Origin: a virus
Lineage: Duplodnaviria; Caudoviricetes
Direction: 5' to 3' (one strand)
Virus record (IMG/VR): IMGVR_UViG_3300002835_000001
Location: 192,001-256,000 of that record
Length of the DNA: 64,000 nucleotides
Below the pieces are notes generated by a model. The model had not been told where the DNA came from and made no database searches. It saw nothing but the letters and a program-made list of their open reading frames with translations. Shown here in pieces: positions 1 to 64,000 of the stretch; the first letter of the stretch is position 1; the number at the start of each line of letters is the position of its first letter. Position numbers and translations under genes: made by a program.

Positions 1-1767
1 ATATGGTGGGAACCACATTACTCTACCTCCATTTGAACCTCTTTCGCAAATTGGTAAATCTTGTACAGTGAATCCTTTTTGTGTGGATGATTTCCAAGCT
101 AAGTTTTCAATTGAAAACATATATTTTTTTGCCTGTCCATCTTTTATATTTGTTGAATTTTCAAATGATTTTCTACCATTCGACATTGGTGCGTAGTTTA
201 AGTTCCATACTCTACTACCACCACCCATTACACTTCCATCAAACTTTCTTACCATGTTTGTTCTTCTCATGGTATCTGTGTAGTTAAAGTATGGTCTATC
301 TTTTGTCCATACTCTACAATATTCAACACCACTTTCTTCACCAGAAAATTTGTTTGTGTATTTTACCGCAGAACCTCTTGACATCATTACCTCACCATCT
401 TTAAAAACTCTACTGGTTTGGTCAATTACGTTTGCTACGTGAGAACGCATCTCAGAACCATTAGTTGGTAATGTATTTAATATTTGTTGTGTTTTTCCTA
501 AAATTGAATCTTCTCTAAAAACATATTTTGTTGATAAACTATCTTGTAAATTAGTTTGTTCTATACCACTATATTCCTTGTTATGTTCTCCTAATTTATT
601 TTTAGAATTTTTACTATACCAAGCTAGTTTACCTCCAATTTGTCCTCCCTCGGTTACATTTTTACTTTTATGAAATAACTGAGCAGAAATTTCATCAAAC
701 ATTAATGAAAGATAATAAGGACTTCTTACTTGGTTGTCATTAAAATCTCCCATTGCAAATCTTACATCATTTGACCTATCGTCACCAATATAAGCTTGTC
801 CTGCGGGAGCTTCGACACCTAATATATTTTTTATACCTTGTGCCGCTTTATCTACAAAACTAAATAACTTTGATGATTGTTGAGATCTCGCACTTGTTGT
901 ATAGTTTGGTGCATATCTATTAAATGTTAATGAATCAAACAAAGCCTGTTTAGGTCCTTGACCCATATATTGTATTAATAAATCTGAAGGTTTTCTTGAT
1001 AACTTTGGTCTTCTTTCAATTCCAATCAATGAACCTAATACTCCCGTAACATCTTGTGCAATTTTACCTAATTCAGTTTTTGCTTCGGGTCTATAATTTA
1101 TTGGATTTCTTGGGTTTGATAAATAATCGCCAGGTATTTCACTAAATGGTAATTGTGTTCCTGAAACTGTTTGTAAAAAATCGATACCTTTACCAATAAG
1201 AGTACTTGCAACAGTAATCTTATTATTCATTTCAACTAATGGTTCTCTACCTGTTAATATGTTTAACGCGGTTGCTGTGTTACCATTTAAAGCGTCTAAC
1301 AATCTTATCTTACCATTAATTGCTCTATCGGTATTATAAGCTATCCTTGTTAATACAGGACCTCCCTTATCTTCTCTTATGTATTTTGCAGCAAATTTAA
1401 ATAATTCAGATTCAGTATCGTACTTTTTTGTTGCCATGATACCAATTAAATTATGTTTCTCCGCAGTAAAATATGGAGAACCACCATTAAAATATAATGA
1501 TAAGTTACGTGTTCTTGGTAACGTATCAATATTTTCCTTTATAAAAAATTTAGTTGGTTTATATATGTTTGAATTAGAAATTTTAATTAAATCATCTTTT
1601 CTATTTTTATCAACAGCACCTGGATCAACATTTGATAGATTACTTAATTTTTGATAATCATAGTTATCTTTAGTAAACGTTTGTGGACCATTTGGTTTGA
1701 TTAACGTTTTTGCTATGATAGAATTCCTAAATTCTTTAGTAGAATCAAAATTTAAGTAACTTGGCAT
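1..1767 (-). CDS. Large virion protein, probably baseplate/tail-tube-initiator type; truncated by left window edge (not in ORF track)
   Basis: Manual translation: ATG at 1767 (MPSYLNFDSTKEFRNS...) stays open for 589 codons to position 1, ending GSNGGRVMWFPPY; late motif at 1783-1790; follows the tape measure gene. Confidence 0.75.
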   Translation of the reverse strand, partial: MPSYLNFDSTKEFRNSIIAKTLIKPNGPQTFTKDNYDYQKLSNLSNVDPGAVDKNRKDDLIKISNSNIYKPTKFFIKENIDTLPRTRNLSLYFNGGSPYFTAEKHNLIGIMATKKYDTESELFKFAAKYIREDKGGPVLTRIAYNTDRAINGKIRLLDALNGNTATALNILTGREPLVEMNNKITVASTLIGKGIDFLQTVSGTQLPFSEIPGDYLSNPRNPINYRPEAKTELGKIAQDVTGVLGSLIGIERRPKLSRKPSDLLIQYMGQGPKQALFDSLTFNRYAPNYTTSARSQQSSKLFSFVDKAAQGIKNILGVEAPAGQAYIGDDRSNDVRFAMGDFNDNQVRSPYYLSLMFDEISAQLFHKSKNVTEGGQIGGKLAWYSKNSKNKLGEHNKEYSGIEQTNLQDSLSTKYVFREDSILGKTQQILNTLPTNGSEMRSHVANVIDQTSRVFKDGEVMMSRGSAVKYTNKFSGEESGVEYCRVWTKDRPYFNYTDTMRRTNMVRKFDGSVMGGGSRVWNLNYAPMSNGRKSFENSTNIKDGQAKKYMFSIENLAWKSSTQKGFTVQDLPICERGSNGGRVMWFPPY

Positions 1768-1802
1768 TATTTTCTTTTATATTATAAATAGATTTATTTA
1801 GA

Positions 1803-3704
1803 TTATCTTTTAGCTGTCGATGGTGTGGTATACGATTGAGTATCTACTGTATGGAAGTCATTATAGATACTTGAATTTTTACCCACTTCTCTCATCCATC
1901 CATCAACTAAAGCGTCACCACCTTTGAATACATATTCGTTTGTTACTTTAACATTTTTGTCTGTTTGAGTTGACGATTCTTTTTGTTTTTTAGCTTCTTC
2001 TTCTGCAATTTTTGTTGCCTCTTCTTTTGTTATTGCATTTTTTGGTGTTTCAACTTTACCTGTTTGTTTATTATCAGGTGTAATAATACCTTTTATTTCA
2101 TTATTAATTAAAGTGGCGGCTTTTGGGAGTGCTTCTTTTGTTGTTTCTGCGAATTTTTTCATATCAATTCCCATTTTATCCGCCAACTCTTTAACCTCTC
2201 TTGTTCCTGTTAACGCAATCGATTTAACTAAAAATGAAACATCTCGTCTAATATTTTCAATATCTGAAGCTTGTCCTCTTACAATATCATCTGCCTCTAA
2301 TTTTTTAAATTCATCTTTATATTTTAACAATAATTCGGCTTGGTTCTTATCTAAAGTATCTAACGCTACCTCCTGTGCTCCACCAAAAAGGTCTCTCATT
2401 TTTTCAGATTGTAATTCAATGGTCATTTTACCATTTTTCATCTGAGACATGTTAGTTAAGAATTCTTTATCCTCATCTTCAATTCTTAAACCAGATAACA
2501 TTTCTTTTGCGCTTAATCTTTCTTGTGCCGCAACTGCGGTCTTTGTAAGTTCCTTATAGTCCATACCTAATGCGGTAGCCATCTCTCTTACTTTTCTTAA
2601 GTTAACACCTGTAACTTCAAATCTTCCTTGTTCTTGGTTGTATGTGGCTAAACTACTTGCAGCATTAATAATTGAATCTTGTAATCCTTCAACATTATTC
2701 GTTGCCATATACATTAATTTAAGTGGGTCATTGAAATCTCCAATGGCACCACCTAATACTTGTAAGTTAGCTGATAACTCTAATGCACTTTCTGGACTAA
2801 ATACTTTTTCGGCAACTTGTGAAACCGCATCCATACTTAATCTAAATTCAATAGATTTTTGAACCATTCTAGCTAAACCTTCAACTCCTTTTTGGAATCC
2901 GTATTCGTTTAACTTACCTATATTTGTTGCTAAATCTTTTGAAACTCTTTGTGAATTTAGTCCTAAAGTTAGTGAGCTTTTTCCCGCTTTTTCAACTGCA
3001 TCGAACGTACCTTTAGCCCCTATACCTACTTTTTCAAAATCAGGTAACATGTTGGTTAATGCTTCCATTGAACCAAGGTATGCTTGACCAACCACTGCCG
3101 CCTGTTCAAATGATTGTTGATTTATTAAATTAAATTTACCAGACTTTTCCACTAAACCTTGAGCAACTCCCGCTAATGTTTCAAATGATATACCTAATTG
3201 TGCTAATTTTGGTCCTGCGTTTGATATTTCTTCCCTAAAATCTTTTGATAGTGCACCCGTTAAACCGGTTTTGGTGTTGATGTCTTCTAATAACTTTCTT
3301 TGATTATTATATTCATCACCGATCTGTTCTAATCCAGCCTTGAATACGTTTTGTGCAATTTGGTCTGCTGGTAAAATTTTTCCGTCTTTTGATGCCATAG
3401 ACAAAAGCTCCGTTGAATTAACCGAGTCCTTAATATCTTTATAATGTCCACCACCTTCTTGTCCTTTTAAAATTCCACTGGCTGCCTCAATGAATGATTT
3501 CGCTCCTTTGGTTGTACTGGTTCCTTTTTTTTGACCACTTGAATACGATTCATATTCAATTTTAGCTCTTGATTGTAATGAATTTAGTTCACTCTCACTA
3601 TTAGAATTCGATGGTGGGTATAAATCTTTATAAATTGTTAAAAACCTTGGCCAGTTTCCATCCGACCCTGCCTTCTCTAAATCTGTTGTGCTATATTTTG
3701 CCAT
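1803..3704 (-). CDS. Tape measure protein (putative)
   Basis: 633 aa, helical and A/G/L/Q-rich; directly downstream of tube and chaperone genes. Confidence 0.7.
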   Translation of the reverse strand: MAKYSTTDLEKAGSDGNWPRFLTIYKDLYPPSNSNSESELNSLQSRAKIEYESYSSGQKKGTSTTKGAKSFIEAASGILKGQEGGGHYKDIKDSVNSTELLSMASKDGKILPADQIAQNVFKAGLEQIGDEYNNQRKLLEDINTKTGLTGALSKDFREEISNAGPKLAQLGISFETLAGVAQGLVEKSGKFNLINQQSFEQAAVVGQAYLGSMEALTNMLPDFEKVGIGAKGTFDAVEKAGKSSLTLGLNSQRVSKDLATNIGKLNEYGFQKGVEGLARMVQKSIEFRLSMDAVSQVAEKVFSPESALELSANLQVLGGAIGDFNDPLKLMYMATNNVEGLQDSIINAASSLATYNQEQGRFEVTGVNLRKVREMATALGMDYKELTKTAVAAQERLSAKEMLSGLRIEDEDKEFLTNMSQMKNGKMTIELQSEKMRDLFGGAQEVALDTLDKNQAELLLKYKDEFKKLEADDIVRGQASDIENIRRDVSFLVKSIALTGTREVKELADKMGIDMKKFAETTKEALPKAATLINNEIKGIITPDNKQTGKVETPKNAITKEEATKIAEEEAKKQKESSTQTDKNVKVTNEYVFKGGDALVDGWMREVGKNSSIYNDFHTVDTQSYTTPSTAKR

Positions 3705-3717
3705 ACATATAAATAGG

Positions 3718-3870
3718 TTATTGTGTGTTTTCCAACTCCATTATATAACCAATATAATATCGTCTAATATAGACAGGCATAGTTAAAATGTCTCCATATG
3801 AGAATCCTTTCCTGATTAGGTAGTGAATTTCCGATAATTGATTTTTCTTATATTCCGTAGAAAGGGCGAA
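3718..3870 (-). CDS. Tail chaperone C-terminal extension in the +1 frame (FALSTEYKKNQLSEIHYLIRKGFSYGDILTMPVYIRRYYIGYIMELENTQ)
   Basis: 50-codon open frame overlapping the chaperone 3' end at TTT-TTT-CGC; fills the gap before the TMP promoter; G/GT-type position. Confidence 0.7.
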   Translation of the reverse strand, partial: FALSTEYKKNQLSEIHYLIRKGFSYGDILTMPVYIRRYYIGYIMELENTQ

Positions 3871-4597
3871 AAAAGTCAACCCCAAACCCAATTCTAAATT
3901 GGATCTCTTCTCCTGATGGGGTATTTGCTGTTTGTGTTAGGTCAATTCCTGGCTTATTGTCAGATACGTATTTTCTAAAATCTTGTGAATCTTTAATCGG
4001 CATATTCTCAATGAAATTTCTTGTGTTCATTGGGTCATTAACTCCAGCCACGGATTTAATCATACCTTCGAGTTGTTTTGTAATAATTGGAGCTATTCCA
4101 TTACCATTCCAACTCTTTGCAATTTCTTTTATGTCGTTTTCTTGTTTTTGGGTTAAAAACTTAAATGTTACGTCTACTTTGGATTTATTCATAAAATATG
4201 AATATTCTCCGTTAGAATCTGCAACTAATGTAAATGGTTTAAAATCTAAACTACTTAAATCTATTTGAACCTCAAAATCTTCGTTTGTTTTTGGGTCGGT
4301 TAATGTAACTTTATATTCTGAACCAAATGCGGTATTTCTTAAAAATATTAAAATAGCCTCCTTATCTTCTTCAACCAAATCTTCGGTTGATAAGTCTTTG
4401 TCTAATACTTTTCTTTTTAATAGTTCATTAACTATAGCATTTGTCTGTATTAAATTTGGGGATGCTAATATATTTTCATCCGCGGCAGTTAGGTAAGCTA
4501 TTCTTAGTGATTTCTTACCATTTTGATAATGGATACCTCTACTTGGTAACTCCACAACATCATATGCGATTCTTGGGTCAATTCTTAATTCTTCCAT
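3848..4597 (-). CDS. Tail assembly chaperone / T4 gp26-like hub protein
   Basis: MEELRIDPRIAYDVVELPSRG, YLTAADENIL, C-terminal FF-x-P; lies between tube and TMP; start moved to 4597 because 4643-4677 is a terminator. Confidence 0.7.
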   Translation of the reverse strand: MEELRIDPRIAYDVVELPSRGIHYQNGKKSLRIAYLTAADENILASPNLIQTNAIVNELLKRKVLDKDLSTEDLVEEDKEAILIFLRNTAFGSEYKVTLTDPKTNEDFEVQIDLSSLDFKPFTLVADSNGEYSYFMNKSKVDVTFKFLTQKQENDIKEIAKSWNGNGIAPIITKQLEGMIKSVAGVNDPMNTRNFIENMPIKDSQDFRKYVSDNKPGIDLTQTANTPSGEEIQFRIGFGVDFFRPFYGI

Positions 4598-4642
4598 AGT
4601 ACAATTTAATCTATAACTATCGTAAAGTAAAGTTTTAAACAT

Positions 4643-4677
4643 AAAAAAACCGATACCCATTTCTGGTATATCGGTTT
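4643..4677 (-). terminator. Intrinsic terminator after tail tube gene
   Basis: Minus strand AAACCGATA...TATCGGTTTTTTT stem plus U-tract. Confidence 0.75.
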
Positions 4678-4698
4678 AATATATGAAAAAGTATAATA

Positions 4699-5187
4699 TT
4701 AGAATACAAGTATACATCTATCCATACGTAAAGTACATTGGATAGTTGCAATTTCATCTCTTGAATAGTCTAATTCACCAAAGTTGATGTCTTGAATAAA
4801 TGTTCCTTGAAGAATCCATTTTTCAACAACAACTCCCGTTGGGTCTAACATTTCAAGTTCGATGTCTTTTTTATAACCGGCAGCATATCCCATACGACCA
4901 GTAACTGATTCAGCGTGTAAACGGAACCACTCCATTAACGCTTGTGACGCTGATGGACCAATCGGGTCTTTAAATGTTACCCTCATAGTATCCCAACTAA
5001 ATTTACCCGCAACATATGTTGAAGTATTTAAAAAAGGAATTTCAGTCGCGTTGATTTTTGCGGATGGTCTAGCCGCTGATGTTACATACCATTCATTGAT
5101 ACCCAAAGAAGATGGGAATCTTACAATAAATCGGTTCTGTCTTTTCGGTTCGTAAGGAACCGGCATTTTCATTAGTAAATCTGCCAT
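4699..5187 (-). CDS. Tail tube protein (T4 gp19-like)
   Basis: YEPKRQNRF, EWFRLHAESVTGRMGYAAGYKKDIELEMLDPTG, W-L-G-F, downstream of sheath. Confidence 0.92.
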   Translation of the reverse strand: MADLLMKMPVPYEPKRQNRFIVRFPSSLGINEWYVTSAARPSAKINATEIPFLNTSTYVAGKFSWDTMRVTFKDPIGPSASQALMEWFRLHAESVTGRMGYAAGYKKDIELEMLDPTGVVVEKWILQGTFIQDINFGELDYSRDEIATIQCTLRMDRCILVF

Positions 5188-5224
5188 GTTGTATTTGTTA
5201 AGTTTTTTTGTTATTTTATACTCT

Positions 5225-5232
5225 TATAAATA
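5225..5232 (-). promoter_or_regulatory. Late-promoter motif TATTTATA (tube gene)
   Basis: Recurrent motif; 37 nt upstream of ATG; further copies at 5330-5337 and 5369-5376. Confidence 0.6.
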
Positions 5233-5456
5233 TATGTTAATTAGAAATAAATTTATTTTTAGGATCGATCTTGATTTTGTGGATTTTTTTTCGTAGTTTT
5301 TTACAAATCCTCCAGTATTCTAGACCCAGTATAAATAATTAATAAATTTCTAGTTTAATAATATAACATATAAATACTAGTATAACTAGTTCCAGATTAT
5401 ACTGGGTAAAATAAAATGATATAATTTTAATAATAATTGGTTCCATGTGGAGCATT

Positions 5457-5487
5457 AAAAAAGGGAAGCTTTTCGGCCTCCCTTTTT
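5457..5487. terminator. Bidirectional intrinsic terminator after sheath gene
   Basis: AAAAAAGGGAAGC-TTTTCG-GCCTCCCTTTTT. Confidence 0.75.
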
Positions 5488-5509
5488 ATTTTTATATCCT
5501 CCTTTTAGA

Positions 5510-8368
5510 TTAGATATTCTCGAATGAAGCTCCTGTTGGAGTAATTACGAATTCCAAATCAATAAATTCAAGAGAACGAGTAGGTTTAACGTAAATTTTA
5601 CCTCTCAAAGTGTTAGCGTCGATGTCTTCAACATCACTTGAAACACTTACTTTAAATTCATAAAGACCTCTTTCTTTCTTAATTGATTCTAAAATTGGGT
5701 TTACCAATCTTAAGAACTCTTGTCTTACTTGTTCGTCGTTTTGTTCGAACAACAATCTAACAGCAACTGCTGAAATTAACTTTCTTGCTCTTAACAACAA
5801 TCTTCTTACGTTGATTCTATCAAGTGCAGATTCTCTAACTTGTAACGTTTTGTTACCCCAAATAATTGTACCAGTATCAGAGAACGTTGCGATTGGATTA
5901 ATTCTATTTTTGTAAAGTTCGTCTCTTTCATCAAGAGTTAACTTCTTTTTAGCTTTAATTGCATTTACCAAACCTCTTGAATAACCCGCAACTGCGAACC
6001 AAGGATAAGATACGTTATCAGTTAACGCGATGTTCTTCAACACCTCACCTGTTGGTGGAATGTAAAGTTGAGTTGCGTTATCTGTATCTCTTACTTGAAT
6101 CCAAGGCCAATATGTTGCAGAATAGTTAGAGTCAATTCCTAAATCGTCAAGGTAACCTGTAACGGTTGCCGCATCATCAACATTTGGTGATGATATGATA
6201 TAAAGTGAATCGGCTCTTTCATTCTCGATAATATCTATTGCTTGACTTGTTAAAGATGAATGATCGTAGAAGTTAATACCTGCAGTAGCGAATACGTTAA
6301 TATCAATTGCCTCAGGATTTGAGTAAGTTTGAATACCTTCTAAATAAGCATAATAATCAGAGTTTCCTATGGTTGTATTGAACACACCACCATTATCGGT
6401 ATTAGCTGTATTATATGTTGTTTTACCATAAATAAATTGGTCACCAAGAGTTCTTGTCTCTCTGTATATATCCCAACCATCAAATCCACCACAAACCGCT
6501 AATGTAAATTTACGGAAGTTTATGTTGGTTAATTTATTGTCGGTACCAGATTGACCTTCTAAATCATAAGGTGTTGTTTGGTATGTTGTTCCTGTTATTG
6601 ATGATGCGTTTGTTGATAAGTGGAAACCGAATGTACTTGAAGACGCCGCATTTCCTTTATATTTAAACAAGTCACTATCAAATTTAAAACCATTTTGAGA
6701 TGATAAACCTAAAGAGACTTTCTTTACTTTATCTCCGTTAGATAATACTTGAGAACCATCCGATTCGTAGTAAACCACGTCACCACCATCAAAAAATTCT
6801 GTTTTGTAAAGAACACTACCTAATTTGTTACTTGAAACAAGTAAGGATGTAAATCCTTTGAATCCAGCAGGGAAAGCGTCCGTAGGTGCATTATCGGCCA
6901 TATTTAACATGATAAACTTTGAACGTAATTCATATTCACCATCAGAGGTACCAACTTTTCTTGCCACATAACCTGGAAGGTCAGTATTCATTGAACATCT
7001 TGTAAATTTCTCTAATATAATTTGATTTTCATCAGTATCGTTAAAATCACGAACCATAATATCAAATTCGGCAGTATCTAAATTAATATTTTGAATTGTA
7101 ACCTTAACTTCAATATTTGCTGCGTCTCCATCAGATATTGTTAATATTGAGAATAAATCTGCAACATTACCACCACGAACTTCAGAAACAACTGTAGGTG
7201 ATGATGGAGTATCCCATGATTGTGCAAAATTATCACTTTCAACGTTTGATGATACATCTAAACTTAAACCTCTTACGTATCCATTTCTAAATGCTGATAA
7301 TAATAAGTTAGAATATATTTCATTAACATATAATGGATAATCTTCTTTTACTTTATCAAAAACTTCAGTACCTAATACTTTATTTATATATTTTGTTGAT
7401 GAAATATCTAATGAACAATTGAATGTTTTAATTCCTCCCGTAATACCTGTAACATTTAAAGCAAATTCTGCCATTGGGTTAGTTGTAACACCACCAACAT
7501 CGGTTAATGTTACTGCTGTTGTTCCTGTTACTTGTAATACTAAACTTTGTGAAGCGTTATATTCACCTCTTGATCTTAAAGAAGCAACAATTACATCACT
7601 ATAATCTGTGTTAAGTGATGCGCTGTATTTAAATCTTGTTACATCAAATGAAGATGTACTTGTAGAATAAACAAAAAGATAAGAGTAAACACCATCAATT
7701 GTTGAGTCGGCTGACCCTGTTTTAGTAAAGAACGCATTATACCAATTTTTATTAGCATTTTCACCGATTGGTGATAAAAGTTTTGTACCTGTTAAACTTG
7801 AGGTATCTGAAGTTGGTACATTACCAATAACAAACCAATCGTTATTTGCATACGCCGCACCACTCTTACCTGTTTTACTTGTTATGTATGTTGTTACAGA
7901 TGAACCATTGGTTGCCGTTTTACCTGAAAGTTCACCATAAATTGTTGAACCTGTAATAGTTGCGGTTGTTGCTGATAATGTTATTCCTGTTGTTGATGTA
8001 GGTGTAGACACTAAATCCACTGTTACACCACCTAAAGTTTTAATACTATAAGTTTTTCCTGGTTTATATCCTGTTTTACCAAGTATTCTTGTTACGAATA
8101 GTTGATTAGACTCTTGTAAGTATGATTTAGCCATATAAGCTAACTCATATTTAGGGTTATTTGCACCGTCTTTCTCAGGTGAAGTTGGTCCGAAATACGT
8201 TTTGAATTCGTCGAAGTCCCCAACTAAAATAGGTTCGAAAGCAGGACCTTTTAAAGCCTCACCTACTAAACCTAAAGTTGTAACCCCGACACTTTGTGCT
8301 ACGAATGTTAGATCCTTCTCAGATGTGTACACACCCGGAGAAACGAATACTCTGTTTGAATTTGCCAT
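5510..8368 (-). CDS. Contractile tail sheath protein (T4 gp18-like) with large T/S-rich insertion
   Basis: VFVSPGVYTSEKD N-terminus, YWPW, PWFAVAGYSRG, RINPI, RINVRRLL, IYVKPTRSLEFI. Confidence 0.96.
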   Translation of the reverse strand: MANSNRVFVSPGVYTSEKDLTFVAQSVGVTTLGLVGEALKGPAFEPILVGDFDEFKTYFGPTSPEKDGANNPKYELAYMAKSYLQESNQLFVTRILGKTGYKPGKTYSIKTLGGVTVDLVSTPTSTTGITLSATTATITGSTIYGELSGKTATNGSSVTTYITSKTGKSGAAYANNDWFVIGNVPTSDTSSLTGTKLLSPIGENANKNWYNAFFTKTGSADSTIDGVYSYLFVYSTSTSSFDVTRFKYSASLNTDYSDVIVASLRSRGEYNASQSLVLQVTGTTAVTLTDVGGVTTNPMAEFALNVTGITGGIKTFNCSLDISSTKYINKVLGTEVFDKVKEDYPLYVNEIYSNLLLSAFRNGYVRGLSLDVSSNVESDNFAQSWDTPSSPTVVSEVRGGNVADLFSILTISDGDAANIEVKVTIQNINLDTAEFDIMVRDFNDTDENQIILEKFTRCSMNTDLPGYVARKVGTSDGEYELRSKFIMLNMADNAPTDAFPAGFKGFTSLLVSSNKLGSVLYKTEFFDGGDVVYYESDGSQVLSNGDKVKKVSLGLSSQNGFKFDSDLFKYKGNAASSSTFGFHLSTNASSITGTTYQTTPYDLEGQSGTDNKLTNINFRKFTLAVCGGFDGWDIYRETRTLGDQFIYGKTTYNTANTDNGGVFNTTIGNSDYYAYLEGIQTYSNPEAIDINVFATAGINFYDHSSLTSQAIDIIENERADSLYIISSPNVDDAATVTGYLDDLGIDSNYSATYWPWIQVRDTDNATQLYIPPTGEVLKNIALTDNVSYPWFAVAGYSRGLVNAIKAKKKLTLDERDELYKNRINPIATFSDTGTIIWGNKTLQVRESALDRINVRRLLLRARKLISAVAVRLLFEQNDEQVRQEFLRLVNPILESIKKERGLYEFKVSVSSDVEDIDANTLRGKIYVKPTRSLEFIDLEFVITPTGASFENI

Positions 8369-8405
8369 CGATTGTTGTTTGGTTAATTATTTTTATTAGT
8401 TATTC

Positions 8406-8413
8406 TATAAATA
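8406..8413 (-). promoter_or_regulatory. Late-promoter motif TATTTATA (sheath gene)
   Basis: Recurrent motif, 37 nt upstream of ATG. Confidence 0.6.
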
Positions 8414-8495
8414 TCTTTGTTTTTACCAAAGATTTCCGTACTTTTGTTTAAAAAGATAGTAAATTATCCTTTTCTATCTTAAATTATCTTTCATC

Positions 8496-8654
8496 ATGGA
8501 AAACAAACAGAAAAACGTAAAAATTAGTGAAAAACACCACGAGATGTTAAAAAACCATTGTGAAAAGAACGGATTAAAAATTTATAAGGTTTTAGAAAAA
8601 TATATTGACGAAGTTTGTAAACCAAAAAAGAAGGACATCTATGGTGACGATTAA
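8496..8654 (+). CDS. Small ribbon-helix-helix-like DNA-binding protein, 52 aa (not in ORF track)
   Basis: MENKQKNVKISEKHHEMLKNHCEKNGLKIYKVLEKYIDEVCKPKKKDIYGDD: alternating beta strand, helix, G turn, helix. Confidence 0.65.
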   Translation: MENKQKNVKISEKHHEMLKNHCEKNGLKIYKVLEKYIDEVCKPKKKDIYGDD

Positions 8655-9886
8655 TATAGGTAAGTCACACCAATTCTAGAACCAACAACGGGTGTACCTA
8701 ATAAAACAATATCTTGTGAACCTGAAACATCAAATCCAGAACCTTCCTCTTCTTGTAGACCATTTATATCTAAACTGACAATACTACTAATATTGTTATA
8801 TGTGTGAAAAGTTAATGTACTACCATCATATTGGAAATACTCCGTAGTAACTTGTATTAATTTACCATAATTATCTATAATAACATTGTTTCTACCCTTA
8901 TAGTACGAAATAACTATAGTACTACCTTCAAAAGGTGGTTGTACAAATGATATTTTAGATGTATATGAAATGTGGAAAAAATCGGCGTTTTTCTCTTGTA
9001 ATAGACCATTAATTGTAACACTAAACAATGTACCAATACTTTCACCAACACTAAATTGAGTTTGCATCCCGTCTCCAGTAAATGACATCACGGTTATATC
9101 AATAACCTTACTAACGTATTTTTTCCTACCTACACCCTCTTTTGCAAATTCATTCATTAAAAAGAAACGATTAATTGCGGGTTTTACCTCAAATTCATCA
9201 GAATCAATAAGGAAACCTAACATAGTAAATGTGTAGTTTTGAATGTAAAATCTCCTACCCTCCAACGTATCCATGGGAGTGTTATCTTCAATTTTATCTA
9301 ATATAAGTGGAATGTAATGTCCCTTAACTTGAGTATAATCTTGTCTTGATGAAAAATTTTGTAATACTATTTTACTAAATTTATTAACATCTCTAAATTT
9401 ATTACAAACAATCGTAACGTCATATGTTATATCAACAGGTACGGGTTGTGGTATTTTATATATATCCGCACCCATAGTGGTTCCGTTCCAAGTCGGTACG
9501 GAGGAGTAGTAAAATTGATGTCTATCGGGTATTGTTCTCTGAACCGATGGATTTGTTCCCGGTTGAACGTCGGGTTTTCTTACAATTGCAACAAATGGTA
9601 ATTCAATATTTCCGTCGTCGTTTGTAAATGTCCACGTTTGTGTAAATTCACCCCACCTTTGAACTGTTAATATTTTATCAATAATTGGTATCTTATTACC
9701 ATCGGACACAATTTGAAAATTTTTAGTTACGTAATCTAAAAATCCTTTATCTAAATCATCATGTAATATAGAGTCGGGAAGATATGTGTCAGATTTAGTA
9801 ATTTTATCTAACAATTCTTGTCTTCTTTCAGTCAGTTCTTTTTCTGTGTAAACAGATATATTGTTTTTTCTTTTAGGTATTCCCAT
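8651..9886 (-). CDS. Tail terminator/sheath stabiliser-like protein with two C-terminal beta-sandwich repeats
   Basis: PVPVDITYDVTI and FTMLGFLID (gp15-like); between neck and sheath; duplicated INGL-Q-E modules. Confidence 0.6.
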   Translation of the reverse strand: MGIPKRKNNISVYTEKELTERRQELLDKITKSDTYLPDSILHDDLDKGFLDYVTKNFQIVSDGNKIPIIDKILTVQRWGEFTQTWTFTNDDGNIELPFVAIVRKPDVQPGTNPSVQRTIPDRHQFYYSSVPTWNGTTMGADIYKIPQPVPVDITYDVTIVCNKFRDVNKFSKIVLQNFSSRQDYTQVKGHYIPLILDKIEDNTPMDTLEGRRFYIQNYTFTMLGFLIDSDEFEVKPAINRFFLMNEFAKEGVGRKKYVSKVIDITVMSFTGDGMQTQFSVGESIGTLFSVTINGLLQEKNADFFHISYTSKISFVQPPFEGSTIVISYYKGRNNVIIDNYGKLIQVTTEYFQYDGSTLTFHTYNNISSIVSLDINGLQEEEGSGFDVSGSQDIVLLGTPVVGSRIGVTYLY

Positions 9887-9887
9887 T

Positions 9888-10400
9888 TTATACTCCTCTA
9901 AATTGACTATCTTGTACTGGTGAACAAGTTATTGATTTATAATATGGTTTAAATCCAAACATATTATGTTTATTGTCCGAAGTTATTTTACCATCATTTA
10001 CCACTTGATAAAATCTAACTTTTAATTCAGATTCGGGATAACCAATATAATCACCATATCTTATATCTATTTTCATTTCTTCTAAATGTTTAATATAAAC
10101 AGATAAAATCATATTTCCCGGCTCAAGGTGCCTCAAAGTCCCATTTTTATATGAACTATTTTTTGGTTCCTCAATTTTAACCAATGCATTAAATTCAACA
10201 GGTGGAAAGAATTTTGTTTGGTCTATACCAACCTCAACATACACGTCATCAATTTGAGTCTTTTCTCTATCTACCCTATATAGAACTAATTTCATATTTA
10301 AATCCCCGTGAAGATATTCTTGACCCATTTGAATATTGAGGTCAAAATCATCTTGAGATAAGAATTTAGATAATCTGGTAATAGGTAACTTATTTTCCAT
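9888..10400 (-). CDS. Head-closure/neck protein (T4 gp14-like)
   Basis: LVLYRVD, KFFPPVE, DIRYGDYI, FYQVVND; position in neck/tail cluster. Confidence 0.6.
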   Translation of the reverse strand: MENKLPITRLSKFLSQDDFDLNIQMGQEYLHGDLNMKLVLYRVDREKTQIDDVYVEVGIDQTKFFPPVEFNALVKIEEPKNSSYKNGTLRHLEPGNMILSVYIKHLEEMKIDIRYGDYIGYPESELKVRFYQVVNDGKITSDNKHNMFGFKPYYKSITCSPVQDSQFRGV

Positions 10401-10448
10401 ATCCTAATAAATAGTTTAATGTTACATTCTATTTACTTATATTTTAAT

Positions 10449-12200
10449 ATGGAAACTAAGATTCCCGAAATAGAGGCAAGAAACATTTTATTAACCTACG
10501 AAGGTTCAAACAACCAATTATTAGATTGGAAGAGAAAATTTGTTGAGGTAAAAAACTTCAAACTAACCCGTCCACAGGCGGAATATGTTCAAAAGTATTA
10601 TAATGTGTCCCCAAAGGTAGCAAGAAAATATATTAACATCGTTAATTCTTTTGGTGAAAAGATAATGGAAGAAAGGTTATTACCTAAACCTCCTGAAAAA
10701 ATATGGTGTGAAAAATTATTATGTGATTCTGAAAAAGCGTTTCATATATGGGGTAAAGTATTAGATAATGACCAATTATCTGCAATGTGGTTACCGAAAG
10801 CCGCAGTGATGCAAGAAGAGAAAAAACTTAATCGAATTATTGATTATAGTAATTACGATACAAGACCTCCCATGGAACACCAGAAGGTTGCCATTGAGAA
10901 GTTATTAGCAAACGATAAGTTTATACTTGCCGATGATATGGGTCTTGGTAAAACGACCTCAGCGGTTATTGCATCTATGGAAAGCGGAGCTAAGAAAGTT
11001 CTTATTGTTTGCCCCGCATCTTTAAAGATAAATTGGGATAGAGAAATTAAAAACTATTCTAACAGAAAAGTGTTAATTGTTGAGGGTCGTAAATGGGGTT
11101 CTACATTTGACTATTATATTATAAACTATGATATTATTAAAAATTACCACTCAACAGATAAGTCTGAAGATAGTGACGACTATAAATTATTGGTTAATGC
11201 CGGTTTTGATTTGGCAATCGTAGATGAGGCACATTATATTTCAAATGCAACGGCAAATAGAACTCGTTTATTAAATGATGTACTTGAACAAATCCCAAAA
11301 GTTTGGTTACTAACGGGTACACCAATGACATCAAGACCTATTAACTATTTTAACTTATTAAAAATTGTTGAATCCCCATTGACATTAAATTGGCAATCTT
11401 ATGTTCGTAGATATTGTAAAGGATATCAATTCAACGTTGGTAATCGTAAAGTGTGGAATACAAGTGGTGCAAGTAATTTAGATGAGTTAAGAGAAAGAAC
11501 TAAGAATATAGTACTTCGTAGAATGAAAACCGACATTCTTGATTTACCCGAAAAAATTGTTACTCCTGTTTTTGTTGAGTTAACAAGTAAAATGTACGAT
11601 GAGGAATTAGAAGAATTCACACGTATTAGTAATGATAAGAAAGATGATGAAACAATCACCGTTACATTAAATCGTTTAATGAGGATTAGACAACTTATTG
11701 CATATGAAAAAATTCCTTACACTTGTGAATTAATTGATAAGTGTTTAGAACAAGGAAAGAAAGTAATTGTATTCACTAATTTTACAATGTCATTAGATAT
11801 GTTACATGAGAAATATAAAAAGAACTCCGTAACTCTTGATGGTCGTATGAATAAAGATAAACGACAAGAAAATGTTGATAGATTTCAAAATGAAGATAAA
11901 ATAAAAGTATTCATTGGTAACATTAAAGCGGCTGGAGTTGGTATTACGTTAACAGCTGCTGAGGTTGTTATTATGAACGACTTATCATTTGTACCGGCCG
12001 ACCATTCACAAGGTGAAGACCGAGCATATAGATATGGACAAAAAAATAGTGTTCTTGTTTATTACCCCGTATTTGAGAACACCGTTGAAAAAATCATCTA
12101 TAATATTCTACAAAGGAAAAAAGGAGTAATTGACCAAGTTATGGGTGATGGTGAATATTCAGAATCTTTTAGTAAAGACTTACTTAAACAACTCCTTTAA
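10449..12200 (+). CDS. SNF2-family helicase (SMARCAL1/HARP-like)
   Basis: LADDMGLGKT, DEAH, LTGTP, GVGITLT, QGEDRAYRYGQ. Confidence 0.95.
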   Translation: METKIPEIEARNILLTYEGSNNQLLDWKRKFVEVKNFKLTRPQAEYVQKYYNVSPKVARKYINIVNSFGEKIMEERLLPKPPEKIWCEKLLCDSEKAFHIWGKVLDNDQLSAMWLPKAAVMQEEKKLNRIIDYSNYDTRPPMEHQKVAIEKLLANDKFILADDMGLGKTTSAVIASMESGAKKVLIVCPASLKINWDREIKNYSNRKVLIVEGRKWGSTFDYYIINYDIIKNYHSTDKSEDSDDYKLLVNAGFDLAIVDEAHYISNATANRTRLLNDVLEQIPKVWLLTGTPMTSRPINYFNLLKIVESPLTLNWQSYVRRYCKGYQFNVGNRKVWNTSGASNLDELRERTKNIVLRRMKTDILDLPEKIVTPVFVELTSKMYDEELEEFTRISNDKKDDETITVTLNRLMRIRQLIAYEKIPYTCELIDKCLEQGKKVIVFTNFTMSLDMLHEKYKKNSVTLDGRMNKDKRQENVDRFQNEDKIKVFIGNIKAAGVGITLTAAEVVIMNDLSFVPADHSQGEDRAYRYGQKNSVLVYYPVFENTVEKIIYNILQRKKGVIDQVMGDGEYSESFSKDLLKQLL

Positions 12201-12386
12201 CTCCTCAATTTTTGAGGTTAGTAAATCGTTAAGTTCTTTATCTTCCACATTCGGAAGGTTAACCACAATTTTTTTTTCGGGTTCTACCGAATAATCGATA
12301 TAATTTTTATCACCTTCTTTTTGGTATGTGAATATGAAATCATTAATACCACAAATTCTAAATAGTTCGTTTAATTTATCGTTCAT
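12180..12386 (-). CDS. Hypothetical protein (68 aa)
   Basis: Fills gap between convergent/divergent genes; typical codon use. Confidence 0.55.
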   Translation of the reverse strand: MNDKLNELFRICGINDFIFTYQKEGDKNYIDYSVEPEKKIVVNLPNVEDKELNDLLTSKIEELKELFK

Positions 12387-12424
12387 AACTTAAATATAAA
12401 CTATTTATAAGAATAAAACAAAAT

Positions 12425-13543
12425 ATGGCGACTATTATTTCACAACCCGAAAAGGACAAATTATATACTCAGGTATTTCACCTATTAGGTATGCCTGTTC
12501 GTGGTATTGAGCTTACTGAAGAACAAATGGACACGTTCCTTGAACTTTCATTATCAGAATATGAACAATATGTATCTGATTGGTTAATAGAATCTCAATG
12601 GTCGGCATTGGCTGGATTAGACGTAGATACACAATCTTTAACTAACGCCTTTACAACTCGAAGTTTAGATTACGAAACTCAATATAGTCACTCATATTCT
12701 AAAATTGTGGGTTTACAGGCAGGTGGTGATAGTGAACTTAAGAAAGATTTCATAACATTAACAGGTGGAACACAAATGTACGAAGTACCTGCTGGACGTG
12801 AAATAAATGAACTATTATGGTTTACAAGATCAGAAATGACGGATACAATTGTTGACCCGTTTGCTGCTGGATTTGGTGGATTAGGTGGTGTCGGGTTTGG
12901 TGGGTTTGGTGGTTTTGCACAAATGGGTGCGTCAGGTGGTTCATATTTTATGATGCCGGCGTTTGATTTATTATTAAGAATGCAAGATAGAAGTCTTAAA
13001 AATAGATTAATTGGTGGTGACTTAACATACAGAATAACTGCAGGTCCTGATGGAAAAAAATATATTCATCTTTATAATGTACCTGGCGGTAGATTTGACT
13101 TTGGTGCAGTTTATAAAAATAACTATCAAGTTTGGTATTGGTACTATGATACCATGGATAGAGACACTTGTTTAGATAAAAACAAAGACGTTATTAAGTT
13201 ACCTTCAGACGTTATGACTGAAGAATTAACGTGGGATAAATTAAATAAACCTTCTCAGAATTGGATTAGAAAATATCTAATCGGTTATTCTAAAGAAGGT
13301 TTAGGTAGAATTTGGAGTAAATTTTCTGGAGACTTACAAGTTCCAGATAGTTCGGTTAAATTAGATTATAGTTCTTTACTTACCGAAGGTAAAGATGAAA
13401 GATTAAAGTTGGTTGAAGAATTAATGGCTCGATTAGAAAGACTCCGTCCCGATAAAATTCTTGAGAGAAAAGGTGCTGAGGCTGAAAATTTAAATAAAGC
13501 ACTTAAGTTCAGACCAATGCAGTCTCCATACAATATCATTTAA
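12425..13543 (+). CDS. Neck/head-tail adaptor protein (T4 gp13-like)
   Basis: LLGMPVRGIELTEEQM, WIRKYLIGYSKEGLGRIWSKF; TATTTATA at 12402-12409. Confidence 0.75.
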   Translation: MATIISQPEKDKLYTQVFHLLGMPVRGIELTEEQMDTFLELSLSEYEQYVSDWLIESQWSALAGLDVDTQSLTNAFTTRSLDYETQYSHSYSKIVGLQAGGDSELKKDFITLTGGTQMYEVPAGREINELLWFTRSEMTDTIVDPFAAGFGGLGGVGFGGFGGFAQMGASGGSYFMMPAFDLLLRMQDRSLKNRLIGGDLTYRITAGPDGKKYIHLYNVPGGRFDFGAVYKNNYQVWYWYYDTMDRDTCLDKNKDVIKLPSDVMTEELTWDKLNKPSQNWIRKYLIGYSKEGLGRIWSKFSGDLQVPDSSVKLDYSSLLTEGKDERLKLVEELMARLERLRPDKILERKGAEAENLNKALKFRPMQSPYNII

Positions 13544-16437
13544 CTTTCGGTTACGTGTAAAATTAAATCACCATTATCGTTACCGATAATTTCGTCTTCA
13601 TTACTTACAGTACTTGCAGCTTGTAATTGTAGAACCTTTCTGTTGTGGTCAACCCAATATTGGTCAACAAGTTCAAGACTATTTTCAACATACATAAAGA
13701 ATGGGTCACGACCAACCTTATTCCAAAATACAACCTCACTATCGGAAAGAGTCATAACCTCGTCAAATTTATCTTGACCACTTTCCTTCAATGGATAACC
13801 ATTAACTAACTCACATTGATTTCTTGTAAAGTATTGTCTATCTTTTGGATCCTCAATTAAAATATCTTCTCTAATCTCAGGTTTAAATGCAACTAATAGA
13901 GGTTCAACACGTTTATTAAAATTGTTTAAATAACGAGCAACATTATAATCACCTAATAAGTTTGGATTATCTGTAATTTCTTTTTCAGGAATCATATAAC
14001 AACTCACCTCAATATAACCATCAGGCATTGGGTATCCATGTTTCGCGGTAAACTCTTCTTGTTGTTTCTTTGTTGGTTTAGTTACCTTCTGTACATCACC
14101 CGATGATTTCTTAGTTCCATTATTAACATAGAAAATTGTATCACCTAAACCTGCGGGATAATCATTCTGTAAAATTAATTCCATGTGCGCTTGTCTAGAC
14201 ATTAGTGAACCAGACTTTGTAGTTTTCTGAATGTGTTTTTTATAATCACTAACTGATTGTTTAACACGAGCCTTGTTTGCAATTTTAGCTAATGGAATTT
14301 CTTTATTATAAATCTTATCCACATAATTGTAGTATAGTTCTACAAAAGAATGACCATCACCATTTAACAAATACTTTAAACCTTCATCTAAGAACTCAAC
14401 AACATATGTTTGTAATTTTTTAGACTTAATAGTGTTACCCGTTAATTTAATTTTCTCTTTACCTTTCTTAATTAACTTAATGATATAATTTTTACGTGAA
14501 ACATTAATACAAGCAGGTGCAGTATAATCAATATCAAGACCCATTTCATTTCTCATAAAAATATCATTAAATTCCGCAGTGTGAGCTTCAATACCTTTAT
14601 ATTCTTTACCTTCCTTAACAAGTTCATTAAGACCCTTACCAATATACACAGCTTCTAATGCACTATCGGGTGTTTCAAAGTTTACACCATCAGTATCCAT
14701 TACAAGAGGTTTATAACCTTTCTGCATATAGAACATAATCATCATACGAAGACATTGACGACCAATACAGGTAATCGTTTCACCTGAATCCATTTCACCC
14801 CACGGGAATACATGTGGTGCAGATAATGAACCAAAATATGCGTTAATAAAAATCTTAATCGGTAATTGTTTACGATCATACATTTCTGAAGCAACGGGAT
14901 CACTATCTTTTAATTCACCGGCAAGATGTTTATATTTGATACGAATATTTCTAAAGTATTTTAACATTGATTTTTGCACACCCATAACATCACAATCAGG
15001 GAACACATCATATACTAATTGAATTGATGGATATAGTGATGAGTAGTCAAACTTTACAATATTCTTTGCAAACCCCACATTTAATAAACGTGATAATCCA
15101 CCAGTAAATGGTCTTTTCTCATCCTTAGCGGGTATTGCTAAATTATTTTCATATGACCACGCCAACATGATAATTTTCCATAATGTGGCGGTTCCCATTG
15201 TGGCAATTCTTTCATACGTTGTTGGTACTAATTTAGAAAGTAAAAATGTTGATTGTGAAAATGAATCATCAACAACCATTGTCTCATACAAGTCATCGTC
15301 AAGATATTGTTCTACAATTTTTCTACCTGGCCATATTTCAAACTTACCGGGGAACCTCTCCATTAATCTATCGGTACCTGTATCACCAATCTTTTTGTAA
15401 CCACCTGTCTTAGGGTTTACGTAATAACTTTCATTATCTAAATAAATTTTAGATATTTGATTACCCTCAACATACACACGATTCGGTTTTTCTTTCTCCA
15501 AATATGTTGTGATATATTTCAATCCCCACGATTTAATTTCGGAGTTAATCGCCTGAGCTCTACGAACAGAGTGTGCAATATCAATAATATTAAAACCCCA
15601 AATAACGTGCTGAGTGTAATCCTCAATTTCATTTGCAAGTTTTAACATTCCCTTTTTTTCTTTCATTCCTGTACTTGTGAATATTTGAGTTAACCCATTA
15701 ATATCAACACCAAGAATTTGTGCACGTTTTAAAATAAACGGCCAGTCAAAGAAAGCGGAGTTATAACCAGCAACAATCGTTGGTTTTAAATCTTTAATAT
15801 ATTGTAAAAATCTCTCAATACATTTCTTTTCACCATCTTCACCAAATGCGGGAATTGTTTCTTGTAGACCACGATTATCCTTAACCCCAATCAAAATGAT
15901 TTTACAAGTTTCAGGATCTAAACCCGTGGTCTCAATATCAAATACAAATCGATAAACATCACCATAATCTTCTATTCCCTTAAACAATCGTTTTCTTGTT
16001 TGAACAAGATATTGTTCAACAGGAGATAAAATGGTAAAATGTTTTCTTACTTCTTCTCCCCATGGGTCAAGTCCACCAGTTTTAAAAAAATTGATTAAAT
16101 CGGTGTAACTCTTAATACTTTTAACTAAGAATTTCATACCACCCTCCAAACGACTATTACCATGAGTTTCTAACTTTTCAATGATAATCCCGTACTTACC
16201 CATCATTTGTTTTTGAGTTGATTTGGAGTTACCATAAAAATTAAGATTAGATAAGTCTCCGACCCATAAAAATGGTACGAACGAATCTGTTTTAACAATT
16301 TTACCCTTTATTGGGTCCTGAATAATTTTGGATATTGAGTTGGAGGGATAGTCATATTCGACACCTACGATGTATTTCTCATCGTCTCCCCCATTTAGAA
16401 AGTTTTCGATAACTTCCTGAGAGATAACTTCTTTCAT
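13540..16437 (-). CDS. polB: Family B DNA polymerase with 3'-5' exonuclease
   Basis: FDIETTG, YNSAFFDWPF, FDYSSLYPSI, KIFINAYFG, MDTDG. Confidence 0.96.
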   Translation of the reverse strand: MKEVISQEVIENFLNGGDDEKYIVGVEYDYPSNSISKIIQDPIKGKIVKTDSFVPFLWVGDLSNLNFYGNSKSTQKQMMGKYGIIIEKLETHGNSRLEGGMKFLVKSIKSYTDLINFFKTGGLDPWGEEVRKHFTILSPVEQYLVQTRKRLFKGIEDYGDVYRFVFDIETTGLDPETCKIILIGVKDNRGLQETIPAFGEDGEKKCIERFLQYIKDLKPTIVAGYNSAFFDWPFILKRAQILGVDINGLTQIFTSTGMKEKKGMLKLANEIEDYTQHVIWGFNIIDIAHSVRRAQAINSEIKSWGLKYITTYLEKEKPNRVYVEGNQISKIYLDNESYYVNPKTGGYKKIGDTGTDRLMERFPGKFEIWPGRKIVEQYLDDDLYETMVVDDSFSQSTFLLSKLVPTTYERIATMGTATLWKIIMLAWSYENNLAIPAKDEKRPFTGGLSRLLNVGFAKNIVKFDYSSLYPSIQLVYDVFPDCDVMGVQKSMLKYFRNIRIKYKHLAGELKDSDPVASEMYDRKQLPIKIFINAYFGSLSAPHVFPWGEMDSGETITCIGRQCLRMMIMFYMQKGYKPLVMDTDGVNFETPDSALEAVYIGKGLNELVKEGKEYKGIEAHTAEFNDIFMRNEMGLDIDYTAPACINVSRKNYIIKLIKKGKEKIKLTGNTIKSKKLQTYVVEFLDEGLKYLLNGDGHSFVELYYNYVDKIYNKEIPLAKIANKARVKQSVSDYKKHIQKTTKSGSLMSRQAHMELILQNDYPAGLGDTIFYVNNGTKKSSGDVQKVTKPTKKQQEEFTAKHGYPMPDGYIEVSCYMIPEKEITDNPNLLGDYNVARYLNNFNKRVEPLLVAFKPEIREDILIEDPKDRQYFTRNQCELVNGYPLKESGQDKFDEVMTLSDSEVVFWNKVGRDPFFMYVENSLELVDQYWVDHNRKVLQLQAASTVSNEDEIIGNDNGDLILHVTES

Positions 16438-16500
16438 GTTTTATATTTTTTAAATGTGACGTATTAGCTTACCATTAAATGGTAGTTTGTCTTAACATTA

Positions 16501-16508
16501 CAAATATA
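16501..16508 (-). promoter_or_regulatory. Bacteroidota-type -7 element TATATTTG upstream of polB
   Basis: Matches TAnnTTTG; 63 nt upstream of start. Confidence 0.55.
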
Positions 16509-16524
16509 AACAAAAAGTCTTAAT

Positions 16525-16893
16525 TTAAGAAATATTAATAAATAATTTCTCTTTTACAGGTAAAATGAGTTTGTTTGTTGGGTTTCCGTCAGTATCCTTG
16601 AATTGAACTATGACCTTTCCTTCGTATTTACCTGAATTTAACGTATGTTCTTCTGTGAACCTATGTGTTATATAATATTCGTCTGTGGTTTGGTTATATA
16701 ATTTTATTCTTGTGGTAACGTAACATGTGGAATCTAAAATGATTGGAGTATCTGTTTTAATGTCAGACATCTCAAATGTAATATCTGCATTTTCTAATAA
16801 ATCATTAAATGAGGATTTATCGTTTTTACCATCATCAATCAGTCTCATTTTTAATATTGGGTCAGACGCCCCTTGTCTTATAAAGAATTCCAT
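16525..16893 (-). CDS. BppU-like baseplate/virion beta-sandwich protein
   Basis: MEFFIRQG-P-LKMRL...G-YEG-V-V-F...ILP; late motif at 16898-16905. Confidence 0.5.
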   Translation of the reverse strand: MEFFIRQGASDPILKMRLIDDGKNDKSSFNDLLENADITFEMSDIKTDTPIILDSTCYVTTRIKLYNQTTDEYYITHRFTEEHTLNSGKYEGKVIVQFKDTDGNPTNKLILPVKEKLFINIS

Positions 16894-16942
16894 ATGTTAT
16901 AAATAGTTTTATAATTCGAATATATTAATTGTATCTCTCATA

Positions 16943-18850
16943 CTACGGTGTTGGGCAAATATATATTTCATTTATTTGTCCAGAAACATAACCATTAACC
17001 GGAGGACTATATGTACTGGTGAATTTAAATGACCTTATCGCCGGAACACCTAAAGTATCGGATAAATAAATATAATTTCCACCAGATGGCCAACCCAAAG
17101 TATATGTTGATGATCCAATTGATTTTTCATATACATAATCACCAAGGTTAGGTAGTGTACCACTTCCCAAGAAATATAATTCACTATTATTCATATATTC
17201 TATTGTTGTGTTTCCACAATAAGCATCTTGAGGGGAGCTGTTAATATTATATGCCGCATATACTCTTTTATATGTTGGTACCGGTGTACTAGTTGGACTA
17301 CTTGTAGGAGTGGGTGTTGGGGTTGAAGTAGATGTACTAGTTGGTATAGGTGTTGATGTTGGTGGTAATGGAGTACTAGTATTTGTAGGTGTTGATGTTG
17401 GTGGTAATGGAGTACTAGTATTTGTAGGTGTTGGGGTTGGAGTGGATGACCCCGTAGGTGTTGGAGTAGGTAGTGCAGATAAACTATCCACACACTTAAC
17501 CCCACACTCAACGATTTCAAAATTTGGTTTTATCTCAGTTAGATAGTGATGTCTAACTCTTGGGAAATTTAATGGCTCCTCAAAATATTTAATTGATTTG
17601 ATATTAAAACATGAAACACCTGAATGAATTCCACTCATTAATCCAGTTCCACCACCCCAAGATTGAATAAACGGTTGAGTTCCTCTCTTTGAAGGTATAA
17701 TTTCCTCCCAATTTTCTAACTTATATATTGGTCTACCGTTTAAGTATATCTTCAAAGTCCCCAACCTCCTTTGTCTTTCATTCGCCCATTTCTTATTTAA
17801 AACTTCAGAATTATTTAAAAGAGCTAATTGTGTTGATGTTACTGCAGTCACTTCTATGTTTTGATACGGACTCACAATAAATTCTGGAATTAAATCATTC
17901 TGTCCCCCGTCATTTTCAAGATCACAATCCGTATAATGTTTATATCTATCAAAAACAATTGTAACATTAAAATTATTAGTTAACCCCGTAGTACACAATG
18001 TTGGAGTTTGTCCACTTGAAATATAAAAAGATTCTCCATATGCCAAATCATTAACACATGCACCAGAATAATGTCTTGATATCCACTTAATTCTAGCATC
18101 TGATGTAAATTGAAAAGATAGGTTATTATCGGCGTAGTCGGTTAAATCATCGTCCCCTCTAACACCTAAATAATAAAAAACACTTCCCGATGACCACGGT
18201 AAAGAATTTCTATTAAATATGAAATCTAAAGTCCACCCATTTTCAGGTCTTCTTTTTAATTTAGGAGTACAATAATCAGTACCTAATCCCTCATTAAAAT
18301 CAAATGCCCATGGTTTTACATTTGTTTTTGGGGATTGAGCCGAGCATGCATTAAAATTTATAATATTTCTCCTACTTTTGTAGATGTCTGAAGTAAACCC
18401 CGAAATAAGGGCTGATTCTGTATAACCCGTTAAAATGTTAGATGTATATCCCGTTTGATTATATCCTAAAATTTTAAAATAATGAGTTCTTCCACTAATA
18501 AGTGTGAATTTAAATCTATTGCTATCTAAAATAGTATGTGTAAACCCTGTCCCAAAATATGATACAAAATTACTATACGGTAAAGTCATTGATAATCCAG
18601 AATAGGTATAAGAACTTAATAAGTCACTTATATTATCCTCCTCAAGGGTGATTCTATCTTTTGTGCAATCTAAATTATTTAAGTTATCATCTATTTTTAA
18701 TGAATCGTAGACTATGAGTGTACTCAAATCTAACGCATCTGCATCATAATCACCTTGGGTTTTACTCAACTCAAAATCATATAATTCGGAAGAATCTAAT
18801 TTTAATTCCAATCTTGACCCATAAAAATTTAAAATATTCTGTCTATTCAT
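16943..18850 (-). CDS. Virion protein with lectin/ConA-like region, Pro/Thr linker and C-terminal module
   Basis: GWTLDFIFNR, GTLKIYLNG, long PT/PS linker; start after late motif at 18856-18863. Confidence 0.55.
   Translation of the reverse strand: MNRQNILNFYGSRLELKLDSSELYDFELSKTQGDYDADALDLSTLIVYDSLKIDDNLNNLDCTKDRITLEEDNISDLLSSYTYSGLSMTLPYSNFVSYFGTGFTHTILDSNRFKFTLISGRTHYFKILGYNQTGYTSNILTGYTESALISGFTSDIYKSRRNIINFNACSAQSPKTNVKPWAFDFNEGLGTDYCTPKLKRRPENGWTLDFIFNRNSLPWSSGSVFYYLGVRGDDDLTDYADNNLSFQFTSDARIKWISRHYSGACVNDLAYGESFYISSGQTPTLCTTGLTNNFNVTIVFDRYKHYTDCDLENDGGQNDLIPEFIVSPYQNIEVTAVTSTQLALLNNSEVLNKKWANERQRRLGTLKIYLNGRPIYKLENWEEIIPSKRGTQPFIQSWGGGTGLMSGIHSGVSCFNIKSIKYFEEPLNFPRVRHHYLTEIKPNFEIVECGVKCVDSLSALPTPTPTGSSTPTPTPTNTSTPLPPTSTPTNTSTPLPPTSTPIPTSTSTSTPTPTPTSSPTSTPVPTYKRVYAAYNINSSPQDAYCGNTTIEYMNNSELYFLGSGTLPNLGDYVYEKSIGSSTYTLGWPSGGNYIYLSDTLGVPAIRSFKFTSTYSPPVNGYVSGQINEIYICPTP
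17347..17433. repeat. 39-bp tandem repeat (about 2.2 copies) encoding PTSTPTNTSTPLP
   Basis: taggtgttgatgttggtggtaatggagtactagtatttg at 17347 and 17386. Confidence 0.9.
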
Positions 18851-18903
18851 GTTTCTATAAATATCTTTCATAAGATTTGATATTTATAATAAAACCGATT
18901 TAG

Positions 18904-19656
18904 ATGAATAATTTTATAAAACAGGTAATCGAAGAGAAATTTGCATCAAAAGCGCAACAAAGATACTTTTTTGCTAAGGAGAACGAAAAGGGTGCATCAA
19001 AGAAAGAAAAGTCGAAATGGGGTAAAATGGCCAAAGAATTTTCAGATAAAACAAAATATGACGAAATACCAGATAAAGCGGGAGAAAAAGAAGTAGACGA
19101 GATTGTAGATAAAAATGGTAACGTTGCTAGAGGTAAGAAACCAACAAATTTTAACACAAAAGGAATAACACAAAATAAAACAACTGATGAAGTTGTTAAA
19201 AGTGCTAGTGGTCAAACATCACTATCACCTAGTCTTGGTTTTGGGTATAGAAGATATTGGGCAGAATCCGATATGAGTAAATCTTTAGGGTATGATGATA
19301 CTTTAGGTCAAGATGCTGATTATGATGACGCAAAGGACCATTTTGAGGATGATTTAGGTTTAACAGATGATGAGGCCGAAGAAAGGTTGGCTAAAATGGG
19401 ATATGATGAAAAACTAAAAAATACCGATAAAGTTAGATTAGTTGAAAATCCTAAAAAGTTCATGGAGGAATACATTGAAAGTATCTTAGCTAAGAAATCT
19501 AAAGATAGTGAGATTGTTTCTAACGATGGTGACCAAATGGAAGAAAAGGAAATAAATCCAATTGTTGCAAAACAATTAAAATCTCTTAAAAATAGTTTAA
19601 AAAGTCATAATTTATCAATTAATGATATTATGAAACATTTAAAAGACAATGAATAA
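18904..19656 (+). CDS. Hypothetical acidic/basic protein, probable head protein
   Basis: 250 aa ORF; TATTTATA at 18881-18888; KQVIEE N-terminus. Confidence 0.6.
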   Translation: MNNFIKQVIEEKFASKAQQRYFFAKENEKGASKKEKSKWGKMAKEFSDKTKYDEIPDKAGEKEVDEIVDKNGNVARGKKPTNFNTKGITQNKTTDEVVKSASGQTSLSPSLGFGYRRYWAESDMSKSLGYDDTLGQDADYDDAKDHFEDDLGLTDDEAEERLAKMGYDEKLKNTDKVRLVENPKKFMEEYIESILAKKSKDSEIVSNDGDQMEEKEINPIVAKQLKSLKNSLKSHNLSINDIMKHLKDNE

Positions 19657-20146
19657 CGATTTAAAAGATAGGGTATTTAACATTCCACAAAACATACTGC
19701 ATAAAATCAGTCAAACTGTTATGCATTTAAATGGGCAACACGCTGACGGGAAAGAAAGGGCAGAAAAGTTACTTAAAGACGGAACAGTAAAGTATGGTCA
19801 ATTAAAGAAAATTATCCACGAATTAACATATATGGATAAAGTTAAAGATAAATTGAAATTTGAATTAGCGGGTGGGGACCTAATGAATAATTGGTCAAAA
19901 ACGCATTTACAAGGTGAAAGAGATATGGTGAGTAATAAAAAAGATTCAAGAAAAAGAGCAGATGAAATAGGTGCAATTAGTGGTGAGCGTTCAAATAGTC
20001 ACCTTAAAACACACTCAAAAAAATCAAGTACATTTCCGTCATTGAATATGATGAAAAGTAATTCACATAAAAACACAATAAGTCCAATTGTTTCTTTGGG
20101 TTTATTTGAACAAATTGAAAAATTTAAAAAATTAATACGTTATTAA
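19649..20146 (+). CDS. Hypothetical protein
   Basis: 165 aa; overlaps upstream stop; ends LFEQIEKFKKLIRY. Confidence 0.65.
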   Translation: MNNDLKDRVFNIPQNILHKISQTVMHLNGQHADGKERAEKLLKDGTVKYGQLKKIIHELTYMDKVKDKLKFELAGGDLMNNWSKTHLQGERDMVSNKKDSRKRADEIGAISGERSNSHLKTHSKKSSTFPSLNMMKSNSHKNTISPIVSLGLFEQIEKFKKLIRY

Positions 20147-20147
20147 T

Positions 20148-20525
20148 ATGGCAACACAATTAGAAATCTTAGCACAGAAGTTTAGAACTGAAATTTTAGG
20201 ACCGAACATCTATAACGAACAAAAATTCTATTCTTCCACAAATAAAAATGCGTTATCTGATGGTGACGTTAAAGGTAAGGGTGAACTAGATAATTCAATA
20301 GGGTCATCTGTTGATGTCCAAAATAGAATTGATAATGTTGGGAGAAACAGATTTAATAAAGAAAATAATTACTCTTCAATAAACAAAGATGCACTATCTG
20401 ATGGTGACGAAAAGGGTAAGGGTGAATTAGATGGTAAAGTTGGTTCATTGACAGATATTAAATCAAGAACTGATGTTGTTGCAAGAAACAAATACAATCC
20501 ATCAAAAGGATACCCCGATTTTTAA
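20148..20525 (+). CDS. Hypothetical protein with two internal ~46-aa repeats
   Basis: NK(N/D)ALSDGD(V/E)KGKGELD twice. Confidence 0.7.
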   Translation: MATQLEILAQKFRTEILGPNIYNEQKFYSSTNKNALSDGDVKGKGELDNSIGSSVDVQNRIDNVGRNRFNKENNYSSINKDALSDGDEKGKGELDGKVGSLTDIKSRTDVVARNKYNPSKGYPDF

Positions 20526-20528
20526 TTT

Positions 20529-21374
20529 ATGAACATAAATAAAATATTCTTCAATGTAATTGAAGAACAAAACATATTAAAGACAACAAAAACCAAACCT
20601 ATAGTTGATGCAATCAAAAATAGGAATATGATTACATTTTACTATTCGGGTCCTCAAAAACCTAAAAAAGATAGTGTAAAAAATGGTTACAGAGTAAAGG
20701 CTGAGGCGGTTGCTTTGGGTCTTTCTAAAAAGGGTAATTTAATTGTTAGAGCTTGGGTACAACCTCCTTCCGTTTCTAAAAAAGGATTTGCGAAACACGG
20801 GTGGAGAACTTTTATTATTGGTAGAATGAGTAATGTTGAAATTACTGATGAAGTTTTTAACGGAAAGAGACCAGAGTATAAAGAAGGTTCCGATAATTCA
20901 ATGACAACAACATATGTCACAACAAATTGGGGTACAACTTCGGATACTAAAAAAATGGAAAAACCATCACCAACGGTTACTAAACCTGAACCAACAAAAC
21001 CTCCCGTTAGTAAGGTTTCCGATAAACCAACCGAAGTCACTCCAACAGAACCTGTTAAACCCGAAGAATTACCTCAACCAAAACCTGAGGAAAAACCAAG
21101 TGAACTACCACAAGGCGGTGATAATCAGGATTATGAAGTTAAACAAAAAGAATTATATAAAACTAAACAGACCGATTGGATTAACAAACAAAAAGAAATT
21201 GGCGGCAATATAAAGCCTGGTCAAGGTACGAGAGAAAGGTTTAAAAAAGAAGTAGAAAAGGAATTACCTCAACCAGAAACAGAAAAGAAACCAGAAGTTA
21301 ACCCTGAAGAAGATGTAGAAGGAAAAAATCTACAGGAAAGTTTAAAAAGAATTAAACGTTTAATGTTTTATTAA
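20529..21374 (+). CDS. Stand-alone WYL-like domain protein with Pro/Glu/Lys-rich tail
   Basis: ITFYY...R-V-AEAVALG...VRAW...GWRTFIIGRMSNVEIT. Confidence 0.65.
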   Translation: MNINKIFFNVIEEQNILKTTKTKPIVDAIKNRNMITFYYSGPQKPKKDSVKNGYRVKAEAVALGLSKKGNLIVRAWVQPPSVSKKGFAKHGWRTFIIGRMSNVEITDEVFNGKRPEYKEGSDNSMTTTYVTTNWGTTSDTKKMEKPSPTVTKPEPTKPPVSKVSDKPTEVTPTEPVKPEELPQPKPEEKPSELPQGGDNQDYEVKQKELYKTKQTDWINKQKEIGGNIKPGQGTRERFKKEVEKELPQPETEKKPEVNPEEDVEGKNLQESLKRIKRLMFY

Positions 21375-21412
21375 AAAAGGTTATTATTTAAAATATAAAA
21401 ATATTTATTAGT

Positions 21413-21988
21413 ATGTCACAACAAGGAGTAATATCACAAAATGATTTGATGCATAAATTGGTTCAAGCTAAAAAAGTTATGAACAAGGTAGATGGTGGTA
21501 ACTATCAGAGAGGTCAAATAGATGAGAGTATCTTAAGGTCCGCACCGGAAGATGTGATGAACAATACACAAATGCAATCAAATCCATCTACACAAAGACA
21601 AACAGGAACCCCTAACATTAGTCAAATTCAAAATTCTAAATTACCTGAAGCAATTAAAAGAGCAATGATTGAGAATCCAATCCCTCAAATATCTTTAAAT
21701 GATACGTTGGACATGGATTTTGTTAAAGGAGCAAAACGTTTAATGGAACAAGAGGGTGTTAGTACAAAACCTTCACAATCAAAACAAACGACCAATAACA
21801 ACGGAGGTAGTATCGATATGAATGCTATTGCGGTTCTTATTGAAAACACCGTTCGTAAAGTTATGGATGAAAAATTAAATCAAATTCTCACTGCCTCACA
21901 AACCTCAACTATTAATGAAAATTTAGTCCTAAAGGTTGGAGATTCAATATTCAAAGGAAAAATTACTGGCGTAAATAAGGCTAAGTAA
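21413..21988 (+). CDS. Hypothetical protein
   Basis: 191 aa; TATTTATT 3 nt before ATG. Confidence 0.65.
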   Translation: MSQQGVISQNDLMHKLVQAKKVMNKVDGGNYQRGQIDESILRSAPEDVMNNTQMQSNPSTQRQTGTPNISQIQNSKLPEAIKRAMIENPIPQISLNDTLDMDFVKGAKRLMEQEGVSTKPSQSKQTTNNNGGSIDMNAIAVLIENTVRKVMDEKLNQILTASQTSTINENLVLKVGDSIFKGKITGVNKAK

Positions 21989-22038
21989 TTTGTTTTTTCA
22001 TTTTTTTTTCGTATATTTTAGACATATAAAGTAATATA

Positions 22039-23265
22039 ATGTCAAAAATTAAAATTTTAGTAGTACCTCCCGATAGATACGGGGTCGGTAAATTTAGAAT
22101 GTTAGACCCATTTAAATACATCGGGGAGAATCATTCAGAAGATGTCCACGTCGATTTAGTTTTCAATTTAGAAAATAGAGACGAATTATTCGATGGGTAC
22201 GATATCGTTATTTTCCATTCATTTATACATCAAACAACACATAAAGAAAATGTAGATCGTATTAATTGGTTAAAATCAAAAGGAGTCAAGGTTATTATGG
22301 ACATTGACGATATGTGGTTTGTTGACCAACGACACCCAATGTACTACCAAATTAAACAAAGTGGTATGGGTGAAATGAAAATTGAAATGTTAAAGTTAGT
22401 TGATTATGTTTCAACAACGACACCAATTTTCGCAAATACAATTAAAGAAAGATTAAGAGTAAAAAATGTTGAAGTATTTCCAAACGCAGTTAACGATGAG
22501 GAAATACAATTTCAATCAAATACGAATAAATCAGATAAAGTTAGGTTTGGATGGTTGGGTGGGTCATCCCATTTACACGATTTAGAATTACTAACTAATG
22601 GTATATCAACAACATTTAATTCATTTAAAGACAAAGTACAATTTGTATTGTGTGGATTCGATTTAAGGGGTAATGTTACTGAAGTTGATATGAAAACAGG
22701 GGAAAAAAGAGAAAGACCAATTGAACCATTTGAAACAGTTTGGTATAAGTATGAAAAAATATTTACAGATAATTTTAAAGTATTAAATCCAGAATATAAA
22801 TCATTTTTAAGTACATTTACCCAAGGTGATTATAACGACATTAATGAACCATATAGAAGAAGATGGACACAAGACGTTTCAAAATATGCTTTGAATTACA
22901 ATACTTTTGACGTATCTTTAGCTCCGTTATTTGAGTCGGTGTTTAACGCAAATAAATCACAATTAAAGGTTATCGAAGCGGGATTCCATAAAAAGGCATT
23001 AATTGCTAGTGAGACTAATCCATATACTTTGGATTTAATCTCCGCAGTTGATAATGGAGTTATAAACAATAAAGGAAATGCTTTATTAGTAAACCCTAAA
23101 AGAAACCATAAAGATTGGGCTAAACATATGAAACGATTAGTTGAGAATCCAAACTTAATTGAAGATTTAGGTAATCGTTTATATGAAACAGTAAAAGATA
23201 CATATTCATTAAGAAAAGTATGTAAAGATAGAGTAGAGTTTTTCAAATCAATTATAAACAAATAA
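22039..23265 (+). CDS. GT-B fold glycosyltransferase
   Basis: MDIDD, VFPNAV, RFGWLGGSSHLHDL, DVSLAPL, KSQLKVIEAG. Confidence 0.88.
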   Translation: MSKIKILVVPPDRYGVGKFRMLDPFKYIGENHSEDVHVDLVFNLENRDELFDGYDIVIFHSFIHQTTHKENVDRINWLKSKGVKVIMDIDDMWFVDQRHPMYYQIKQSGMGEMKIEMLKLVDYVSTTTPIFANTIKERLRVKNVEVFPNAVNDEEIQFQSNTNKSDKVRFGWLGGSSHLHDLELLTNGISTTFNSFKDKVQFVLCGFDLRGNVTEVDMKTGEKRERPIEPFETVWYKYEKIFTDNFKVLNPEYKSFLSTFTQGDYNDINEPYRRRWTQDVSKYALNYNTFDVSLAPLFESVFNANKSQLKVIEAGFHKKALIASETNPYTLDLISAVDNGVINNKGNALLVNPKRNHKDWAKHMKRLVENPNLIEDLGNRLYETVKDTYSLRKVCKDRVEFFKSIINK

Positions 23266-23276
23266 AAAAAACAATT

Positions 23277-23507
23277 ATGCATTACACAGTAACAGTAGGA
23301 TATGAATCCGAACAATTAGACAGAGAGGGTAACCCACGTTTAACAAAATCAACAATTATTGTCCAAGCCGAATCAAACGCAGAAGCAAATATTACAGCTT
23401 CTAAATTTTTAGCTGGAGATATTCGTACAAGTCAAATTATCGATGTTAAGAAATTAAAGATCGATTGCGTCATTGACGAAAAGAACACACCTGAGTATTA
23501 TAGATAA
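23277..23507 (+). CDS. Hypothetical protein (76 aa)
   Basis: ORF in operon context. Confidence 0.6.
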   Translation: MHYTVTVGYESEQLDREGNPRLTKSTIIVQAESNAEANITASKFLAGDIRTSQIIDVKKLKIDCVIDEKNTPEYYR

Positions 23508-23529
23508 TAACAATTAAACACCAACTGAA

Positions 23530-23751
23530 ATGGATTTCTACGGAAGAGATATACAAATTATGCGTCAATCGCAAAGTAAAATGGCTTTAGAATACCTAAA
23601 TTCAGTTGGTGTTCAAGTTACATTTGAAGAACTACAAAGGGTAACTGACGTGTTTGTTGAGTGTTGTTTACGACCTCAAGATAACGACTTAAAGGAAAGA
23701 GTTAAGAAGTTAGATAAATGGATTATAGACAAAAAAGAAAAAAATGGATAA
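23530..23751 (+). CDS. Hypothetical protein (73 aa)
   Basis: ORF overlapping dut start. Confidence 0.6.
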   Translation: MDFYGRDIQIMRQSQSKMALEYLNSVGVQVTFEELQRVTDVFVECCLRPQDNDLKERVKKLDKWIIDKKEKNG

Positions 23752-24343
23752 AGATAGTCTTGAAGAATATTTAAAAAAATTAAAAGAATTTGAATCTGAC
23801 TTAAGTTCAGATGATGAAGTTGACGATGAATTTTTTACCCAAATAAACAAAGTTTTAGGTAATTTAATGGACGATGTATCAAAAGATAAAATTGTACCAA
23901 ATCCATCTTCATTTGAAATTCCTGTAAAGGTAAAAAAACTACATGAGAGCGCAGTGATACCATCATACTCAAAAGATGGTGATGCGGGAATGGATTTAAC
24001 AATAACAAGAGAAATTGAAAATACTACCTTTAGTGTATCGTATGGTTTTGGACTTGCGTTTGAAATACCAAAAGGATACGTCGGTTTAGTGTTTCCTCGT
24101 TCATCTATTCGTAATCAAGAGTTACTATTGTCAAACTCTGTTGGGGTTATAGATAGTGGTTATAGGGGTGAAATACAAGCTACTTTTGTAAAAACAAACG
24201 GATTAGATTCTATTAAATATAAGGTAGGTGAAAGGGGTGCTCAAATGATAATTATTCCTTTTCCTAAAGTAACAATCTTTGAAAGTGACGAACTATCCAA
24301 TACCGAAAGGGGTGGTGGTGGTTTCGGAAGTACAGGTAAATAG
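23744..24343 (+). CDS. dut: Trimeric dUTPase with acidic N-terminal extension
   Basis: AGMDL, FPRSS, GVIDSGYRGEI, GAQMII, RGGGGFGSTG. Confidence 0.96.
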   Translation: MDKDSLEEYLKKLKEFESDLSSDDEVDDEFFTQINKVLGNLMDDVSKDKIVPNPSSFEIPVKVKKLHESAVIPSYSKDGDAGMDLTITREIENTTFSVSYGFGLAFEIPKGYVGLVFPRSSIRNQELLLSNSVGVIDSGYRGEIQATFVKTNGLDSIKYKVGERGAQMIIIPFPKVTIFESDELSNTERGGGGFGSTGK

Positions 24344-24384
24344 AGATATTTATTAAAAATAAAGAACAATTAAAAACATATATT

Positions 24385-25113
24385 TTGGCAGTAAAACCTA
24401 GAACCAGTAGAACCCAACCACCTGTATTAGTGGAAGATAGAAAAATCATACATAAGGATAGAATTAGACAAATCATAAAAAAACCAAAAGAAAAGTTCTT
24501 AACTAAAAATCAAGAAACATATTGGAACATATTGGGAGATAATCAAATTACCCTTTGTTTTGGGCCAGCAGGTGTTGGTAAATCATATATCGCAATGAAA
24601 AGAGCAGTAGATTTGTTACATGACGATTCCAATAAATATGAGAAAATAATCATTGTTAGACCGGCAGTTGAGGCAGAAGAAAAATTAGGTTCATTACCAG
24701 GTGGTTTAGAAGAAAAGTTGGACCCATACATTTACCCGTCTTATTATCTATTAAATAAAATTATAGGTAAAGAGGCAAGAGAACAACTTAAAGACGAAGG
24801 TTACATTGAAGTTGCGGCACTTGCATATATGAGAGGATGGAATGTTGATAATACGATATTAGTATTTGAAGAGGCTCAAAATGCAACTCCCGCACAAGTA
24901 AAATTATTACTAACTCGTATTGGTTATAATTCTAAATTTTTCCTATCAGGAGATTTAGAACAATCAGATAAATTTAAAGATAAAACTAAATCTGGTTTAT
25001 ATGATGCGAAGAAAAGATTAGGTGATGTAAAAGGAATCGGTGTTTTTGAATTTGGAATGGAGGATATTGTTAGAAACCCAATTATATCTGAAATTCTTAA
25101 CAGATACGATTAA
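24385..25113 (+). CDS. phoH: PhoH-family ATPase (TTG start)
   Basis: GPAGVGKS, RPAVE, LGSLPG, YMRG, EEAQN, LTRIG, GDLEQSD, VRNP. Confidence 0.95.
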   Translation: MAVKPRTSRTQPPVLVEDRKIIHKDRIRQIIKKPKEKFLTKNQETYWNILGDNQITLCFGPAGVGKSYIAMKRAVDLLHDDSNKYEKIIIVRPAVEAEEKLGSLPGGLEEKLDPYIYPSYYLLNKIIGKEAREQLKDEGYIEVAALAYMRGWNVDNTILVFEEAQNATPAQVKLLLTRIGYNSKFFLSGDLEQSDKFKDKTKSGLYDAKKRLGDVKGIGVFEFGMEDIVRNPIISEILNRYD

Positions 25114-25133
25114 CAATAAATGTAATTTTGCAC

Positions 25134-25173
25134 AATAAACCCACATCGTTTATCATAATGGTGTGGGTTTATT
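25134..25173. terminator. 12-bp stem hairpin after phoH
   Basis: AATAAACCCACA...TGTGGGTTTATT. Confidence 0.6.
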
Positions 25174-25209
25174 ATTTACTTATAACATATTTGATGGTAT
25201 ATTTACCCA

Positions 25210-25863
25210 ATGGAAGTATACATTAGTATTGATGGTGTTTTAAGAAACACAATACAAAAATTTGAATATCATTACAACGAATCATTTTTAGTGGATGATG
25301 TTGTGATTGAAGATAATACATTTGACTATGGTGTAACTGAGCCAATAGAAAACGATAATTTAATGAACTCGTACAGATTCCAATCAAAGGAAGAGTATGA
25401 GTTTTTTACATTTATGGAATACCCAATTGAAATATTTGGACATGCTGGATTAAGTTACTCAACAACATTTACAGATTTACATAAAATGATTTATGATAAT
25501 CAAGAACACAATTTTACATTAATTGGGTTGGATGAATTAGGTAAATCAAAACCAGCAACATTATTCTTCCTATCAAAAAACGGATTTTTAGGTAATAACA
25601 TAAAATTCGACAAAAGTGATAACATTAAAGAGCTGTGGAACAAATGTGATATTTGGATTACAGATAAAAAACTTGTGTTAGATGAATGTCCAGAAGATAA
25701 AGTTGCCATCAAATTTAATACCAAATATAATGGACACTTTACTTATAAAAAAGAAATAACTAAATTAACTGAAATACAAGAACCATGGTTGAACTATTCG
25801 GAAAAAACTACTACATTGATATCGATGGAATCACAGACAAATGTAGAACAAACAAAACAGTAG
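25210..25863 (+). CDS. HAD-like 5'(3')-nucleotidase-family protein with degenerate motif I
   Basis: VYISIDGVLRN instead of DxDGVL; CDIWITD; FNTKYN. Confidence 0.55.
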   Translation: MEVYISIDGVLRNTIQKFEYHYNESFLVDDVVIEDNTFDYGVTEPIENDNLMNSYRFQSKEEYEFFTFMEYPIEIFGHAGLSYSTTFTDLHKMIYDNQEHNFTLIGLDELGKSKPATLFFLSKNGFLGNNIKFDKSDNIKELWNKCDIWITDKKLVLDECPEDKVAIKFNTKYNGHFTYKKEITKLTEIQEPWLNYSEKTTTLISMESQTNVEQTKQ

Positions 25864-26078
25864 AAGATGATGAAGATGAAGGTGCTACCGAAATCAACAT
25901 TTTCAAATACGAAATAATAAAAATGTGTTTAGAAAGAGTGTTAGGTGAAATTGACGATGTTGACGAAGAAATGGGAATGTTCGCAAAAAACACCACAACC
26001 ACATCTTTTAAAATAGCATTTAACACCTTAATAAAATATAAAATCTTAATTGAAGAATTAAACGAAGACGATGAGTAA
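25785..26078 (+). CDS. Hypothetical acidic protein (97 aa)
   Basis: ORF with typical codon use; 79-nt overlap with upstream gene. Confidence 0.6.
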   Translation: MVELFGKNYYIDIDGITDKCRTNKTVEDDEDEGATEINIFKYEIIKMCLERVLGEIDDVDEEMGMFAKNTTTTSFKIAFNTLIKYKILIEELNEDDE

Positions 26079-27132
26079 ACAAGAAAACATAGAAAAATTA
26101 GAAGAAGCGTTAGGTAGGTTACATTCAAAAGAAAATAACATTTATTTTCTAACTTATGACACAAGAAATAACGCAAGAGCGTCCATAAAACACATTTATG
26201 ATATGGCGTTGACTTTAAAACAAAATGGTCATAAATCAAATATTTTAGTGGAGGACAAAACATACACAGGAGTCGAATCTTGGTTAGGTGATACGTACAA
26301 AGAACTACCAGTCGTGTCCATCAAAGAAGATAAGATTGAATTAAAAATTGATGATGTTTTAGTTGTTCCTGAATATTTTTCAAACGCTCTTGAGCAATTA
26401 ACTAATATCAAGTGTATTAAAGTAATGTTAGTACAACAAAAAGATTTTATGTTTGAAACACTATCAATTGGTAGTAGATGGTCGGACTATGGATTTGATA
26501 GAATCATCACCACAACAGAAAGTGCAAAAAAATACATTTCAGATATTTTTCCTGAAAGTTTAGTCTTTGTAATCCCTCCAATTATTGGTGATAATTTTAA
26601 ACCTATTGAACTACCATTAAAACCATATGTTGCGATTAGTTGTAGAGATAGAGTTGTACATAGAAGATTAATTTCACAATTTTATTTAAAGTTTCCTCAG
26701 TTACGTTGGATTACTTTTAAAGATATGGTTCAGATGAGTTACGATGAATTTGCAACTAATTTAAAAGAATGTATGGTTTCTGTTTGGGTTGATAATGAAT
26801 CAACATTTGGTACATTTCCTTTAGAGTCTATGAAATGTGGTGTTCCCGTTATTGGTAAGATTCCTGAAACAGAACCTGATTGGTTGGATGAGAATGGAAT
26901 GTGGACCTATGACACAAATAAAGTTGTTGAAATTTTAGGTTCATATATCTTAGCATGGATTGAGGGAGTTGAGTTACAAGAAGAGGTGACTACTAAAATG
27001 AAAGATACTTTATTACCATATGAAACATCAATTACTCAAAATAGTATCAATTCAATTTTCGGGTCATTAATTAATAAAAGAATCGAATCTATCGAGAACG
27101 CATTAGAAAAATTAAAACAAGAACAAGAATAA
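26071..27132 (+). CDS. GT-B fold glycosyltransferase
   Basis: LVVPEY, ESTFGTFPLESMKCGVPVIG. Confidence 0.8.
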   Translation: MSKQENIEKLEEALGRLHSKENNIYFLTYDTRNNARASIKHIYDMALTLKQNGHKSNILVEDKTYTGVESWLGDTYKELPVVSIKEDKIELKIDDVLVVPEYFSNALEQLTNIKCIKVMLVQQKDFMFETLSIGSRWSDYGFDRIITTTESAKKYISDIFPESLVFVIPPIIGDNFKPIELPLKPYVAISCRDRVVHRRLISQFYLKFPQLRWITFKDMVQMSYDEFATNLKECMVSVWVDNESTFGTFPLESMKCGVPVIGKIPETEPDWLDENGMWTYDTNKVVEILGSYILAWIEGVELQEEVTTKMKDTLLPYETSITQNSINSIFGSLINKRIESIENALEKLKQEQE

Positions 27133-27137
27133 TCAAT

Positions 27138-27917
27138 ATGAAAAATATAACAGTATTAATACCTATTCACAAAATTAGTGAAGATTATAAGGAAATGTTA
27201 AATAAAGCTTTAGAGTCTGTTGAAGATTTTCACAACGACGTAAAAGTATCGTTGGTATGTCCCGCGGAAGTAAAAAAAGAGTTAACTAACTTATCTGATA
27301 AATTAGAAATTAATTTCGTAGTTAATAATGGTAAAACTGACTTTTGCTCCCAAGTAAATTTAGGTATCGAGAAATGTGACACAGAATGGTTTACTATTTT
27401 AGAAGTTGATGACCAATTTAAATCAATTTGGTTAAAATCAATTAACGATTATAGAAAAATTTATAGTGATGTTGATGTATTCTTACCAATAGTAAAAGAT
27501 ATAAACTCAGAGGGAACCTTTGTTAGTTTTACTAACGAATCCGCTTGGGCTTATGGATTTACTGATATGCAGGGATTTATTGATAATGAGGTATTATTAG
27601 AATATCAAAACTATCAAATTAGTGGTGGACTTTATCGCACACAAAAAATTAAAGATAATGGTTTATTAAAAGAAAACATTAAATTGACTTTTGGATACGA
27701 GTTTTTATTAAGATTAACTCACAATGGAGTTAGGGTGATGATAGTACCGAGAGTTGGTTACCAACACGTTAATCTTAGAGAGGATTCATTATTCTGGTTA
27801 TACAAAAACGATGAGAATAGTTTATTATCCGAAAAAGAAGTTAAATTTTGGTTAGACTCAGCAAAAAAAGAATTTTTCTTTAAAAATAAACGAGATGTAA
27901 ATTATATAGAAGCTTAA
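27138..27917 (+). CDS. GT-A fold (family 2) glycosyltransferase
   Basis: ITVLIPIH, QVNLGI, WFTILEVDD, YEFLLRL. Confidence 0.85.
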   Translation: MKNITVLIPIHKISEDYKEMLNKALESVEDFHNDVKVSLVCPAEVKKELTNLSDKLEINFVVNNGKTDFCSQVNLGIEKCDTEWFTILEVDDQFKSIWLKSINDYRKIYSDVDVFLPIVKDINSEGTFVSFTNESAWAYGFTDMQGFIDNEVLLEYQNYQISGGLYRTQKIKDNGLLKENIKLTFGYEFLLRLTHNGVRVMIVPRVGYQHVNLREDSLFWLYKNDENSLLSEKEVKFWLDSAKKEFFFKNKRDVNYIEA

Positions 27918-28615
27918 TGCCAAGACCAAGAACCCAAAAAATTTATTTTGGGGAGGATCAAGAGAAGGCGGTAGTTAGTTACTTAGAAAGCACTGACGAA
28001 GCAGAAAGAAATAAGATATTCAACGAATATTTACGTGAACCCCTAATTATAATGGTCGAATCAATTATTCGACGTTATAAACTTTACAGAAAAGATATGG
28101 AATTTGAAGAAATTCATACAGACACAATGTCCTTTCTTATTACCAAGATTAATAAATTTGACCACACAAAAAATACCAAAGCGTATTCTTACTTTGGTAC
28201 AATCTGTAAAAACTACCTTATGGGAGCAATACAGAAGGATACAAAGGAACAAAATAGACAAGTATCATATGACGACATATCATCAGATATTGAGGGTAGA
28301 TCTGACCTATCATATGTGATAGATGAACATATTATAGACTATAGAGATATCATTATAAAAATGAGTATAGACTTAGAACTTTTTGTTGAAAATGAAGATT
28401 TAACCGAAAATGAACAAAAATTAGGGTATGCGTTACTAGAGATTTTTAACAATTTTGATATGATATTTCAAGTTGGAGATGGTAACAAATTCAATAAAAA
28501 CCTTATATTACTCTCTTTAAGAGAAATGACTTCATTGTCAACCAAAGAAATTAGAATATCCCTCAAAAGATTTAAAAAGTTGTATGATGGAATTTTAGGT
28601 GGATTTTTAGAATAA
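27917..28615 (+). CDS. Phage sigma factor (T4 gp55-like, late)
   Basis: Region-2-like KFDHTKNTKAYSYFGTICKNYL. Confidence 0.75.
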   Translation: MPRPRTQKIYFGEDQEKAVVSYLESTDEAERNKIFNEYLREPLIIMVESIIRRYKLYRKDMEFEEIHTDTMSFLITKINKFDHTKNTKAYSYFGTICKNYLMGAIQKDTKEQNRQVSYDDISSDIEGRSDLSYVIDEHIIDYRDIIIKMSIDLELFVENEDLTENEQKLGYALLEIFNNFDMIFQVGDGNKFNKNLILLSLREMTSLSTKEIRISLKRFKKLYDGILGGFLE

Positions 28616-28629
28616 ACCTATTTATTGGT

Positions 28630-29010
28630 ATGAGAACACAAAGAAATTTAATCTCCTTAGAGGTTGATTCTGCATTAGCTTTAATGCAGGAAATCTACAA
28701 TGACATTGTGGAACAAAAGAATACAGCATCAATGATAACAAAGAAAATGTTAACATTTATGAAAGATGCTGAGGACATGAGTGTAATAGGTCCCGTCATC
28801 AAAGAACAACAAAAAATCCTAAACGATTGTACTGAGAAAAAAATCTCCTTAGTTAAACTACAAGGTGTTTTATTAAAACAAACACAATCTACAGGTAAGG
28901 CCGGTGGACCTATGGGTAAATTAACCTTATCTGATGAAGATAGAGAAATATTGGACAAATTAATGGAAACTGGTTCTGATAATAAAGGTAAGTCAAACTA
29001 CACACTATAA
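28630..29010 (+). CDS. Hypothetical coiled-coil protein
   Basis: 126 aa; TATTTATT 3 nt before ATG. Confidence 0.65.
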   Translation: MRTQRNLISLEVDSALALMQEIYNDIVEQKNTASMITKKMLTFMKDAEDMSVIGPVIKEQQKILNDCTEKKISLVKLQGVLLKQTQSTGKAGGPMGKLTLSDEDREILDKLMETGSDNKGKSNYTL

Positions 29011-30923
29011 TGTCCAACAAAATAAAAGAAACAAGAAAAAAGATTAGGCAAAAAATTGATGCCATTAAAAGGGCAAAAGATAATGCTAAGGATAAGGCTA
29101 ACAAATTTGTTGATGGTTATGAAAACAAAGCATTAAAAGGTGCCGATGACCTATCAAAAACTCTATCAGATTTTTCCGCAAAAAAACTAAAAAAGTTAGA
29201 GGGTGGGATAAATCGAGCTAGTGACGTATTCTCTGATTTATTAGAAACGGTAGAAAAATTTGTAAGTGCGAAAAATATAAAAGTTGAATCTTCGGATAAG
29301 TTATTCTCAAAACAAAGGTTAAGACAACTTACAAACGAATCGGCTATCGAAACTTTAAAATCGTCACAACAAATTATTTTAGAAGCGGTACAAAAAATAT
29401 TATTTGCAGGAGACGGTATATGTGGTTCCAACAAAACATTTGGTTCAACTGACACTGTAACATTAAAACCACAAGAATTTGATTTTATGAACGTATTAAC
29501 CGTTGACCCAACATCAAACGTTGGTCAAATTGTTTATGAAAAAGAATCTCCAGATTTAGGTAAACGTAAAATGAATAGAAATTTATATAATGCTTTTAAT
29601 AGTCCATATACTTTTACATCTCTAAATGGTAATAATTTATTTTCATTATCGTGGGACACATCGAACCAAAGATATGATGTTGCAGGTTTACAAGGTAAAA
29701 ATATAAAAACATTTTTTACTGATTATTATTCAAGTATTGAACCCGTAGATTTTAGTGGAGTTACTAAAACCGCAATATACATGACATTACATGGTGATGG
29801 TAGTGAACCTCCTTTATTTGATAAGGGGTTTAATGATTTAAATAGATTATTGGCGAAACTATGTGCAATGTGTGGAAACCCCAAAAATGGTAAAATTCCT
29901 AACGCAACCACAGAATTTAACGAAAATGACGAAGACATCCAATCTTATTTTGACTTTGATGATGTAGAGGGAGTTGACTTAGATGATGAAAAAGATAGGT
30001 TAGATAAAGTACTAAAGTTTAGAGATTGTAATAATTTTAAAATACCCATAAACCCAACACATTTCGAAGATTTTGTTTATGATGACGGTAATTTAAATGA
30101 TTCAGTAAATGATGCTTTATTTAATGCTGCGTCCGATGCTCATAATCAGTCTGAAGGTTCAATACCTCCAGATAATTTTCATTTGTCAATTTTAAATACT
30201 TTCATACTTAGTTTACCCAAGGCACTTATCGGTTCTTTATTAACCCCAAAATATTTTTTACCATTCATAATAGTTTATAAAGTTTTAGTTACAGGTGTTG
30301 GTGGGGTAATAAAAACCGCTAAACAAATGATGAAAATTTTATATAAATTATTTAATGAAATTATTACAAAATTATTATGGAAATTTATTAATGAATTTTG
30401 GAGAAGAGTTAAAAAAGATTTATTGGTATTTTTAGTTGACATTGCTGCAACAATATTAAAAAAGAAAGGTAAAAGATATCGATTAATTTTATTATCATTA
30501 ATTGCAATTTTAACAAAAATACTTGAAAGTGGTTTTGATACTTGTAAAGACTTATATGGTTTAATAAATAAAGCAATTGATTTAGCTTTATCAGGTTTTG
30601 GTGGTGGGTTCGCAACTGCCGGAATTAGTACCTTTTTATTACCATTTTTCTTACAAAAACCTGGATATAGTGAAGATGGTGCGGTGATTCGTGCAATTGA
30701 AAAATTGGAAGAATCTGGTGTTTCAACCTCACCCATATTTGGTGAGGATAATAAAATAATTGATTTAGTAAAATCAGTAATAAGTGGTCACGTGGAAGAA
30801 CAAGATACAAATGGATTCATAGCCGCAAGTAATACTTCGGTTATTATACCACACCCAAGTCCATTCGTTGGTGCGGTATTTATTCCACCGGGATTATTAA
30901 CAGTAGGAGGAGGTACATTTTAA
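29010..30923 (+). CDS. Hypothetical protein (637 aa), probable virion component
   Basis: Long ORF co-transcribed with spike gene; hydrophobic helical C-terminal half. Confidence 0.6.
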   Translation: MSNKIKETRKKIRQKIDAIKRAKDNAKDKANKFVDGYENKALKGADDLSKTLSDFSAKKLKKLEGGINRASDVFSDLLETVEKFVSAKNIKVESSDKLFSKQRLRQLTNESAIETLKSSQQIILEAVQKILFAGDGICGSNKTFGSTDTVTLKPQEFDFMNVLTVDPTSNVGQIVYEKESPDLGKRKMNRNLYNAFNSPYTFTSLNGNNLFSLSWDTSNQRYDVAGLQGKNIKTFFTDYYSSIEPVDFSGVTKTAIYMTLHGDGSEPPLFDKGFNDLNRLLAKLCAMCGNPKNGKIPNATTEFNENDEDIQSYFDFDDVEGVDLDDEKDRLDKVLKFRDCNNFKIPINPTHFEDFVYDDGNLNDSVNDALFNAASDAHNQSEGSIPPDNFHLSILNTFILSLPKALIGSLLTPKYFLPFIIVYKVLVTGVGGVIKTAKQMMKILYKLFNEIITKLLWKFINEFWRRVKKDLLVFLVDIAATILKKKGKRYRLILLSLIAILTKILESGFDTCKDLYGLINKAIDLALSGFGGGFATAGISTFLLPFFLQKPGYSEDGAVIRAIEKLEESGVSTSPIFGEDNKIIDLVKSVISGHVEEQDTNGFIAASNTSVIIPHPSPFVGAVFIPPGLLTVGGGTF

Positions 30924-30924
30924 T

Positions 30925-31125
30925 ATGGATAAAGAAAAAATTATTGAAGTTATTAGCGATGTTAAAAATAAATCAAATAAAGATTTATTTCTTGCAATAA
31001 ATGAATTGAATGATGAATTTGAAAAAACAAAAACATTAATCATTGATTTAACAAGACATCTTGATAGTGTTGAAGAATTGTTCAATGAAATAAACGATGA
31101 AATAGAAAAAAGAATTAAGAAATGA
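30925..31125 (+). CDS. Hypothetical coiled-coil protein (66 aa)
   Basis: ORF coupled to neighbours. Confidence 0.6.
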   Translation: MDKEKIIEVISDVKNKSNKDLFLAINELNDEFEKTKTLIIDLTRHLDSVEELFNEINDEIEKRIKK

Positions 31126-32681
31126 GTGATGTGAGCACTAGAATTATTGAACTGGGTCTATGTTCAGATAATAGAGACCCGTTGGGGTTAGGTAGAATAC
31201 GTATCCAAACATTTGGTAACGGTTCTGGACCTTCTGCTGGTGCTTTAAAATATGAACCATGGGACGACAAAGACCCTTTTATTGCTATTCCATTTTTACC
31301 CGCTAATATAAACTATGTACCCTTAATCGGACAATCAATTAAAATCATCAATTATGACCCGATTAAAGACACAGTAAATAGAGAATATATTTCTGGACCA
31401 TTTACCACAACACATGATTTTAACACACAAGTATATGCGTCCCAAGTTAAAAACACAACATACGGAGGTGCCGATTCAGAATTACCCAAAATCGTTAATC
31501 AAAAAGATGGCCAAATTATTGATACCTTTGCAAAATCGTCAATTGCAAAATATGAAGATTATGCCGTATATGGTAAAAATGGTTCAGACGTTTTGTTTAC
31601 AGAAAACGGACTATCTTTAAGAGGAGGTAAGTTTGTACCAAAAACGATGGTTGCTCAAGAACCAAACATGTTTAATAAGCCATACATGTCAAATAAAATG
31701 GCAACACTTCACCTTAAAAAATATACTAATAAATTAGAATATTATGATGAGACCACAACTGAACTTATTACTGAGTCTAAAAATTTAAAATCTATAATAG
31801 AATATAGTATTGATAAATTTGATGGTAGTAACGCAATTATTAGTTTCTATGTATATCTAATTAAAGATTTTGATAATGCTAAACAGACAGTCTATGGTAA
31901 CATATATAACACAAATAATCCAAAATTAGAAAATTCACCAATTATTACGGGTAGTACTCAATTAATAACAACGGGAACAACAGAACCAACATTTACTGTA
32001 TTCGTATCGGATATTTTGTCTAATGGAGTAAATGGTATCTATAAAAAAATTAGACATACCTTAAAGAAAATACACAATAAAACAAGTCTTTTTCATATAG
32101 ATCCAACACTACCATTTTCAAGTGTTGATTTACATCCATTTTATTTTAGACCAACATTATCTTGTGTAAATTCTATATTGACAACTCAAGATGAAATAAA
32201 CAACAGGGTAATCATATTCAATAATATTATTTTAGCGTCTGGAATTGGTCCTAAAAGTGGGTTAGTTTATGATAAAACAAAAATGTCACCAGCAACCAAA
32301 CCTATAACTAAAACTGTTACAAAATTAAGAGACACACCAAGTTCCGAACAAACTTTCTCATCTTTGAAATCGGATAAAATATTTTTGTTATCTCCAGAGT
32401 CTAATCCCCCTGAAAAACAAATTGCGATAGATTTTTCTAAATTGGAAAAATATGAATTAAGTCAGGAAAATTACATGAATGACATTTTACCTCACACATA
32501 TTCGTCAGTTAGAGGTGAAACCCTTATTAGACTTATTGAGTCCATAATTAATTTAATATTCAGTCACCAACACAATTTAGTCGGTCCTCCAGTACCGAGT
32601 GACCCAAATTATATTAATTTAATGAAGTTAATGGAAACAATGAAACAAGATATTTTAAATAATTCAATTAGAATCAACTAA
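31122..32681 (+). CDS. Baseplate central spike/hub (gp5/VgrG-like OB-fold N-terminus)
   Basis: DNRDPLGLGRIRI...PFLP...VPLIGQ; C-terminal VRGE-L...H-H. Confidence 0.7.
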   Translation: MSDVSTRIIELGLCSDNRDPLGLGRIRIQTFGNGSGPSAGALKYEPWDDKDPFIAIPFLPANINYVPLIGQSIKIINYDPIKDTVNREYISGPFTTTHDFNTQVYASQVKNTTYGGADSELPKIVNQKDGQIIDTFAKSSIAKYEDYAVYGKNGSDVLFTENGLSLRGGKFVPKTMVAQEPNMFNKPYMSNKMATLHLKKYTNKLEYYDETTTELITESKNLKSIIEYSIDKFDGSNAIISFYVYLIKDFDNAKQTVYGNIYNTNNPKLENSPIITGSTQLITTGTTEPTFTVFVSDILSNGVNGIYKKIRHTLKKIHNKTSLFHIDPTLPFSSVDLHPFYFRPTLSCVNSILTTQDEINNRVIIFNNIILASGIGPKSGLVYDKTKMSPATKPITKTVTKLRDTPSSEQTFSSLKSDKIFLLSPESNPPEKQIAIDFSKLEKYELSQENYMNDILPHTYSSVRGETLIRLIESIINLIFSHQHNLVGPPVPSDPNYINLMKLMETMKQDILNNSIRIN

Positions 32682-32704
32682 TTTGATATTTATTAATAAA
32701 GAAG

Positions 32705-34078
32705 ATGTCATATTTCCGTTCATATTTTGAAAAAAACAACACGATAATCAAGAATTCTCAGGTAAACACGGCTAAAAACCCAACTACTGAGATTTTCTAT
32801 GGTTCAGGATTTTCTAAATTTTTATTTAAAGTTAATCTTACAGATTTACAAGGTAAAATAAATAATGGTGATTTGGTTATTGACCAAAATACTAAACATT
32901 ATTTAAAAATGACCAATACCATATTTGGTGACGAGGGATTAAAGGGTCAGAATAGAACCACTGGTAGAAATCGTGCAACTTCATTTAATCTAATAGTTTT
33001 TAAAATAAGTGAGTTTTGGGACGAAGGTTTAGGTTTTGATTACCAAGATAGTGAATATGACTTTACTGCAGGTAATAGTACATTTGATGAGAGACCATCT
33101 AACTGGTTTAATAAAACCACATTGAATCAATGGTCAAGTCAGGGTGTTTATAGTACCGACCCTGTTATTGTTACCACCGCCCATTTTGATAATGGTAATG
33201 AAAATTTAGATGTTGATATTACAAGTTATATAAATGGTATAATTTTATCGGGGAATACAAATCACGGGTTAGGAATTGCTTTTGAAGTAATATATCAAAA
33301 TATCACACCTGAAATTGACCAATCTGTGGCGTTTTTTACAAAATACACACAAACATTCTTTGAACCGTTTGTTGAATCTGTGTTTCAAGATAGAATAGAA
33401 GATAATAGACATAATTTTATTGAAAAACAAACACAGAATTTATACCTACATGTTACAAAGGGAACTAATTACTATGATTTAGATTCATTACCAACAGTTG
33501 ACATTACTGATAATAGTGGAACACCAATTAGTGGATTAACAGGACTTACAACAAATAAAATACGAAAAGGAATATATAAGGTTACATTTGGTTTACAAGG
33601 TGTCTTGTGTGACGGAAAAAGGTTCTATATTGATAAATGGAAAGGACTACTCCTTAATGGGGTGTCAATAAGTAACGTTAGTCAAAAATTTGTACCAAAA
33701 CCTTATACTGCCGGATTTACAATTGGTGAAAATCAAACAGAATTACAAAGATACGTTATTCAATTTTTCGGATTGAAACAAAATGAAAAAATATTAAGGG
33801 GAGAAAAAAGAAAAGTGGTTGTTACATTTAGGTCAATAAATGAACCAAAATCAGTTTTATTTGATGAAGTATTCTATAGAATTTTCATTAAAGAAGGTAG
33901 AACCGATGTTGTTGTTTACGACTGGACACAACTTGATGTAACAAACGAAAACTCATTTGTGTTTGACACTTCATTTATGATACCGAGAGAATATATGGTC
34001 GAAATAAAGGGAAAAACTCATACAGAGGAGATATTCTATAACGAAACAATAAAATTTGAGATAGTATCTGAAAAATAA
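32705..34078 (+). CDS. Hypothetical virion protein (beta-rich)
   Basis: 457 aa; late motif at 32687-32694. Confidence 0.55.
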   Translation: MSYFRSYFEKNNTIIKNSQVNTAKNPTTEIFYGSGFSKFLFKVNLTDLQGKINNGDLVIDQNTKHYLKMTNTIFGDEGLKGQNRTTGRNRATSFNLIVFKISEFWDEGLGFDYQDSEYDFTAGNSTFDERPSNWFNKTTLNQWSSQGVYSTDPVIVTTAHFDNGNENLDVDITSYINGIILSGNTNHGLGIAFEVIYQNITPEIDQSVAFFTKYTQTFFEPFVESVFQDRIEDNRHNFIEKQTQNLYLHVTKGTNYYDLDSLPTVDITDNSGTPISGLTGLTTNKIRKGIYKVTFGLQGVLCDGKRFYIDKWKGLLLNGVSISNVSQKFVPKPYTAGFTIGENQTELQRYVIQFFGLKQNEKILRGEKRKVVVTFRSINEPKSVLFDEVFYRIFIKEGRTDVVVYDWTQLDVTNENSFVFDTSFMIPREYMVEIKGKTHTEEIFYNETIKFEIVSEK

Positions 34079-34092
34079 AACTATTTATTATT

Positions 34093-34548
34093 ATGAATAT
34101 AACTGAATTAATTAAGAAACATTTAAAAAAAGTGGTAAAGGAACAAGAATCACACATATCTGAAGACGGAACTTACATGGTTTTATCCAACTTAGTTCAA
34201 ATTAAGAATGATATCGAAAAGATATTGTCCTATAAACACCAATCTGATTTTCCAAAATTAGTTACGGGTGAACACGCGTGGGCGGGTGACCATATAACTA
34301 CATCTAAAGATGATATTGAAGAAGTGGCTAACTTTATTGATGGTTACTTTGAACAAAAGAATTTGTCAGAAGCGGAAAAAAAGAGTAATAAACTTTGTTC
34401 AAGAGGTTTATCTGCTGCAAAATCTAAATTTAAAGTTTATCCATCGGCATATGCGAATGGTTATGCTGTACAAGTTTGTAAAGGTAAAATAAAAGGATTA
34501 GATGGTAAAAAAAAATGTTCGGGTTCATATTGTAGCGGTAAAAAGTAA
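34093..34548 (+). CDS. Hypothetical protein with basic C-terminal YPSAYANG module
   Basis: 151 aa; TATTTATT 3 nt before ATG. Confidence 0.6.
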   Translation: MNITELIKKHLKKVVKEQESHISEDGTYMVLSNLVQIKNDIEKILSYKHQSDFPKLVTGEHAWAGDHITTSKDDIEEVANFIDGYFEQKNLSEAEKKSNKLCSRGLSAAKSKFKVYPSAYANGYAVQVCKGKIKGLDGKKKCSGSYCSGKK

Positions 34549-34551
34549 ATC

Positions 34552-35433
34552 ATGAAAATACACATAAACGAAGAAGATCTACAATACATTAAATTATCCA
34601 TCAATAATGGTGAGGTATTACAAGAAGATTTAGGTAGGTGGTTTAAAGAAAAATGGGTAGATGTAAGTAAAAAAGTTAATGGTAAACATCCACCTTGTGG
34701 ACGTAGTGATGCTGATGGTGAAAAAGGAAGGAAAGGATATCCAAAATGTAGACCATCAAAAAAAGTGTCAAAAGATACTCCTAAAGTTGCCTCTTCATAT
34801 GATAAAAAGGAAAAGAAGGCGATGACATCTCAAAAAAGAAGTGCAGAAAGAAAGGACCCTAAAATTGGAAAAGGTAATAAACCAACAATGACAAAATTTG
34901 ACGAACAACAAAATGTTGATGAAAGAAGTAGAAGTTTTGCGTTTACAAGAAAAAAAAGATTGTTTAGTCAACCAGAAAGAATGTCTAATCCTTTTAGATA
35001 TAAAGAATTTGATAGATTATCTGAAGGTGTAGAAAAAAGAACAATTATTCAAATATCTGAAGAACAATTTCAAAGACTTTTTGAATATAACGAAGATACG
35101 CCAGTTTTAATTTATGAAGATGAATCGGGTTCCGTTCAAAACACAAATTTTGAGTCGACCAATATGTTAAATGAGGCTGAATATCAAGGACGTAAAGTTC
35201 AACTTGGAAAAATCATGCAAGGTGATATTAAAAAGTTTAAAGTGTATGTCAAGAACGACAAGGGTAAGGTTGTTAAGGTAAATTTCGGTTTTGGTGGTAA
35301 ATCCGCTAAAGGTAAACGAATGGTTATCAAAAAGAATAACCCCGCAAGACGTAAGTCATTTAGAGCTCGTATGAATTGTGATAATCCAGGTCCTCGTTGG
35401 AAACCAAGATATTGGGCTTGTCGTACTTGGTAA
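34552..35433 (+). CDS. Multi-module basic protein (RWFKEKW...PCGR...YPKCRP and ARRKSFRAR...RYWAC modules)
   Basis: 293 aa; modules separated by L-x-E linkers. Confidence 0.6.
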   Translation: MKIHINEEDLQYIKLSINNGEVLQEDLGRWFKEKWVDVSKKVNGKHPPCGRSDADGEKGRKGYPKCRPSKKVSKDTPKVASSYDKKEKKAMTSQKRSAERKDPKIGKGNKPTMTKFDEQQNVDERSRSFAFTRKKRLFSQPERMSNPFRYKEFDRLSEGVEKRTIIQISEEQFQRLFEYNEDTPVLIYEDESGSVQNTNFESTNMLNEAEYQGRKVQLGKIMQGDIKKFKVYVKNDKGKVVKVNFGFGGKSAKGKRMVIKKNNPARRKSFRARMNCDNPGPRWKPRYWACRTW

Positions 35434-35444
35434 AATTTTAACTT

Positions 35445-35720
35445 ATGAAATACATTATAACCGAGGAACAGAAAAGAACGATTATAAATAAAAGTGATTG
35501 GAAAGAGGGTAATAATAAACTTACCAAAACATATCACTTCAAAAACTACAAAGAAGTTATACCATTTGTTAATTCAGTTATGAAAATCGCAGATAAACAA
35601 AATCATCATCCTGATATAATCGTTCATTACGATAATGTGAAATTATCTATTACTGACCACGATAAAGGTGGTGTATCTGAAAAATGTCATAAATTCACAG
35701 GTGCCGTAGATAAAATATAA
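35445..35720 (+). CDS. Pterin-4-alpha-carbinolamine dehydratase-like protein
   Basis: L-KTY-FKNY...F-N...A-KQNHHPDI-V-Y..V.L..TDH. Confidence 0.85.
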   Translation: MKYIITEEQKRTIINKSDWKEGNNKLTKTYHFKNYKEVIPFVNSVMKIADKQNHHPDIIVHYDNVKLSITDHDKGGVSEKCHKFTGAVDKI

Positions 35721-35727
35721 AATTTTA

Positions 35728-36501
35728 ATGAACTTACAAGAGAACATACAAAGGATTAGAGAAATGATGATTTCGGAAGAGATGGTACAATCTGATGCTT
35801 GGAAATCTTTAAAGAAAACATTGGATGTTCTTAAAAATAAGAAAAAAGTTTTACTATTAAGTTGTTCTAATAGACATAATTGGGACAAAAATAATATTGA
35901 TATACCAAAATCTAAAATGATTGCAATGTATCTTAATGATGAATTGGGTGATAAGTCAACATTAATAGACGTACCTGAACTTAAGATATTTCCATGTGAA
36001 GGTAACGTATCAAGAAAAGACGGAGATTCATGTGGAGTATTAAAATCCAAACTTGAAGACAAGGATAAAAATCCTTCAGGTCATCACAGATGTTGGGCGA
36101 GTATCAATAACAAATCAGATGAACTTTGGAAAATATCCAAAGAACTATTTGAATCAGATTCGGTTATATTTTTTAGTTCAATAAGGTGGGGACAAACAAA
36201 TATGTATTATCAAAATCTAATTGAAAGACTTAATTGGGTTGAAAATAGACATACGGTACATAATGAGTCTAACATAGTAAAAGATATCGAATCTGGATAC
36301 ATTTGTACTGGACATAATTGGAATGGAAGTAACGTTGTTGATTTACAAAAACAAGTTCATTCATTTTATGGTTTCAAACCAAACGATGATATATATTGGA
36401 ACTGGCAGTATACTAAAGATATTAACGATGAAAGTCAAAAATCATATAAAGATTCTTACAAAAAATTTATAAAGGATACTAAAATACCTGATTCTCAATA
36501 A
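35728..36501 (+). CDS. Flavodoxin-fold NADPH-dependent FMN reductase / iron-sulfur flavoprotein-like
   Basis: LLLSCSNR, IFPCEG-VS..C..C, SDSVIFFSSIRWG, LIERL. Confidence 0.75.
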   Translation: MNLQENIQRIREMMISEEMVQSDAWKSLKKTLDVLKNKKKVLLLSCSNRHNWDKNNIDIPKSKMIAMYLNDELGDKSTLIDVPELKIFPCEGNVSRKDGDSCGVLKSKLEDKDKNPSGHHRCWASINNKSDELWKISKELFESDSVIFFSSIRWGQTNMYYQNLIERLNWVENRHTVHNESNIVKDIESGYICTGHNWNGSNVVDLQKQVHSFYGFKPNDDIYWNWQYTKDINDESQKSYKDSYKKFIKDTKIPDSQ

Positions 36502-36935
36502 TAAATAAGATTAACCCCACACTCATTTAAAAGTTGTTTAGCCTTACTTTGGGATTCATCCCACTTTTCTTTATTTTTAGTAGTACAGACTTCCTTACAA
36601 TATACCGTCTTTATACCGGAATTAACAATTCCTCTGGCACAATCCATACAAGGTAATCCCGATGTTAAGTAGATTGTTGAGTTTTTCAACGATACACCTT
36701 CTAATGCCGCATTATAAATTGCATTACGTTCGGCATGTTCCATCCAGAAGTATTTTTCGGGTCTTTCCTGACGTTCTTGTAATGAATCGTCTAAACCCCT
36801 TGGGAATGAATTATAACCCGTAGAAAGGACGTTATTACCCTCACCGACTACAACGGCACCTATCTGTGTAGATTGGTCCTTAGATTTGAGTTTTACCACC
36901 TCAGCAATCTGTAAAAAATACTCTATCCAATTCAT
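36495..36935 (-). CDS. dCMP deaminase
   Basis: SKD-STQIGA, GYNSFPRG, HAERNAI, PCMDC. Confidence 0.93.
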   Translation of the reverse strand: MNWIEYFLQIAEVVKLKSKDQSTQIGAVVVGEGNNVLSTGYNSFPRGLDDSLQERQERPEKYFWMEHAERNAIYNAALEGVSLKNSTIYLTSGLPCMDCARGIVNSGIKTVYCKEVCTTKNKEKWDESQSKAKQLLNECGVNLIYY

Positions 36936-36936
36936 A

Positions 36937-37251
36937 TTAAATTAATTTTTGTTTCACCCAATAATATAACATACCGGTTGCGTACCTGTGTAAGTTTTTT
37001 GCTTCTTTCTTTAAAATTAAGTTCCCAAGTTGTATTAAATGTGAACGATTATATAAATCTACACTAACAATAAACCCTCCATCGGATTTTTCATACGTTG
37101 TCTCTTTCATTGGTGGAATATACTTTCCCTCATCGTCGAGTTTCAACGTCCTAATCATTTCGGTCTTATTCATCTTACATTCTATACCTCTAGAATGTAT
37201 CATTTTTTCTAAGACATCTAACCTTAATTTAGTGTAGTCCACTTCACTCAT
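36937..37251 (-). CDS. Hypothetical protein with small helical (SAP/HeH-like) N-terminus
   Basis: MSEVDYTKLRLDVLEKMIHSRGI; start after TTG-N20-TATATTTG promoter (37256-37286). Confidence 0.6.
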   Translation of the reverse strand: MSEVDYTKLRLDVLEKMIHSRGIECKMNKTEMIRTLKLDDEGKYIPPMKETTYEKSDGGFIVSVDLYNRSHLIQLGNLILKKEAKNLHRYATGMLYYWVKQKLI

Positions 37252-37290
37252 AATGCAAATATAACTAATTTTTTGGAATATTCCAATAAC

Positions 37291-37321
37291 AAAAAACCCC
37301 CGAATTTCTTCGAGGGTTTTT
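37291..37321 (-). terminator. Intrinsic terminator after MCP
   Basis: AAAACCCTCG...CGGGGGTTTTTT on minus strand. Confidence 0.75.
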
Positions 37322-37340
37322 ATATTCAATCCTATTAAGA

Positions 37341-39071
37341 TTATCTTAATGTATCCAAAGAGAATGTAGTGATACCTTTCACGTCGATTACACCAAAGTA
37401 ACGGTTGTTTACCATTTTCTTTGCGTAACGTGTCATGATTCCTTTGATAGGAGTCATTGTGAACGGATTGTACATTGTTGGAGTTAATTGTAAAGGTACA
37501 TATGGAGCGTAGATGTAACCAGCGTCCAATAGTGATTTACCTTTGTGACCAATTAAGATCTTGCTAGCTGGGAAGTAAGGATCACGATATACTTGATATC
37601 TTCCAGCAAGAGAACCGATTTTCTCGATACCCATGTTGTATGAATCTTGCTCAGGAGCTGCGTTAGATACGTGGAAATATTCTAAATCATCGAATACTGC
37701 AGAAACTTCTGAAGAAACAACGATCCAGTTAGCACCACCTCTTAATGTAGTCTTATGGATTTGAGCTGAAATTTGGTTAACCTTAGTTACCAAAGTTTGG
37801 TTCCAATCTTTTTGAGTGTAACCTTGTAATGTAGCACCTGATGCTCCACCGTATTTCCACTCATTGTAATCCCACTTAGCTTTCCAAGCTGCACCTTTAC
37901 GTAAATCACGTAAAATTTCACGGTCAACTTCTGCTGCAATTTGCTCAGATAATAAAGCTGTTAATTCAGCTTCAGCATCGATGTTGTGGAATGCACTAAC
38001 GTCTTGAGCCAATTCAGGAGACCATGTAGCTCTTAATTTTCTTTCAGTTACAGAAACTGTTACTGATTGTAAATCGAAAGAAACTTCACCAATTTGATCT
38101 TCAAATTCTAAAGTATCATAAGTTCTGAAAGTTAATGTGAAATCACCGATAGTTGTACCTGTAGGTAATGTGATGTTAGAGAAACCAGATGTTGCACTGT
38201 AGTTCTGCATATCAACACTTACGTAGATAACTCCATCAGCATCACAGATATCATTGTAGTTACCTGAAGGGTAGTTAGTAGAAGATGCAGTTGAACCATA
38301 TTCAACAATACCTTTACCATACTTCTGAGTAACAACGTTGAAGTTCTTAGAGTCAGTTAAGTATTTAACTTCAGCTGATGCTAAAAATTCTTCAGTATCC
38401 ATTGCGTTACCATTTGGTCCGATTAATTTACCTTGACCATCTTTTGCAAATCCTGTAAATTTCAAGATTAAAGATGATTGTGCGTTTGATGAACCAGTAA
38501 CACCAGAAACTGCAATTGCAGAAACTGAACCATTACTGAAAGTAACAGCAGAAACAGCGGTTAAAGTTACAGCTGAATATTGACCTTTTGAGTAATCAAA
38601 AAGACCTGTATCAGGACTGTTACCATCACCTGCTTCGTAGAATCTGTCATATAAGTTACCACCTGTGTAACCAGTTGCGGCGCTTCCACCAGCACCTGGC
38701 ATACCATATGGAGAATAGTGACCTGCTCCGTTTCTTTCCTGAATTTTAGGAATGAAGAAGAATAATTTACCAATTGGTAAGTTCATAGCTTGTACTGACA
38801 CGATGTCGTTAGCTAATAATTTAGAGAATACACGACGAATGATTGGGAAAACCACAGTCTCGAATGAACCAGACGCATCAGCTACTGCTGCTTCGTTGAT
38901 TAAATAAGACGCTTGGTTTTCATATAATTGCGCGATGTTATCTTTTTGGTGACCGTCAAGACCTTCTAAAAAGCCTAAGTCATCCCATTTTCTGATGGTA
39001 TCTTCTTTGATAACACGAAGGTGCTTAAGACCGATGTTACCTACCATACCTGATTCTAATAATGCTCCCAT
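37341..39071 (-). CDS. Major capsid protein (T4 gp23-like)
   Basis: FPIIRRV, VSVQAM, RKLRATW, LSEQIAAEVDREI, YAPYVPL, GIMTRYA; LINE/AA maturation site at residue 60. Confidence 0.97.
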   Translation of the reverse strand: MGALLESGMVGNIGLKHLRVIKEDTIRKWDDLGFLEGLDGHQKDNIAQLYENQASYLINEAAVADASGSFETVVFPIIRRVFSKLLANDIVSVQAMNLPIGKLFFFIPKIQERNGAGHYSPYGMPGAGGSAATGYTGGNLYDRFYEAGDGNSPDTGLFDYSKGQYSAVTLTAVSAVTFSNGSVSAIAVSGVTGSSNAQSSLILKFTGFAKDGQGKLIGPNGNAMDTEEFLASAEVKYLTDSKNFNVVTQKYGKGIVEYGSTASSTNYPSGNYNDICDADGVIYVSVDMQNYSATSGFSNITLPTGTTIGDFTLTFRTYDTLEFEDQIGEVSFDLQSVTVSVTERKLRATWSPELAQDVSAFHNIDAEAELTALLSEQIAAEVDREILRDLRKGAAWKAKWDYNEWKYGGASGATLQGYTQKDWNQTLVTKVNQISAQIHKTTLRGGANWIVVSSEVSAVFDDLEYFHVSNAAPEQDSYNMGIEKIGSLAGRYQVYRDPYFPASKILIGHKGKSLLDAGYIYAPYVPLQLTPTMYNPFTMTPIKGIMTRYAKKMVNNRYFGVIDVKGITTFSLDTLR

Positions 39072-39102
39072 TTTGTATGTTTTTGTTTTTTTGTTTAATT
39101 TA

Positions 39103-40278
39103 TTATTTTATTTTTCCCATTAAATCTTTCATTCTTCTGAATTGTGGATTCTCATAAGCTTTAGCTTCTGATAACACTTCTTGAGATGATGATGTAGATG
39201 GGGTGTTAGAGATTTTTCCAACTACTGACTCGGTAACTGTTGTTTTTGTACCTAATTCAGATTTGATTGTGTTGAATAAACCTTTAGATTCATTCATCGT
39301 TGAAACTGAATCAAATCTCTTTAATATGTTCAATTTCTCTTGTTTAGTAGTAGAGTGTTCAGTAAATAAACGTGTAGCGTAAGCTAAGTTTGCATTAAAC
39401 ACAGCAACTTCGTTAAGTTTGTCTTTGAATAAAACTAAAGCCTTCTTGTATTCAGAATTTTGTTTCTTTAACTTTTCAACTTCTTCGTTCATTTCGTGAC
39501 GACCAGTCTTGTATTTTGTTTTTTGAGATGGTCCCCTAACTCCCGTTCCAAATGTTCTTGCTGCTTCAGTAGCTTCGATTTCCATCTCATCACCTTCAGC
39601 AACTTCTTCTTCATCTTCTTCTTCATCAATCTCAATTTCGTAAATTGTTTCTTCCTCATCAGTTTCCATATCATCACCCATCATATCCATTTCTGAAAAT
39701 TCATCTTCTTCAGTACCGAATTCGGGTTCAGCATTAAACTCAGAGTCAGATTCCATTTCATCATCAAGTTTGATAATATAATCGTCTTCTCCGTCACCAA
39801 ACTCAATGTTATTTCCGTCTTTCTTAACTACAATACCATCTTCTGGTTTCATCGCTTTGAAAACTTTTAATACTTCATCATCTGAAGCACCGGTCATATC
39901 CATTACGTCCTCATCTTCAGAACCTTCTTCTGCTGGTGGTAAAGCGAGATCTTCATCTCCTTCTTCATCATCTTCAGAATCTAATCCTTCAATGTCTTTG
40001 TTTGGTTCGTTATCGAGGTCTGTATCATTTTCAGAGTCGTCTGCTGTTGCATCGTCATCTGACATATCGTCTTCCTCTTCTTCAGGATCAACTTCATCCT
40101 CAGGTTGTTCACCCATCGGCATTTTAGTTTCATCCTCTTCTTCCAATGATTCTTTAAGCAAGTCATTCAGTTCTTGTTTCATGGTTGAAGCAAGTATACC
40201 CTTTGCATTTTGCTTTACTGCTTCTTCAAGTGTTTGTACTTGAAGTAACGCTTGTTCTAAAATTGATTTTTCAGTCAT
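39103..40278 (-). CDS. Prohead scaffold/core protein (gp22-like)
   Basis: Very acidic with coiled-coil C-terminus (NANLAYATRLF); between protease and MCP. Confidence 0.8.
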   Translation of the reverse strand: MTEKSILEQALLQVQTLEEAVKQNAKGILASTMKQELNDLLKESLEEEDETKMPMGEQPEDEVDPEEEEDDMSDDDATADDSENDTDLDNEPNKDIEGLDSEDDEEGDEDLALPPAEEGSEDEDVMDMTGASDDEVLKVFKAMKPEDGIVVKKDGNNIEFGDGEDDYIIKLDDEMESDSEFNAEPEFGTEEDEFSEMDMMGDDMETDEEETIYEIEIDEEEDEEEVAEGDEMEIEATEAARTFGTGVRGPSQKTKYKTGRHEMNEEVEKLKKQNSEYKKALVLFKDKLNEVAVFNANLAYATRLFTEHSTTKQEKLNILKRFDSVSTMNESKGLFNTIKSELGTKTTVTESVVGKISNTPSTSSSQEVLSEAKAYENPQFRRMKDLMGKIK

Positions 40279-40363
40279 TGTGAAATTTTGTTTTATTATC
40301 TAATAAATAGTACGACTTTAATAAAAAGTCTTATTTTTAATATTTGTATCCCTATAAAATTGG

Positions 40364-41047
40364 TTATTTACTCAAAAAAGTATCTAATTTTCCCATAAGT
40401 TTGGACATTCTATCATCAACCGCGGGTTTTTTAATTTCTGATTCTTGATATTGGTCCCTATCTGAGGGGTCACTAAAAATGTATGCACCTGGAGTTGATG
40501 GGGATGACACTAAATCAAAACATACCAATTCAAAGTCATCCTGAACAATGTTTTGACCTTTAATGTTTTTTAAGGAACCAACACCACGAGAGGATATACC
40601 CAAAGTAGCTCCGTTCATAATTAACATAGCCGCTTGGTCACCCTTAGTGGATACAATACCCATCTTCTTCCATCCTGGCGAAGTGAATAATTTTATTTTA
40701 CCCATAAGGATTTTTCCGTCCCAATAAGTTTCAAGAATTGAATGAGAAACTCTATCTAAATCGATAAGAGATGATGAAGGGTGATTAAGTTCGTTTAATG
40801 CTCCTCCCTTCTTAATAAGTGATTGGTATTTTTCGTTTTCTCTTTTAAGTAACATCTCAGGATAAATCCTTCCGTTCTTATTTGGAGTGTCGTATTTTTG
40901 TAAAACGGCATAAAGGATAAGGTCTTGTGAAAAGTCCATATCCCTCATTTCCGAAATAATTTTCTTGTTTTGTTCGGGAGAAACATGACCTGCGTCATAT
41001 TCTATTAAAATTCCTCTACCCGTTTCGTTTGGTCCTAATATCTTCAT
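40364..41047 (-). CDS. Prohead protease (gp21-like)
   Basis: NKNGRIYP, ELNHP, GISSRGVGS, FDLVSSPS. Confidence 0.93.
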   Translation of the reverse strand: MKILGPNETGRGILIEYDAGHVSPEQNKKIISEMRDMDFSQDLILYAVLQKYDTPNKNGRIYPEMLLKRENEKYQSLIKKGGALNELNHPSSSLIDLDRVSHSILETYWDGKILMGKIKLFTSPGWKKMGIVSTKGDQAAMLIMNGATLGISSRGVGSLKNIKGQNIVQDDFELVCFDLVSSPSTPGAYIFSDPSDRDQYQESEIKKPAVDDRMSKLMGKLDTFLSK

Positions 41048-41085
41048 TTATAGATTTTATTACTATAAATACATCAATACCAAGG

Positions 41086-41511
41086 TTATTTCTTGCTTTT
41101 GTAAAAATTGAATAGTTTTTTATCAATTAAACCATCCTCAACAACGGATTCGGTCAAATCTGTGATAAATGTTTTTATTTCCTTTGATCTAATATCGAAT
41201 TGCTTTTCAACATATAAAGTTATTTCTAAATTCATAAAAGACTTTTTTTCAATCTTAATTCCTTTGGTTCTTATATCTAAATCAACAATTGATTGTTGTT
41301 TAAAACTTGAATTGTTTAAATTATAAATTAATTCTTTTATTTTTCTTCTTGATTTTGAAATTAGATAGTCATAATCGTCAGTTTCATTTTCTGGTTGCAA
41401 CCAAGAATTTAATTTTACATAAATAGTTTTAAGATTTTTAAAGTCTACTGTACCATAACCATACTTTACATTGTTGTAAGTCCCTAATGGGATATACTTA
41501 CCTGTTTTCAT
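41086..41511 (-). CDS. Hypothetical protein
   Basis: 141 aa ORF. Confidence 0.6.
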   Translation of the reverse strand: MKTGKYIPLGTYNNVKYGYGTVDFKNLKTIYVKLNSWLQPENETDDYDYLISKSRRKIKELIYNLNNSSFKQQSIVDLDIRTKGIKIEKKSFMNLEITLYVEKQFDIRSKEIKTFITDLTESVVEDGLIDKKLFNFYKSKK

Positions 41512-41587
41512 TAATTTTATTCATTATCTTTATTTTATGGTGTTATTAAAATATATGAAAAAAATGTTGTAAATCCAAAATATTTTA

Positions 41588-41595
41588 TATATTTG
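41588..41595 (+). promoter_or_regulatory. Bacteroidota-type -7 element TATATTTG upstream of rpsU
   Basis: TTG at 41567-41569, 18-nt spacer. Confidence 0.55.
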
Positions 41596-41612
41596 TGGTA
41601 TAATTATATATT

Positions 41613-41804
41613 ATGATAATAATTGACGTAACAAAAGAACGTAGTATCGAAACAGCATTAAGAACCTATAAGAATAGAGTTCAAAAAACTAAGCAAATTC
41701 AAAAATTGAGGGAAAGGAAGGAATTTGTTAAACCTTCAGTCACTAAAAGGAAGGAAGTTTTAAAAGCGGTATATGTTCAACAAATAAAAAATGGTCTTAA
41801 TTAA
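41613..41804 (+). CDS. rpsU: Phage-encoded 30S ribosomal protein bS21
   Basis: SIETALRTYKNRV...LRERKEFVKPSVTKRK. Confidence 0.92.
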   Translation: MIIIDVTKERSIETALRTYKNRVQKTKQIQKLRERKEFVKPSVTKRKEVLKAVYVQQIKNGLN

Positions 41805-41816
41805 GACCATTTTTTA
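41785..41816. repeat. Perfect 32-bp palindrome spanning two convergent stop codons
   Basis: TAAAAAATGGTCTTAA|TTAAGACCATTTTTTA. Confidence 0.9.
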
Positions 41817-42543
41817 ATTCTGTTAATCTGTAGTAGTTGTACTTAGATGTTGTCATTTGACTAACTTCATCTTTTACTTTATTTAGTTTAGTGGTTAAAT
41901 CGGGGTCGTTCGATTCACTTAAAAGTGTAGATACCTGATTAATGATTGATTCTTGTAATTCATTGCTCTTAGTAATTAAATCATCATAAGAAATTGATAA
42001 AATATTTTTTAATTCTTCTTTTTGTGATTCTGATAATGTGTTAGAATATAATACGTTAAAATTGTTTGCTAATACCGCTTGTAGTAATGTTTCGTTAGGA
42101 ACAACAGTCGAATCTTTAGATTCTTTAATTTCCTTTTTAGTTGTTAAATGTTCTACTAATTTCTTTTTTGCAATAACTTTCTTTTCAATATTTGATAATG
42201 AATCTTTTTCTGATAACATATCTAAAGATTCATATAATTCTTTAGTTTCGATTTCAACCTCACCTAATTTAGTATTTAAAGATTCACAAAACATATTTAA
42301 ACTATCCCAATTACCTATTGGTTGACCAAAATATGTATTTAATCCCTCAACATATAATTTTGCTGTTTCTTTATCCTCAATATATTTGTTTTCAATTTCT
42401 TCGTAAAACAAGTACATTTCTTTAAAGTCTTTGTTTTCTTTGATTGTGGCTAATATATTCTTAATTTCTGTCTTATTTTCATTTGCATAAGATTCAGTCA
42501 ATTTGTTTAATAATTTAGATTTAAGTGCCCCAAATTTGTTCAT
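41797..42543 (-). CDS. Hypothetical helical protein (possible prohead core component)
   Basis: 248 aa, downstream of portal; several L-x-E sites. Confidence 0.6.
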   Translation of the reverse strand: MNKFGALKSKLLNKLTESYANENKTEIKNILATIKENKDFKEMYLFYEEIENKYIEDKETAKLYVEGLNTYFGQPIGNWDSLNMFCESLNTKLGEVEIETKELYESLDMLSEKDSLSNIEKKVIAKKKLVEHLTTKKEIKESKDSTVVPNETLLQAVLANNFNVLYSNTLSESQKEELKNILSISYDDLITKSNELQESIINQVSTLLSESNDPDLTTKLNKVKDEVSQMTTSKYNYYRLTELKNGLN

Positions 42544-42545
42544 TT

Positions 42546-44357
42546 TTAGTCGTTTAAAATATCGTTCAATTTATTTTCTATTTCATAAATATTCTGTTGT
42601 GCCTTTTCCATGTCAAACAAAACATTAAAATCTTCTTTTTCTTCACCTAACATACCTAATATTTTTGATTTTTTAGATGTTGCTTCACTTAAAGGAGCTT
42701 CTCCTCCTCCACCCGCCGCTGGAGGTGGTGGTATTCCTCCCATGTCTCCACCAGCACCCTCACCTCCGGATGCTGCTGCTTCTGCTGCCGCTCTCTCCTC
42801 TTCAGGAATTCCATATTTCTTATCAACCTCATCAAATACACCAGAACGTTTAATAATAAGTTGACTATTTTGTAATTCAAAACCTACCGCTCTTTCTAAA
42901 CGTTGTTGTTGTAAATCAAGTAATACCTCACTATCACTCATACCTAAGATATTTTTCTTAGCCCATGTATGTGATACTGGTAAGATACCTACTTGAGATT
43001 GATCAGATGTCGCATCTTTGTAAAGAGTAATCTTTTCCTTCCATGTTTCAATCTTTAATAAATCTGATTGCTGTGATGGGTTAGTTAACGATAATGAAAA
43101 ACTATTTAAATCATCTTCTAATCCTAATAAATAAAGATGCATTAATGCAATTTTATTTAATTCTTGAATTAACGATTTTTGTATTTTATTGATTGTTCTT
43201 GCAAAACGAATATCCATCAATGCAAGATTCTTACCATCACCAACAACTTCTTCAAAACCTAAGAAAGCTTTAGGGATACGTAAAGCCGCCAATAATTTCT
43301 TTTGAATATATTCAATATCTGCAATTTCGCCCAAGTTCTGAGCTCCTGGTAATGTTTCGATTGGATTTGTTTGTGACGGGTCACGAACAGGTATGAAATA
43401 ATCTTGGTCTACAGCCATTTGATTGTATCTCATATCCACGTTACCATTACGTGGGTCTTGTATTTGGTCTCTTTTAAATTTATTGGCAACACGTTGTACA
43501 TATGGTTCAATATCTTTATCGTCCATATTACCAACAAACACCTTGAACACACGTCTTTCAGGTGCTCTTGATGTTCTATAAATTAACATTGCATCTTCAG
43601 CAAGTAAAAGTTGTTTCCAAATTCTTCTAATCTTATCTAACATAGAAGTACCATATGGTAACTTTCTATCGTCACCCAATAATCTAAAGTGAGCAACTTC
43701 CCAAGCTTGGAATTCCATATCTTTGTTCTTCCAAGTAAATCTTAATTCTCTTGTTGGTAGTTTTAAATCAGAACTTTGATTTGGACTTTTTCCTGTTGCA
43801 CCCTCTAACCTCTCTATTTCAATATTCGGTAATTGTTGGCAACCAATAATACCCTTTTCTGGATCAATTTTTAAATAAACAAAATCGTCACCATACTTAC
43901 AAAGACCTCTTGCCCACATTTGTAAATTGGTATTTATATCTAACTTATTATTAAATAAGTCCACTAAAATACTTTTAACTCTATCTGATTCTGAATATAT
44001 GGTTAATATTTCACCCTTTTCGGACATTGTTGTAGATTCTTCAGCGTATATGTCTAACGACGCTGAAATTTCAGGAGTAAACTCCATAGACTCGTAGTCA
44101 TAATATGCTGCCAATCTATTTGGTTCGTAATAAACAGATTGATTATAAACCGATTGGTCTAACTTGGTCCATTTATCTGCAATGTATTGCGATTGTTGTG
44201 CTTGCAACATCGCCTTTTCGTAGTCTTCTCTACTATCTGTTTTTAATAACTCATCTTTGTTAAAATTAAAAGATGGTGTTTTATCCTTAATCGATTGACC
44301 CGGATAACCAAACATTCTTGTTAGTTTCTGAAAGACGGTGTAATTCTGTTCTGCCAT
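42546..44357 (-). CDS. Portal protein (T4 gp20-like)
   Basis: YESME-TPEI, LCKYGD, EDAMLIYR-SRAPERRVF, EDY-like QDYFIP, IETLPG. Confidence 0.95.
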   Translation of the reverse strand: MAEQNYTVFQKLTRMFGYPGQSIKDKTPSFNFNKDELLKTDSREDYEKAMLQAQQSQYIADKWTKLDQSVYNQSVYYEPNRLAAYYDYESMEFTPEISASLDIYAEESTTMSEKGEILTIYSESDRVKSILVDLFNNKLDINTNLQMWARGLCKYGDDFVYLKIDPEKGIIGCQQLPNIEIERLEGATGKSPNQSSDLKLPTRELRFTWKNKDMEFQAWEVAHFRLLGDDRKLPYGTSMLDKIRRIWKQLLLAEDAMLIYRTSRAPERRVFKVFVGNMDDKDIEPYVQRVANKFKRDQIQDPRNGNVDMRYNQMAVDQDYFIPVRDPSQTNPIETLPGAQNLGEIADIEYIQKKLLAALRIPKAFLGFEEVVGDGKNLALMDIRFARTINKIQKSLIQELNKIALMHLYLLGLEDDLNSFSLSLTNPSQQSDLLKIETWKEKITLYKDATSDQSQVGILPVSHTWAKKNILGMSDSEVLLDLQQQRLERAVGFELQNSQLIIKRSGVFDEVDKKYGIPEEERAAAEAAASGGEGAGGDMGGIPPPPAAGGGGEAPLSEATSKKSKILGMLGEEKEDFNVLFDMEKAQQNIYEIENKLNDILND

Positions 44358-44410
44358 ATCTATAAATACTTTTCTTTATAATATAAACTAAATTATTAGT
44401 AATTGGAACA

Positions 44411-46186
44411 TTATTTTGATCTTCCAAATAACCAATTATATTCTTGATATTGGTTCTTACCGGGTACGTTACGTATATCTTTAAATGCTGGATTATCGTC
44501 AAACCCCATTGATCCTATTTGGTCGAAAGCGGTCCCATATGAGTAAAAAGACTTATTTGGTTCGTATGTACGTTCACTCATTGTCCAAGAATCTAACATT
44601 GCTTTGTTAGCATTTTCATTCTTTTGTAATAAGTTAAAAGATACGTCTGCAGCGTATAATGCCATTGACATACCCATAATGGCATCATCGTGTGAACCTT
44701 TCATATGGTCAGGTCTTCCATTCATGTAAACAAACGTATTGAGTTCGTTTAATAATCTTGCAGATCTAACAATAAATCCCTTCCTAAGTTGCTCTTCAAA
44801 TGCGGCAACAATTTGAGTTCTTTTATTATTGAAGTTAAGTCCTGGTATTTTCTCCATCGCTTTGGCGTTATAGTCCCAAATGTTTTGAGTATTAACTCCT
44901 TCAATGTAAACATTCTTATAGTTTAACTCAGTTAATTTTCTTGATGTGGCAACACCCATACCACCTGTAATATCCGTAACAATAAACGCATTACCATATA
45001 AAATAGCCCATTTATATGCAACGGCAGCTAAATCATCAGGAGGTATTTTACCAATATATTCCGCAACCTGTTCTCTATCATCAAAATCAATAATTGATAT
45101 TGCTGAAAAATCCTCACTATCTCCTCTACTCACATCCACCCCCATAATATAACGATGACCGATGATTGGTTCTTTCCATTGCCAAAATGTGGCTTGCATG
45201 TATTTTTCAATTGGTTCTCTTATCATGTTCTTAGCAATATTCTCTTGAATATCGCCAGGAATAACACCATCTCCCGAACCTAAGAAATCACATTCCAACT
45301 CCTGAGCTATCTTACGTCTATCATATTTAAATTTCTTAGACATTGACTCAAACCAAGATGAAAATGGTTTATAACCGTCTTCTAAAAGTTTTAGATATTC
45401 TTTCATGTCAAAATCATGTAGAACAACTTCATCATCATTATATTGTTCTCTATTTAACATGTAATGACAGATGTCTTGACATTTTATCCAACGTAAATCT
45501 TTGGTGTAACGAGGGTCTTTAAACCATCTTAAATCGGTTATATGGAAATCATTGATTCCACGTAATGCTTGGTCGTAAACACCATAATAGATGGGGTCGT
45601 AACCATTTGGAGTTGAGATAAGAATAATCTTACCACCCGTTGATAGGGACGCCATAGAGGCCGCCCAAAAATCATCTCCCGCTTCAATGTATGCCGCCTC
45701 ATCAAATACAAGTATGGTAGGTGTGTAACCACGAAGGGCATCCGCTGATGTTGCAACCGCCTTAACCTCACATCCATTGTTTAATCTAAATCTACTTTCT
45801 GAGTTTTTATCGGGTGAGAACCCAACATTAATCCATTCAGGCCATTGTTCTAAGAAATGTCTAACCTTATTAGCCATCTCCACCGCAGTATCACGTTTGT
45901 TCGCAATAAGTAGAACTCTCTCAGGATTATCTGGTTTTGCTAATTGTAATTTTTTTGATAACCAAGCAGCCGTTACTGTTGTAACACCGGCTTGTCTATA
46001 TTTTCTTGTAATATTTTCGTTGTAATCTTCGTAGTCCTGTATTAGTTGAATTTGGTCTTCAAATAAGTCCATTGGGACATATTTCTTCTGTGTATTATCA
46101 AATGTCTGTAAATACGTTCTAAGTGCATATGGGGTATCTTTTATAATCTTAGCATACTCCATTAATTGTTCTGCTCTACTATTCAT
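44411..46186 (-). CDS. Terminase large subunit (gp17-like)
   Basis: KYRQAGVTT, FDEAA, ISTPNG, QELEC-FLGSG, GVDVSRG, HDDAIM. Confidence 0.96.
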   Translation of the reverse strand: MNSRAEQLMEYAKIIKDTPYALRTYLQTFDNTQKKYVPMDLFEDQIQLIQDYEDYNENITRKYRQAGVTTVTAAWLSKKLQLAKPDNPERVLLIANKRDTAVEMANKVRHFLEQWPEWINVGFSPDKNSESRFRLNNGCEVKAVATSADALRGYTPTILVFDEAAYIEAGDDFWAASMASLSTGGKIILISTPNGYDPIYYGVYDQALRGINDFHITDLRWFKDPRYTKDLRWIKCQDICHYMLNREQYNDDEVVLHDFDMKEYLKLLEDGYKPFSSWFESMSKKFKYDRRKIAQELECDFLGSGDGVIPGDIQENIAKNMIREPIEKYMQATFWQWKEPIIGHRYIMGVDVSRGDSEDFSAISIIDFDDREQVAEYIGKIPPDDLAAVAYKWAILYGNAFIVTDITGGMGVATSRKLTELNYKNVYIEGVNTQNIWDYNAKAMEKIPGLNFNNKRTQIVAAFEEQLRKGFIVRSARLLNELNTFVYMNGRPDHMKGSHDDAIMGMSMALYAADVSFNLLQKNENANKAMLDSWTMSERTYEPNKSFYSYGTAFDQIGSMGFDDNPAFKDIRNVPGKNQYQEYNWLFGRSK

Positions 46187-46198
46187 ATATATAAATAC

Positions 46199-46225
46199 AA
46201 AAAAAGGTGGTTAAAACCACCTTTT
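46199..46225 (-). terminator. Intrinsic terminator overlapping the terminase promoter region
   Basis: AAAAGGTGG-TTTTAA-CCACCTTTTTTT on minus strand. Confidence 0.7.
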
Positions 46226-46228
46226 CAA

Positions 46229-47425
46229 TTATTCATCGTCATCGTCATATGTTGACATACTATCATCGTAGTAATTTTTATTAATATCTTTCCTAATGGA
46301 ATCATAATAATCTTTAATCATTTTTTCACCTTTTGAAGTCTTTCCTATTACTTCTTTCATCATTGTTAAAAACTCTTTAGCTTCTAATGTGTAAAGGCTA
46401 GATAAAAAATATGATTGTAAACCTTCTTCATTTTCATCAATAACAACTTCATCGGGTAACATACCTCTTACTCTATTCCATATTGATGGTCCTAATCTTA
46501 AATCCCACATTTCTTTGTCCATAGTGTCTTCATAACCTGAAACCTTATTCCATAACTCCTCATCAAAATCACCATTTTCATCTCTTGGTCTTCCGTGTAC
46601 TGCAAGTAATTCTAAATAACCTTTTATACATTCATGAACGGCAACAGGAAAATTCTGTGCTCGTACTTTAATGATTGGTGGTTCCCCTTGTTCAATTTCT
46701 TCGGTGCCAGCAACTTGTCCCGATTTACCCATTTGTGACAAAAATATATCAGGAAATTGCCAATAAGTCGTGTCATTTATTGACATCATAACACCATATA
46801 AATCTAAAATAGTTTCACTTTTAGTTATATCTAAAATCTCCTCACTAACCAAATGATACGAATAATGACCTTTTTTAGATGCTCCCTGACTAATTGCATT
46901 AATTAATCTTCGTTTAGCTCTTTCTAAATTTAATCTTTCAAAATCACCATCAATCTCATTATCTAAATCAACCTGAGGTATTTGGATAGTTTCTTCATCA
47001 TCCATATTAAAATTATCCGTAGATATACTGCTACCATCAACAATTTTTACATCCCATTGAATTGAATCTTTTGGTATATGAAATTCATTCATAACTAATT
47101 TGATTGCTAATTGTTCCAGTTCGGGTCTAACATTCCTTTCAATTCTAATAATCTCAAAGTGAGATCTCATCATAAATGAGGAGAATTCACTATATTGTGA
47201 TTTGTTATTTAAATTTATTTTATTTGGATAATGTGGACCTAAATAATGATTAACATTAGATATAACTTCTTGATATCTTTCTGATGCCAATAACTCTTGA
47301 AAGTTTTGTTCTTGTGAATTTTCACAAATTGGCATAGGTATTTTAGTTAATGAAGTGTCTTCATTTTTTAATTTATGTTGTAAACCTCTATCGGGTCTAT
47401 CAACACTTGAGAAATTCATTGCCAT
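46229..47425 (-). CDS. Hypothetical protein (398 aa)
   Basis: Long ORF, typical codon use. Confidence 0.7.
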   Translation of the reverse strand: MAMNFSSVDRPDRGLQHKLKNEDTSLTKIPMPICENSQEQNFQELLASERYQEVISNVNHYLGPHYPNKINLNNKSQYSEFSSFMMRSHFEIIRIERNVRPELEQLAIKLVMNEFHIPKDSIQWDVKIVDGSSISTDNFNMDDEETIQIPQVDLDNEIDGDFERLNLERAKRRLINAISQGASKKGHYSYHLVSEEILDITKSETILDLYGVMMSINDTTYWQFPDIFLSQMGKSGQVAGTEEIEQGEPPIIKVRAQNFPVAVHECIKGYLELLAVHGRPRDENGDFDEELWNKVSGYEDTMDKEMWDLRLGPSIWNRVRGMLPDEVVIDENEEGLQSYFLSSLYTLEAKEFLTMMKEVIGKTSKGEKMIKDYYDSIRKDINKNYYDDSMSTYDDDDE

Positions 47426-47478
47426 ACGTTTAAATTATATTAAGGCTAATATAAGATTTATTTCTTATAATACCTAAT

Positions 47479-48081
47479 TTAAACCTTACTTTTCTCAGCT
47501 TTTGGTTTTGGTTTTGTAAATGGACCCGGTTGATTTGGGTTATGAGGTTTCGGTTTTGTACCTGGCGTAACCTTTGGTTTAGATGGTTTTGTCTCAACAT
47601 CACCATCTGATGAAGATTCATAGGTCATAAATTCAGGAACATCGTTATGTCCAATATTAACGTTTGGACCCGCCTCTTGTAATTTAAATTGTATCATTTC
47701 CATAATTTCATTTTTAGATGTGAAACTATGATAGTTATTTTCCGCTAAAGATTCAACCCATTCTTTAACTTCTTTGTCTTTTGTATCTGTTTTAACTGAT
47801 TTTTTTTTCTTTTGACCCTTTAATATTTTAAAATCTTGTCCATCAATTTTACCATTGTGGTTCTTGTCTAATTTCTTTTGATTACCTTTTAAGTCCTCTT
47901 TTACCTCAACTTCAATATTTGGGTCGTTCGCAATTGCTTGTAATTTGGGATCTCTTAATTTCTCAGCATCAATAACCATTCTTTCATGTAAATCAGAAAG
48001 TTGTTTATCGCTGAAATTAACTAACGTTTTTTCAGACATACCCTCACTTATTAACATCTTAACTAATTCTGACCTTTTCAT
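47479..48081 (-). CDS. Hypothetical protein with EF-hand-like loop, probable head protein
   Basis: DKNHNGKIDGQD; LISE and LQE sites. Confidence 0.6.
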   Translation of the reverse strand: MKRSELVKMLISEGMSEKTLVNFSDKQLSDLHERMVIDAEKLRDPKLQAIANDPNIEVEVKEDLKGNQKKLDKNHNGKIDGQDFKILKGQKKKKSVKTDTKDKEVKEWVESLAENNYHSFTSKNEIMEMIQFKLQEAGPNVNIGHNDVPEFMTYESSSDGDVETKPSKPKVTPGTKPKPHNPNQPGPFTKPKPKAEKSKV

Positions 48082-48479
48082 GATTCTTTAATTTTTAATT
48101 CTTCTTTTATTAAAAGATATTCTCTTTGTTTTAATTTTTTTGTTACACTTTCTAATGATTCACCAAATTTAAATGATATTCTCTCAAATTCGGAATCAAA
48201 ATTAAATTTTTCCCATCCCAACGCAACTACACCATCTACTGCATCAATAACTCCGAAATAATCGGAGTCTTGAATTAATTCTAAATGTAAATCGGTATCT
48301 TTTAATAATCCAACTAAATCAACGTATTCCACCTCAGGTGATTTTGGTTGAGATGTTGAGGAGGATGGGATAACAAACCATTCATCCATATCTATTTCTG
48401 TACTCTCACTAAAAATGAATTCGTATTGTTTTTGACCTTTATAGTCTGAACCAATTTCATTTATATAGATTAACTTCAT
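48078..48479 (-). CDS. Hypothetical acidic protein
   Basis: 133 aa, coupled to neighbours. Confidence 0.65.
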   Translation of the reverse strand: MKLIYINEIGSDYKGQKQYEFIFSESTEIDMDEWFVIPSSSTSQPKSPEVEYVDLVGLLKDTDLHLELIQDSDYFGVIDAVDGVVALGWEKFNFDSEFERISFKFGESLESVTKKLKQREYLLIKEELKIKES

Positions 48480-49543
48480 TATTTGAAATATTTTCCTAAT
48501 GTTGTTTGAATACTATTGTTAATCTCCTTTTTCATTTCTTCCAAATCTAACTCAACTTCCTCATCCATAGGTTCTTCTATTGGATGACTATCTTCACCAA
48601 AGTCTACTCGAACATTTTCAGAAAAGTCTACATTAACATCTTCCTCCATTTCTAAATCAGCATAATCCGCTAAACTAGTCTCTTCAGTATCAAAATCCGA
48701 CGAAGAGTTTATAAAATTTTCTAACGCATCCATTGTTGTGTCATATCCTTCACCAATTTCAGAATCTACAGGTTCTTCCGCAGATACCTCATCTTCAGGT
48801 GACGGCTCTTCAGAAGGAACTTCTTCGCCATCTTGTTTTTCGTCACGTTCAAATTTCTTAGCAATATCTTCAATATCATCATCTTCTAACTTATCTAAAT
48901 TAACAGCAGAAATAATCATATTAAGAACATATTTTATATCATCACTTTCCATTGATTCGTGTTGGTCTCTTAATTCTTGACCTAACTTACCTGCAAATTT
49001 TTGTACTTCCGCCATGTAACTTGATCTTTTTCCTGATGCATCGTCTTCACCATCTACAGGTGCTTCCGGTGCTGGTTCTTCAGCTGGTACTTCAGGTGAT
49101 GGTTCTTCAGATGGTACTTCAGGTGCCGGTTCTTCAGCTGGCGTAGGTATAGGAGCGTTTGCTGCCGGATCACTCATAGGAGATTCACTTTTAGGTGAAC
49201 TTGGTTTTAAAACGTATTTCGTTGCCTCTTGTAATTCTTCCTGTCCTTTTAATAGGTCTAATCTTTTAAACGCTTCAGAGTATGATGAAAATTTGTTTTT
49301 GTTTTTCATGAACATACCACCAATATAATCAAGTGATGATTCATTTAATCCTCTTTTAACGTAGTATCCGTCTTTTTCTTTAACGATACCAAAAAATCCA
49401 CCCGTTGTGGATTCCTTTACTAATTCTGGTTTTACAGAAGAAGACTTTTTATTATTTTGATTAAAGTAAGTTAATTCGAGAATTCTTTTTAATTTCTCGT
49501 CGCCATTAAGCTTCTCACTTCCTAGAGGTTTGATGTCTGCCAT
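48479..49543 (-). CDS. Hypothetical acidic P/E-rich protein, probable head protein
   Basis: 354 aa; late motif at 49577-49584; LNES, LQEA sites. Confidence 0.6.
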   Translation of the reverse strand: MADIKPLGSEKLNGDEKLKRILELTYFNQNNKKSSSVKPELVKESTTGGFFGIVKEKDGYYVKRGLNESSLDYIGGMFMKNKNKFSSYSEAFKRLDLLKGQEELQEATKYVLKPSSPKSESPMSDPAANAPIPTPAEEPAPEVPSEEPSPEVPAEEPAPEAPVDGEDDASGKRSSYMAEVQKFAGKLGQELRDQHESMESDDIKYVLNMIISAVNLDKLEDDDIEDIAKKFERDEKQDGEEVPSEEPSPEDEVSAEEPVDSEIGEGYDTTMDALENFINSSSDFDTEETSLADYADLEMEEDVNVDFSENVRVDFGEDSHPIEEPMDEEVELDLEEMKKEINNSIQTTLGKYFK

Positions 49544-49613
49544 TGTTTTTATATTAAGATAAACTTATTCTTATCCTATAAATACATAGATATAGGGAAA
49601 AAAATAAGGTTCT

Positions 49614-50387
49614 TTATTGTGTTATGGACAATTTTTTGTTTGAAATGTCCGTTTTTAGTTTTAAAAGTTTCTCTATATATCCGTTTCTTCGAAGTAATTT
49701 GAAGGTTAAGTTCTCATATGAGTACTCTCCTCCTGATTCAAGACCACTTTGTCTAAACTCTTTAATTTTACTTCTTAGTGTTTCAATATCTGAAGTTACG
49801 TCTTTTTTACTACCTAATTTAATAAGTCTATCTATTTTTTTTGCGTACTCTTCACCCTTTTCTAATATTTTTCTATCGTCAATATTAGCCTGTTCCTTTT
49901 TAGGTTCAATAACCCATTCGTTATTTAAAATAGAATAAACACCAGATGAAATGTGTTCCTCATTAACATCTTGTACGTATATTTCAACATCATACCCCTT
50001 TATTTTGATGTCGTATTTTTCGTTCCATACGTTTTTCTTAGCATCAAAAAATTCTTTCAATATTGCATGAAAAGACGATGAGTTTTTATCTTTATTGATA
50101 CTATCAAAATCTATAAGAATGTGTAAATCAACGTCAGAATATTGTGACCAATTATAGTTAGAAAGTGACCCCGTTAATACGATATCATGTATAAACACAT
50201 CAACATTCAAAGAGTCCACGAAATCATTTGTTATTACTAGTAATCTTTTTCTTATATCGTCTCGCATAGAAAAAGATTTACCACTAACCTCAAATATTTG
50301 GTCAGATAGTGAATCTTTAGGTTTAAAAGAACCTACGATTTTTTCGTCCTCACCCCTATCTTCAATTAATTCTTCAAATAAACTCAT
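49614..50387 (-). CDS. Pol-beta-superfamily nucleotidyltransferase
   Basis: LTGSLSNYNW-YSDVDLH and downstream VEIYVQD. Confidence 0.8.
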   Translation of the reverse strand: MSLFEELIEDRGEDEKIVGSFKPKDSLSDQIFEVSGKSFSMRDDIRKRLLVITNDFVDSLNVDVFIHDIVLTGSLSNYNWSQYSDVDLHILIDFDSINKDKNSSSFHAILKEFFDAKKNVWNEKYDIKIKGYDVEIYVQDVNEEHISSGVYSILNNEWVIEPKKEQANIDDRKILEKGEEYAKKIDRLIKLGSKKDVTSDIETLRSKIKEFRQSGLESGGEYSYENLTFKLLRRNGYIEKLLKLKTDISNKKLSITQ

Positions 50388-50629
50388 CCTTTCTTTATGT
50401 ACTTATGACTTCTGGCGATATTCTCGTTGAAGTATTTTCCTTGTGATTCAGCAAGTCTAAACTTAGTGAACTTATTCCAAGGAACTTTATTATACTCATA
50501 AATAGCACCATTGTTAAAAGTTACCGTTAAGTCTTCCGTTTCGGTATTGAAAGATGCTGTCTTTAAATTAGATGAATTGATTATAACATCAATTACCTTT
50601 CCATTAATTGTTTCTGATATAATTGCCAT
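50384..50629 (-). CDS. KTSC-domain protein
   Basis: SSNLKTASF...L-VTF-NGAIYEY..VP...F.....S-GKYFN..I. Confidence 0.88.
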   Translation of the reverse strand: MAIISETINGKVIDVIINSSNLKTASFNTETEDLTVTFNNGAIYEYNKVPWNKFTKFRLAESQGKYFNENIARSHKYIKKG

Positions 50630-50673
50630 ATTTGATATTTTTAATGTTATAATATACATAATAAATATCAAAT

Positions 50674-50699
50674 AAAAAACCCTCGATAAATCGAGGGTT
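50674..50699 (-). terminator. Intrinsic terminator after hsp20
   Basis: AACCCTCGA-TTTA-TCGAGGGTTTTTT. Confidence 0.75.
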
Positions 50700-50704
50700 C
50701 AATG

Positions 50705-51073
50705 TTAGTTAAGTGAAATCAACCTTTCAACTGATTTCTTTTTACTTTTAGGTAGAATAATTTCAATTACTCCATTTTCCACACCACCTACAATATTTTT
50801 CTCATCAACATCATCAGGTACGTTGTATGATTTTTTAAATGAATTAGTAAATGTGAATTCATCACCCTCTTTTTCATGTGATATGGTTAATTTACTTTCC
50901 TTTAATGATATTTTAACATCATCTTTAGAAAGTCCTGGAACCGATAATAGGACCTTATAACCATCTTCTGTTGTGGTAATGTTAGAGTTAATTCTGTTAT
51001 CCACCTTCAAGTAGGCTTCATCAAACACTTTATCAAAAGTGTTAAAAAACGGGTCTTTAAATAATGTAATCAT
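50705..51073 (-). CDS. Small heat-shock protein (Hsp20/alpha-crystallin)
   Basis: VPGLSKDDVKI, F-KSY-VPDDVD, NGVIEI-LPK. Confidence 0.92.
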   Translation of the reverse strand: MITLFKDPFFNTFDKVFDEAYLKVDNRINSNITTTEDGYKVLLSVPGLSKDDVKISLKESKLTISHEKEGDEFTFTNSFKKSYNVPDDVDEKNIVGGVENGVIEIILPKSKKKSVERLISLN

Positions 51074-51144
51074 AGTTTTGTTTTTTTTATTTTACATATT
51101 ATTAATTTTTCATTTTACAAATTGCAAACCAAACGTCTAAAACT

Positions 51145-51189
51145 GACATTTAGACATTCGTTAGACATTTTTTTAGACATTTTGACATT
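51145..51189. repeat. Five GACATT direct repeats between divergent hsp20 and clpC
   Basis: GACATT at 51145, 51153, 51164, 51176, 51184. Confidence 0.8.
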
Positions 51190-51191
51190 TA

Positions 51192-51223
51192 TTTGTTTTT
51201 TAGAATGAAATGTGTTATGTTTG
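51192..51223 (+). promoter_or_regulatory. Bacteroidota sigma-A-type promoter for clpC
   Basis: TTTG (51192-51195), 20-nt spacer, TATGTTTG (51216-51223). Confidence 0.7.
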
Positions 51224-51246
51224 TAGAAACTAAACGTAAAAATAGT

Positions 51247-53265
51247 ATGGCAGTAGATTTTTTTGAAGACGGACCAACGACAAACCCTAAAAGGGGACGT
51301 AAAGGTTCAACCACCCCAATCTTAGATAATTTTTCTCGCGATTTAATTAAACTCGCGGAAGAAGGAAAGATTGACCCTGTAGTGGGAAGGGATAAAGAAG
51401 TGAGAAGAATCGCACAAATTCTTTCTCGTAAAAAGAAAAATAATGCAGTTGTTGTTGGAGAGGCTGGTGTTGGTAAATCAGCATTAGTTGAAAAACTCGC
51501 ATTAATGATTGTAAAAGGAGATTGTCCCACAAATCTACTTGACAAAAGAATTGTCTCTTTAGATTTAACCTCTTTAGTTGCGGGAACAAAATATCGAGGA
51601 CAATTTGAAGAGAGGATTAAAGCAATCTTAAATGAATTACAAGAGGCACACAATGTTATTGTATTCATCGATGAGTTACACACAATGGTAGGTGCAGGAA
51701 ATGCCAGTGGAGCAATGGATGCGGCTAATATTATGAAACCCGCATTAGCTAGAGGAGAGATTCAATGTATCGGTGCAACCACATTCGATGAATTTAAGAA
51801 ACACATTGAAAAAGATTCTGCTTTAGTTAGAAGATTTCAAAAAGTAATTTTAAAAGAACCAACTCAATCGGAAACCATTGAAATTTTAAATAACCTCAAA
51901 ACTTCATATGAAGATTTCCATAAAGTACAATATGAGGATGGTGTGATTGACACGATTGTTAAATTATCGGGTCGTTATATTACTGATAGACAATTTCCCG
52001 ATAAGGCTATTGATGTTATTGACGAGTTAGGATCTGAAAAAAGGATTTCATTACGTGCTCCCGATACAATTGAAAAATTAAAAGGTCAAGCTGATGAGAT
52101 TAAAGAAAAAAAGATTCTTGTTGTTAAAAATCAGAATTACGAACAAGCGGCAAAACTTAGAGATGAAGAAAGAAAAATTTTAGATAAACTTGAGGTTGAG
52201 AAGTCCAAGTGGATGGAAAAACAAAAGGATAATAAAATTCCTGTTTCTATTGATGATGTTTATACTATTGTATCTGAAATGACGGGTGTACCAATCACTA
52301 AATTAGATTCTAACGAAACTAAAAAGTTATTAAAGATGGAAACCCTATTATCAGAAAAGGTTATTGGTCAAGATGAAGCAATATTAAGCATCTCAAAAGC
52401 AATTAGACGTAATCGTGTGGGAATTAAAGATGCCAACAAACCAATCGGTTCATTTATTTTCTTAGGTTCCACAGGTGTCGGTAAAACACATTTAGCTAAG
52501 TCCCTTGCGAATTTATTATTTGGTGATCCCGATAAAATCATTCGTGTTGATATGAGTGAATTTATGGATAGACACAATGTATCCAAATTAATCGGTTCTC
52601 CTCCGGGTTATGTTGGTTATGATGAAGGAGGTCAATTAACTGAAAAGGTTAAGAATAATCCTTTCTCCGTTATCTTATTTGATGAAATTGAAAAGGCACA
52701 TAAAGATATCTTCAATTTATTATTACAAATTTTAGATGAAGGTCATTTAACCGATTCATTTGGTAGAAAAGTTAATTTTACTAATTGTTTGATTATCATG
52801 ACATCTAATATCGGTGCTAAAAAAGTATCTGAGTTTGGTGGTGGTGTTGGTTTCAGTACTTCATCAAGTGAAACACAAAAATATGAAGTGAAGAAAACTA
52901 TGATTCAAAAATCATTGAAGCAACAATTTAATCCCGAATTTTTAAATCGTATTGATGATATTGTCTTGTTTAACTCGTTAAATGAAGAATCACTAAAGAA
53001 AATTATTGATATTGAAATTGGTAAGTTAAATTCCCGTTTAGTAGATAAAAATTACATTGTTACGTTTGATAAAACTGTTATCGATAAAATTTTTGAATTA
53101 AACACTCAAGAAGAATACGGAGCGAGACCTTTGAAACGTATCATTCAAAATTTATGTGAAGATTTCTTAAGTGAGGAAATCTTAAAGGGTAATATTATTG
53201 AGAATTTACCGATTATTTTAAAATATAAAAACGAAAAATTAACAATTGTGAAAAAAATGTTATAA
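51247..53265 (+). CDS. clpC: ClpC-like double AAA+ unfoldase lacking the Clp-N domain
   Basis: GEAGVGKS/FIDELH, UVR-like YEQAAKLRDEE, GSTGVGKT/LFDEIEK, VGF loop, GARPL. Confidence 0.92.
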   Translation: MAVDFFEDGPTTNPKRGRKGSTTPILDNFSRDLIKLAEEGKIDPVVGRDKEVRRIAQILSRKKKNNAVVVGEAGVGKSALVEKLALMIVKGDCPTNLLDKRIVSLDLTSLVAGTKYRGQFEERIKAILNELQEAHNVIVFIDELHTMVGAGNASGAMDAANIMKPALARGEIQCIGATTFDEFKKHIEKDSALVRRFQKVILKEPTQSETIEILNNLKTSYEDFHKVQYEDGVIDTIVKLSGRYITDRQFPDKAIDVIDELGSEKRISLRAPDTIEKLKGQADEIKEKKILVVKNQNYEQAAKLRDEERKILDKLEVEKSKWMEKQKDNKIPVSIDDVYTIVSEMTGVPITKLDSNETKKLLKMETLLSEKVIGQDEAILSISKAIRRNRVGIKDANKPIGSFIFLGSTGVGKTHLAKSLANLLFGDPDKIIRVDMSEFMDRHNVSKLIGSPPGYVGYDEGGQLTEKVKNNPFSVILFDEIEKAHKDIFNLLLQILDEGHLTDSFGRKVNFTNCLIIMTSNIGAKKVSEFGGGVGFSTSSSETQKYEVKKTMIQKSLKQQFNPEFLNRIDDIVLFNSLNEESLKKIIDIEIGKLNSRLVDKNYIVTFDKTVIDKIFELNTQEEYGARPLKRIIQNLCEDFLSEEILKGNIIENLPIILKYKNEKLTIVKKML

Positions 53266-53304
53266 ATACTTTACTTTTACTCAAAGTTATATATATTTAT
53301 ATCA

Positions 53305-53349
53305 ATGAAGGTTCTCTTTGTCGATTACCTTTTCGTTTTTTATAAGTAA
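53305..53349 (+). CDS. Candidate 14-aa hydrophobic mini-ORF MKVLFVDYLFVFYK (or 5' part of a small RNA)
   Basis: TATTTATA exactly 3 nt upstream as for TMP, portal and terminase; followed by a hairpin and terminator. Confidence 0.4.
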   Translation: MKVLFVDYLFVFYK

Positions 53350-53376
53350 GTGGGGTTGAACCCACCGAAAGACCTT

Positions 53377-53406
53377 AAACCCCAACAACTCGTTGGGGTT
53401 TTTTTT
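53377..53406 (+). terminator. Intrinsic terminator
   Basis: AAACCCCAAC-AACTC-GTTGGGGTTTTTTTT. Confidence 0.85.
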
Positions 53407-53450
53407 ATTAAATTTTGCGTTACCAAATGTTTTTCGTATATTTACATTAT

Positions 53451-53630
53451 ATGAAAAAAGTAACATTTATTTTAGCTCTTGGTGTTGTATTAACACTATC
53501 AGCATGTGGTTCAGGGTCAACCTCAAAAGAAACAACTGACTCAACGGCAACTCAAGTAGATTCTACTTCAATTACCGCAACAGATTCAACAACTGCACAA
53601 ATTCCAGCAGACAGTTCAGCTGTAAAATAA
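53451..53630 (+). CDS. Small S/T/D-rich lipoprotein
   Basis: MKKVTFILALGVVLTLSA-C lipobox; DST repeats; own promoter-like element and terminator. Confidence 0.8.
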   Translation: MKKVTFILALGVVLTLSACGSGSTSKETTDSTATQVDSTSITATDSTTAQIPADSSAVK

Positions 53631-53636
53631 GAATTA

Positions 53637-53666
53637 GGGGTCGGATTAATCTTCGACCCCCATTTT
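53637..53666 (+). terminator. Intrinsic terminator after lipoprotein gene
   Basis: GGGGTCGGA...TTCGACCCC-ATTTTT. Confidence 0.65.
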
Positions 53667-53690
53667 TAATTTTTTTTAAATCTCTCTCCA

Positions 53691-54119
53691 ATGGATACAA
53701 ATACAGAAAAACAAGGTGATTTAATACTTCTTAGAGGTGTTCCGGGTTCGGGTAAAACAACATTCGCTAATGTTATATTACAACAACCAAATAACAACCC
53801 ACAAGAAATATTGTCTGCGGATGATTTTTTTGAGGGTGAAAATGGTGAATATAATTTTGACCCAACAAAATTAAAAGAAGCTCACAACTATTGTCAATTT
53901 AGGTGTTCCGAAAGAATGAGACAACAAAAGGTGAGAATTGTGGTTGCAAATACATTTACACAAGAATGGGAAATGGATGAATATTTTAAAATGGCCGAAA
54001 GGTACAATTATAGAGTTCATACAATAATTGTAGAGAATAGACATGGTAATGAAAATATTCACGGAGTTCCAAAAGATAAACTTCAACAAATGAAGAATAG
54101 GTTTGAAATTAAATTATAG
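53691..54119 (+). CDS. Polynucleotide-kinase-like P-loop protein (AAA_33 type)
   Basis: LRGVPGSGKTT, SADDFF, VVANTF, HGVP. Confidence 0.88.
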   Translation: MDTNTEKQGDLILLRGVPGSGKTTFANVILQQPNNNPQEILSADDFFEGENGEYNFDPTKLKEAHNYCQFRCSERMRQQKVRIVVANTFTQEWEMDEYFKMAERYNYRVHTIIVENRHGNENIHGVPKDKLQQMKNRFEIKL

Positions 54120-54186
54120 ATGAGTCAATTTATTGAATCTTTTACTAAGTCAATAAACCCACCACAAAAAACACCAATCAAAAATT

Positions 54187-55392
54187 GTGCTAACTACATT
54201 AGAAAAATATTACGAAAATGGTTTGTTACACAAACAAACCCACCCAAATCTTGACTTAACTATTTGGAATTATTCCCCAAAAGTTCAGTACGAAAGATTA
54301 TGGGATGAGATTACTTTGCAATGTCGTGGATTGGTAACCAACTCAAAAGGTGATATTGTTGCAAGACCATTTAAGAAATTTTTTAACTACGAGGAACATA
54401 AACCAGAAGATATCCCTAATGAAGATTATGTTGTCTATGAAAAAATGGATGGTTCGTTAGGTATTCTCTTTTATTACAAATATGAATTAAGTGAAGAGAG
54501 AAGATATAATATATGGTTTAATAACAATTATGAAACAGGTATGGAAAGGTTCTTTGACCCTAACAATTTACCTGATTACGATAATCCATATTATGACCCA
54601 ACACCAAAAACAAAAGGTGAATGGATATTAGCAACTCGAGGTTCGTTTACATCACCACAAGCAATTAAAGGAAAAGAAATACTTGACAGACACGATATTA
54701 GTGCGTGGAGAAAAGACAACACATATTTGTTTGAGATTATTTATCCTGAAAATAGAATTGTGGTTGATTATAAAGGAGAAGAAAAATTAGTTGTCCTTGG
54801 AGCTATTCATACTGAAACTGGTGAAGAAATACCCGATAGTAGTTTGTTTTGGACACAGGACTCGGGTTTTGAAGTTGTGATGACATATAAAACTTGGGGT
54901 GAAACATACGACTTATTAAAAGAAGAAATATCTAAAGATAAAGAAGGTTACGTAATAAAATTCAAGAATGGTTTCCGAATGAAAATAAAAGGAGATGAAT
55001 ATGTTAGACTTCACAAAATTCTAACTAACATATCTAATCGTGACATATGGGAATATCTAAAAGATAATAAACCATTTGATGAGTTACTTGAAAAGGTTCC
55101 AGATGAATTTAATGATTGGGTTAAAACCACAATCAGAGATTTAAAATACGCATGTTATCAATTAAGAGAACGAGCGGGTAAATTACATGATGGTTTTAGA
55201 TATGGGAAATTTGGTGACAGAGACCCTGAACCATCTAAAAAAGAATTTGCTGAATTTGTAAATAAACAACAAAAAGTTTTACATGCAATTATGTTCGCAA
55301 TGTGGAATGGAAATAATCAAAAAGTTGACGACATAATTTGGAAAATAGTTAAACCGGAATATTCAAAACCATTTAAGAAAGATGAAAACTGA
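54187..55392 (+). CDS. RNA ligase (T4 Rnl1-like), GTG start
   Basis: CRGLV, EKMDGSLG, ATRGSF, FEII, EGYV, RMKIK. Confidence 0.92.
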   Translation: MLTTLEKYYENGLLHKQTHPNLDLTIWNYSPKVQYERLWDEITLQCRGLVTNSKGDIVARPFKKFFNYEEHKPEDIPNEDYVVYEKMDGSLGILFYYKYELSEERRYNIWFNNNYETGMERFFDPNNLPDYDNPYYDPTPKTKGEWILATRGSFTSPQAIKGKEILDRHDISAWRKDNTYLFEIIYPENRIVVDYKGEEKLVVLGAIHTETGEEIPDSSLFWTQDSGFEVVMTYKTWGETYDLLKEEISKDKEGYVIKFKNGFRMKIKGDEYVRLHKILTNISNRDIWEYLKDNKPFDELLEKVPDEFNDWVKTTIRDLKYACYQLRERAGKLHDGFRYGKFGDRDPEPSKKEFAEFVNKQQKVLHAIMFAMWNGNNQKVDDIIWKIVKPEYSKPFKKDEN

Positions 55393-55867
55393 GAAAAAAA
55401 GATTATACTTAGACGATGTTAGAACACCAATTGGAACTGATTGGGTTATTGTAAGAAATTATGAACATTTTGTTTCTACCATTAGGCTATATGGATTAGA
55501 AAATTTTGATGTTATTTCGTTAGACCATGATTTAGGTGATGAGTCTATGGTTGAATACTATACAAATGTAAAAAATAATTATGTGTTAAATTATGACAAT
55601 ATAGTTGGTGAGAAAACGGGATATGATTGTTGTAAGTTTTTAGTGGCGGAAAGTATGAGTAAAAAAATACCTTTACCCCAAATTTATGTTCACTCCGCTA
55701 ATCCAATTGGTAGTGCTAATATGATGGGTTATATTAATAATTATTTAATGAATTGTAGTTTACCTCAAACCTGTATTAGAGTTAAAATTGAACACACAAT
55801 TGATACACCAATGGTACTCTCTCCCGAAGCTAGAAAAGCAAAATGGGATAGAAGTAACAAAAAATAA
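55382..55867 (+). CDS. Cyclic-phosphate-processing receiver-domain protein
   Basis: LYLDDVRTP, ISLDHDLG, TGYD, HSANP. Confidence 0.82.
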   Translation: MKTEKKRLYLDDVRTPIGTDWVIVRNYEHFVSTIRLYGLENFDVISLDHDLGDESMVEYYTNVKNNYVLNYDNIVGEKTGYDCCKFLVAESMSKKIPLPQIYVHSANPIGSANMMGYINNYLMNCSLPQTCIRVKIEHTIDTPMVLSPEARKAKWDRSNKK

Positions 55868-55918
55868 TTTTTTTATTCCGAATTATTATTTATCTTTATA
55901 ACCTTAAACAAAATAATC

Positions 55919-56269
55919 ATGTCATACACATCAAAAACAAAAACACCCTACAAAACAATGCACATTAAAGGTAAGTATACCGATTTTAATGACTTTTATG
56001 ACATTAATAAGCAATCGATATATGAAAACATTGTCGAGGTCTTTAAAGGGTTTAAAGAAACCAAAAAACGTGTTCTGTCCCTATATGTTCAGGCTATCAT
56101 TCAAGGTTTAGAATGGGACACAGAATTTAAGTTTAATAGAAACGAAACAATCGTATTATCTAGAGATGTTATTCCTTTTTTTGAGAGCATCGAAGATTAC
56201 GAAAAATGTGCTGAAATAAAAAATTTATACGAAGACTTGACTAATGAAAAAATATTAGTTACAATTTAA
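55919..56269 (+). CDS. Hypothetical protein with UVR-like C-terminal helix pair
   Basis: FFESIEDYEKCAEIK. Confidence 0.6.
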   Translation: MSYTSKTKTPYKTMHIKGKYTDFNDFYDINKQSIYENIVEVFKGFKETKKRVLSLYVQAIIQGLEWDTEFKFNRNETIVLSRDVIPFFESIEDYEKCAEIKNLYEDLTNEKILVTI

Positions 56270-56305
56270 ATGTATCAGGAGAGAGGTACATTTATTTTTG
56301 TCATG

Positions 56306-56338
56306 TCCCCGTTGGTTTTTATCAATGGGGATTTTTTT
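56306..56338 (+). terminator. Terminator between convergent operons
   Basis: TCCCCGTTG...CAATGGGGA-TTTTTTT. Confidence 0.7.
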
Positions 56339-57893
56339 ATAACATCATTCTTGACCCAATAAGAAAATTACTTAAGAATGGGGAACCTGGTTTGGTATTA
56401 CCTCCCAATTTATAATTGAAACTAAATCCAAAACGTTTAGTTATTTTATAATCAAATGATGACCCCAATAAAAATCCCATATGTCTATTAACTGTCGTTT
56501 CTCCGTTTGTACTATTCCAAGCTATTGGTGAAAACATAGTAAACACCTGCGGTGATACTGTAAGTTTTTTTGAATAAACATATGGCTTCGTCCAAAATGC
56601 GATTGCTGAAGATGCTACATTATAATCATATCCTTTTCCATTATTAAGGAATAAATTAATGATACCAACATTATAACCAAATGTTCCTTTTTTAGGTGTT
56701 GGCTTAATCCAAGTATAACCTAACAAATTCATATAGTTACCAGCAAGATAAGCAAATGCTGTTCCATATGAATGTATCGCATCTAAATTACCATCTTTTT
56801 TCATTGCCATTTTAGTGTAACCACCCGTTAATACTATTTGACTTAAATCACTATTCACCACCATACCTGAACTATAACTTTCATCACCCGCCATAGATGA
56901 TTTACTTACACCCATTGATATCGATACCAAATATCTATTATCGGGCATTTGAGATGTTGTTAAGTCAGAAGACATTAATAGTGGATTTGTTACCTCATCT
57001 TTCTTCTTCTTTTCTTCCTCTTTCTTCTTCTTTTCTTCTTCTTTCTTTTTCTCCTCCTCTTTTTTGGTTTCTTCTTTCTTTTCTTCCGATTTCTTTTCCT
57101 CGGTTTTAGACTCCTCTTTTTTCTCTTCAGTTTTAGTTTCTGTTTTCTTTTCTTCTGTTTTACTTTCAGTTTTAGTTTCAGTTTTAGTTTCTTCTGTTTT
57201 AGTCTCGGTTTTAGTCTCGGTTTTAGTTTCTGACGATGATGAACCACCACTACTTGAAGATGATGAACCGCTACTTGATGAAGAACTACTTGCTGGTGGA
57301 GGTGATGAAGAACTACTTGCCGGTGGTGGAGTACTTACTGGTGGGGGCGTTGAAGCACTACTTGCGGCAGATGATGCCGCACCACTTGCTGCACCACTTG
57401 CAGATGAACTTGCGGCTGACGATGCTGCAGAACTCGCAGCTGACGATGCTGCTCCACTTGCAGATGAACTTGCGGCTGACGCAGCACTAGCCGCCGCAGC
57501 ATCTGATGCAGCTTTAGCCGCCGCAGCCGCCGCAGCATCTGATGCAGCTTTAGCCGCCGCAGCCGCCGCAGCATCTGCCGCCGCCCTTGCCGCAGCATCA
57601 GCCGCAGCCCTTGCTGCCGCTTGTTGAGCTAAGAAAATTGCATCGTCTTGTGTTGAACATGGTGTTGCAAATATACTATTAACCCATGTTTGAAACGCAC
57701 CACTACTGATATCTGCTAATGTTACAATTTTAGATTTACCTCTAATAACAGCAACGGTTGAGTTTTGTCCGAATGGAATAATAACCACATATACCTTTTG
57801 ATCACACGGATCAATATATGTTTGTGTTATGGTTTGACCAAACGACTCACTACAAAAAAATAATATTAGGAGAGAGATAATATATTTTTTCAT
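56337..57893 (-). CDS. Exported protein: signal peptide, small Cys-pair domain, A/S/P-rich and K/E-rich stalk, C-terminal OM beta-barrel
   Basis: MKKYIISLLILFFCSESFG-Q; amphipathic beta strands; SFDYKITKRF. Confidence 0.7.
   Translation of the reverse strand: MKKYIISLLILFFCSESFGQTITQTYIDPCDQKVYVVIIPFGQNSTVAVIRGKSKIVTLADISSGAFQTWVNSIFATPCSTQDDAIFLAQQAAARAAADAAARAAADAAAAAAAKAASDAAAAAAAKAASDAAAASAASAASSSASGAASSAASSAASSAASSSASGAASGAASSAASSASTPPPVSTPPPASSSSSPPPASSSSSSSGSSSSSSGGSSSSETKTETKTETKTEETKTETKTESKTEEKKTETKTEEKKEESKTEEKKSEEKKEETKKEEEKKKEEEKKKKEEEKKKKDEVTNPLLMSSDLTTSQMPDNRYLVSISMGVSKSSMAGDESYSSGMVVNSDLSQIVLTGGYTKMAMKKDGNLDAIHSYGTAFAYLAGNYMNLLGYTWIKPTPKKGTFGYNVGIINLFLNNGKGYDYNVASSAIAFWTKPYVYSKKLTVSPQVFTMFSPIAWNSTNGETTVNRHMGFLLGSSFDYKITKRFGFSFNYKLGGNTKPGSPFLSNFLIGSRMML
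57161..57630. repeat. Low-complexity GC-rich coding repeats (12-bp ETKT units; 36-bp unit at 57490-57577)
   Basis: gttttagtctcg/gttttagtttca runs; gccgccgcagcatctgatgcagcttta at 57490 and 57526. Confidence 0.85.
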
Positions 57894-57894
57894 T

Positions 57895-58734
57895 TTAAAA
57901 ATTAATACCTAAACCAAAAGTACCATTACTAATAATTGGGTCGTAATCCATTTTTATTGTAAAATTTTTATAATCATGTAAAGCCCCTATTTTTATTGTT
58001 GTAAAACGATTTGAATATTTTGGGAATGTTATGTAACCATCATCATCTTTTCCACGATATCTTACAATCTCGTTAACGTTACCCACCATAAAATGAACTC
58101 CCGTTCTTTTAACTCTTTTCCCAAAACCAACATAAAATGAGTTTAATTTAACTAAATCATCAACAAGTGGAAAATCAACGAGGTCTAATCTTCCATGTGG
58201 ATAAAAAGTTGACCTATCATGTGTGAAATTATATTCTGTTATGAAATATCCTTTGTTACCAATTGTAAAGAATCCACCAATTTGTCTATCTGTTGTTTTT
58301 TGAATACCAAAACTTATGATAGGTTTTTTTCCTCTAATAGTATCTCTATTACCATTATCATAAACATAAATTCTTGCAGGTTGTCTGTAACCCCAATCGT
58401 TCCAATATGGCATTGGAGACCAATAATTCCACCCAAAATTAGGTGCTCCCCACATGTCCCATCTATTCCATCCCCAATTGTTCCACCCCTGTCCATAGTT
58501 ATTCCAATATGGGTCTCTGATTACTATATTTGAACCTCGTCTTGGTTGTGGTTGTGATTCTTGTGGTGGATTGTTTCTCCAACTACTCACATTGTTTTGT
58601 TGTGGTATGGATGGTTGAACTCTTGTTTGAGTTGATTGTGTCTGTGATTGTGTAGGTGGGTTACTTCTCCAAGTTGATATTTGACCAAATAGAAGTGTTG
58701 GTATGAATGTTAAAAATACTAATAGAGTCTTCAT
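57895..58734 (-). CDS. Exported protein with Q/P and W/G/N-rich region and small OM beta-barrel
   Basis: Signal peptide ending LLFG-Q; terminal beta-signal FGLGINF. Confidence 0.7.
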   Translation of the reverse strand: MKTLLVFLTFIPTLLFGQISTWRSNPPTQSQTQSTQTRVQPSIPQQNNVSSWRNNPPQESQPQPRRGSNIVIRDPYWNNYGQGWNNWGWNRWDMWGAPNFGWNYWSPMPYWNDWGYRQPARIYVYDNGNRDTIRGKKPIISFGIQKTTDRQIGGFFTIGNKGYFITEYNFTHDRSTFYPHGRLDLVDFPLVDDLVKLNSFYVGFGKRVKRTGVHFMVGNVNEIVRYRGKDDDGYITFPKYSNRFTTIKIGALHDYKNFTIKMDYDPIISNGTFGLGINF

Positions 58735-58756
58735 AAGTTTGTTTTTATATAAATAT

Positions 58757-58788
58757 AAAAAAAGGGGGTATTACACCCCCTTTTTTTT
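58757..58788. terminator. Bidirectional intrinsic terminator after CsgG-like gene
   Basis: AAAAAAAGGGGGT-ATTAC-ACCCCCTTTTTTTT. Confidence 0.85.
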
Positions 58789-58810
58789 ATCTTAACTCAT
58801 TAAAATATGT

Positions 58811-59533
58811 TTATTTTGTAAAAATTCCCTTTTTAATCATTCTATCAAGAATGTTAGCACAAGCAATATCTAAAGCTTTTTTGGTTGCAGTACTAATTGT
58901 TGATTGGTTGAATTTAATTGGGTCAATCGTTGCGTCAGACAAAAGAGTTAATTCTCTTTTTGTTGTTGCCTCACCTAAACCCGATCCACCAAATACAACA
59001 CCAGTTTCCGCGTTTGTAAATCTAACTTGAAGACCAATACGAGTTACCATATTATCTTGTACACCATTTTTAAGGTTCACAGTTTCATCTTCAGATACCG
59101 AGTAGTCATAACACTCAATGGTTACAAAATACTCAGCCAAATTGATTTTACCACGTCCGTCTAACTTATTCTCAGAAATTCCGGATTGAGATGCTTGAAA
59201 TTGTTTTACCATACGATTCTTAATTTCTGTCTTGTCTTCAGTAAATTTGAATCTGTTTAAGTTTTCAAGATATTCCATAGATATATTTGCAACACCCAAA
59301 CCAACACGTTTTTCTTTTAATTCAGGATACATCTCATACATCTCATCAGAAATGCCCGCCTTTAATATTTGAATTGGAATTTGAGGACCATCGTAGTCCA
59401 TGTAAGCACTTATATCTCTTTTCTTTTCGAAGTCCGCCTTATAGTCTTCCGTTTTAGTTTTACCTATTGTTTGTCCGTTAACGACAACAGCGCTTAGTAA
59501 AAAAACACTTAATAATGTTAATAATTTTTTCAT
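58811..59533 (-). CDS. CsgG-family protein with Sec signal peptide
   Basis: GLGVANI..E.L.N.NRF...E, AEYFVTI...DYS, IGLQVRF-NAETG-V. Confidence 0.72.
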   Translation of the reverse strand: MKKLLTLLSVFLLSAVVVNGQTIGKTKTEDYKADFEKKRDISAYMDYDGPQIPIQILKAGISDEMYEMYPELKEKRVGLGVANISMEYLENLNRFKFTEDKTEIKNRMVKQFQASQSGISENKLDGRGKINLAEYFVTIECYDYSVSEDETVNLKNGVQDNMVTRIGLQVRFTNAETGVVFGGSGLGEATTKRELTLLSDATIDPIKFNQSTISTATKKALDIACANILDRMIKKGIFTK

Positions 59534-59546
59534 ACATCTTATTTTA

Positions 59547-59807
59547 TTAACCTTCTAATTCTTCTTCTTTCTTTTTGTGAGAGAATTTATCCAAAGTATC
59601 GGCACCCATTCCAATTCCCGTTATTAACATCACTGCATTTACCAATTCAGGTGATGGAGCAAAATCCGCGTGAGAGAACGAATTTAATACCATTGTAACA
59701 CATAGGAACATTGCACCTACCATTGCTATTACCGGCTTAACCGATATTGATCCCCTTTCATCTTTGAAAAGTTCGATAACCCATTCTTTAAATTTCATTT
59801 TTGTCAA
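59547..59807 (-). CDS. Small two-TM membrane protein
   Basis: Two hydrophobic segments, charged termini. Confidence 0.7.
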   Translation of the reverse strand: MTKMKFKEWVIELFKDERGSISVKPVIAMVGAMFLCVTMVLNSFSHADFAPSPELVNAVMLITGIGMGADTLDKFSHKKKEEELEG

Positions 59808-59826
59808 TTTTTAATTTATATTTATT

Positions 59827-60456
59827 TTATCCTTCCATGTGCATTTCTGCATTTTCATCTTTTATTTTACCACACTTTAAACATTCCTCAATCCCATCTC
59901 CGTCTAAGTCACCCCAAACGTGATCACATTGTCTATGTGCAAAATACATATCAATTTTGCCATCCCCGTCGAAATCTATACCATCCATTATACCATCACC
60001 ATCTTCATCAACTTCAATACCTGTTCTTGGTTGAACGGTTGGTACTTGTTCAAACGTATCATTTACCTTTTCGGTTTTTGAATTCTCAATAGCTGTTTGA
60101 AACGATTCTGGAATTAGTGGAGTATTGTTTGGTGGAGTTACAGGTAAATCGGCGGTATTGCTTAACGCCGTACCATCTTCCTCATCCATTTTCTGAACTA
60201 ACATCTTATCCTTATCCGTATCACTAAACCAATAGTCAATAATTTTACCATAAGAACCAATAAAGGCTCCCAATAATAATAGAAGAAGTTCTTTCCATTC
60301 TCCTTCTATTGCCGATTTATTTAATATAGCGAAGAACATTCCTCCTATAATAAACATAAATCCACCCAATACTAATGCGGTGATGTACCATCTTCTGGCC
60401 ATCATATTACTTAATAAATCTTTAAATCCACTTGGTGTTTCTTTATTTTCCGCCAT
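59827..60456 (-). CDS. Two-TM membrane protein with DxDGDG Ca-binding-like repeats and Cys/His tail
   Basis: DEDGDG, DFDGDG, DLDGDG; H-CDH...C-KC. Confidence 0.7.
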   Translation of the reverse strand: MAENKETPSGFKDLLSNMMARRWYITALVLGGFMFIIGGMFFAILNKSAIEGEWKELLLLLLGAFIGSYGKIIDYWFSDTDKDKMLVQKMDEEDGTALSNTADLPVTPPNNTPLIPESFQTAIENSKTEKVNDTFEQVPTVQPRTGIEVDEDGDGIMDGIDFDGDGKIDMYFAHRQCDHVWGDLDGDGIEECLKCGKIKDENAEMHMEG

Positions 60457-60476
60457 ATTACTTATTTTTTTTTAAT

Positions 60477-60635
60477 TTATGGTCTATTCCAAGACCATCC
60501 TTTTTTTCTACCTCTTATTACTAAATAACTACAACCCCCAATAAAAAATGTTAAAAACATCAATGGAGAATTAAATACAAACATAGCTATCATGCATAAT
60601 ACAATTACTGCTATAAAACTTAATCCTTGTTCCAT
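60477..60635 (-). CDS. Small two-TM protein, 52 aa (not in ORF track)
   Basis: MEQGLSFIAVIVLCMIAMFVFNSPLMFLTFFIGGCSYLVIRGRKKGWSWNRP fills the gap exactly. Confidence 0.65.
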   Translation of the reverse strand: MEQGLSFIAVIVLCMIAMFVFNSPLMFLTFFIGGCSYLVIRGRKKGWSWNRP

Positions 60636-60644
60636 TTTAATTTT

Positions 60645-60956
60645 TTACCACTTAGGAGCCTCTTCCTTAAACTCATCACCTTCTTTTTTCTTAACCGGTT
60701 TTGCGGGTTCTTTAACGGTTTCTTTTTCTTTAATAATAACCGTCTTACCACCACCCGCTGATTGTTGTTGAGTTTGTGAATTTGTAATGTTTATTACTGG
60801 TGCCGCTTGTACTGGTGCTGGTTCTGATTTGTCACCACCACCTAAAAGTGAGGCTGCCCATACACCACCTGCGGTTACTATGGTACCCACAGCACCGATA
60901 AGTGTTTTCTTTAAACCACTCATTGTTCCTTCTTGTTCTTGTGTTTCTTCTGACAT
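60645..60956 (-). CDS. Single-TM protein with low-complexity tail
   Basis: KKTLIGAVGTIVTAGGVWAASLLGG. Confidence 0.65.
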   Translation of the reverse strand: MSEETQEQEGTMSGLKKTLIGAVGTIVTAGGVWAASLLGGGDKSEPAPVQAAPVINITNSQTQQQSAGGGKTVIIKEKETVKEPAKPVKKKEGDEFKEEAPKW

Positions 60957-60986
60957 TGTATTTGTTTTTAGTTTATTTTATTAATA

Positions 60987-61706
60987 TTATGCACCAAACG
61001 CTTTAGTAAATCCTTCAGGACAAGTTTTTGTACATATCAAATCTGCAATAACTGGTGCAAATGCTGCTCCAATTGCAATACCAACTCCAGCTGGTGTTGC
61101 CCATAACTCTGCGGAATCTAAACTTTTACCTAAACAATTTGAAATTATATTTTTTAATAGTGTGTGGTCAATACTATCACTAACGTATGGTATTGCTAAA
61201 AATCCTTCTGTTATAATTTCTGTCATTGCCATTACTACCACCACTTTAGCCGCTTTATCTGCAACATAAAGAACAGGTGTTGCCATAAGTGATAGAGTGG
61301 TTGATGTCGCTGCGCCCGCTGGTTGTTCTGGTGCAAATGCCGCAACACAACCCAAACCAATTGCTGCGGTTACTCCTATATTACAAGCATTTTTATCAGC
61401 CCATTGATATGCATCAATTACCCCTTCTTTTACTTCTTCGTAACCTTCTTTAATTACAGACTCTATTTCATTTCCAATATTAATGAGTACTGGTACTACT
61501 TCTTCTTCCCACTCTCTACCAGTTACATCTTCAATTCTATGATTTGTTTCAGGATGGTCGTGTATGTACCTTATTGCTCTATCGGTAAGTCCCCATGATT
61601 CACATGTTGAACAAGGGCCGTCACCACCAAATCCATACCATCTTACATTGTTATCTCCGCAATCTGAGCGATGATAAACTATTCCGTCTCCGTTTCTGTC
61701 TGCCAT
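60987..61706 (-). CDS. Cys-rich protein with A/G-rich hydrophobic helices, no signal peptide
   Basis: ACNIGVTAAIGLGCVAAF, PAGVGIAIGAAFAPVIADLIC. Confidence 0.65.
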   Translation of the reverse strand: MADRNGDGIVYHRSDCGDNNVRWYGFGGDGPCSTCESWGLTDRAIRYIHDHPETNHRIEDVTGREWEEEVVPVLINIGNEIESVIKEGYEEVKEGVIDAYQWADKNACNIGVTAAIGLGCVAAFAPEQPAGAATSTTLSLMATPVLYVADKAAKVVVVMAMTEIITEGFLAIPYVSDSIDHTLLKNIISNCLGKSLDSAELWATPAGVGIAIGAAFAPVIADLICTKTCPEGFTKAFGA

Positions 61707-61726
61707 AATTTTTATTTTTTAATTTT

Positions 61727-62107
61727 TTAGTTTATTTTATTGAAATCTGTTATTCCTAATTGTTTATTATTAGAATCGAATAACCCTATTCTGTATGCTG
61801 ATGATGGTAATGCGTTAGTGTATACCTTTAAAAGGTTATCACCCGCAATTACGTTCATTGTTTCTTTAGATACCACCCTATTGGAAATGTCAAATATTTT
61901 AATCGTTACCGGACCTGCGGTTTCAATTTTAACGTTCATCGCCACTTCTGAAGTGACAAATGATGATTGTAATTTAATACCAATAGAACTTGTCATTTTC
62001 AGGTCTTCTGATATTGATTGAGGTGTAGGTAAGATATCGTCCTTATAACATCCTGTTAAAATTGTGGATACCAATACTAATAAGAGAATCTTTTTCATTT
62101 TTGTCAT
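61727..62107 (-). CDS. Lipoprotein consisting of a T9SS type-A CTD-like domain
   Basis: LTG-C lipobox, C-Y-K-D-D, VTIKIFDISNRVV...G-N...LPSSAYRI. Confidence 0.65.
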   Translation of the reverse strand: MTKMKKILLLVLVSTILTGCYKDDILPTPQSISEDLKMTSSIGIKLQSSFVTSEVAMNVKIETAGPVTIKIFDISNRVVSKETMNVIAGDNLLKVYTNALPSSAYRIGLFDSNNKQLGITDFNKIN

Positions 62108-62110
62108 TTT

Positions 62111-62452
62111 TTAATTTACTATTATTGTTGTCTTTTTTAATTCTTTTTTATCCACATCCTCAAGTACTAAATATAAATATCCCTTGGGTAATGAATTGGT
62201 ATAAATCTTTTTTTCATTTTTACCTATTTGACCAATAAACTTTTCTCGACTTATTACTTGTCCACTATTTTTATCGATTAAAATTAAATAATGAACAGTA
62301 TTAGAGGTTAAATCAAAAAAAATTGATTGACCATTTGTTACACTACTTTCACCCACATTGAATATTTTTTCAACAGGAGGAGTTGGGGTTGGGATATCCA
62401 TCTTAGTACAACCCCATAGTAAAATCACAAATATGAATAGTATTTTTTTCAT
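62111..62452 (-). CDS. Lipoprotein, paralogue of the downstream gene, T9SS CTD-like
   Basis: LWG-C lipobox; IYTNSLPKGYLYLVL vs VYTNALPSSAYRI. Confidence 0.62.
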   Translation of the reverse strand: MKKILFIFVILLWGCTKMDIPTPTPPVEKIFNVGESSVTNGQSIFFDLTSNTVHYLILIDKNSGQVISREKFIGQIGKNEKKIYTNSLPKGYLYLVLEDVDKKELKKTTIIVN

Positions 62453-62455
62453 ATG

Positions 62456-63349
62456 TTAAAATTGAAAGTTTGTTCCTATCATAAACATTATTGGATTACT
62501 CTTTTTATACCCAACCGATTCGCTCAATTTGTCAAAAGTTGTGTTATATCTAATATTAGTATTCAAAATGAACCTTTTAGTTATTTTCCAATCAAACGAT
62601 GTTCCATAATATAAATCTAAATTAAAATCATCAAAATATGATAAATCCGATGTCGTACCATCTTTAAATACTTTATAGACATCACTCATTGCAAATATTT
62701 GCGGTGATATGTTTACCCTTTTTGTTTTCAATGTATATGTGTACATTACCATACCTCTATAACTTATTTCACTTGATGCCGGCACCATTGGATATATTAA
62801 ATCTTTAAAATCACCATTTTCATCTACCGTATATTTTCCTTCCCATTGACCTTCATATGTTCCCCAAAAAGATTTTGATGCAATTAAACTATATCCAAAT
62901 GTTCCAAACTTTTTAGTTCTGAATACATCTATGAATGATAGTGTAATATCTTTTTGGAAATCAAAATCGGTTGAATAAAATGATTGTAATGTAGTAGTTC
63001 TCTTATCTGTATTTCTAGTGAAACCATATCCTACTCCATAATATTTCCATATAGGGTTTATTGACGCTGCGAATGTGTGTCCCCATTGACCATTCATAGA
63101 TGATTTATTGTAACCCAAATTAAGAGTAGTTGATACTTGTCTACCAATTATACCAACTGAAAGATTTGATGATGATAGAACATCTTTTGAAAAATTAACA
63201 TAGGATTGTAATATACCCACATCGTTCCAATCATCACTTTCCCCAAATAATTCCTTTGGTGATAGTTGTAATGTATCGGGTTTTTGTATTTGTGCGTTTG
63301 TCACAAATGTTGTCGAAATTAGTGACAGAATTATTATTAGTTTTTTCAT
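62456..63349 (-). CDS. Outer-membrane beta-barrel protein
   Basis: Signal peptide ending TNA-Q; amphipathic strands; SFDWKITKRF; terminal IGTNFQF. Confidence 0.72.
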   Translation of the reverse strand: MKKLIIILSLISTTFVTNAQIQKPDTLQLSPKELFGESDDWNDVGILQSYVNFSKDVLSSSNLSVGIIGRQVSTTLNLGYNKSSMNGQWGHTFAASINPIWKYYGVGYGFTRNTDKRTTTLQSFYSTDFDFQKDITLSFIDVFRTKKFGTFGYSLIASKSFWGTYEGQWEGKYTVDENGDFKDLIYPMVPASSEISYRGMVMYTYTLKTKRVNISPQIFAMSDVYKVFKDGTTSDLSYFDDFNLDLYYGTSFDWKITKRFILNTNIRYNTTFDKLSESVGYKKSNPIMFMIGTNFQF

Positions 63350-64000
63350 TAGTTCATTTTTACTTTTAATTGTATTCCATTCTTATTGACGGCATCGGTT
63401 GTTGATATTGAAGTTAAACCCAAAGTACCACTCAATCCTATTAATGGTAAAAATGTTATTTTATATTCTGTTGTTTTATCCAATAATGTTGAACCATCAG
63501 TAATCAATGAACCTAATGTTATTGATGAACCTCTATTAGTTCCAAAATTGGTAGGAGTTCCATTTGTGGTGAATTCTACCTTTTCAAACTTTAATGCTGT
63601 ATTATCGTAGTTTAAATTGAATTGAGTACCAACCAACTCTTGTTGTAAAGGGTCTACCGAAATCGTTACTACTAATTTACCACCAATGTTTTCACCCATT
63701 AGATATGCGTTGATTTGATTGGAAACTGAATTAGTACCCAAACTCATAGTTCTAATAGAATTACTAGCAACACCACTTGTACTTTGTTGTGCTGAATGAG
63801 ATAGGTTTACATCACCAAGCCAAGTAACATTAACATTGTATGTGTTATTAAGTGTACCCGTATTTAAACTAAACGGATATAAACTTCTTGTTGAATTAAA
63901 TTTGGTATTCCAATTAGATTTAGTAATCCCATCATAATCTGATTTACTATAAAGTTTCATCAGAAAAGTTAATAGTGGATTTTGTGTAAGTGGTTGAACT
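63349..64000 (-). CDS. C-terminal part of a large exported-type protein with a cohesin-like domain; open to right window edge
   Basis: Frame stays open upstream of the track ATG (VQPLTQNPLLTFL); VGTQFNLNYDNTALKF...ITF cohesin-like pattern; WLGDVN. Confidence 0.6.
   Translation of the reverse strand, partial: VQPLTQNPLLTFLMKLYSKSDYDGITKSNWNTKFNSTRSLYPFSLNTGTLNNTYNVNVTWLGDVNLSHSAQQSTSGVASNSIRTMSLGTNSVSNQINAYLMGENIGGKLVVTISVDPLQQELVGTQFNLNYDNTALKFEKVEFTTNGTPTNFGTNRGSSITLGSLITDGSTLLDKTTEYKITFLPLIGLSGTLGLTSISTTDAVNKNGIQLKVKMN

Follow-up and report, generated by a model that had tools for sequence, protein, structure and literature searches.

A possible phage-encoded envelope module

The 12 genes at one end of a 64,000-nt stretch of phage DNA (hereafter, the window) may form an envelope module through which the phage makes infected Bacteroidota cells display glycan-binding proteins, a tentative reading that we hold with confidence somewhat short of even and that draws on sequence comparisons and structure models. 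The open reading frames (g01 to g12) lie back to back on the minus strand across positions 56337-64000, with gaps of 1-76 nt, and almost every product carries a signal peptide, a lipobox, or a transmembrane (TM) helix. A first-pass annotation of the DNA had likewise described at least 12 consecutive minus-strand genes, nearly all with export or membrane signals. Sheath, capsid, portal, terminase, and PolB genes share the window, showing that it derives from a real myophage, and the phage origin of the surroundings of g01-g12, also claimed previously, is certain. The source is a large lake-water phage of Bacteroidota. On a 97% identical contig (L024), the block extends past the window edge and comprises ~16 genes. 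Conservation of the proteins across independent phage contigs, which number from dozens to hundreds, indicates that g01-g12 are real genes. Gene content, export signals, conservation, folds, and domain families can be read directly from the sequence and models, and the features are as follows.

56337..57893, (-): g01, 518 aa; signal peptide, two-Cys domain, stalk, and C-terminal barrel (composition and alignment with g11)
57834-57893, (-): g01 signal peptide
57639-57833, (-): g01 small N-terminal domain with two Cys
56985-57638, (-): g01 low-complexity stalk, about 218 aa, with Ala/Ser, Ser/Pro, TETK, and EK-rich runs (composition)
56340-56984, (-): g01 C-terminal predicted barrel domain (full-length alignment with g11)
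57895..58734, (-): g02, 279 aa; signal peptide, then an N/P/W/Q-rich and a beta-rich half (composition)
58748-58755, (-): TATTTATA motif, 14 nt before the g02 start
58757-58787, (-): terminator-like hairpin with a 14-bp stem, between g03 and g02
58811..59533, (-): g03, 240 aa; CsgG-superfamily, predicted ring-forming periplasmic protein (Pfam via relatives, fold, model)
59547..59807, (-): g04, 86 aa; two hydrophobic segments, C-terminus charged; holin-like in shape only
59827..60456, (-): g05, 209 aa; two hydrophobic segments near the N-terminus, acidic region, three Cys
60477..60635, (-): g06, 52 aa; small hydrophobic membrane protein of variable presence
60645..60956, (-): g07, 103 aa; bitopic, with one N-terminal TM segment, a Pro/Gln/Lys-rich tail, and a terminal Trp
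60987..61706, (-): g08, 239 aa; no signal peptide, eight Cys, three to four hydrophobic segments; accessory insert
61727..62107, (-): g09, 126 aa; lipoprotein, Cys20 followed by YKDD, small beta-sandwich-like domain
62111..62452, (-): g10, 113 aa; lipoprotein, paralogue of g09 (cross-matches with g09)
62456..63349, (-): g11, 297 aa; predicted outer-membrane beta-barrel of about 12 strands (AF2 model)
63349..64000, (-): g12, C-terminal 216 aa with a cohesin-like domain, cut by the window edge (Pfam, family profile, homologues)

Sec-type signal peptides with a ...G/A-Q ending were found in g01, g02, g03, and g11, and hydrophobic TM segments in g04 through g08.

Predicted outer-membrane barrels

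The AF2 model of g11 (pLDDT 65, moderate) contains 12 long strands and matches barrels generically (VIA Z 15.8 with OmpG, about 13 with autotransporter barrels), which points to a generic 12-14-strand outer-membrane fold for this family, which has no Pfam match and is virus-only in Atlas. The C-terminal 215 aa of g01 are paralogous to g11 (BLASTP E 1e-5), with an alignment spanning the whole domain. The third candidate, g02, is probably a small outer-membrane barrel; its Atlas neighbours beyond viral clusters, OMP_b-brl_2 and OMP_b-brl (0.88-0.89), offer only a lead, and its N-terminal half is rich in a few residues (N16, P13, W12, and Q12 in 112 aa). The first-pass annotation named three barrels, two of them with F-type beta signals at the end; g02 (...GLGINF) and g11 (...NFQF) end in Phe, and g01 in Leu.

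Lectin-cohesin proteins and lipoproteins

The start of g11 overlaps the stop of g12 by 1 nt. The g12 product, whose full-length counterpart is about 765 aa (L024:3427-5724), falls under the Pfam Cohesin cut-off (21.7 versus 24.1 bits), but its family profile matches 11 cohesin structures (E 1e-3 to 0.6), and in its homologues a C-terminal Cohesin domain, above cut-off in three of them, follows a Lectin_C, PA14, or LCCL head. The earlier cohesin-like call is thus supported at the family level, and the family has a constant C-terminal cohesin domain behind exchangeable sugar-binding heads (C-type lectin, PA14, LCCL). The head in the present phage is a C-type lectin; relatives may have PA14 or LCCL. 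A search for Pfam dockerins gave none, although single EF-hand-like loops do occur.

The lipobox Cys of g09 and g10 is invariant across 31 homologues. Matches to Por_Secre_tail, the T9SS sorting domain, recur in the g09 family (13/31 members), as do matches to DUF3244 (12/31); the sorting-domain similarity is below cut-off in every member, g10 scores 13.9 bits against a cut-off of 27, and no product of the window passes.

Phage outer-membrane proteins and lipoproteins that block receptors are established, as for T5 Llp and Cor. Receptor interference has also been proposed for phage outer-membrane proteins (OMPs) generally, with reference to lambda Lom-LamB (bioRxiv 10.64898/2026.10.24.761521). 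The barrels, lipoproteins, and ring protein could accordingly mask host surface machinery, such as T9SS components or OMP receptors, and so keep other phages (or progeny) from adsorbing to the infected cell, with no role in adhesion. Given that g09 and g10 consist of little beyond the sorting-domain-like region, they could be decoys. However, their similarity stays under the cut-off, no receptor is known, and masking does not account for why the heads on the cohesin tails diversify among lectin, PA14, and LCCL; we regard it as unlikely, though it is the alternative to take most seriously.

Small membrane proteins and intergenic signals

Between the lipoproteins and g03 lie five proteins with hydrophobic segments. 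The sole PHROG match of g04 was phrog_2909 (function not annotated; E 0.0045), the acidic region of g05 contains three DxDGDG calcium-loop-like motifs, and g08 weakly matches phrog_12278, "tail fiber/lysozyme" (1.8e-6, residues 40-152). Apart from this g08 match, no lysin, spanin, endolysin, holin, or virion family was matched in the block (Pfam, PHROG, NCBIfam), in keeping with the earlier statement that lysin, spanin, and virion hallmarks are missing.

These proteins might instead serve lysis or egress, with holin, antiholin, or spanin-like roles for g04-g07 and with the outer membrane weakened or gated by the CsgG-like and barrel proteins as infection ends. The size and shape of g04 (two hydrophobic segments, charged C-terminus) are those of a class II holin, g07 is bitopic like an i-spanin, and lysis control has been proposed for the CsgG of phage Melnitz (PMC9004378). 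Moreover, a motif found ahead of the sheath, portal, and terminase genes (TATTTAT) has a separate copy before g02-g01, and on L024 it lies 18 nt before g02. The motif does not prove late timing, however, because it precedes an operon with DNA polymerase as well. Further arguments against lysis are the lack of matching holin, spanin, or endolysin families in the block, the absence from the window of a homologue of the endolysin of Flavobacterium phage immuto, and the g07 tail, which is Pro/Gln/Lys-rich (as read by eye), whereas i-spanins usually have a helical domain. With no obvious part for the lectin and cohesin proteins either, this explanation seems rather improbable. A point against the display reading is that g04-g06 resemble holins or other small membrane proteins of phages, and their role may be unrelated to display.

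A CsgG-superfamily protein

Proteins of the CsgG/LptE fold ring or plug outer-membrane barrels, as in PelC-PelB, CsgG, LptE-LptD, and the FlgP/FlgT rings. No direct Pfam match to CsgG was found for g03 at E≤0.1, but 14 of its 36 aligned relatives match this family (best 1.9e-17). CsgG was also the top Foldseek match of the g03 AF2 model (pLDDT 77.9; E 7e-7), with a VIA Z of 12.9 (rmsd 3.8 over 157 aa) compared with 10.1 for PelC and about 8.5 for LptE. By these transitive matches and the predicted fold, g03 is a member of the CsgG superfamily, and the label "CsgG-family" holds in this sense, although Pfam does not see it directly.

Multimer prediction, a check proposed with the first-pass annotation, gave an ipSAE of 0.70 for four g03 copies against 0.00 for the best control (partner pLDDT at least 77; runs agreeing in at least 92% of contacts). 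Among solved structures, the mark of this tool was attained by 20 of 30 paired proteins and by 1 of 23 single-chain ones; it holds only roughly for g03. The model supports head-to-tail, ring-like self-association, although the passing score may also stem from likeness to solved CsgG rings.

The best structural match and the modelled ring-like self-association would suit a true type-VIII-like channel, the reading first put forward, in which g03 is a CsgG-type outer-membrane pore exporting a phage substrate for fibres, such as the Q/N/W-rich part of g02, which is amyloid-prone in composition, or the lectin-cohesin proteins. However, g03 has a signal of the signal-peptidase-I type without a lipobox, its counterpart of the CsgG TM1 hairpin (148-162) is six residues shorter and acidic, and its TM2 region is about 11 residues shorter than that of CsgG (counted by eye). 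A curli-type pore is unlikely because of the missing lipobox and the short, acidic hairpin counterpart; g03 is more reminiscent of PelC and other members of the fold that form rings without a pore. Genes resembling csgA, B, E, or F were not found, and g03 itself falls below Pfam CsgG. The claim of a secretion pore is therefore weakened, and we consider such a channel quite improbable.

Conservation of the gene block

The g03 protein is encoded at 520 IMG/VR loci, and co-occurrence was counted over 38 fully covered loci. Gene order is fixed. Of the 38 loci, g03 and its core partner g07 are present in 38/38, g05 in 36, lectin/cohesin (g12-type) genes in 35, g10 in 33, g09 in 31, g01 in 27, g11 in 25, g04 in 20, g02 in 19, g08 in only 9, and g06 in 5. 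The barrels are thus either not strictly required or too diverged to detect (g01 undetected by BLAST in 11/38 loci; g11 absent from 13/38). The cultured phage immuto carries a shorter syntenic version, consisting of lectin, cohesin, g07, g03, and g01 counterparts and a second CsgG-fold protein. Its gp018 has the same architecture as g01, and gp016, directly before the g03 homologue, is 44% identical to g07. The immuto cohesin protein exceeds the Pfam cut-offs for Cohesin (36.7 bits) and the T9SS sorting domain (34.6 bits) and is therefore addressed to the cell surface.

Two checks that could have overturned the first-pass view thus favored it: the genes co-occur as a module, and no matching cellular operon was found, with cellular g03 relatives (185,579 species genomes searched) in a different gene context and the barrel, g02, and g05 families virus-only in Atlas. 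Some close g03 homologues do come from MAG bins carrying the labels Flavobacterium, Sediminibacterium, Thiobacillus, and Micavibrio, but these inconsistent labels fit mis-binned phage contigs, and with phage genes flanking the block both here and on many independent contigs (up to 335 kb), and the block present in an isolated, sequenced phage, a cellular envelope operon misjoined to phage DNA can practically be discounted.

A possible route to envelope display

If the block is indeed a display module, its products would reach the Bacteroidota cell envelope through the Sec and lipoprotein pathways of the infected host. Its core would be g07, a bitopic inner-membrane protein, and g03 (both in every relative), together with the usually present g01. 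We infer localization, ring formation, the pairing of barrels with cargo, and biological purpose: g03 would form a periplasmic ring beneath the outer membrane, in the manner of PelC with PelB, probably with no curli-type membrane pore, and g01 would be an outer-membrane barrel bearing its small Cys-containing domain on the 220-aa low-complexity stalk. The display set would comprise the secreted head-cohesin proteins, the translationally coupled 12-14-strand barrel g11, lipoproteins g09 and g10, and the small barrel g02, with the small membrane proteins g04-g06 as a third set. Against this reading, no product of the present phage passes as a T9SS sorting domain and no Pfam dockerin was found that would take the lectin-cohesin proteins across or onto the outer membrane. 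Such a module could alter the adhesion of the infected cell or its debris, or access to its receptors. Of the original envelope-remodelling or secretion proposal, a phage-borne, co-occurring module whose products carry export signals is supported, and a curli-type pore is not.

Comparison with known systems

The block was initially thought to have no described equivalent, but partial equivalents are already published, namely phage csgG/csgF genes (PMC7029224, PMC9004378), phage T9SS cargo (PMC7468147), and huge-phage OMPs (bioRxiv 10.64898/2026.10.24.761521); the present combination of genes was not found in the literature searched. The huge-phage OMPs of Yuan and Chen are likewise signal-peptide outer-membrane barrels in large phages, many from freshwater, often near envelope genes, although their neighbours are mostly transport genes and CsgG, cohesin, and lectin have zero occurrences in the text (bioRxiv 10.64898/2026.10.24.761521).

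Pelagimyophages (HTVC008M group) and the Methylophilales phage Melnitz encode csgG and csgF, for which sibling capture, uptake, and lysis control were speculated (PMC7029224; PMC9004378). They too are lytic aquatic myophages with a CsgG-family gene and no curli subunit genes. However, theirs are recognizable CsgG and CsgF in phages of Proteobacteria, whereas the phages here infect Bacteroidota and lack CsgF, and g03 is too divergent for Pfam, has neither a lipobox nor convincing membrane hairpins, and sits in a ~16-gene block with barrels, lipoproteins, and lectin-cohesin proteins.

"Cryophage" (Bellas et al. 2020, PMC7468147) is also a Bacteroidota phage with variable secreted host-surface proteins. 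A bona fide T9SS sorting domain is present in the immuto cohesin protein, whereas no window product passes that cut-off and the block brings its own barrels and CsgG-like protein. In cellulosome-type cohesin-dockerin surface assemblies the heads are enzymes, whereas those seen here are lectin, PA14, or LCCL binding domains, and our proteins are virus-encoded with no Pfam dockerin; common to both are a C-terminal cohesin (g12 family) and swappable functional heads, along with the T9SS-addressed cohesin protein of immuto. Finally, the block differs from PelC-PelB in having no polysaccharide synthesis genes and no lipid anchor on g03, but shares with it the fold, a modelled head-to-tail self-association, and adjoining outer-membrane barrel genes.

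Genomic context and organization of the cassette

Twelve minus-strand genes (g01-g12) occupy 56337-64000, with gaps of 1-76 nt between them and a one-base overlap between g12, which is cut by the window edge, and g11. The first-pass annotation had described these genes as a run encoding signal peptides, lipoboxes, TM helices, and three barrels, two of them with F-type ends, and this description was accurate: Sec signals with a G/A-Q end are carried by g01, g02, g03, and g11; lipoboxes by g09 and g10 (the Cys is invariant across 31 homologues, and g09 reads on C-Y-K-D-D); hydrophobic segments by g04-g08; and a C-terminal Phe by g02 and g11. Direct scans of the 12 products against Pfam, PHROG, and NCBIfam returned almost no matches. 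The window itself is phage DNA, as PHROG scans identify phage hallmark genes along it, together with a protease gene:

5510-8368, tail sheath
13540-16437, family-B DNA polymerase
37341-39071, major head protein
42546-44357, portal
44411-46186, large terminase
51193-53265, plus strand, FtsH-like ATP-dependent protease (phrog_4871, E 2e-242)

This protease gene is on the strand opposite the cassette, at a distance of 3 kb. FtsH is a membrane protease, and a link between its phage-encoded relative and the envelope module is conceivable.

The part of the cassette past 64000 was read from L024, a 116-kb IMG/VR contig (g03 97% identical), which brings the full block to around 16 genes. There, g12 encodes 765 aa. 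The product carries a signal peptide and a C-type lectin domain that exceeds its cut-off (25.7 bits), as well as a single EF-hand-like loop and the cohesin-like domain at its C-terminus; its gene is preceded by genes for a 550-aa paralogue and a 216-aa membrane-anchored protein. The YajG-like match of the 216-aa protein is sub-threshold (PF03923, E 8e-5; 22.8 bits, cut-off 25), and the protein weakly resembles g03; hence, it may be a second member of the CsgG/LptE fold class.

Among isolated phages, the nearest relative is vB_FspM_immuto (immuto), a 160-kb Flavobacterium myovirus from the Baltic Sea, matched at the protein level only (g03 54% identical). A DNA search against isolated phages gave a single 148-nt match, to immuto, and tblastn of g11 against isolated phages gave none. 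A near word-for-word copy of the stretch was found in 18 freshwater and lake metagenome runs from 2016 and 2024, and 6-16% of sampled words were present in six metatranscriptome runs.

DNA signals in and around the cassette

Within the cassette, g03 is separated from g02 by two elements:

58757-58787, minus strand, terminator-like hairpin (14-bp stem followed by T's)
58748-58755, minus strand, TATTTATA, 14 nt before g02

TATTTAT(A), which is the T4 late -10 box TATAAATA in reverse complement, lies in sense 4-41 nt before many gene starts (e.g., 8406-8413, 44361-44368, 46190-46197, and 58748-58755). Counted simply, TATTTATA is not enriched in the window (21 vs 13.7 expected); the enrichment is confined to where it stands relative to gene starts. 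Correspondingly, 22 of the 47 window copies of TATTTAT are in sense and at most 80 nt upstream of a gene start, in intervals that make up 4.7% of sequence space. Genes preceded in this way include those for the sheath, portal, and terminase, as well as g02, and in L024 the motif is found 77 nt ahead of the first cassette gene and 18 nt ahead of g02. TATTTAT(A) is likely a phage promoter element. As it also precedes the polymerase-containing operon, it was not used to assign late timing to the cassette. A sigma-70 promoter scan scored below chance, and such a scan is ill-suited to Bacteroidota. Just beyond the 3' end of the cassette is a short hairpin (56270-56295) whose core reads CTCTCTCC/GGAGAGAG, and related copies flank both ends of the L024 cassette (L024:1051-1070 and L024:13139-13158). 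This hairpin may be a regulatory or recombination element.

Conservation among phages and distant cellular relatives

Relatives of g03 are encoded on 520 IMG/VR stretches, and metagenomes yield 5772 clusters at 90% identity. Among the 38 loci with enough flank for counting, g03 and g07 were present in all, followed by g05 (36), g12-type genes (35), g10 (33), g09 (31), g01 (27), g11 (25), g04 (20), g02 (19), g08 (9), and g06 (5). Gene order is fixed among relatives, and immuto keeps the same order in shorter form: a lectin gene (gp013), gp014, a cohesin gene (gp015), the counterparts of g07 (gp016) and g03 (gp017), a g01-type gene (gp018), and a small YajG-like gene (gp019). Hence, on the locus counts, the fixed order, and the synteny with immuto, the cassette genes do co-occur in relatives; failure to co-occur was what the first-pass annotation had named as refuting its reading. 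The genes divide into a core of g07 and g03, usually joined by g05 and g01, and a display set that varies.

One sparsely distributed gene, g08 (60987-61706, minus strand; 9/38 loci), encodes a product with eight Cys and several hydrophobic segments, without a signal peptide, and with a weak PHROG "tail fiber/lysozyme" match. It looks like an inserted accessory gene, possibly for a membrane-active toxin or holin-like protein.

A match to a cellular operon had been named as an alternative origin, and none was found: a scan of cellular genomes (one per species, 185,579 species; query, the closer-relative alignment A3 in place of the more divergent A1) yielded 10 g03 loci. Those nearest to g03 lie on MAG contigs that are short or oddly binned, and identity in the distant ones is 32-38%. 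In an Ignavibacteriales MAG (L088:7977-11847), the neighbors differ from those in the phages: the g03 homologue stands in tandem with a second CsgG-like lipoprotein, alongside an 825-aa transglutaminase-like/TPR protein and a CHASE2 adenylate cyclase, in a putative cellular envelope locus whose context is not that of the phage cassette. In the Atlas, only viral clusters lie near the g11, g05, and g02 families. Four distant relatives of the g03 domain were also observed (P0215, P0217, P0219, and P0270), three fused to a caspase-like Peptidase_C14 and one placed after a Ser/Thr kinase domain; these arrangements suggest that the CsgG-like domain has been reused as a periplasmic module in cellular signaling and protease proteins.

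Predicted fold and assembly of g03

The g03 product itself has no Pfam match at E ≤0.1; an exhaustive phmmer search with it found only 212 representative clusters, and phmmer against the PDB found nothing. Among 36 aligned relatives (phmmer E ≤1e-10), 14 match CsgG (PF03783; best 1.9e-17, several above cut-off) and six match LpoB, and the family profile reaches PDB CsgG at E 0.023. An AF2 model (pLDDT 77.9) adopts the CsgG alpha/beta fold, with CsgG as the top Foldseek matches (E 7e-7, TM 0.42-0.50). By VIA, CsgG scores Z 12.9 (rmsd 3.8, 157 aa) and leads the next families (Cj1090c 10.6, PelC 10.1, FlgT 8.6, and LptE about 8.5) by about 2 Z units. Since relatives match CsgG and the best fold match of the model is also CsgG, the predicted membership of g03 in the CsgG superfamily is sound.

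CsgG is an outer-membrane lipoprotein with an N-terminal lipobox Cys, and its amphipathic transmembrane beta-hairpins, TM1 and TM2, build a 36-strand barrel. The signal of g03, ending in VVNGQ, has no Cys, and neither has that of immuto gp017; L-x-x-C is present in more distant relatives. In the profile alignment, TM1 of CsgG is six residues longer than its g03 counterpart (residues 148-162), which has 5 acidic residues among 15, and a manual count from the sequences puts the TM2 region at about 11 residues shorter than that of CsgG. Transmembrane hairpins of the CsgG type were therefore not recognized in g03, a comparison made at the sequence level. Companions (csgE and csgF) or substrates (csgA and csgB) were not found in Pfam, NCBIfam, or PHROG scans of the cassette products and the L024 upstream genes.

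A four-copy model of g03 predicts head-to-tail contact by two different faces (ipSAE 0.70 vs 0.00 for the best control; partner pLDDT at least 77; runs agreeing in at least 92% of contacts). The oligomer mark it passes, reached by 20/30 proteins solved as pairs and 1/23 solved as single chains, applies here roughly, and the pass may reflect likeness to solved CsgG rings. We read g03 as a putative periplasmic ring protein of the PelC/LptE/FlgP kind, rather than a curli pore. Of the CsgG-like channel initially proposed, the superfamily and fold thus stand, but not the channel features.

Predicted outer-membrane barrels

The g11 product combines a signal peptide, an AF2 model (pLDDT 65) with 12 long strands in a predicted closed barrel, and a C-terminal aromatic residue (NFQF). 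Its best VIA match is OmpG (Z 15.8, rmsd 2.9, 192 aa), followed by autotransporter barrels, FadL, PgaA, PorV, and FapF (Z about 13); Foldseek and AFDB matches are generic. A barrel profile searched against 5.8 billion proteins found only unnamed metagenome proteins without Pfam domains (1101 family members). The model indicates an outer-membrane barrel of a new sequence family, with a fold that points to no specific function. A role for g11 as a PorP/SprF-type partner of T9SS type-B cargo was considered and set aside, the AFDB clusters being generic barrels only, with PorP/SprF at rank 30.

The g01 product is laid out as follows, from the N-terminus:

signal peptide
65-aa domain with two Cys
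low-complexity stalk, about 218 aa (Ala/Ser, Ser/Pro, TETK, and EK-rich)
215-aa C-terminal domain, aligning with g11 end to end (last residue Leu)

The order of passenger, stalk, and barrel is autotransporter-like. There is no PF03797 match, and one autotransporter cluster appears at Atlas rank 87 (for g11). The analogy makes g01 at most a candidate type Va protein. For g02, which ends in GINF, composition, the C-terminal Phe, and Atlas leads provide a lead toward a third barrel.

Lectin-cohesin proteins and lipoproteins

The g12 fragment scores 21.7 bits against Pfam Cohesin (PF00963; cut-off 24.1), whereas homologues score above it, at 34.0, 26.9, and 24.2 bits, and the family profile (A4) matches 11 cohesin structures (E 1e-3 to 0.6). 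A Cohesin domain is thus predicted for the family, with the window copy just below cut-off. The N-terminal binding heads of relatives differ, being Lectin_C, PA14 (with a GLEYA-like match), or LCCL plus Lectin_C. In immuto, gp015 carries both Cohesin (36.7 bits) and a T9SS sorting domain (34.6 bits) above cut-off; the latter indicates that, at least in immuto, the cohesin is probably addressed to the cell surface via the host type IX system.

Dockerin (PF00404), a duplicated loop-helix segment that binds calcium, was not found by Pfam in full-length L024 proteins or in 10 relatives. Separately, in the g05 product (59827-60456, minus strand) two transmembrane segments are followed by three Cys and three calcium-loop-like DxDGDG motifs, and the underlying DNA motif recurs in the EF-hand-like loop of the lectin protein (repeat family D4, L024; the lectin part lies outside the window). 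The g05 product may thus supply the dockerin-like partner that the cohesin domains otherwise lack.

The paralogous lipoproteins g09 and g10 carry no T9SS type A sorting domain above cut-off: g10 scores 13.9 bits against Por_Secre_tail (PF18962; cut-off 27), matches in relatives are all sub-threshold (13/31, best 4.3e-4), and the sorting-like domain comes after the lipobox rather than at the end of a passenger. Sub-threshold similarity to DUF3244 also recurs in both, and their profile had no meaningful match in the PDB.

Interpretation and comparison with known systems

We tentatively favor, as a reading that may well hold, an envelope module encoded by the phage, with a CsgG-fold ring and barrels of its own, for the display of glycan-binding proteins that diversify. 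The envelope remodeling suggested by the first-pass annotation is partly supported, as a conserved phage module with export signals but without the CsgG-type pore features in g03. In a more elaborate form, the cassette would be a self-contained export-and-display apparatus, in which a CsgG-like sub-membrane ring, dedicated barrels, and lipoprotein anchors assemble the lectin-cohesin proteins as a surface scaffold of viral design, a "viral cellulosome for sugars." Such a scaffold could let infected cells catch neighboring host cells or particles, or absorb competing phages, and its exchangeable heads (lectin, PA14, and LCCL) would follow host glycan diversity. Taken as a whole, this surface-scaffold proposal is rather unlikely.

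Among the other explanations, that the cassette serves to mask receptors is also on the unlikely side. Control of lysis or egress is doubtful: no holin, spanin, or endolysin family was matched in Pfam, PHROGs, or NCBIfam, although these families are too diverse for such absence to be decisive, and no homologue of the immuto endolysin occurs within the window. A true CsgG-type channel would agree with the fold of g03 but not with its shortened, acidic TM1, and is improbable. An artefact, given the hallmark genes and the conserved order, can be practically dismissed.

Lytic phages are usually thought to spare the host surface, bar a few exclusion proteins. Here, a widespread lake-phage group devotes about 12 kb to 14-16 exported proteins, conserved over hundreds of contigs and from families otherwise not known outside viruses. 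Aquatic Bacteroidota are major degraders of particles and algal polysaccharides, and display of diversifying glycan-binding proteins would, if true, be a new viral route to change their cell-cell or cell-particle adhesion, as well as a function for the long-puzzling CsgG-like genes of aquatic phages. The question is directly testable, since immuto and Flavobacterium sp. LMO8 form a cultured pair.

The initial view that the system has no described equivalent applies to the combined cassette, of which we found no description in the open-access literature, but not to its parts. An October 2026 preprint, whose text does not mention CsgG, cohesin, or lectin, describes 1,603 OMPs from huge phages and suggests that they interfere with receptors (bioRxiv 10.64898/2026.10.24.761521). 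Phage-encoded T9SS cargo has already been described (PMC7468147), and csgG and csgF without curli subunits are known from pelagimyophages and Melnitz, with speculated roles in sibling capture, uptake, and the gating of lysis (PMC7029224; PMC9004378).

Follow-up and report, generated by a model that had tools for sequence, protein, structure and literature searches.

Two tandem genes within a phage module encode small lipoproteins, LpA and LpB, that consist of a signal peptide, a tether and one beta-sandwich, the last of which is, on profile and model comparison, homologous to the C-terminal sorting domain (CTD) of type IX secretion system (T9SS) cargo. In related phages a CTD fused to a cohesin protein takes the place of the lipoprotein genes, and the two forms are mutually exclusive. 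One branch has a cohesin protein with its CTD in cis, and the other has a CTD-less cohesin protein with a lipoprotein behind it; hence our reading is that the lipoproteins stand in for the CTD in a detached, lipid-anchored form, i.e., as partner subunits that would bind the cohesin-ending protein(s) and hold or sort them at the outer membrane. This is the best explanation that we can offer, and we give it slightly less than an even chance.

LpA and LpB are paralogous genes kept in tandem

The window, i.e., the whole 64,000-nucleotide stretch that was analyzed, belongs to the genome of a giant lake phage of Bacteroidota. The gene pair and the genes around it are as follows (immuto is a Flavobacterium phage):

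63349..64000, minus strand: exported lectin/cohesin protein, C-terminal 216 aa of ~760; the gene runs off the window
62456..63349, minus strand: 297-aa outer-membrane beta-barrel protein, between the cohesin gene and LpA
62111..62452, minus strand: LpA gene, 113 aa, in tandem with LpB
61727..62107, minus strand: LpB gene, 126 aa, in tandem with LpA
60987..61706, minus strand: 239-aa Cys-rich hydrophobic ORF, between LpB and the 103-aa membrane protein
60645..60956, minus strand: 103-aa single-pass membrane protein (M-S-E-E... to ...K-W), homologue of immuto gp016
58811..59533, minus strand: 240-aa signal-peptide protein, the most conserved module gene, 54% identity to immuto gp017
56337..57893, minus strand: 518-aa exported protein, last module gene, homologue of immuto gp018

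Both open reading frames of the initial annotation are present on the minus strand at these coordinates. LpA is separated by 3 nt from LpB and by 3 nt from the preceding gene. The initial annotation had taken the two for paralogues with a common YTN-LP element, and this was borne out: the proteins share 30% identity (BLASTP, E 1e-8), their family profiles align with a probability of 98.9% (hhalign, E 4e-17), and a K-[IV]-Y-T-N-[SA]-L-P block is common to both. The tandem is kept in all 82 loci for which upstream DNA is available. At 90% identity, 727 metagenomic clusters were counted for LpA and 3,673 for LpB, and the median dN/dS was 0.23 for LpA and 0.075 for LpB. We conclude that LpA and LpB are real paralogous genes under purifying selection.

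Neither protein matched a PHROG family, and LpB gave no tblastn match among 50,697 phage records. When 185,579 prokaryote genomes were scanned by pattern, no relative was returned; the method detects close relatives only, so that absence from bacteria is not implied. The nearest record (G001) is a 35-kb fragment without LpA or LpB genes, and in lake metatranscriptome runs only 11-16% of the sampled words of the region 60900-63400 were present.

The ~760-aa protein ends in a cohesin-like domain and lacks a CTD. About half of the related loci have the gene of the 297-aa barrel, and the others lack it. The AF2 model of this barrel (pLDDT 66.8) resembles generic 14-strand barrels, CymA (Z 15.3) and OmpG, and no CTD shuttle of the PorV or PorP/SprF type stood out among the matches listed. 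The 239-aa ORF matches the PHROG annotation "tail fiber protein/lysozyme" weakly, and is not found at the corresponding place in locus L001. The gene of the 103-aa membrane protein comes after the cis CTD or the lipoprotein(s) in every module variant. The 240-aa protein was the query by which the cis-type module was found, and the C-terminal part of the 518-aa protein is a paralogue of the 297-aa barrel. Holin-like small membrane proteins come after it, and endolysin-like genes lie beside the module in L088 (GH19, a faint match) and in L092 (Glucosaminidase).

Lipobox and surface-export motif

The signal peptide of LpA comprises residues 1-14. Cys15 is the lipobox cysteine (L-L-W-G-C), and it is followed by T-K-M-D, a P-T-P-T-P-P tether and a CTD-like beta-sandwich of ~84 aa that runs to the C-terminus (K-K-T-T-I-I-V-N). 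In LpB the signal peptide comprises residues 1-19; Cys20 closes the lipobox (I-L-T-G-C) and opens a surface-export-type motif, C-Y-K-D-D, after which a disordered tether of ~21 residues leads into the CTD-like sandwich of seven strands (residues ~42-126), with the highly conserved end G-I-T-D-F-N-K. The mature proteins, of 98 and 106 aa, are tether and domain without a passenger. The NCBIfam matches of LpB were confined to the signal peptide and N-terminal region.

The lipobox cysteine is invariant in 60 distinct LpA homologues and is found in 59 of 60 LpB homologues; among the small family representatives, 86 of 101 carry a lipobox. The optimal surface-export signal of Bacteroidota is C-X-K-(D/E)2-X (Lauber et al. 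2016, LES class; PMC5080379), a motif assayed only in Capnocytophaga, Bacteroides and Flavobacterium constructs (PMC5080379). LpB, with C-Y-K-D-D-I, fits this signal, and C-x-K-[DE][DE] occurs in 39 of 59 LpB homologues. LpA, with C-T-K-x-[DE], is a partial match; a lysine at +3 together with one acidic residue is found in 50 of 60 LpA homologues. Of 86 family representatives, 43 have a lysine at +3, 64 an acidic residue at +4, and 60 at least two acidic residues within +2 to +6. Compared with the LES class, both proteins have the lipobox and the acidic motif, LpB in its strict form and LpA in part, with its one acidic residue. Thus a lipobox and a small domain in each protein, and C-Y-K-D-D in one of them, as had been annotated, were confirmed, the one being LpB. 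LpA and LpB would be phage-made lipoproteins of the host outer membrane, for which the Lys/acidic motif predicts a surface location in the outer leaflet.

Relation of the beta-sandwich to T9SS sorting domains

The initial annotation had seen the pattern of a type-A CTD in both proteins. An HMM built from eight genuine CTDs matched LpA and LpB (E 1e-10 and 6e-10) and no other of the 203 ORFs of the window, and hhalign against genuine CTDs gave a probability of 97.4% for LpA and 97.5% for LpB. When 1.84 billion proteins were searched with the family profile, the matches beyond the family itself included Por_Secre_tail domains; MucBP-type repeats of a Gram-positive adhesin were also matched (E 6e-11). 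In a full-library profile search without length filter, the family was almost always stand-alone (104-129 aa). With PF18962, LpA scored 13.9 bits, below the cut-off of 27; the best family member reached E 4e-4, 11 of 13 LpA members had a sub-threshold match, and in some related viral clusters PF18962 is carried by 55% and 11% of the members. TIGR04183 matched neither LpA nor LpB at E values up to 10. The best Pfam match of LpB was DUF3244 (PF11589), at 14.9-15.3 bits and hence below the gathering cut-off of 25, and all five LpB members scanned had sub-threshold matches to it (E 0.005-0.03). Run against the PDB sequences, the family profile had two chance-level matches only (E 0.27 and 0.48).

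The domain forms the extreme C-terminus: the aligned CTD columns reach 2-3 residues from the LpA stop, and the last modelled strand of mature LpB ends at residue 104 of 106 (AF2). Motif B (aromatic-P-N-P) is lost, since the aligned LpA positions read G-E-S and LpB has no equivalent; PNP or PVP is present in genuine CTDs and in the phage cis CTDs. Motif D (L-P-x-G-x-Y) reads L-P-S-S-A-Y in LpB, with an invariant Tyr and Ser in place of Gly, and L-P-K-G-Y-L-Y in LpA, where the Gly is not conserved across the family and the Tyr is shifted. The translocon recognizes mainly the fold and one near-C-terminal Lys that contacts PorV (PMC10994853). The conserved Lys in the K-T-x-I-I end of LpA aligns with this near-C-terminal CTD Lys; the LpB alignment ends before the PorV-contact position, and the conserved Lys of LpB is that of the terminal F-N-K.

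Mature LpB was modelled by AF2 as a sandwich of seven strands (pLDDT 80.6, core >90), and LpA would share this fold, as its 98.9% profile homology to LpB suggests. In an exhaustive VIA search of 48,161 PDB chains, the best match of the LpB model was the T9SS CTD of mirolase (8qb1_A; Z 11.2, rmsd 1.9 A over 77 residues). Chain 8glk_D was aligned over 75 of 75 residues (Z 10.1), and the PorU, NucA, PorZ and FspA CTDs were within the best 50 of the 48,161 chains. The fold is a common beta-sandwich, with MG2 and Fn3 domains within ~1 Z unit of the best CTD. The CTD matches were visible only with the exhaustive VIA search; the Foldseek best 50 in the PDB consisted of generic MG2, Fn3 and GH3 C-terminal domains and the DUF3244 protein 4g5a, and contained no CTD. 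Beyond the viral clusters of the family, the ESM Atlas matches listed, one per distinct set of Pfam families, were in six of six cases Bacteroidota clusters in which 91-100% of the members carry Por_Secre_tail. From profiles and models together, we take the sandwich to be homologous to the T9SS type-A CTD/Por_Secre_tail/DUF3244 superfamily. This sole folded part of the lipoproteins may have descended, or been recruited, from the family of T9SS sorting domains. The annotated type-A pattern is hence sustained by homology and fold (hhalign 97%, 2 of 203 ORFs), but not by the curated cut-offs or by PNP.

Fused and separate forms of the module

In immuto, gp015 (YP_010114427.1) consists of a signal peptide, a Cohesin domain (36.7 bits) and Por_Secre_tail (34.6 bits, cut-off 27), and its gene is directly followed by homologues of the 103-aa membrane protein, the 240-aa protein and the barrel of the window. 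Twenty-seven cis loci (26 viral contigs and immuto's own IMG/VR record) encode a cohesin protein with a CTD and no small lipoprotein, whereas 88 trans loci encode lipoprotein(s), with no CTD match in any ORF of at least 150 aa. The cis CTD comes after the cohesin domain and before the M-S-E-E... membrane protein, which is the slot of the lipoprotein genes. Even in distant module variants, the lipoprotein gene lies directly at the cohesin stop codon or overlaps it, and the number of lipoproteins, one or two, equals that of the cohesin-ending proteins. This cis/trans alternation within the same phage module is newly recognized here. Since the lipoproteins occupy the site of the fused CTD of related phages, a role as separate membrane-anchoring partners of the cohesin protein is the favored reading.

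An origin by recent gene fission from a phage cis CTD was also sought. It is not shown, because hhalign relates the lipoproteins to the phage cis CTDs (91-95%) no more closely than to those of bacteria (97%).

Co-variation of LpA with the cohesin protein

Co-variation was analyzed by Mantel tests on 55 distinct loci. LpA co-varied with the cohesin end (r 0.81, p 0.001), and did so when the adjacent LpB (r 0.78, p 0.001) or the N-terminal part of the cohesin protein (r 0.72, p 0.001) was controlled for; the value for LpA vs LpB was r 0.42. LpB gave r 0.00 with the cohesin end given LpA, and in these 55 loci did not co-vary with either cohesin protein. The co-variation of LpA could stem from a recombination block rather than from co-evolution. 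A three-chain complex prediction (LpA, LpB and, as the scored partner, the cohesin end of 216 aa, each chain with an alignment) gave scores of 0.88, 0.74 and 0.84, which fell to 0.00 and 0.01 with the partner replaced and still reached 0.76 with an unrelated protein in place of LpB; it was counted neither for nor against binding.

We propose, from these sequence comparisons, that the ~760-aa lectin/cohesin protein is the partner of LpA. The module is a conserved set of exported proteins, namely lectin/cohesin proteins, small membrane proteins and outer-membrane barrels, within which LpA would bind the ~760-aa protein specifically. LpB is the more conserved paralogue with the full surface-export motif, and no matching partner was found for it. 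Proteins of the separate form may continue to make some use of the T9SS. The initial annotation had offered, as one of two roles, an adaptor that links the phage cassette to the T9SS, and this gains support from the cis CTD at the same position and from the co-variation of LpA with the cohesin protein. The stand-in reading does not account for the passage of the 760-aa protein, which has no CTD, across the outer membrane.

Alternative explanations

The homology, the fold and the cis/trans evidence apply equally to a T9SS signal that acts in trans: host PorV/SprA would recognize the CTD-like domain of the lipoprotein, the cohesin/lectin protein bound to it, itself without CTD, would pass through the T9SS, and the complex would stay lipid-anchored at the surface. 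The position of the domain at the extreme C-terminus is a requirement for a CTD, and the mode of recognition described above, together with the aligned Lys of LpA, agrees with such a signal. However, LpA and LpB have both lost the PNP that the phage cis CTDs kept, G-x-Y is altered, the PF18962 cut-off is not reached and TIGR04183 is without match, and the LpB alignment places no Lys at the PorV-contact position. Furthermore, the conserved surface-lipoprotein export motif suggests a T9SS-independent route, and a literature search gave no precedent for a CTD working in trans. We consider a trans-acting signal unlikely. Also doubtful, and rated a little lower, is that the lipoprotein is a split-off sorting signal that escorts lectin/cohesin proteins through the type IX translocon and then tethers them at the surface, bypassing sortase/A-LPS attachment; if true, no T9SS signal working in trans would have preceded it, and the phage would encode a modular system for surface display. 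The other role in the initial annotation was that of T9SS-jamming decoys. As a CTD mimic that is tethered by its lipid and cannot be cleaved, the lipoprotein would fill PorV or the translocon, adhesin or gliding-protein receptors would remain unexported, and superinfection exclusion would result. Since two reports map Flavobacterium phage resistance to gliding/T9SS genes (10.1101/2020.10.02.323337, PMC9804748), a T9SS block would remove receptors; CTD fold and homology agree with this, and the low dN/dS of LpB (0.075) fits a binder of a conserved host target. Nothing beyond the fold speaks specifically for a decoy, though, and the canonical CTD motifs are eroded, down to the loss of the PNP retained in cis. 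Moreover, the genes always lie within a module whose sister form needs a working T9SS for its cohesin protein, and LpA co-varies with that module. We hold the decoy reading to be improbable.

No more probable is receptor masking of the T5 Llp/Cor kind, in which the sandwich would bind a host outer-membrane receptor and have nothing to do with the T9SS or the cohesin proteins. LpA and LpB are small phage-encoded outer-membrane lipoproteins that probably face the surface, and LpB is highly conserved without co-variation with the cohesin proteins, all of which such masking would accommodate; yet they show no similarity to any PHROG family, known exclusion lipoproteins included, tail or receptor-binding genes are not adjacent, and the cis/trans replacement pattern is left unexplained. 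A part in lysis, with the lipoprotein as the outer-membrane subunit of a two-component spanin whose inner-membrane subunit would be the downstream ~100-aa single-pass membrane protein, appears very improbable. The gene after the lipoprotein does encode a membrane protein with an N-terminal anchor and a conserved C-terminus, stop and start often overlapping, and the endolysin-like genes of L088 and L092 and the holin-like small membrane proteins are close by. But cis modules keep the membrane protein and have no lipoprotein to pair with it, the mature protein folds into a sandwich that has no Cys, unlike a short Pro-rich spanin peptide, the acidic motif predicts surface and not periplasmic exposure, and in the gene order the lipoprotein comes first. 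On these features LpA and LpB do not resemble the outer subunit of a two-component spanin, a short, largely disordered, Pro-rich periplasmic lipoprotein with an inner-membrane partner in each genome.

Comparison with known systems

To our knowledge, the sorting domains of the T9SS have so far been described solely as tags fused in cis to their cargo. The type-A CTDs of mirolase (8qb1), NucA (in the translocon complex 8glk) and PorZ (5m11) are, like the domains of LpA and LpB, C-terminal seven-strand sandwiches of ~80 aa, and resemble them in the G-x-N and L-P-x-x-x-Y blocks, the Tyr being shifted in LpA; their near-terminal Lys aligns with a conserved one of LpA. Proteins with such CTDs have a passenger and an SPI signal, whereas LpA and LpB have no passenger and an SPII signal. 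Immuto gp015 (vB_FspM_immuto) and its 26 IMG/VR relatives present the same module with a CTD at the same position; that of gp015 is fused, canonical (PNP, G-x-Y and K motifs) and non-lipidated, whereas the phage studied here has separate gene(s) with a lipobox and an export-type motif.

The DUF3244 proteins BT_1867 (4g5a), BT_3571 (3sd2) and BVU_0276 (3d33) of Bacteroides also consist of a single CTD-like sandwich, and match the LpB model with VIA Z scores of 8.7-9.4; they are bacterial and LpB is viral. A genome search found the DUF3244 family in B. thetaiotaomicron. Two host-encoded proteins, Fjoh_0547 of F. johnsoniae (112 aa) and PorA of P. gingivalis, are very small and contain little apart from a signal peptide and a CTD, and PorA binds PorV via its CTD (PMC7712824). 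They are likened here to LpA and LpB by description, and are not described as lipoproteins (PMC7712824); unlike LpA and LpB, PorA additionally contains an Ig-like domain and acts in signalling. The initial annotation had called a CTD without passenger atypical, which is fair, but not absolute, given Fjoh_0547, the DUF3244 proteins and a bacterial ESM Atlas cluster of 104 aa. Exclusion lipoproteins of the phage T5 Llp type are small phage-encoded outer-membrane lipoproteins made during infection; their gene neighborhood differs from that of LpA and LpB, which match no PHROG family. A phage that encodes T9SS cargo with CTD-type domains is "Cryophage" (Bellas et al. 2020, PMC7468147). Its enzymes and PA14 protein have ordinary cis CTDs, whereas the domains of LpA and LpB are bare and lipid-anchored.

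The same fold is thus found as a free-standing lipoprotein in widespread giant freshwater phages, in thousands of metagenomic variants. If the lipoproteins were generic tethers only, the finding would shrink to a new viral branch of the Por_Secre_tail/DUF3244 superfamily. The natural pair of a fused and a split form is a testable handle on roles of the CTD fold beyond translocon targeting. It bears on how Bacteroidota phages redecorate the surface of the infected cell with lectin/cohesin assemblies, and on whether surface-lipoprotein export and type IX secretion may substitute for each other. The fused form is available in culture, as immuto with its host Flavobacterium sp. LMO8.

Two tandem lipoprotein genes in a T4-like phage

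Judged by its sequence, the window is a portion of a T4-like giant phage genome. A gp23-type capsid protein, a portal, a large terminase and a prohead protease are all encoded in it, and its capsid protein shares ~40% identity with the capsid proteins of Flavobacterium phage immuto and a Microcystis phage. DNA near-identical to the window is found in freshwater and lake metagenomes of 2016 and 2024. The tandem paralogous lipoproteins that the initial annotation had described at 61727-62452 were borne out. Two ORFs, LpA and LpB, carry a hydrophobic N-terminal signal ending in a lipobox (L-L-W-G-C and I-L-T-G-C, respectively), and they are paralogues, with 30% identity (BLASTP, E 1e-8) and family profiles that align at 98.9% in hhalign (E 4e-17).

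Features around the lipoprotein genes
62456-63349: 297-aa outer-membrane barrel, between the cohesin gene and LpA
62452-62111, minus strand: LpA, 113 aa, beginning 3 nt past the preceding gene
62107-61727, minus strand: LpB, 126 aa, 3 nt from LpA
60987-61706: 239-aa Cys-rich hydrophobic ORF, between LpB and the 103-aa membrane protein
60645-60956: 103-aa membrane protein, with homologues in phage immuto (gp016) and in two distant variant loci (L086, L088)

LpA and LpB are real genes. Public metagenomes hold 3,673 LpB and 727 LpA clusters (90% identity) on contigs of up to 343 kb, the LpA-then-LpB order is kept in all 82 loci having upstream DNA (84 loci were retrieved), and dN/dS, measured against the window copy, has a median of 0.23 in LpA and 0.075 in LpB. 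JGI labels many LpB homologues "PBP1b-binding outer membrane lipoprotein LpoB" or "NosL"; the sequence backs neither, and the labels look like carry-over from lipoprotein-signal matches.

A conserved module with a cohesin protein

Both genes lie within a co-oriented block for exported and membrane proteins, and distant family members, down to a profile E of 5e-5, occupy the same module.

Gene order of the module
1: signal-peptide protein, ~160 aa
2: exported cohesin-domain protein, 545-590 aa (cohesin passes Pfam in L086 and L088)
3: one lipoprotein, its start abutting or overlapping the preceding stop
4: ~100-aa membrane protein, M-S-E-E start
5: small membrane proteins
6: signal-peptide protein, 238 aa
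7: barrel protein, ~500 aa

Lipoproteins and cohesin-ending proteins are equal in number, 2:2 in the window's clade (L001:5723-9656), where the latter are ~550 and ~760 aa long, and 1:1 in five distant variants (L086, L088 and L090-L092). The ~100-aa membrane protein always comes next after the lipoprotein or sorting domain. Besides its conserved M-S-E-E start and C-terminal Trp, it has a single transmembrane helix and a Pro/Gln-rich tail of low complexity; family searches with it gave no match. The 297-aa barrel (AF2 model: generic 14-strand barrel, pLDDT 66.8) is an insertion/deletion polymorphism across L001-L084, present in about half of the loci (44 ORF matches), and where it is missing the cohesin gene abuts LpA. 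The 239-aa ORF is absent at the corresponding spot in L001-L004, and its sole match is a weak one to PHROG "tail fiber protein/lysozyme" (E 2e-6).

Distant copies adjoin endolysin-type genes, one of them GH19-like and starting with a peptidoglycan-binding part (L088:11307-11921), the other a Glucosaminidase gene (L092:952-1458); the module therefore tends to neighbour lysis genes. On a 9.5-kb contig, a TonB-dependent receptor gene (Plug and TonB_dep_Rec barrel; L091:1-2053) lies ~2.3 kb upstream of another copy. The receptor gene may be phage-borne, or the setting may be bacterial or that of a prophage.

Likeness to T9SS sorting domains

The lipoproteins had been proposed to be type IX secretion (T9SS) C-terminal sorting domains (CTDs). 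LpA scored 13.9 bits against Pfam Por_Secre_tail (cut-off 27) and LpB 14.9 bits against DUF3244 (cut-off 25), and the suggested TIGR04183 search matched neither. These sub-threshold matches recur in 11 of 13 LpA members and 5 of 5 LpB members, respectively. Against 1.84 billion representative proteins, the joint family profile gave only 144 matches, most of them 104-129-aa proteins built alike (lipobox in 86 of 101). Among the outliers, some were giant Bacteroidota-type proteins in which Por_Secre_tail/DUF3244 repeats are internal; in others, a C-terminal Por_Secre_tail domain overlies the match. Seven repeats of P0311, a 2,485-aa Gram-positive MucBP/KxYKxGKxW adhesin, also matched (E 6e-11), which calls for caution, since the x-I-x-D-x-x-G-x-x-V hairpin motif is widespread; this shared motif joins CTD-like and MucBP-like domains. 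The top PDB sequence match, non-significant, was a Gram-positive anchor protein (7yl4).

Aligned by hhalign with eight genuine CTDs, a biased sample picked since the family profile matched them, LpA reached 97.4% (81 columns, the entire domain) and LpB 97.5%, and of the 203 ORFs in the window, an HMM built from these CTDs matched LpA and LpB alone. Both groups have the G-x-N and L-P-x-x-x-Y blocks. The PNP motif is missing from the lipoproteins; in place of the Gly of G-x-Y, LpB has Ser, and that Gly is unconserved in the LpA family. PorV is contacted by a near-terminal CTD Lys (Lauber et al. 2024, PMC10994853), with which a conserved Lys of LpA aligns but none of LpB.

The AlphaFold2 model of mature LpB (pLDDT 80.6) has seven strands and a 21-residue disordered tether. 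The 50 top-ranked PDB matches of a Foldseek search were only generic sandwiches. In an exhaustive VIA search of 48,161 chains, rank 1 was the mirolase T9SS CTD (8qb1_A; Z 11.2, rmsd 1.9 Å over 77 residues), and the top 50 included the CTDs of PorU (Z 10.3), translocon-bound NucA (8glk_D; Z 10.1, 75/75 residues), PorZ (Z 9.0) and FspA (Z 8.6), besides three DUF3244 structures. MG2 and Fn3 domains also reached Z ~10, so the PDB ranking is not decisive by itself. The ESM Atlas result is more clear-cut: the family's own viral clusters, four in number, were followed, among the matches listed, by six Bacteroidota clusters, all with Por_Secre_tail in 91-100% of members (TM 0.72-0.78, rmsd 1.5-2.4 Å). 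From the sub-cut-off scores and the profile, structure and motif comparisons, we therefore place LpA and LpB in the CTD/DUF3244 superfamily, but not among ordinary TIGR04183 members; the proposed CTD homology and fold thus stand, while curated cut-offs are missed and PNP is absent.

Fused sorting domains and separate lipoproteins

Gp015 of phage immuto (NC_055915.1; 243 aa) combines a signal peptide, a Cohesin domain (36.7 bits) and an above-cut-off Por_Secre_tail (34.6 bits, residues 166-240), and is directly followed by homologues of three window proteins, namely the 103-aa membrane protein, the 240-aa protein and the barrel. This fused form, of 243 aa or of 633 aa with the CTD at 555-632, occurs in 27 viral contigs, one being immuto's own record. 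The M-S-E-E gene comes next there too, and a small lipoprotein is missing from all 27. In the 88 loci that do carry the lipoprotein, no ORF of at least 150 aa gave a CTD-like match. The two forms are hence mutually exclusive, and the lipoprotein stands exactly where the fused CTD does. Fused phage CTDs retain all three motifs (PNP, G-x-Y and Lys); they match the lipoproteins at 91-95% and bacterial CTDs at 98.6%, a comparison that does not demonstrate a recent fission.

In Mantel tests on pairwise distances (55 distinct loci), LpA correlated with the cohesin end (C-terminal 216 aa) of the 760-aa protein (r 0.81, p 0.001), also when controlled for LpB, 3 nt away (0.78), or for the N-terminal part of the 760-aa protein (0.72). 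LpA and the cohesin end therefore form a unit that travels together or co-evolves. LpB is not part of it: its correlation with the cohesin end given LpA is 0.00 (LpA vs LpB, 0.42).

Possible roles

The initial annotation had inferred decoys that jam the T9SS or adaptors that recruit the phage cassette to it; decoys are possible, as is an Llp-like receptor mask, and we found no specific support for either of these two. The same holds for one half of a spanin, a possibility weakened because fused-type modules keep the membrane protein without any lipoprotein. The lipoprotein domain may still engage PorV/SprA and act as a signal in trans, a reading of fairly low probability. We tentatively suggest, with near-even confidence, that LpA and LpB take the place of the cohesin protein's sorting domain as a detached, lipid-anchored stand-in. 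In that role, LpA would be the outer-membrane docking site of the lectin-cohesin protein, and LpB a second, more conserved anchor. Both would probably attain the outer leaflet via the Lys/acidic route. The lipobox Cys is invariant among homologues and the Lys at +3 nearly so; LpA has the pattern C-T-K-x-[DE], and 39 of 59 LpB homologues have C-x-K-[DE][DE]; the signal published as optimal for exporting Bacteroidota lipoproteins to the surface is C-X-K-(D/E)2-X (Lauber et al. 2016, PMC5080379).
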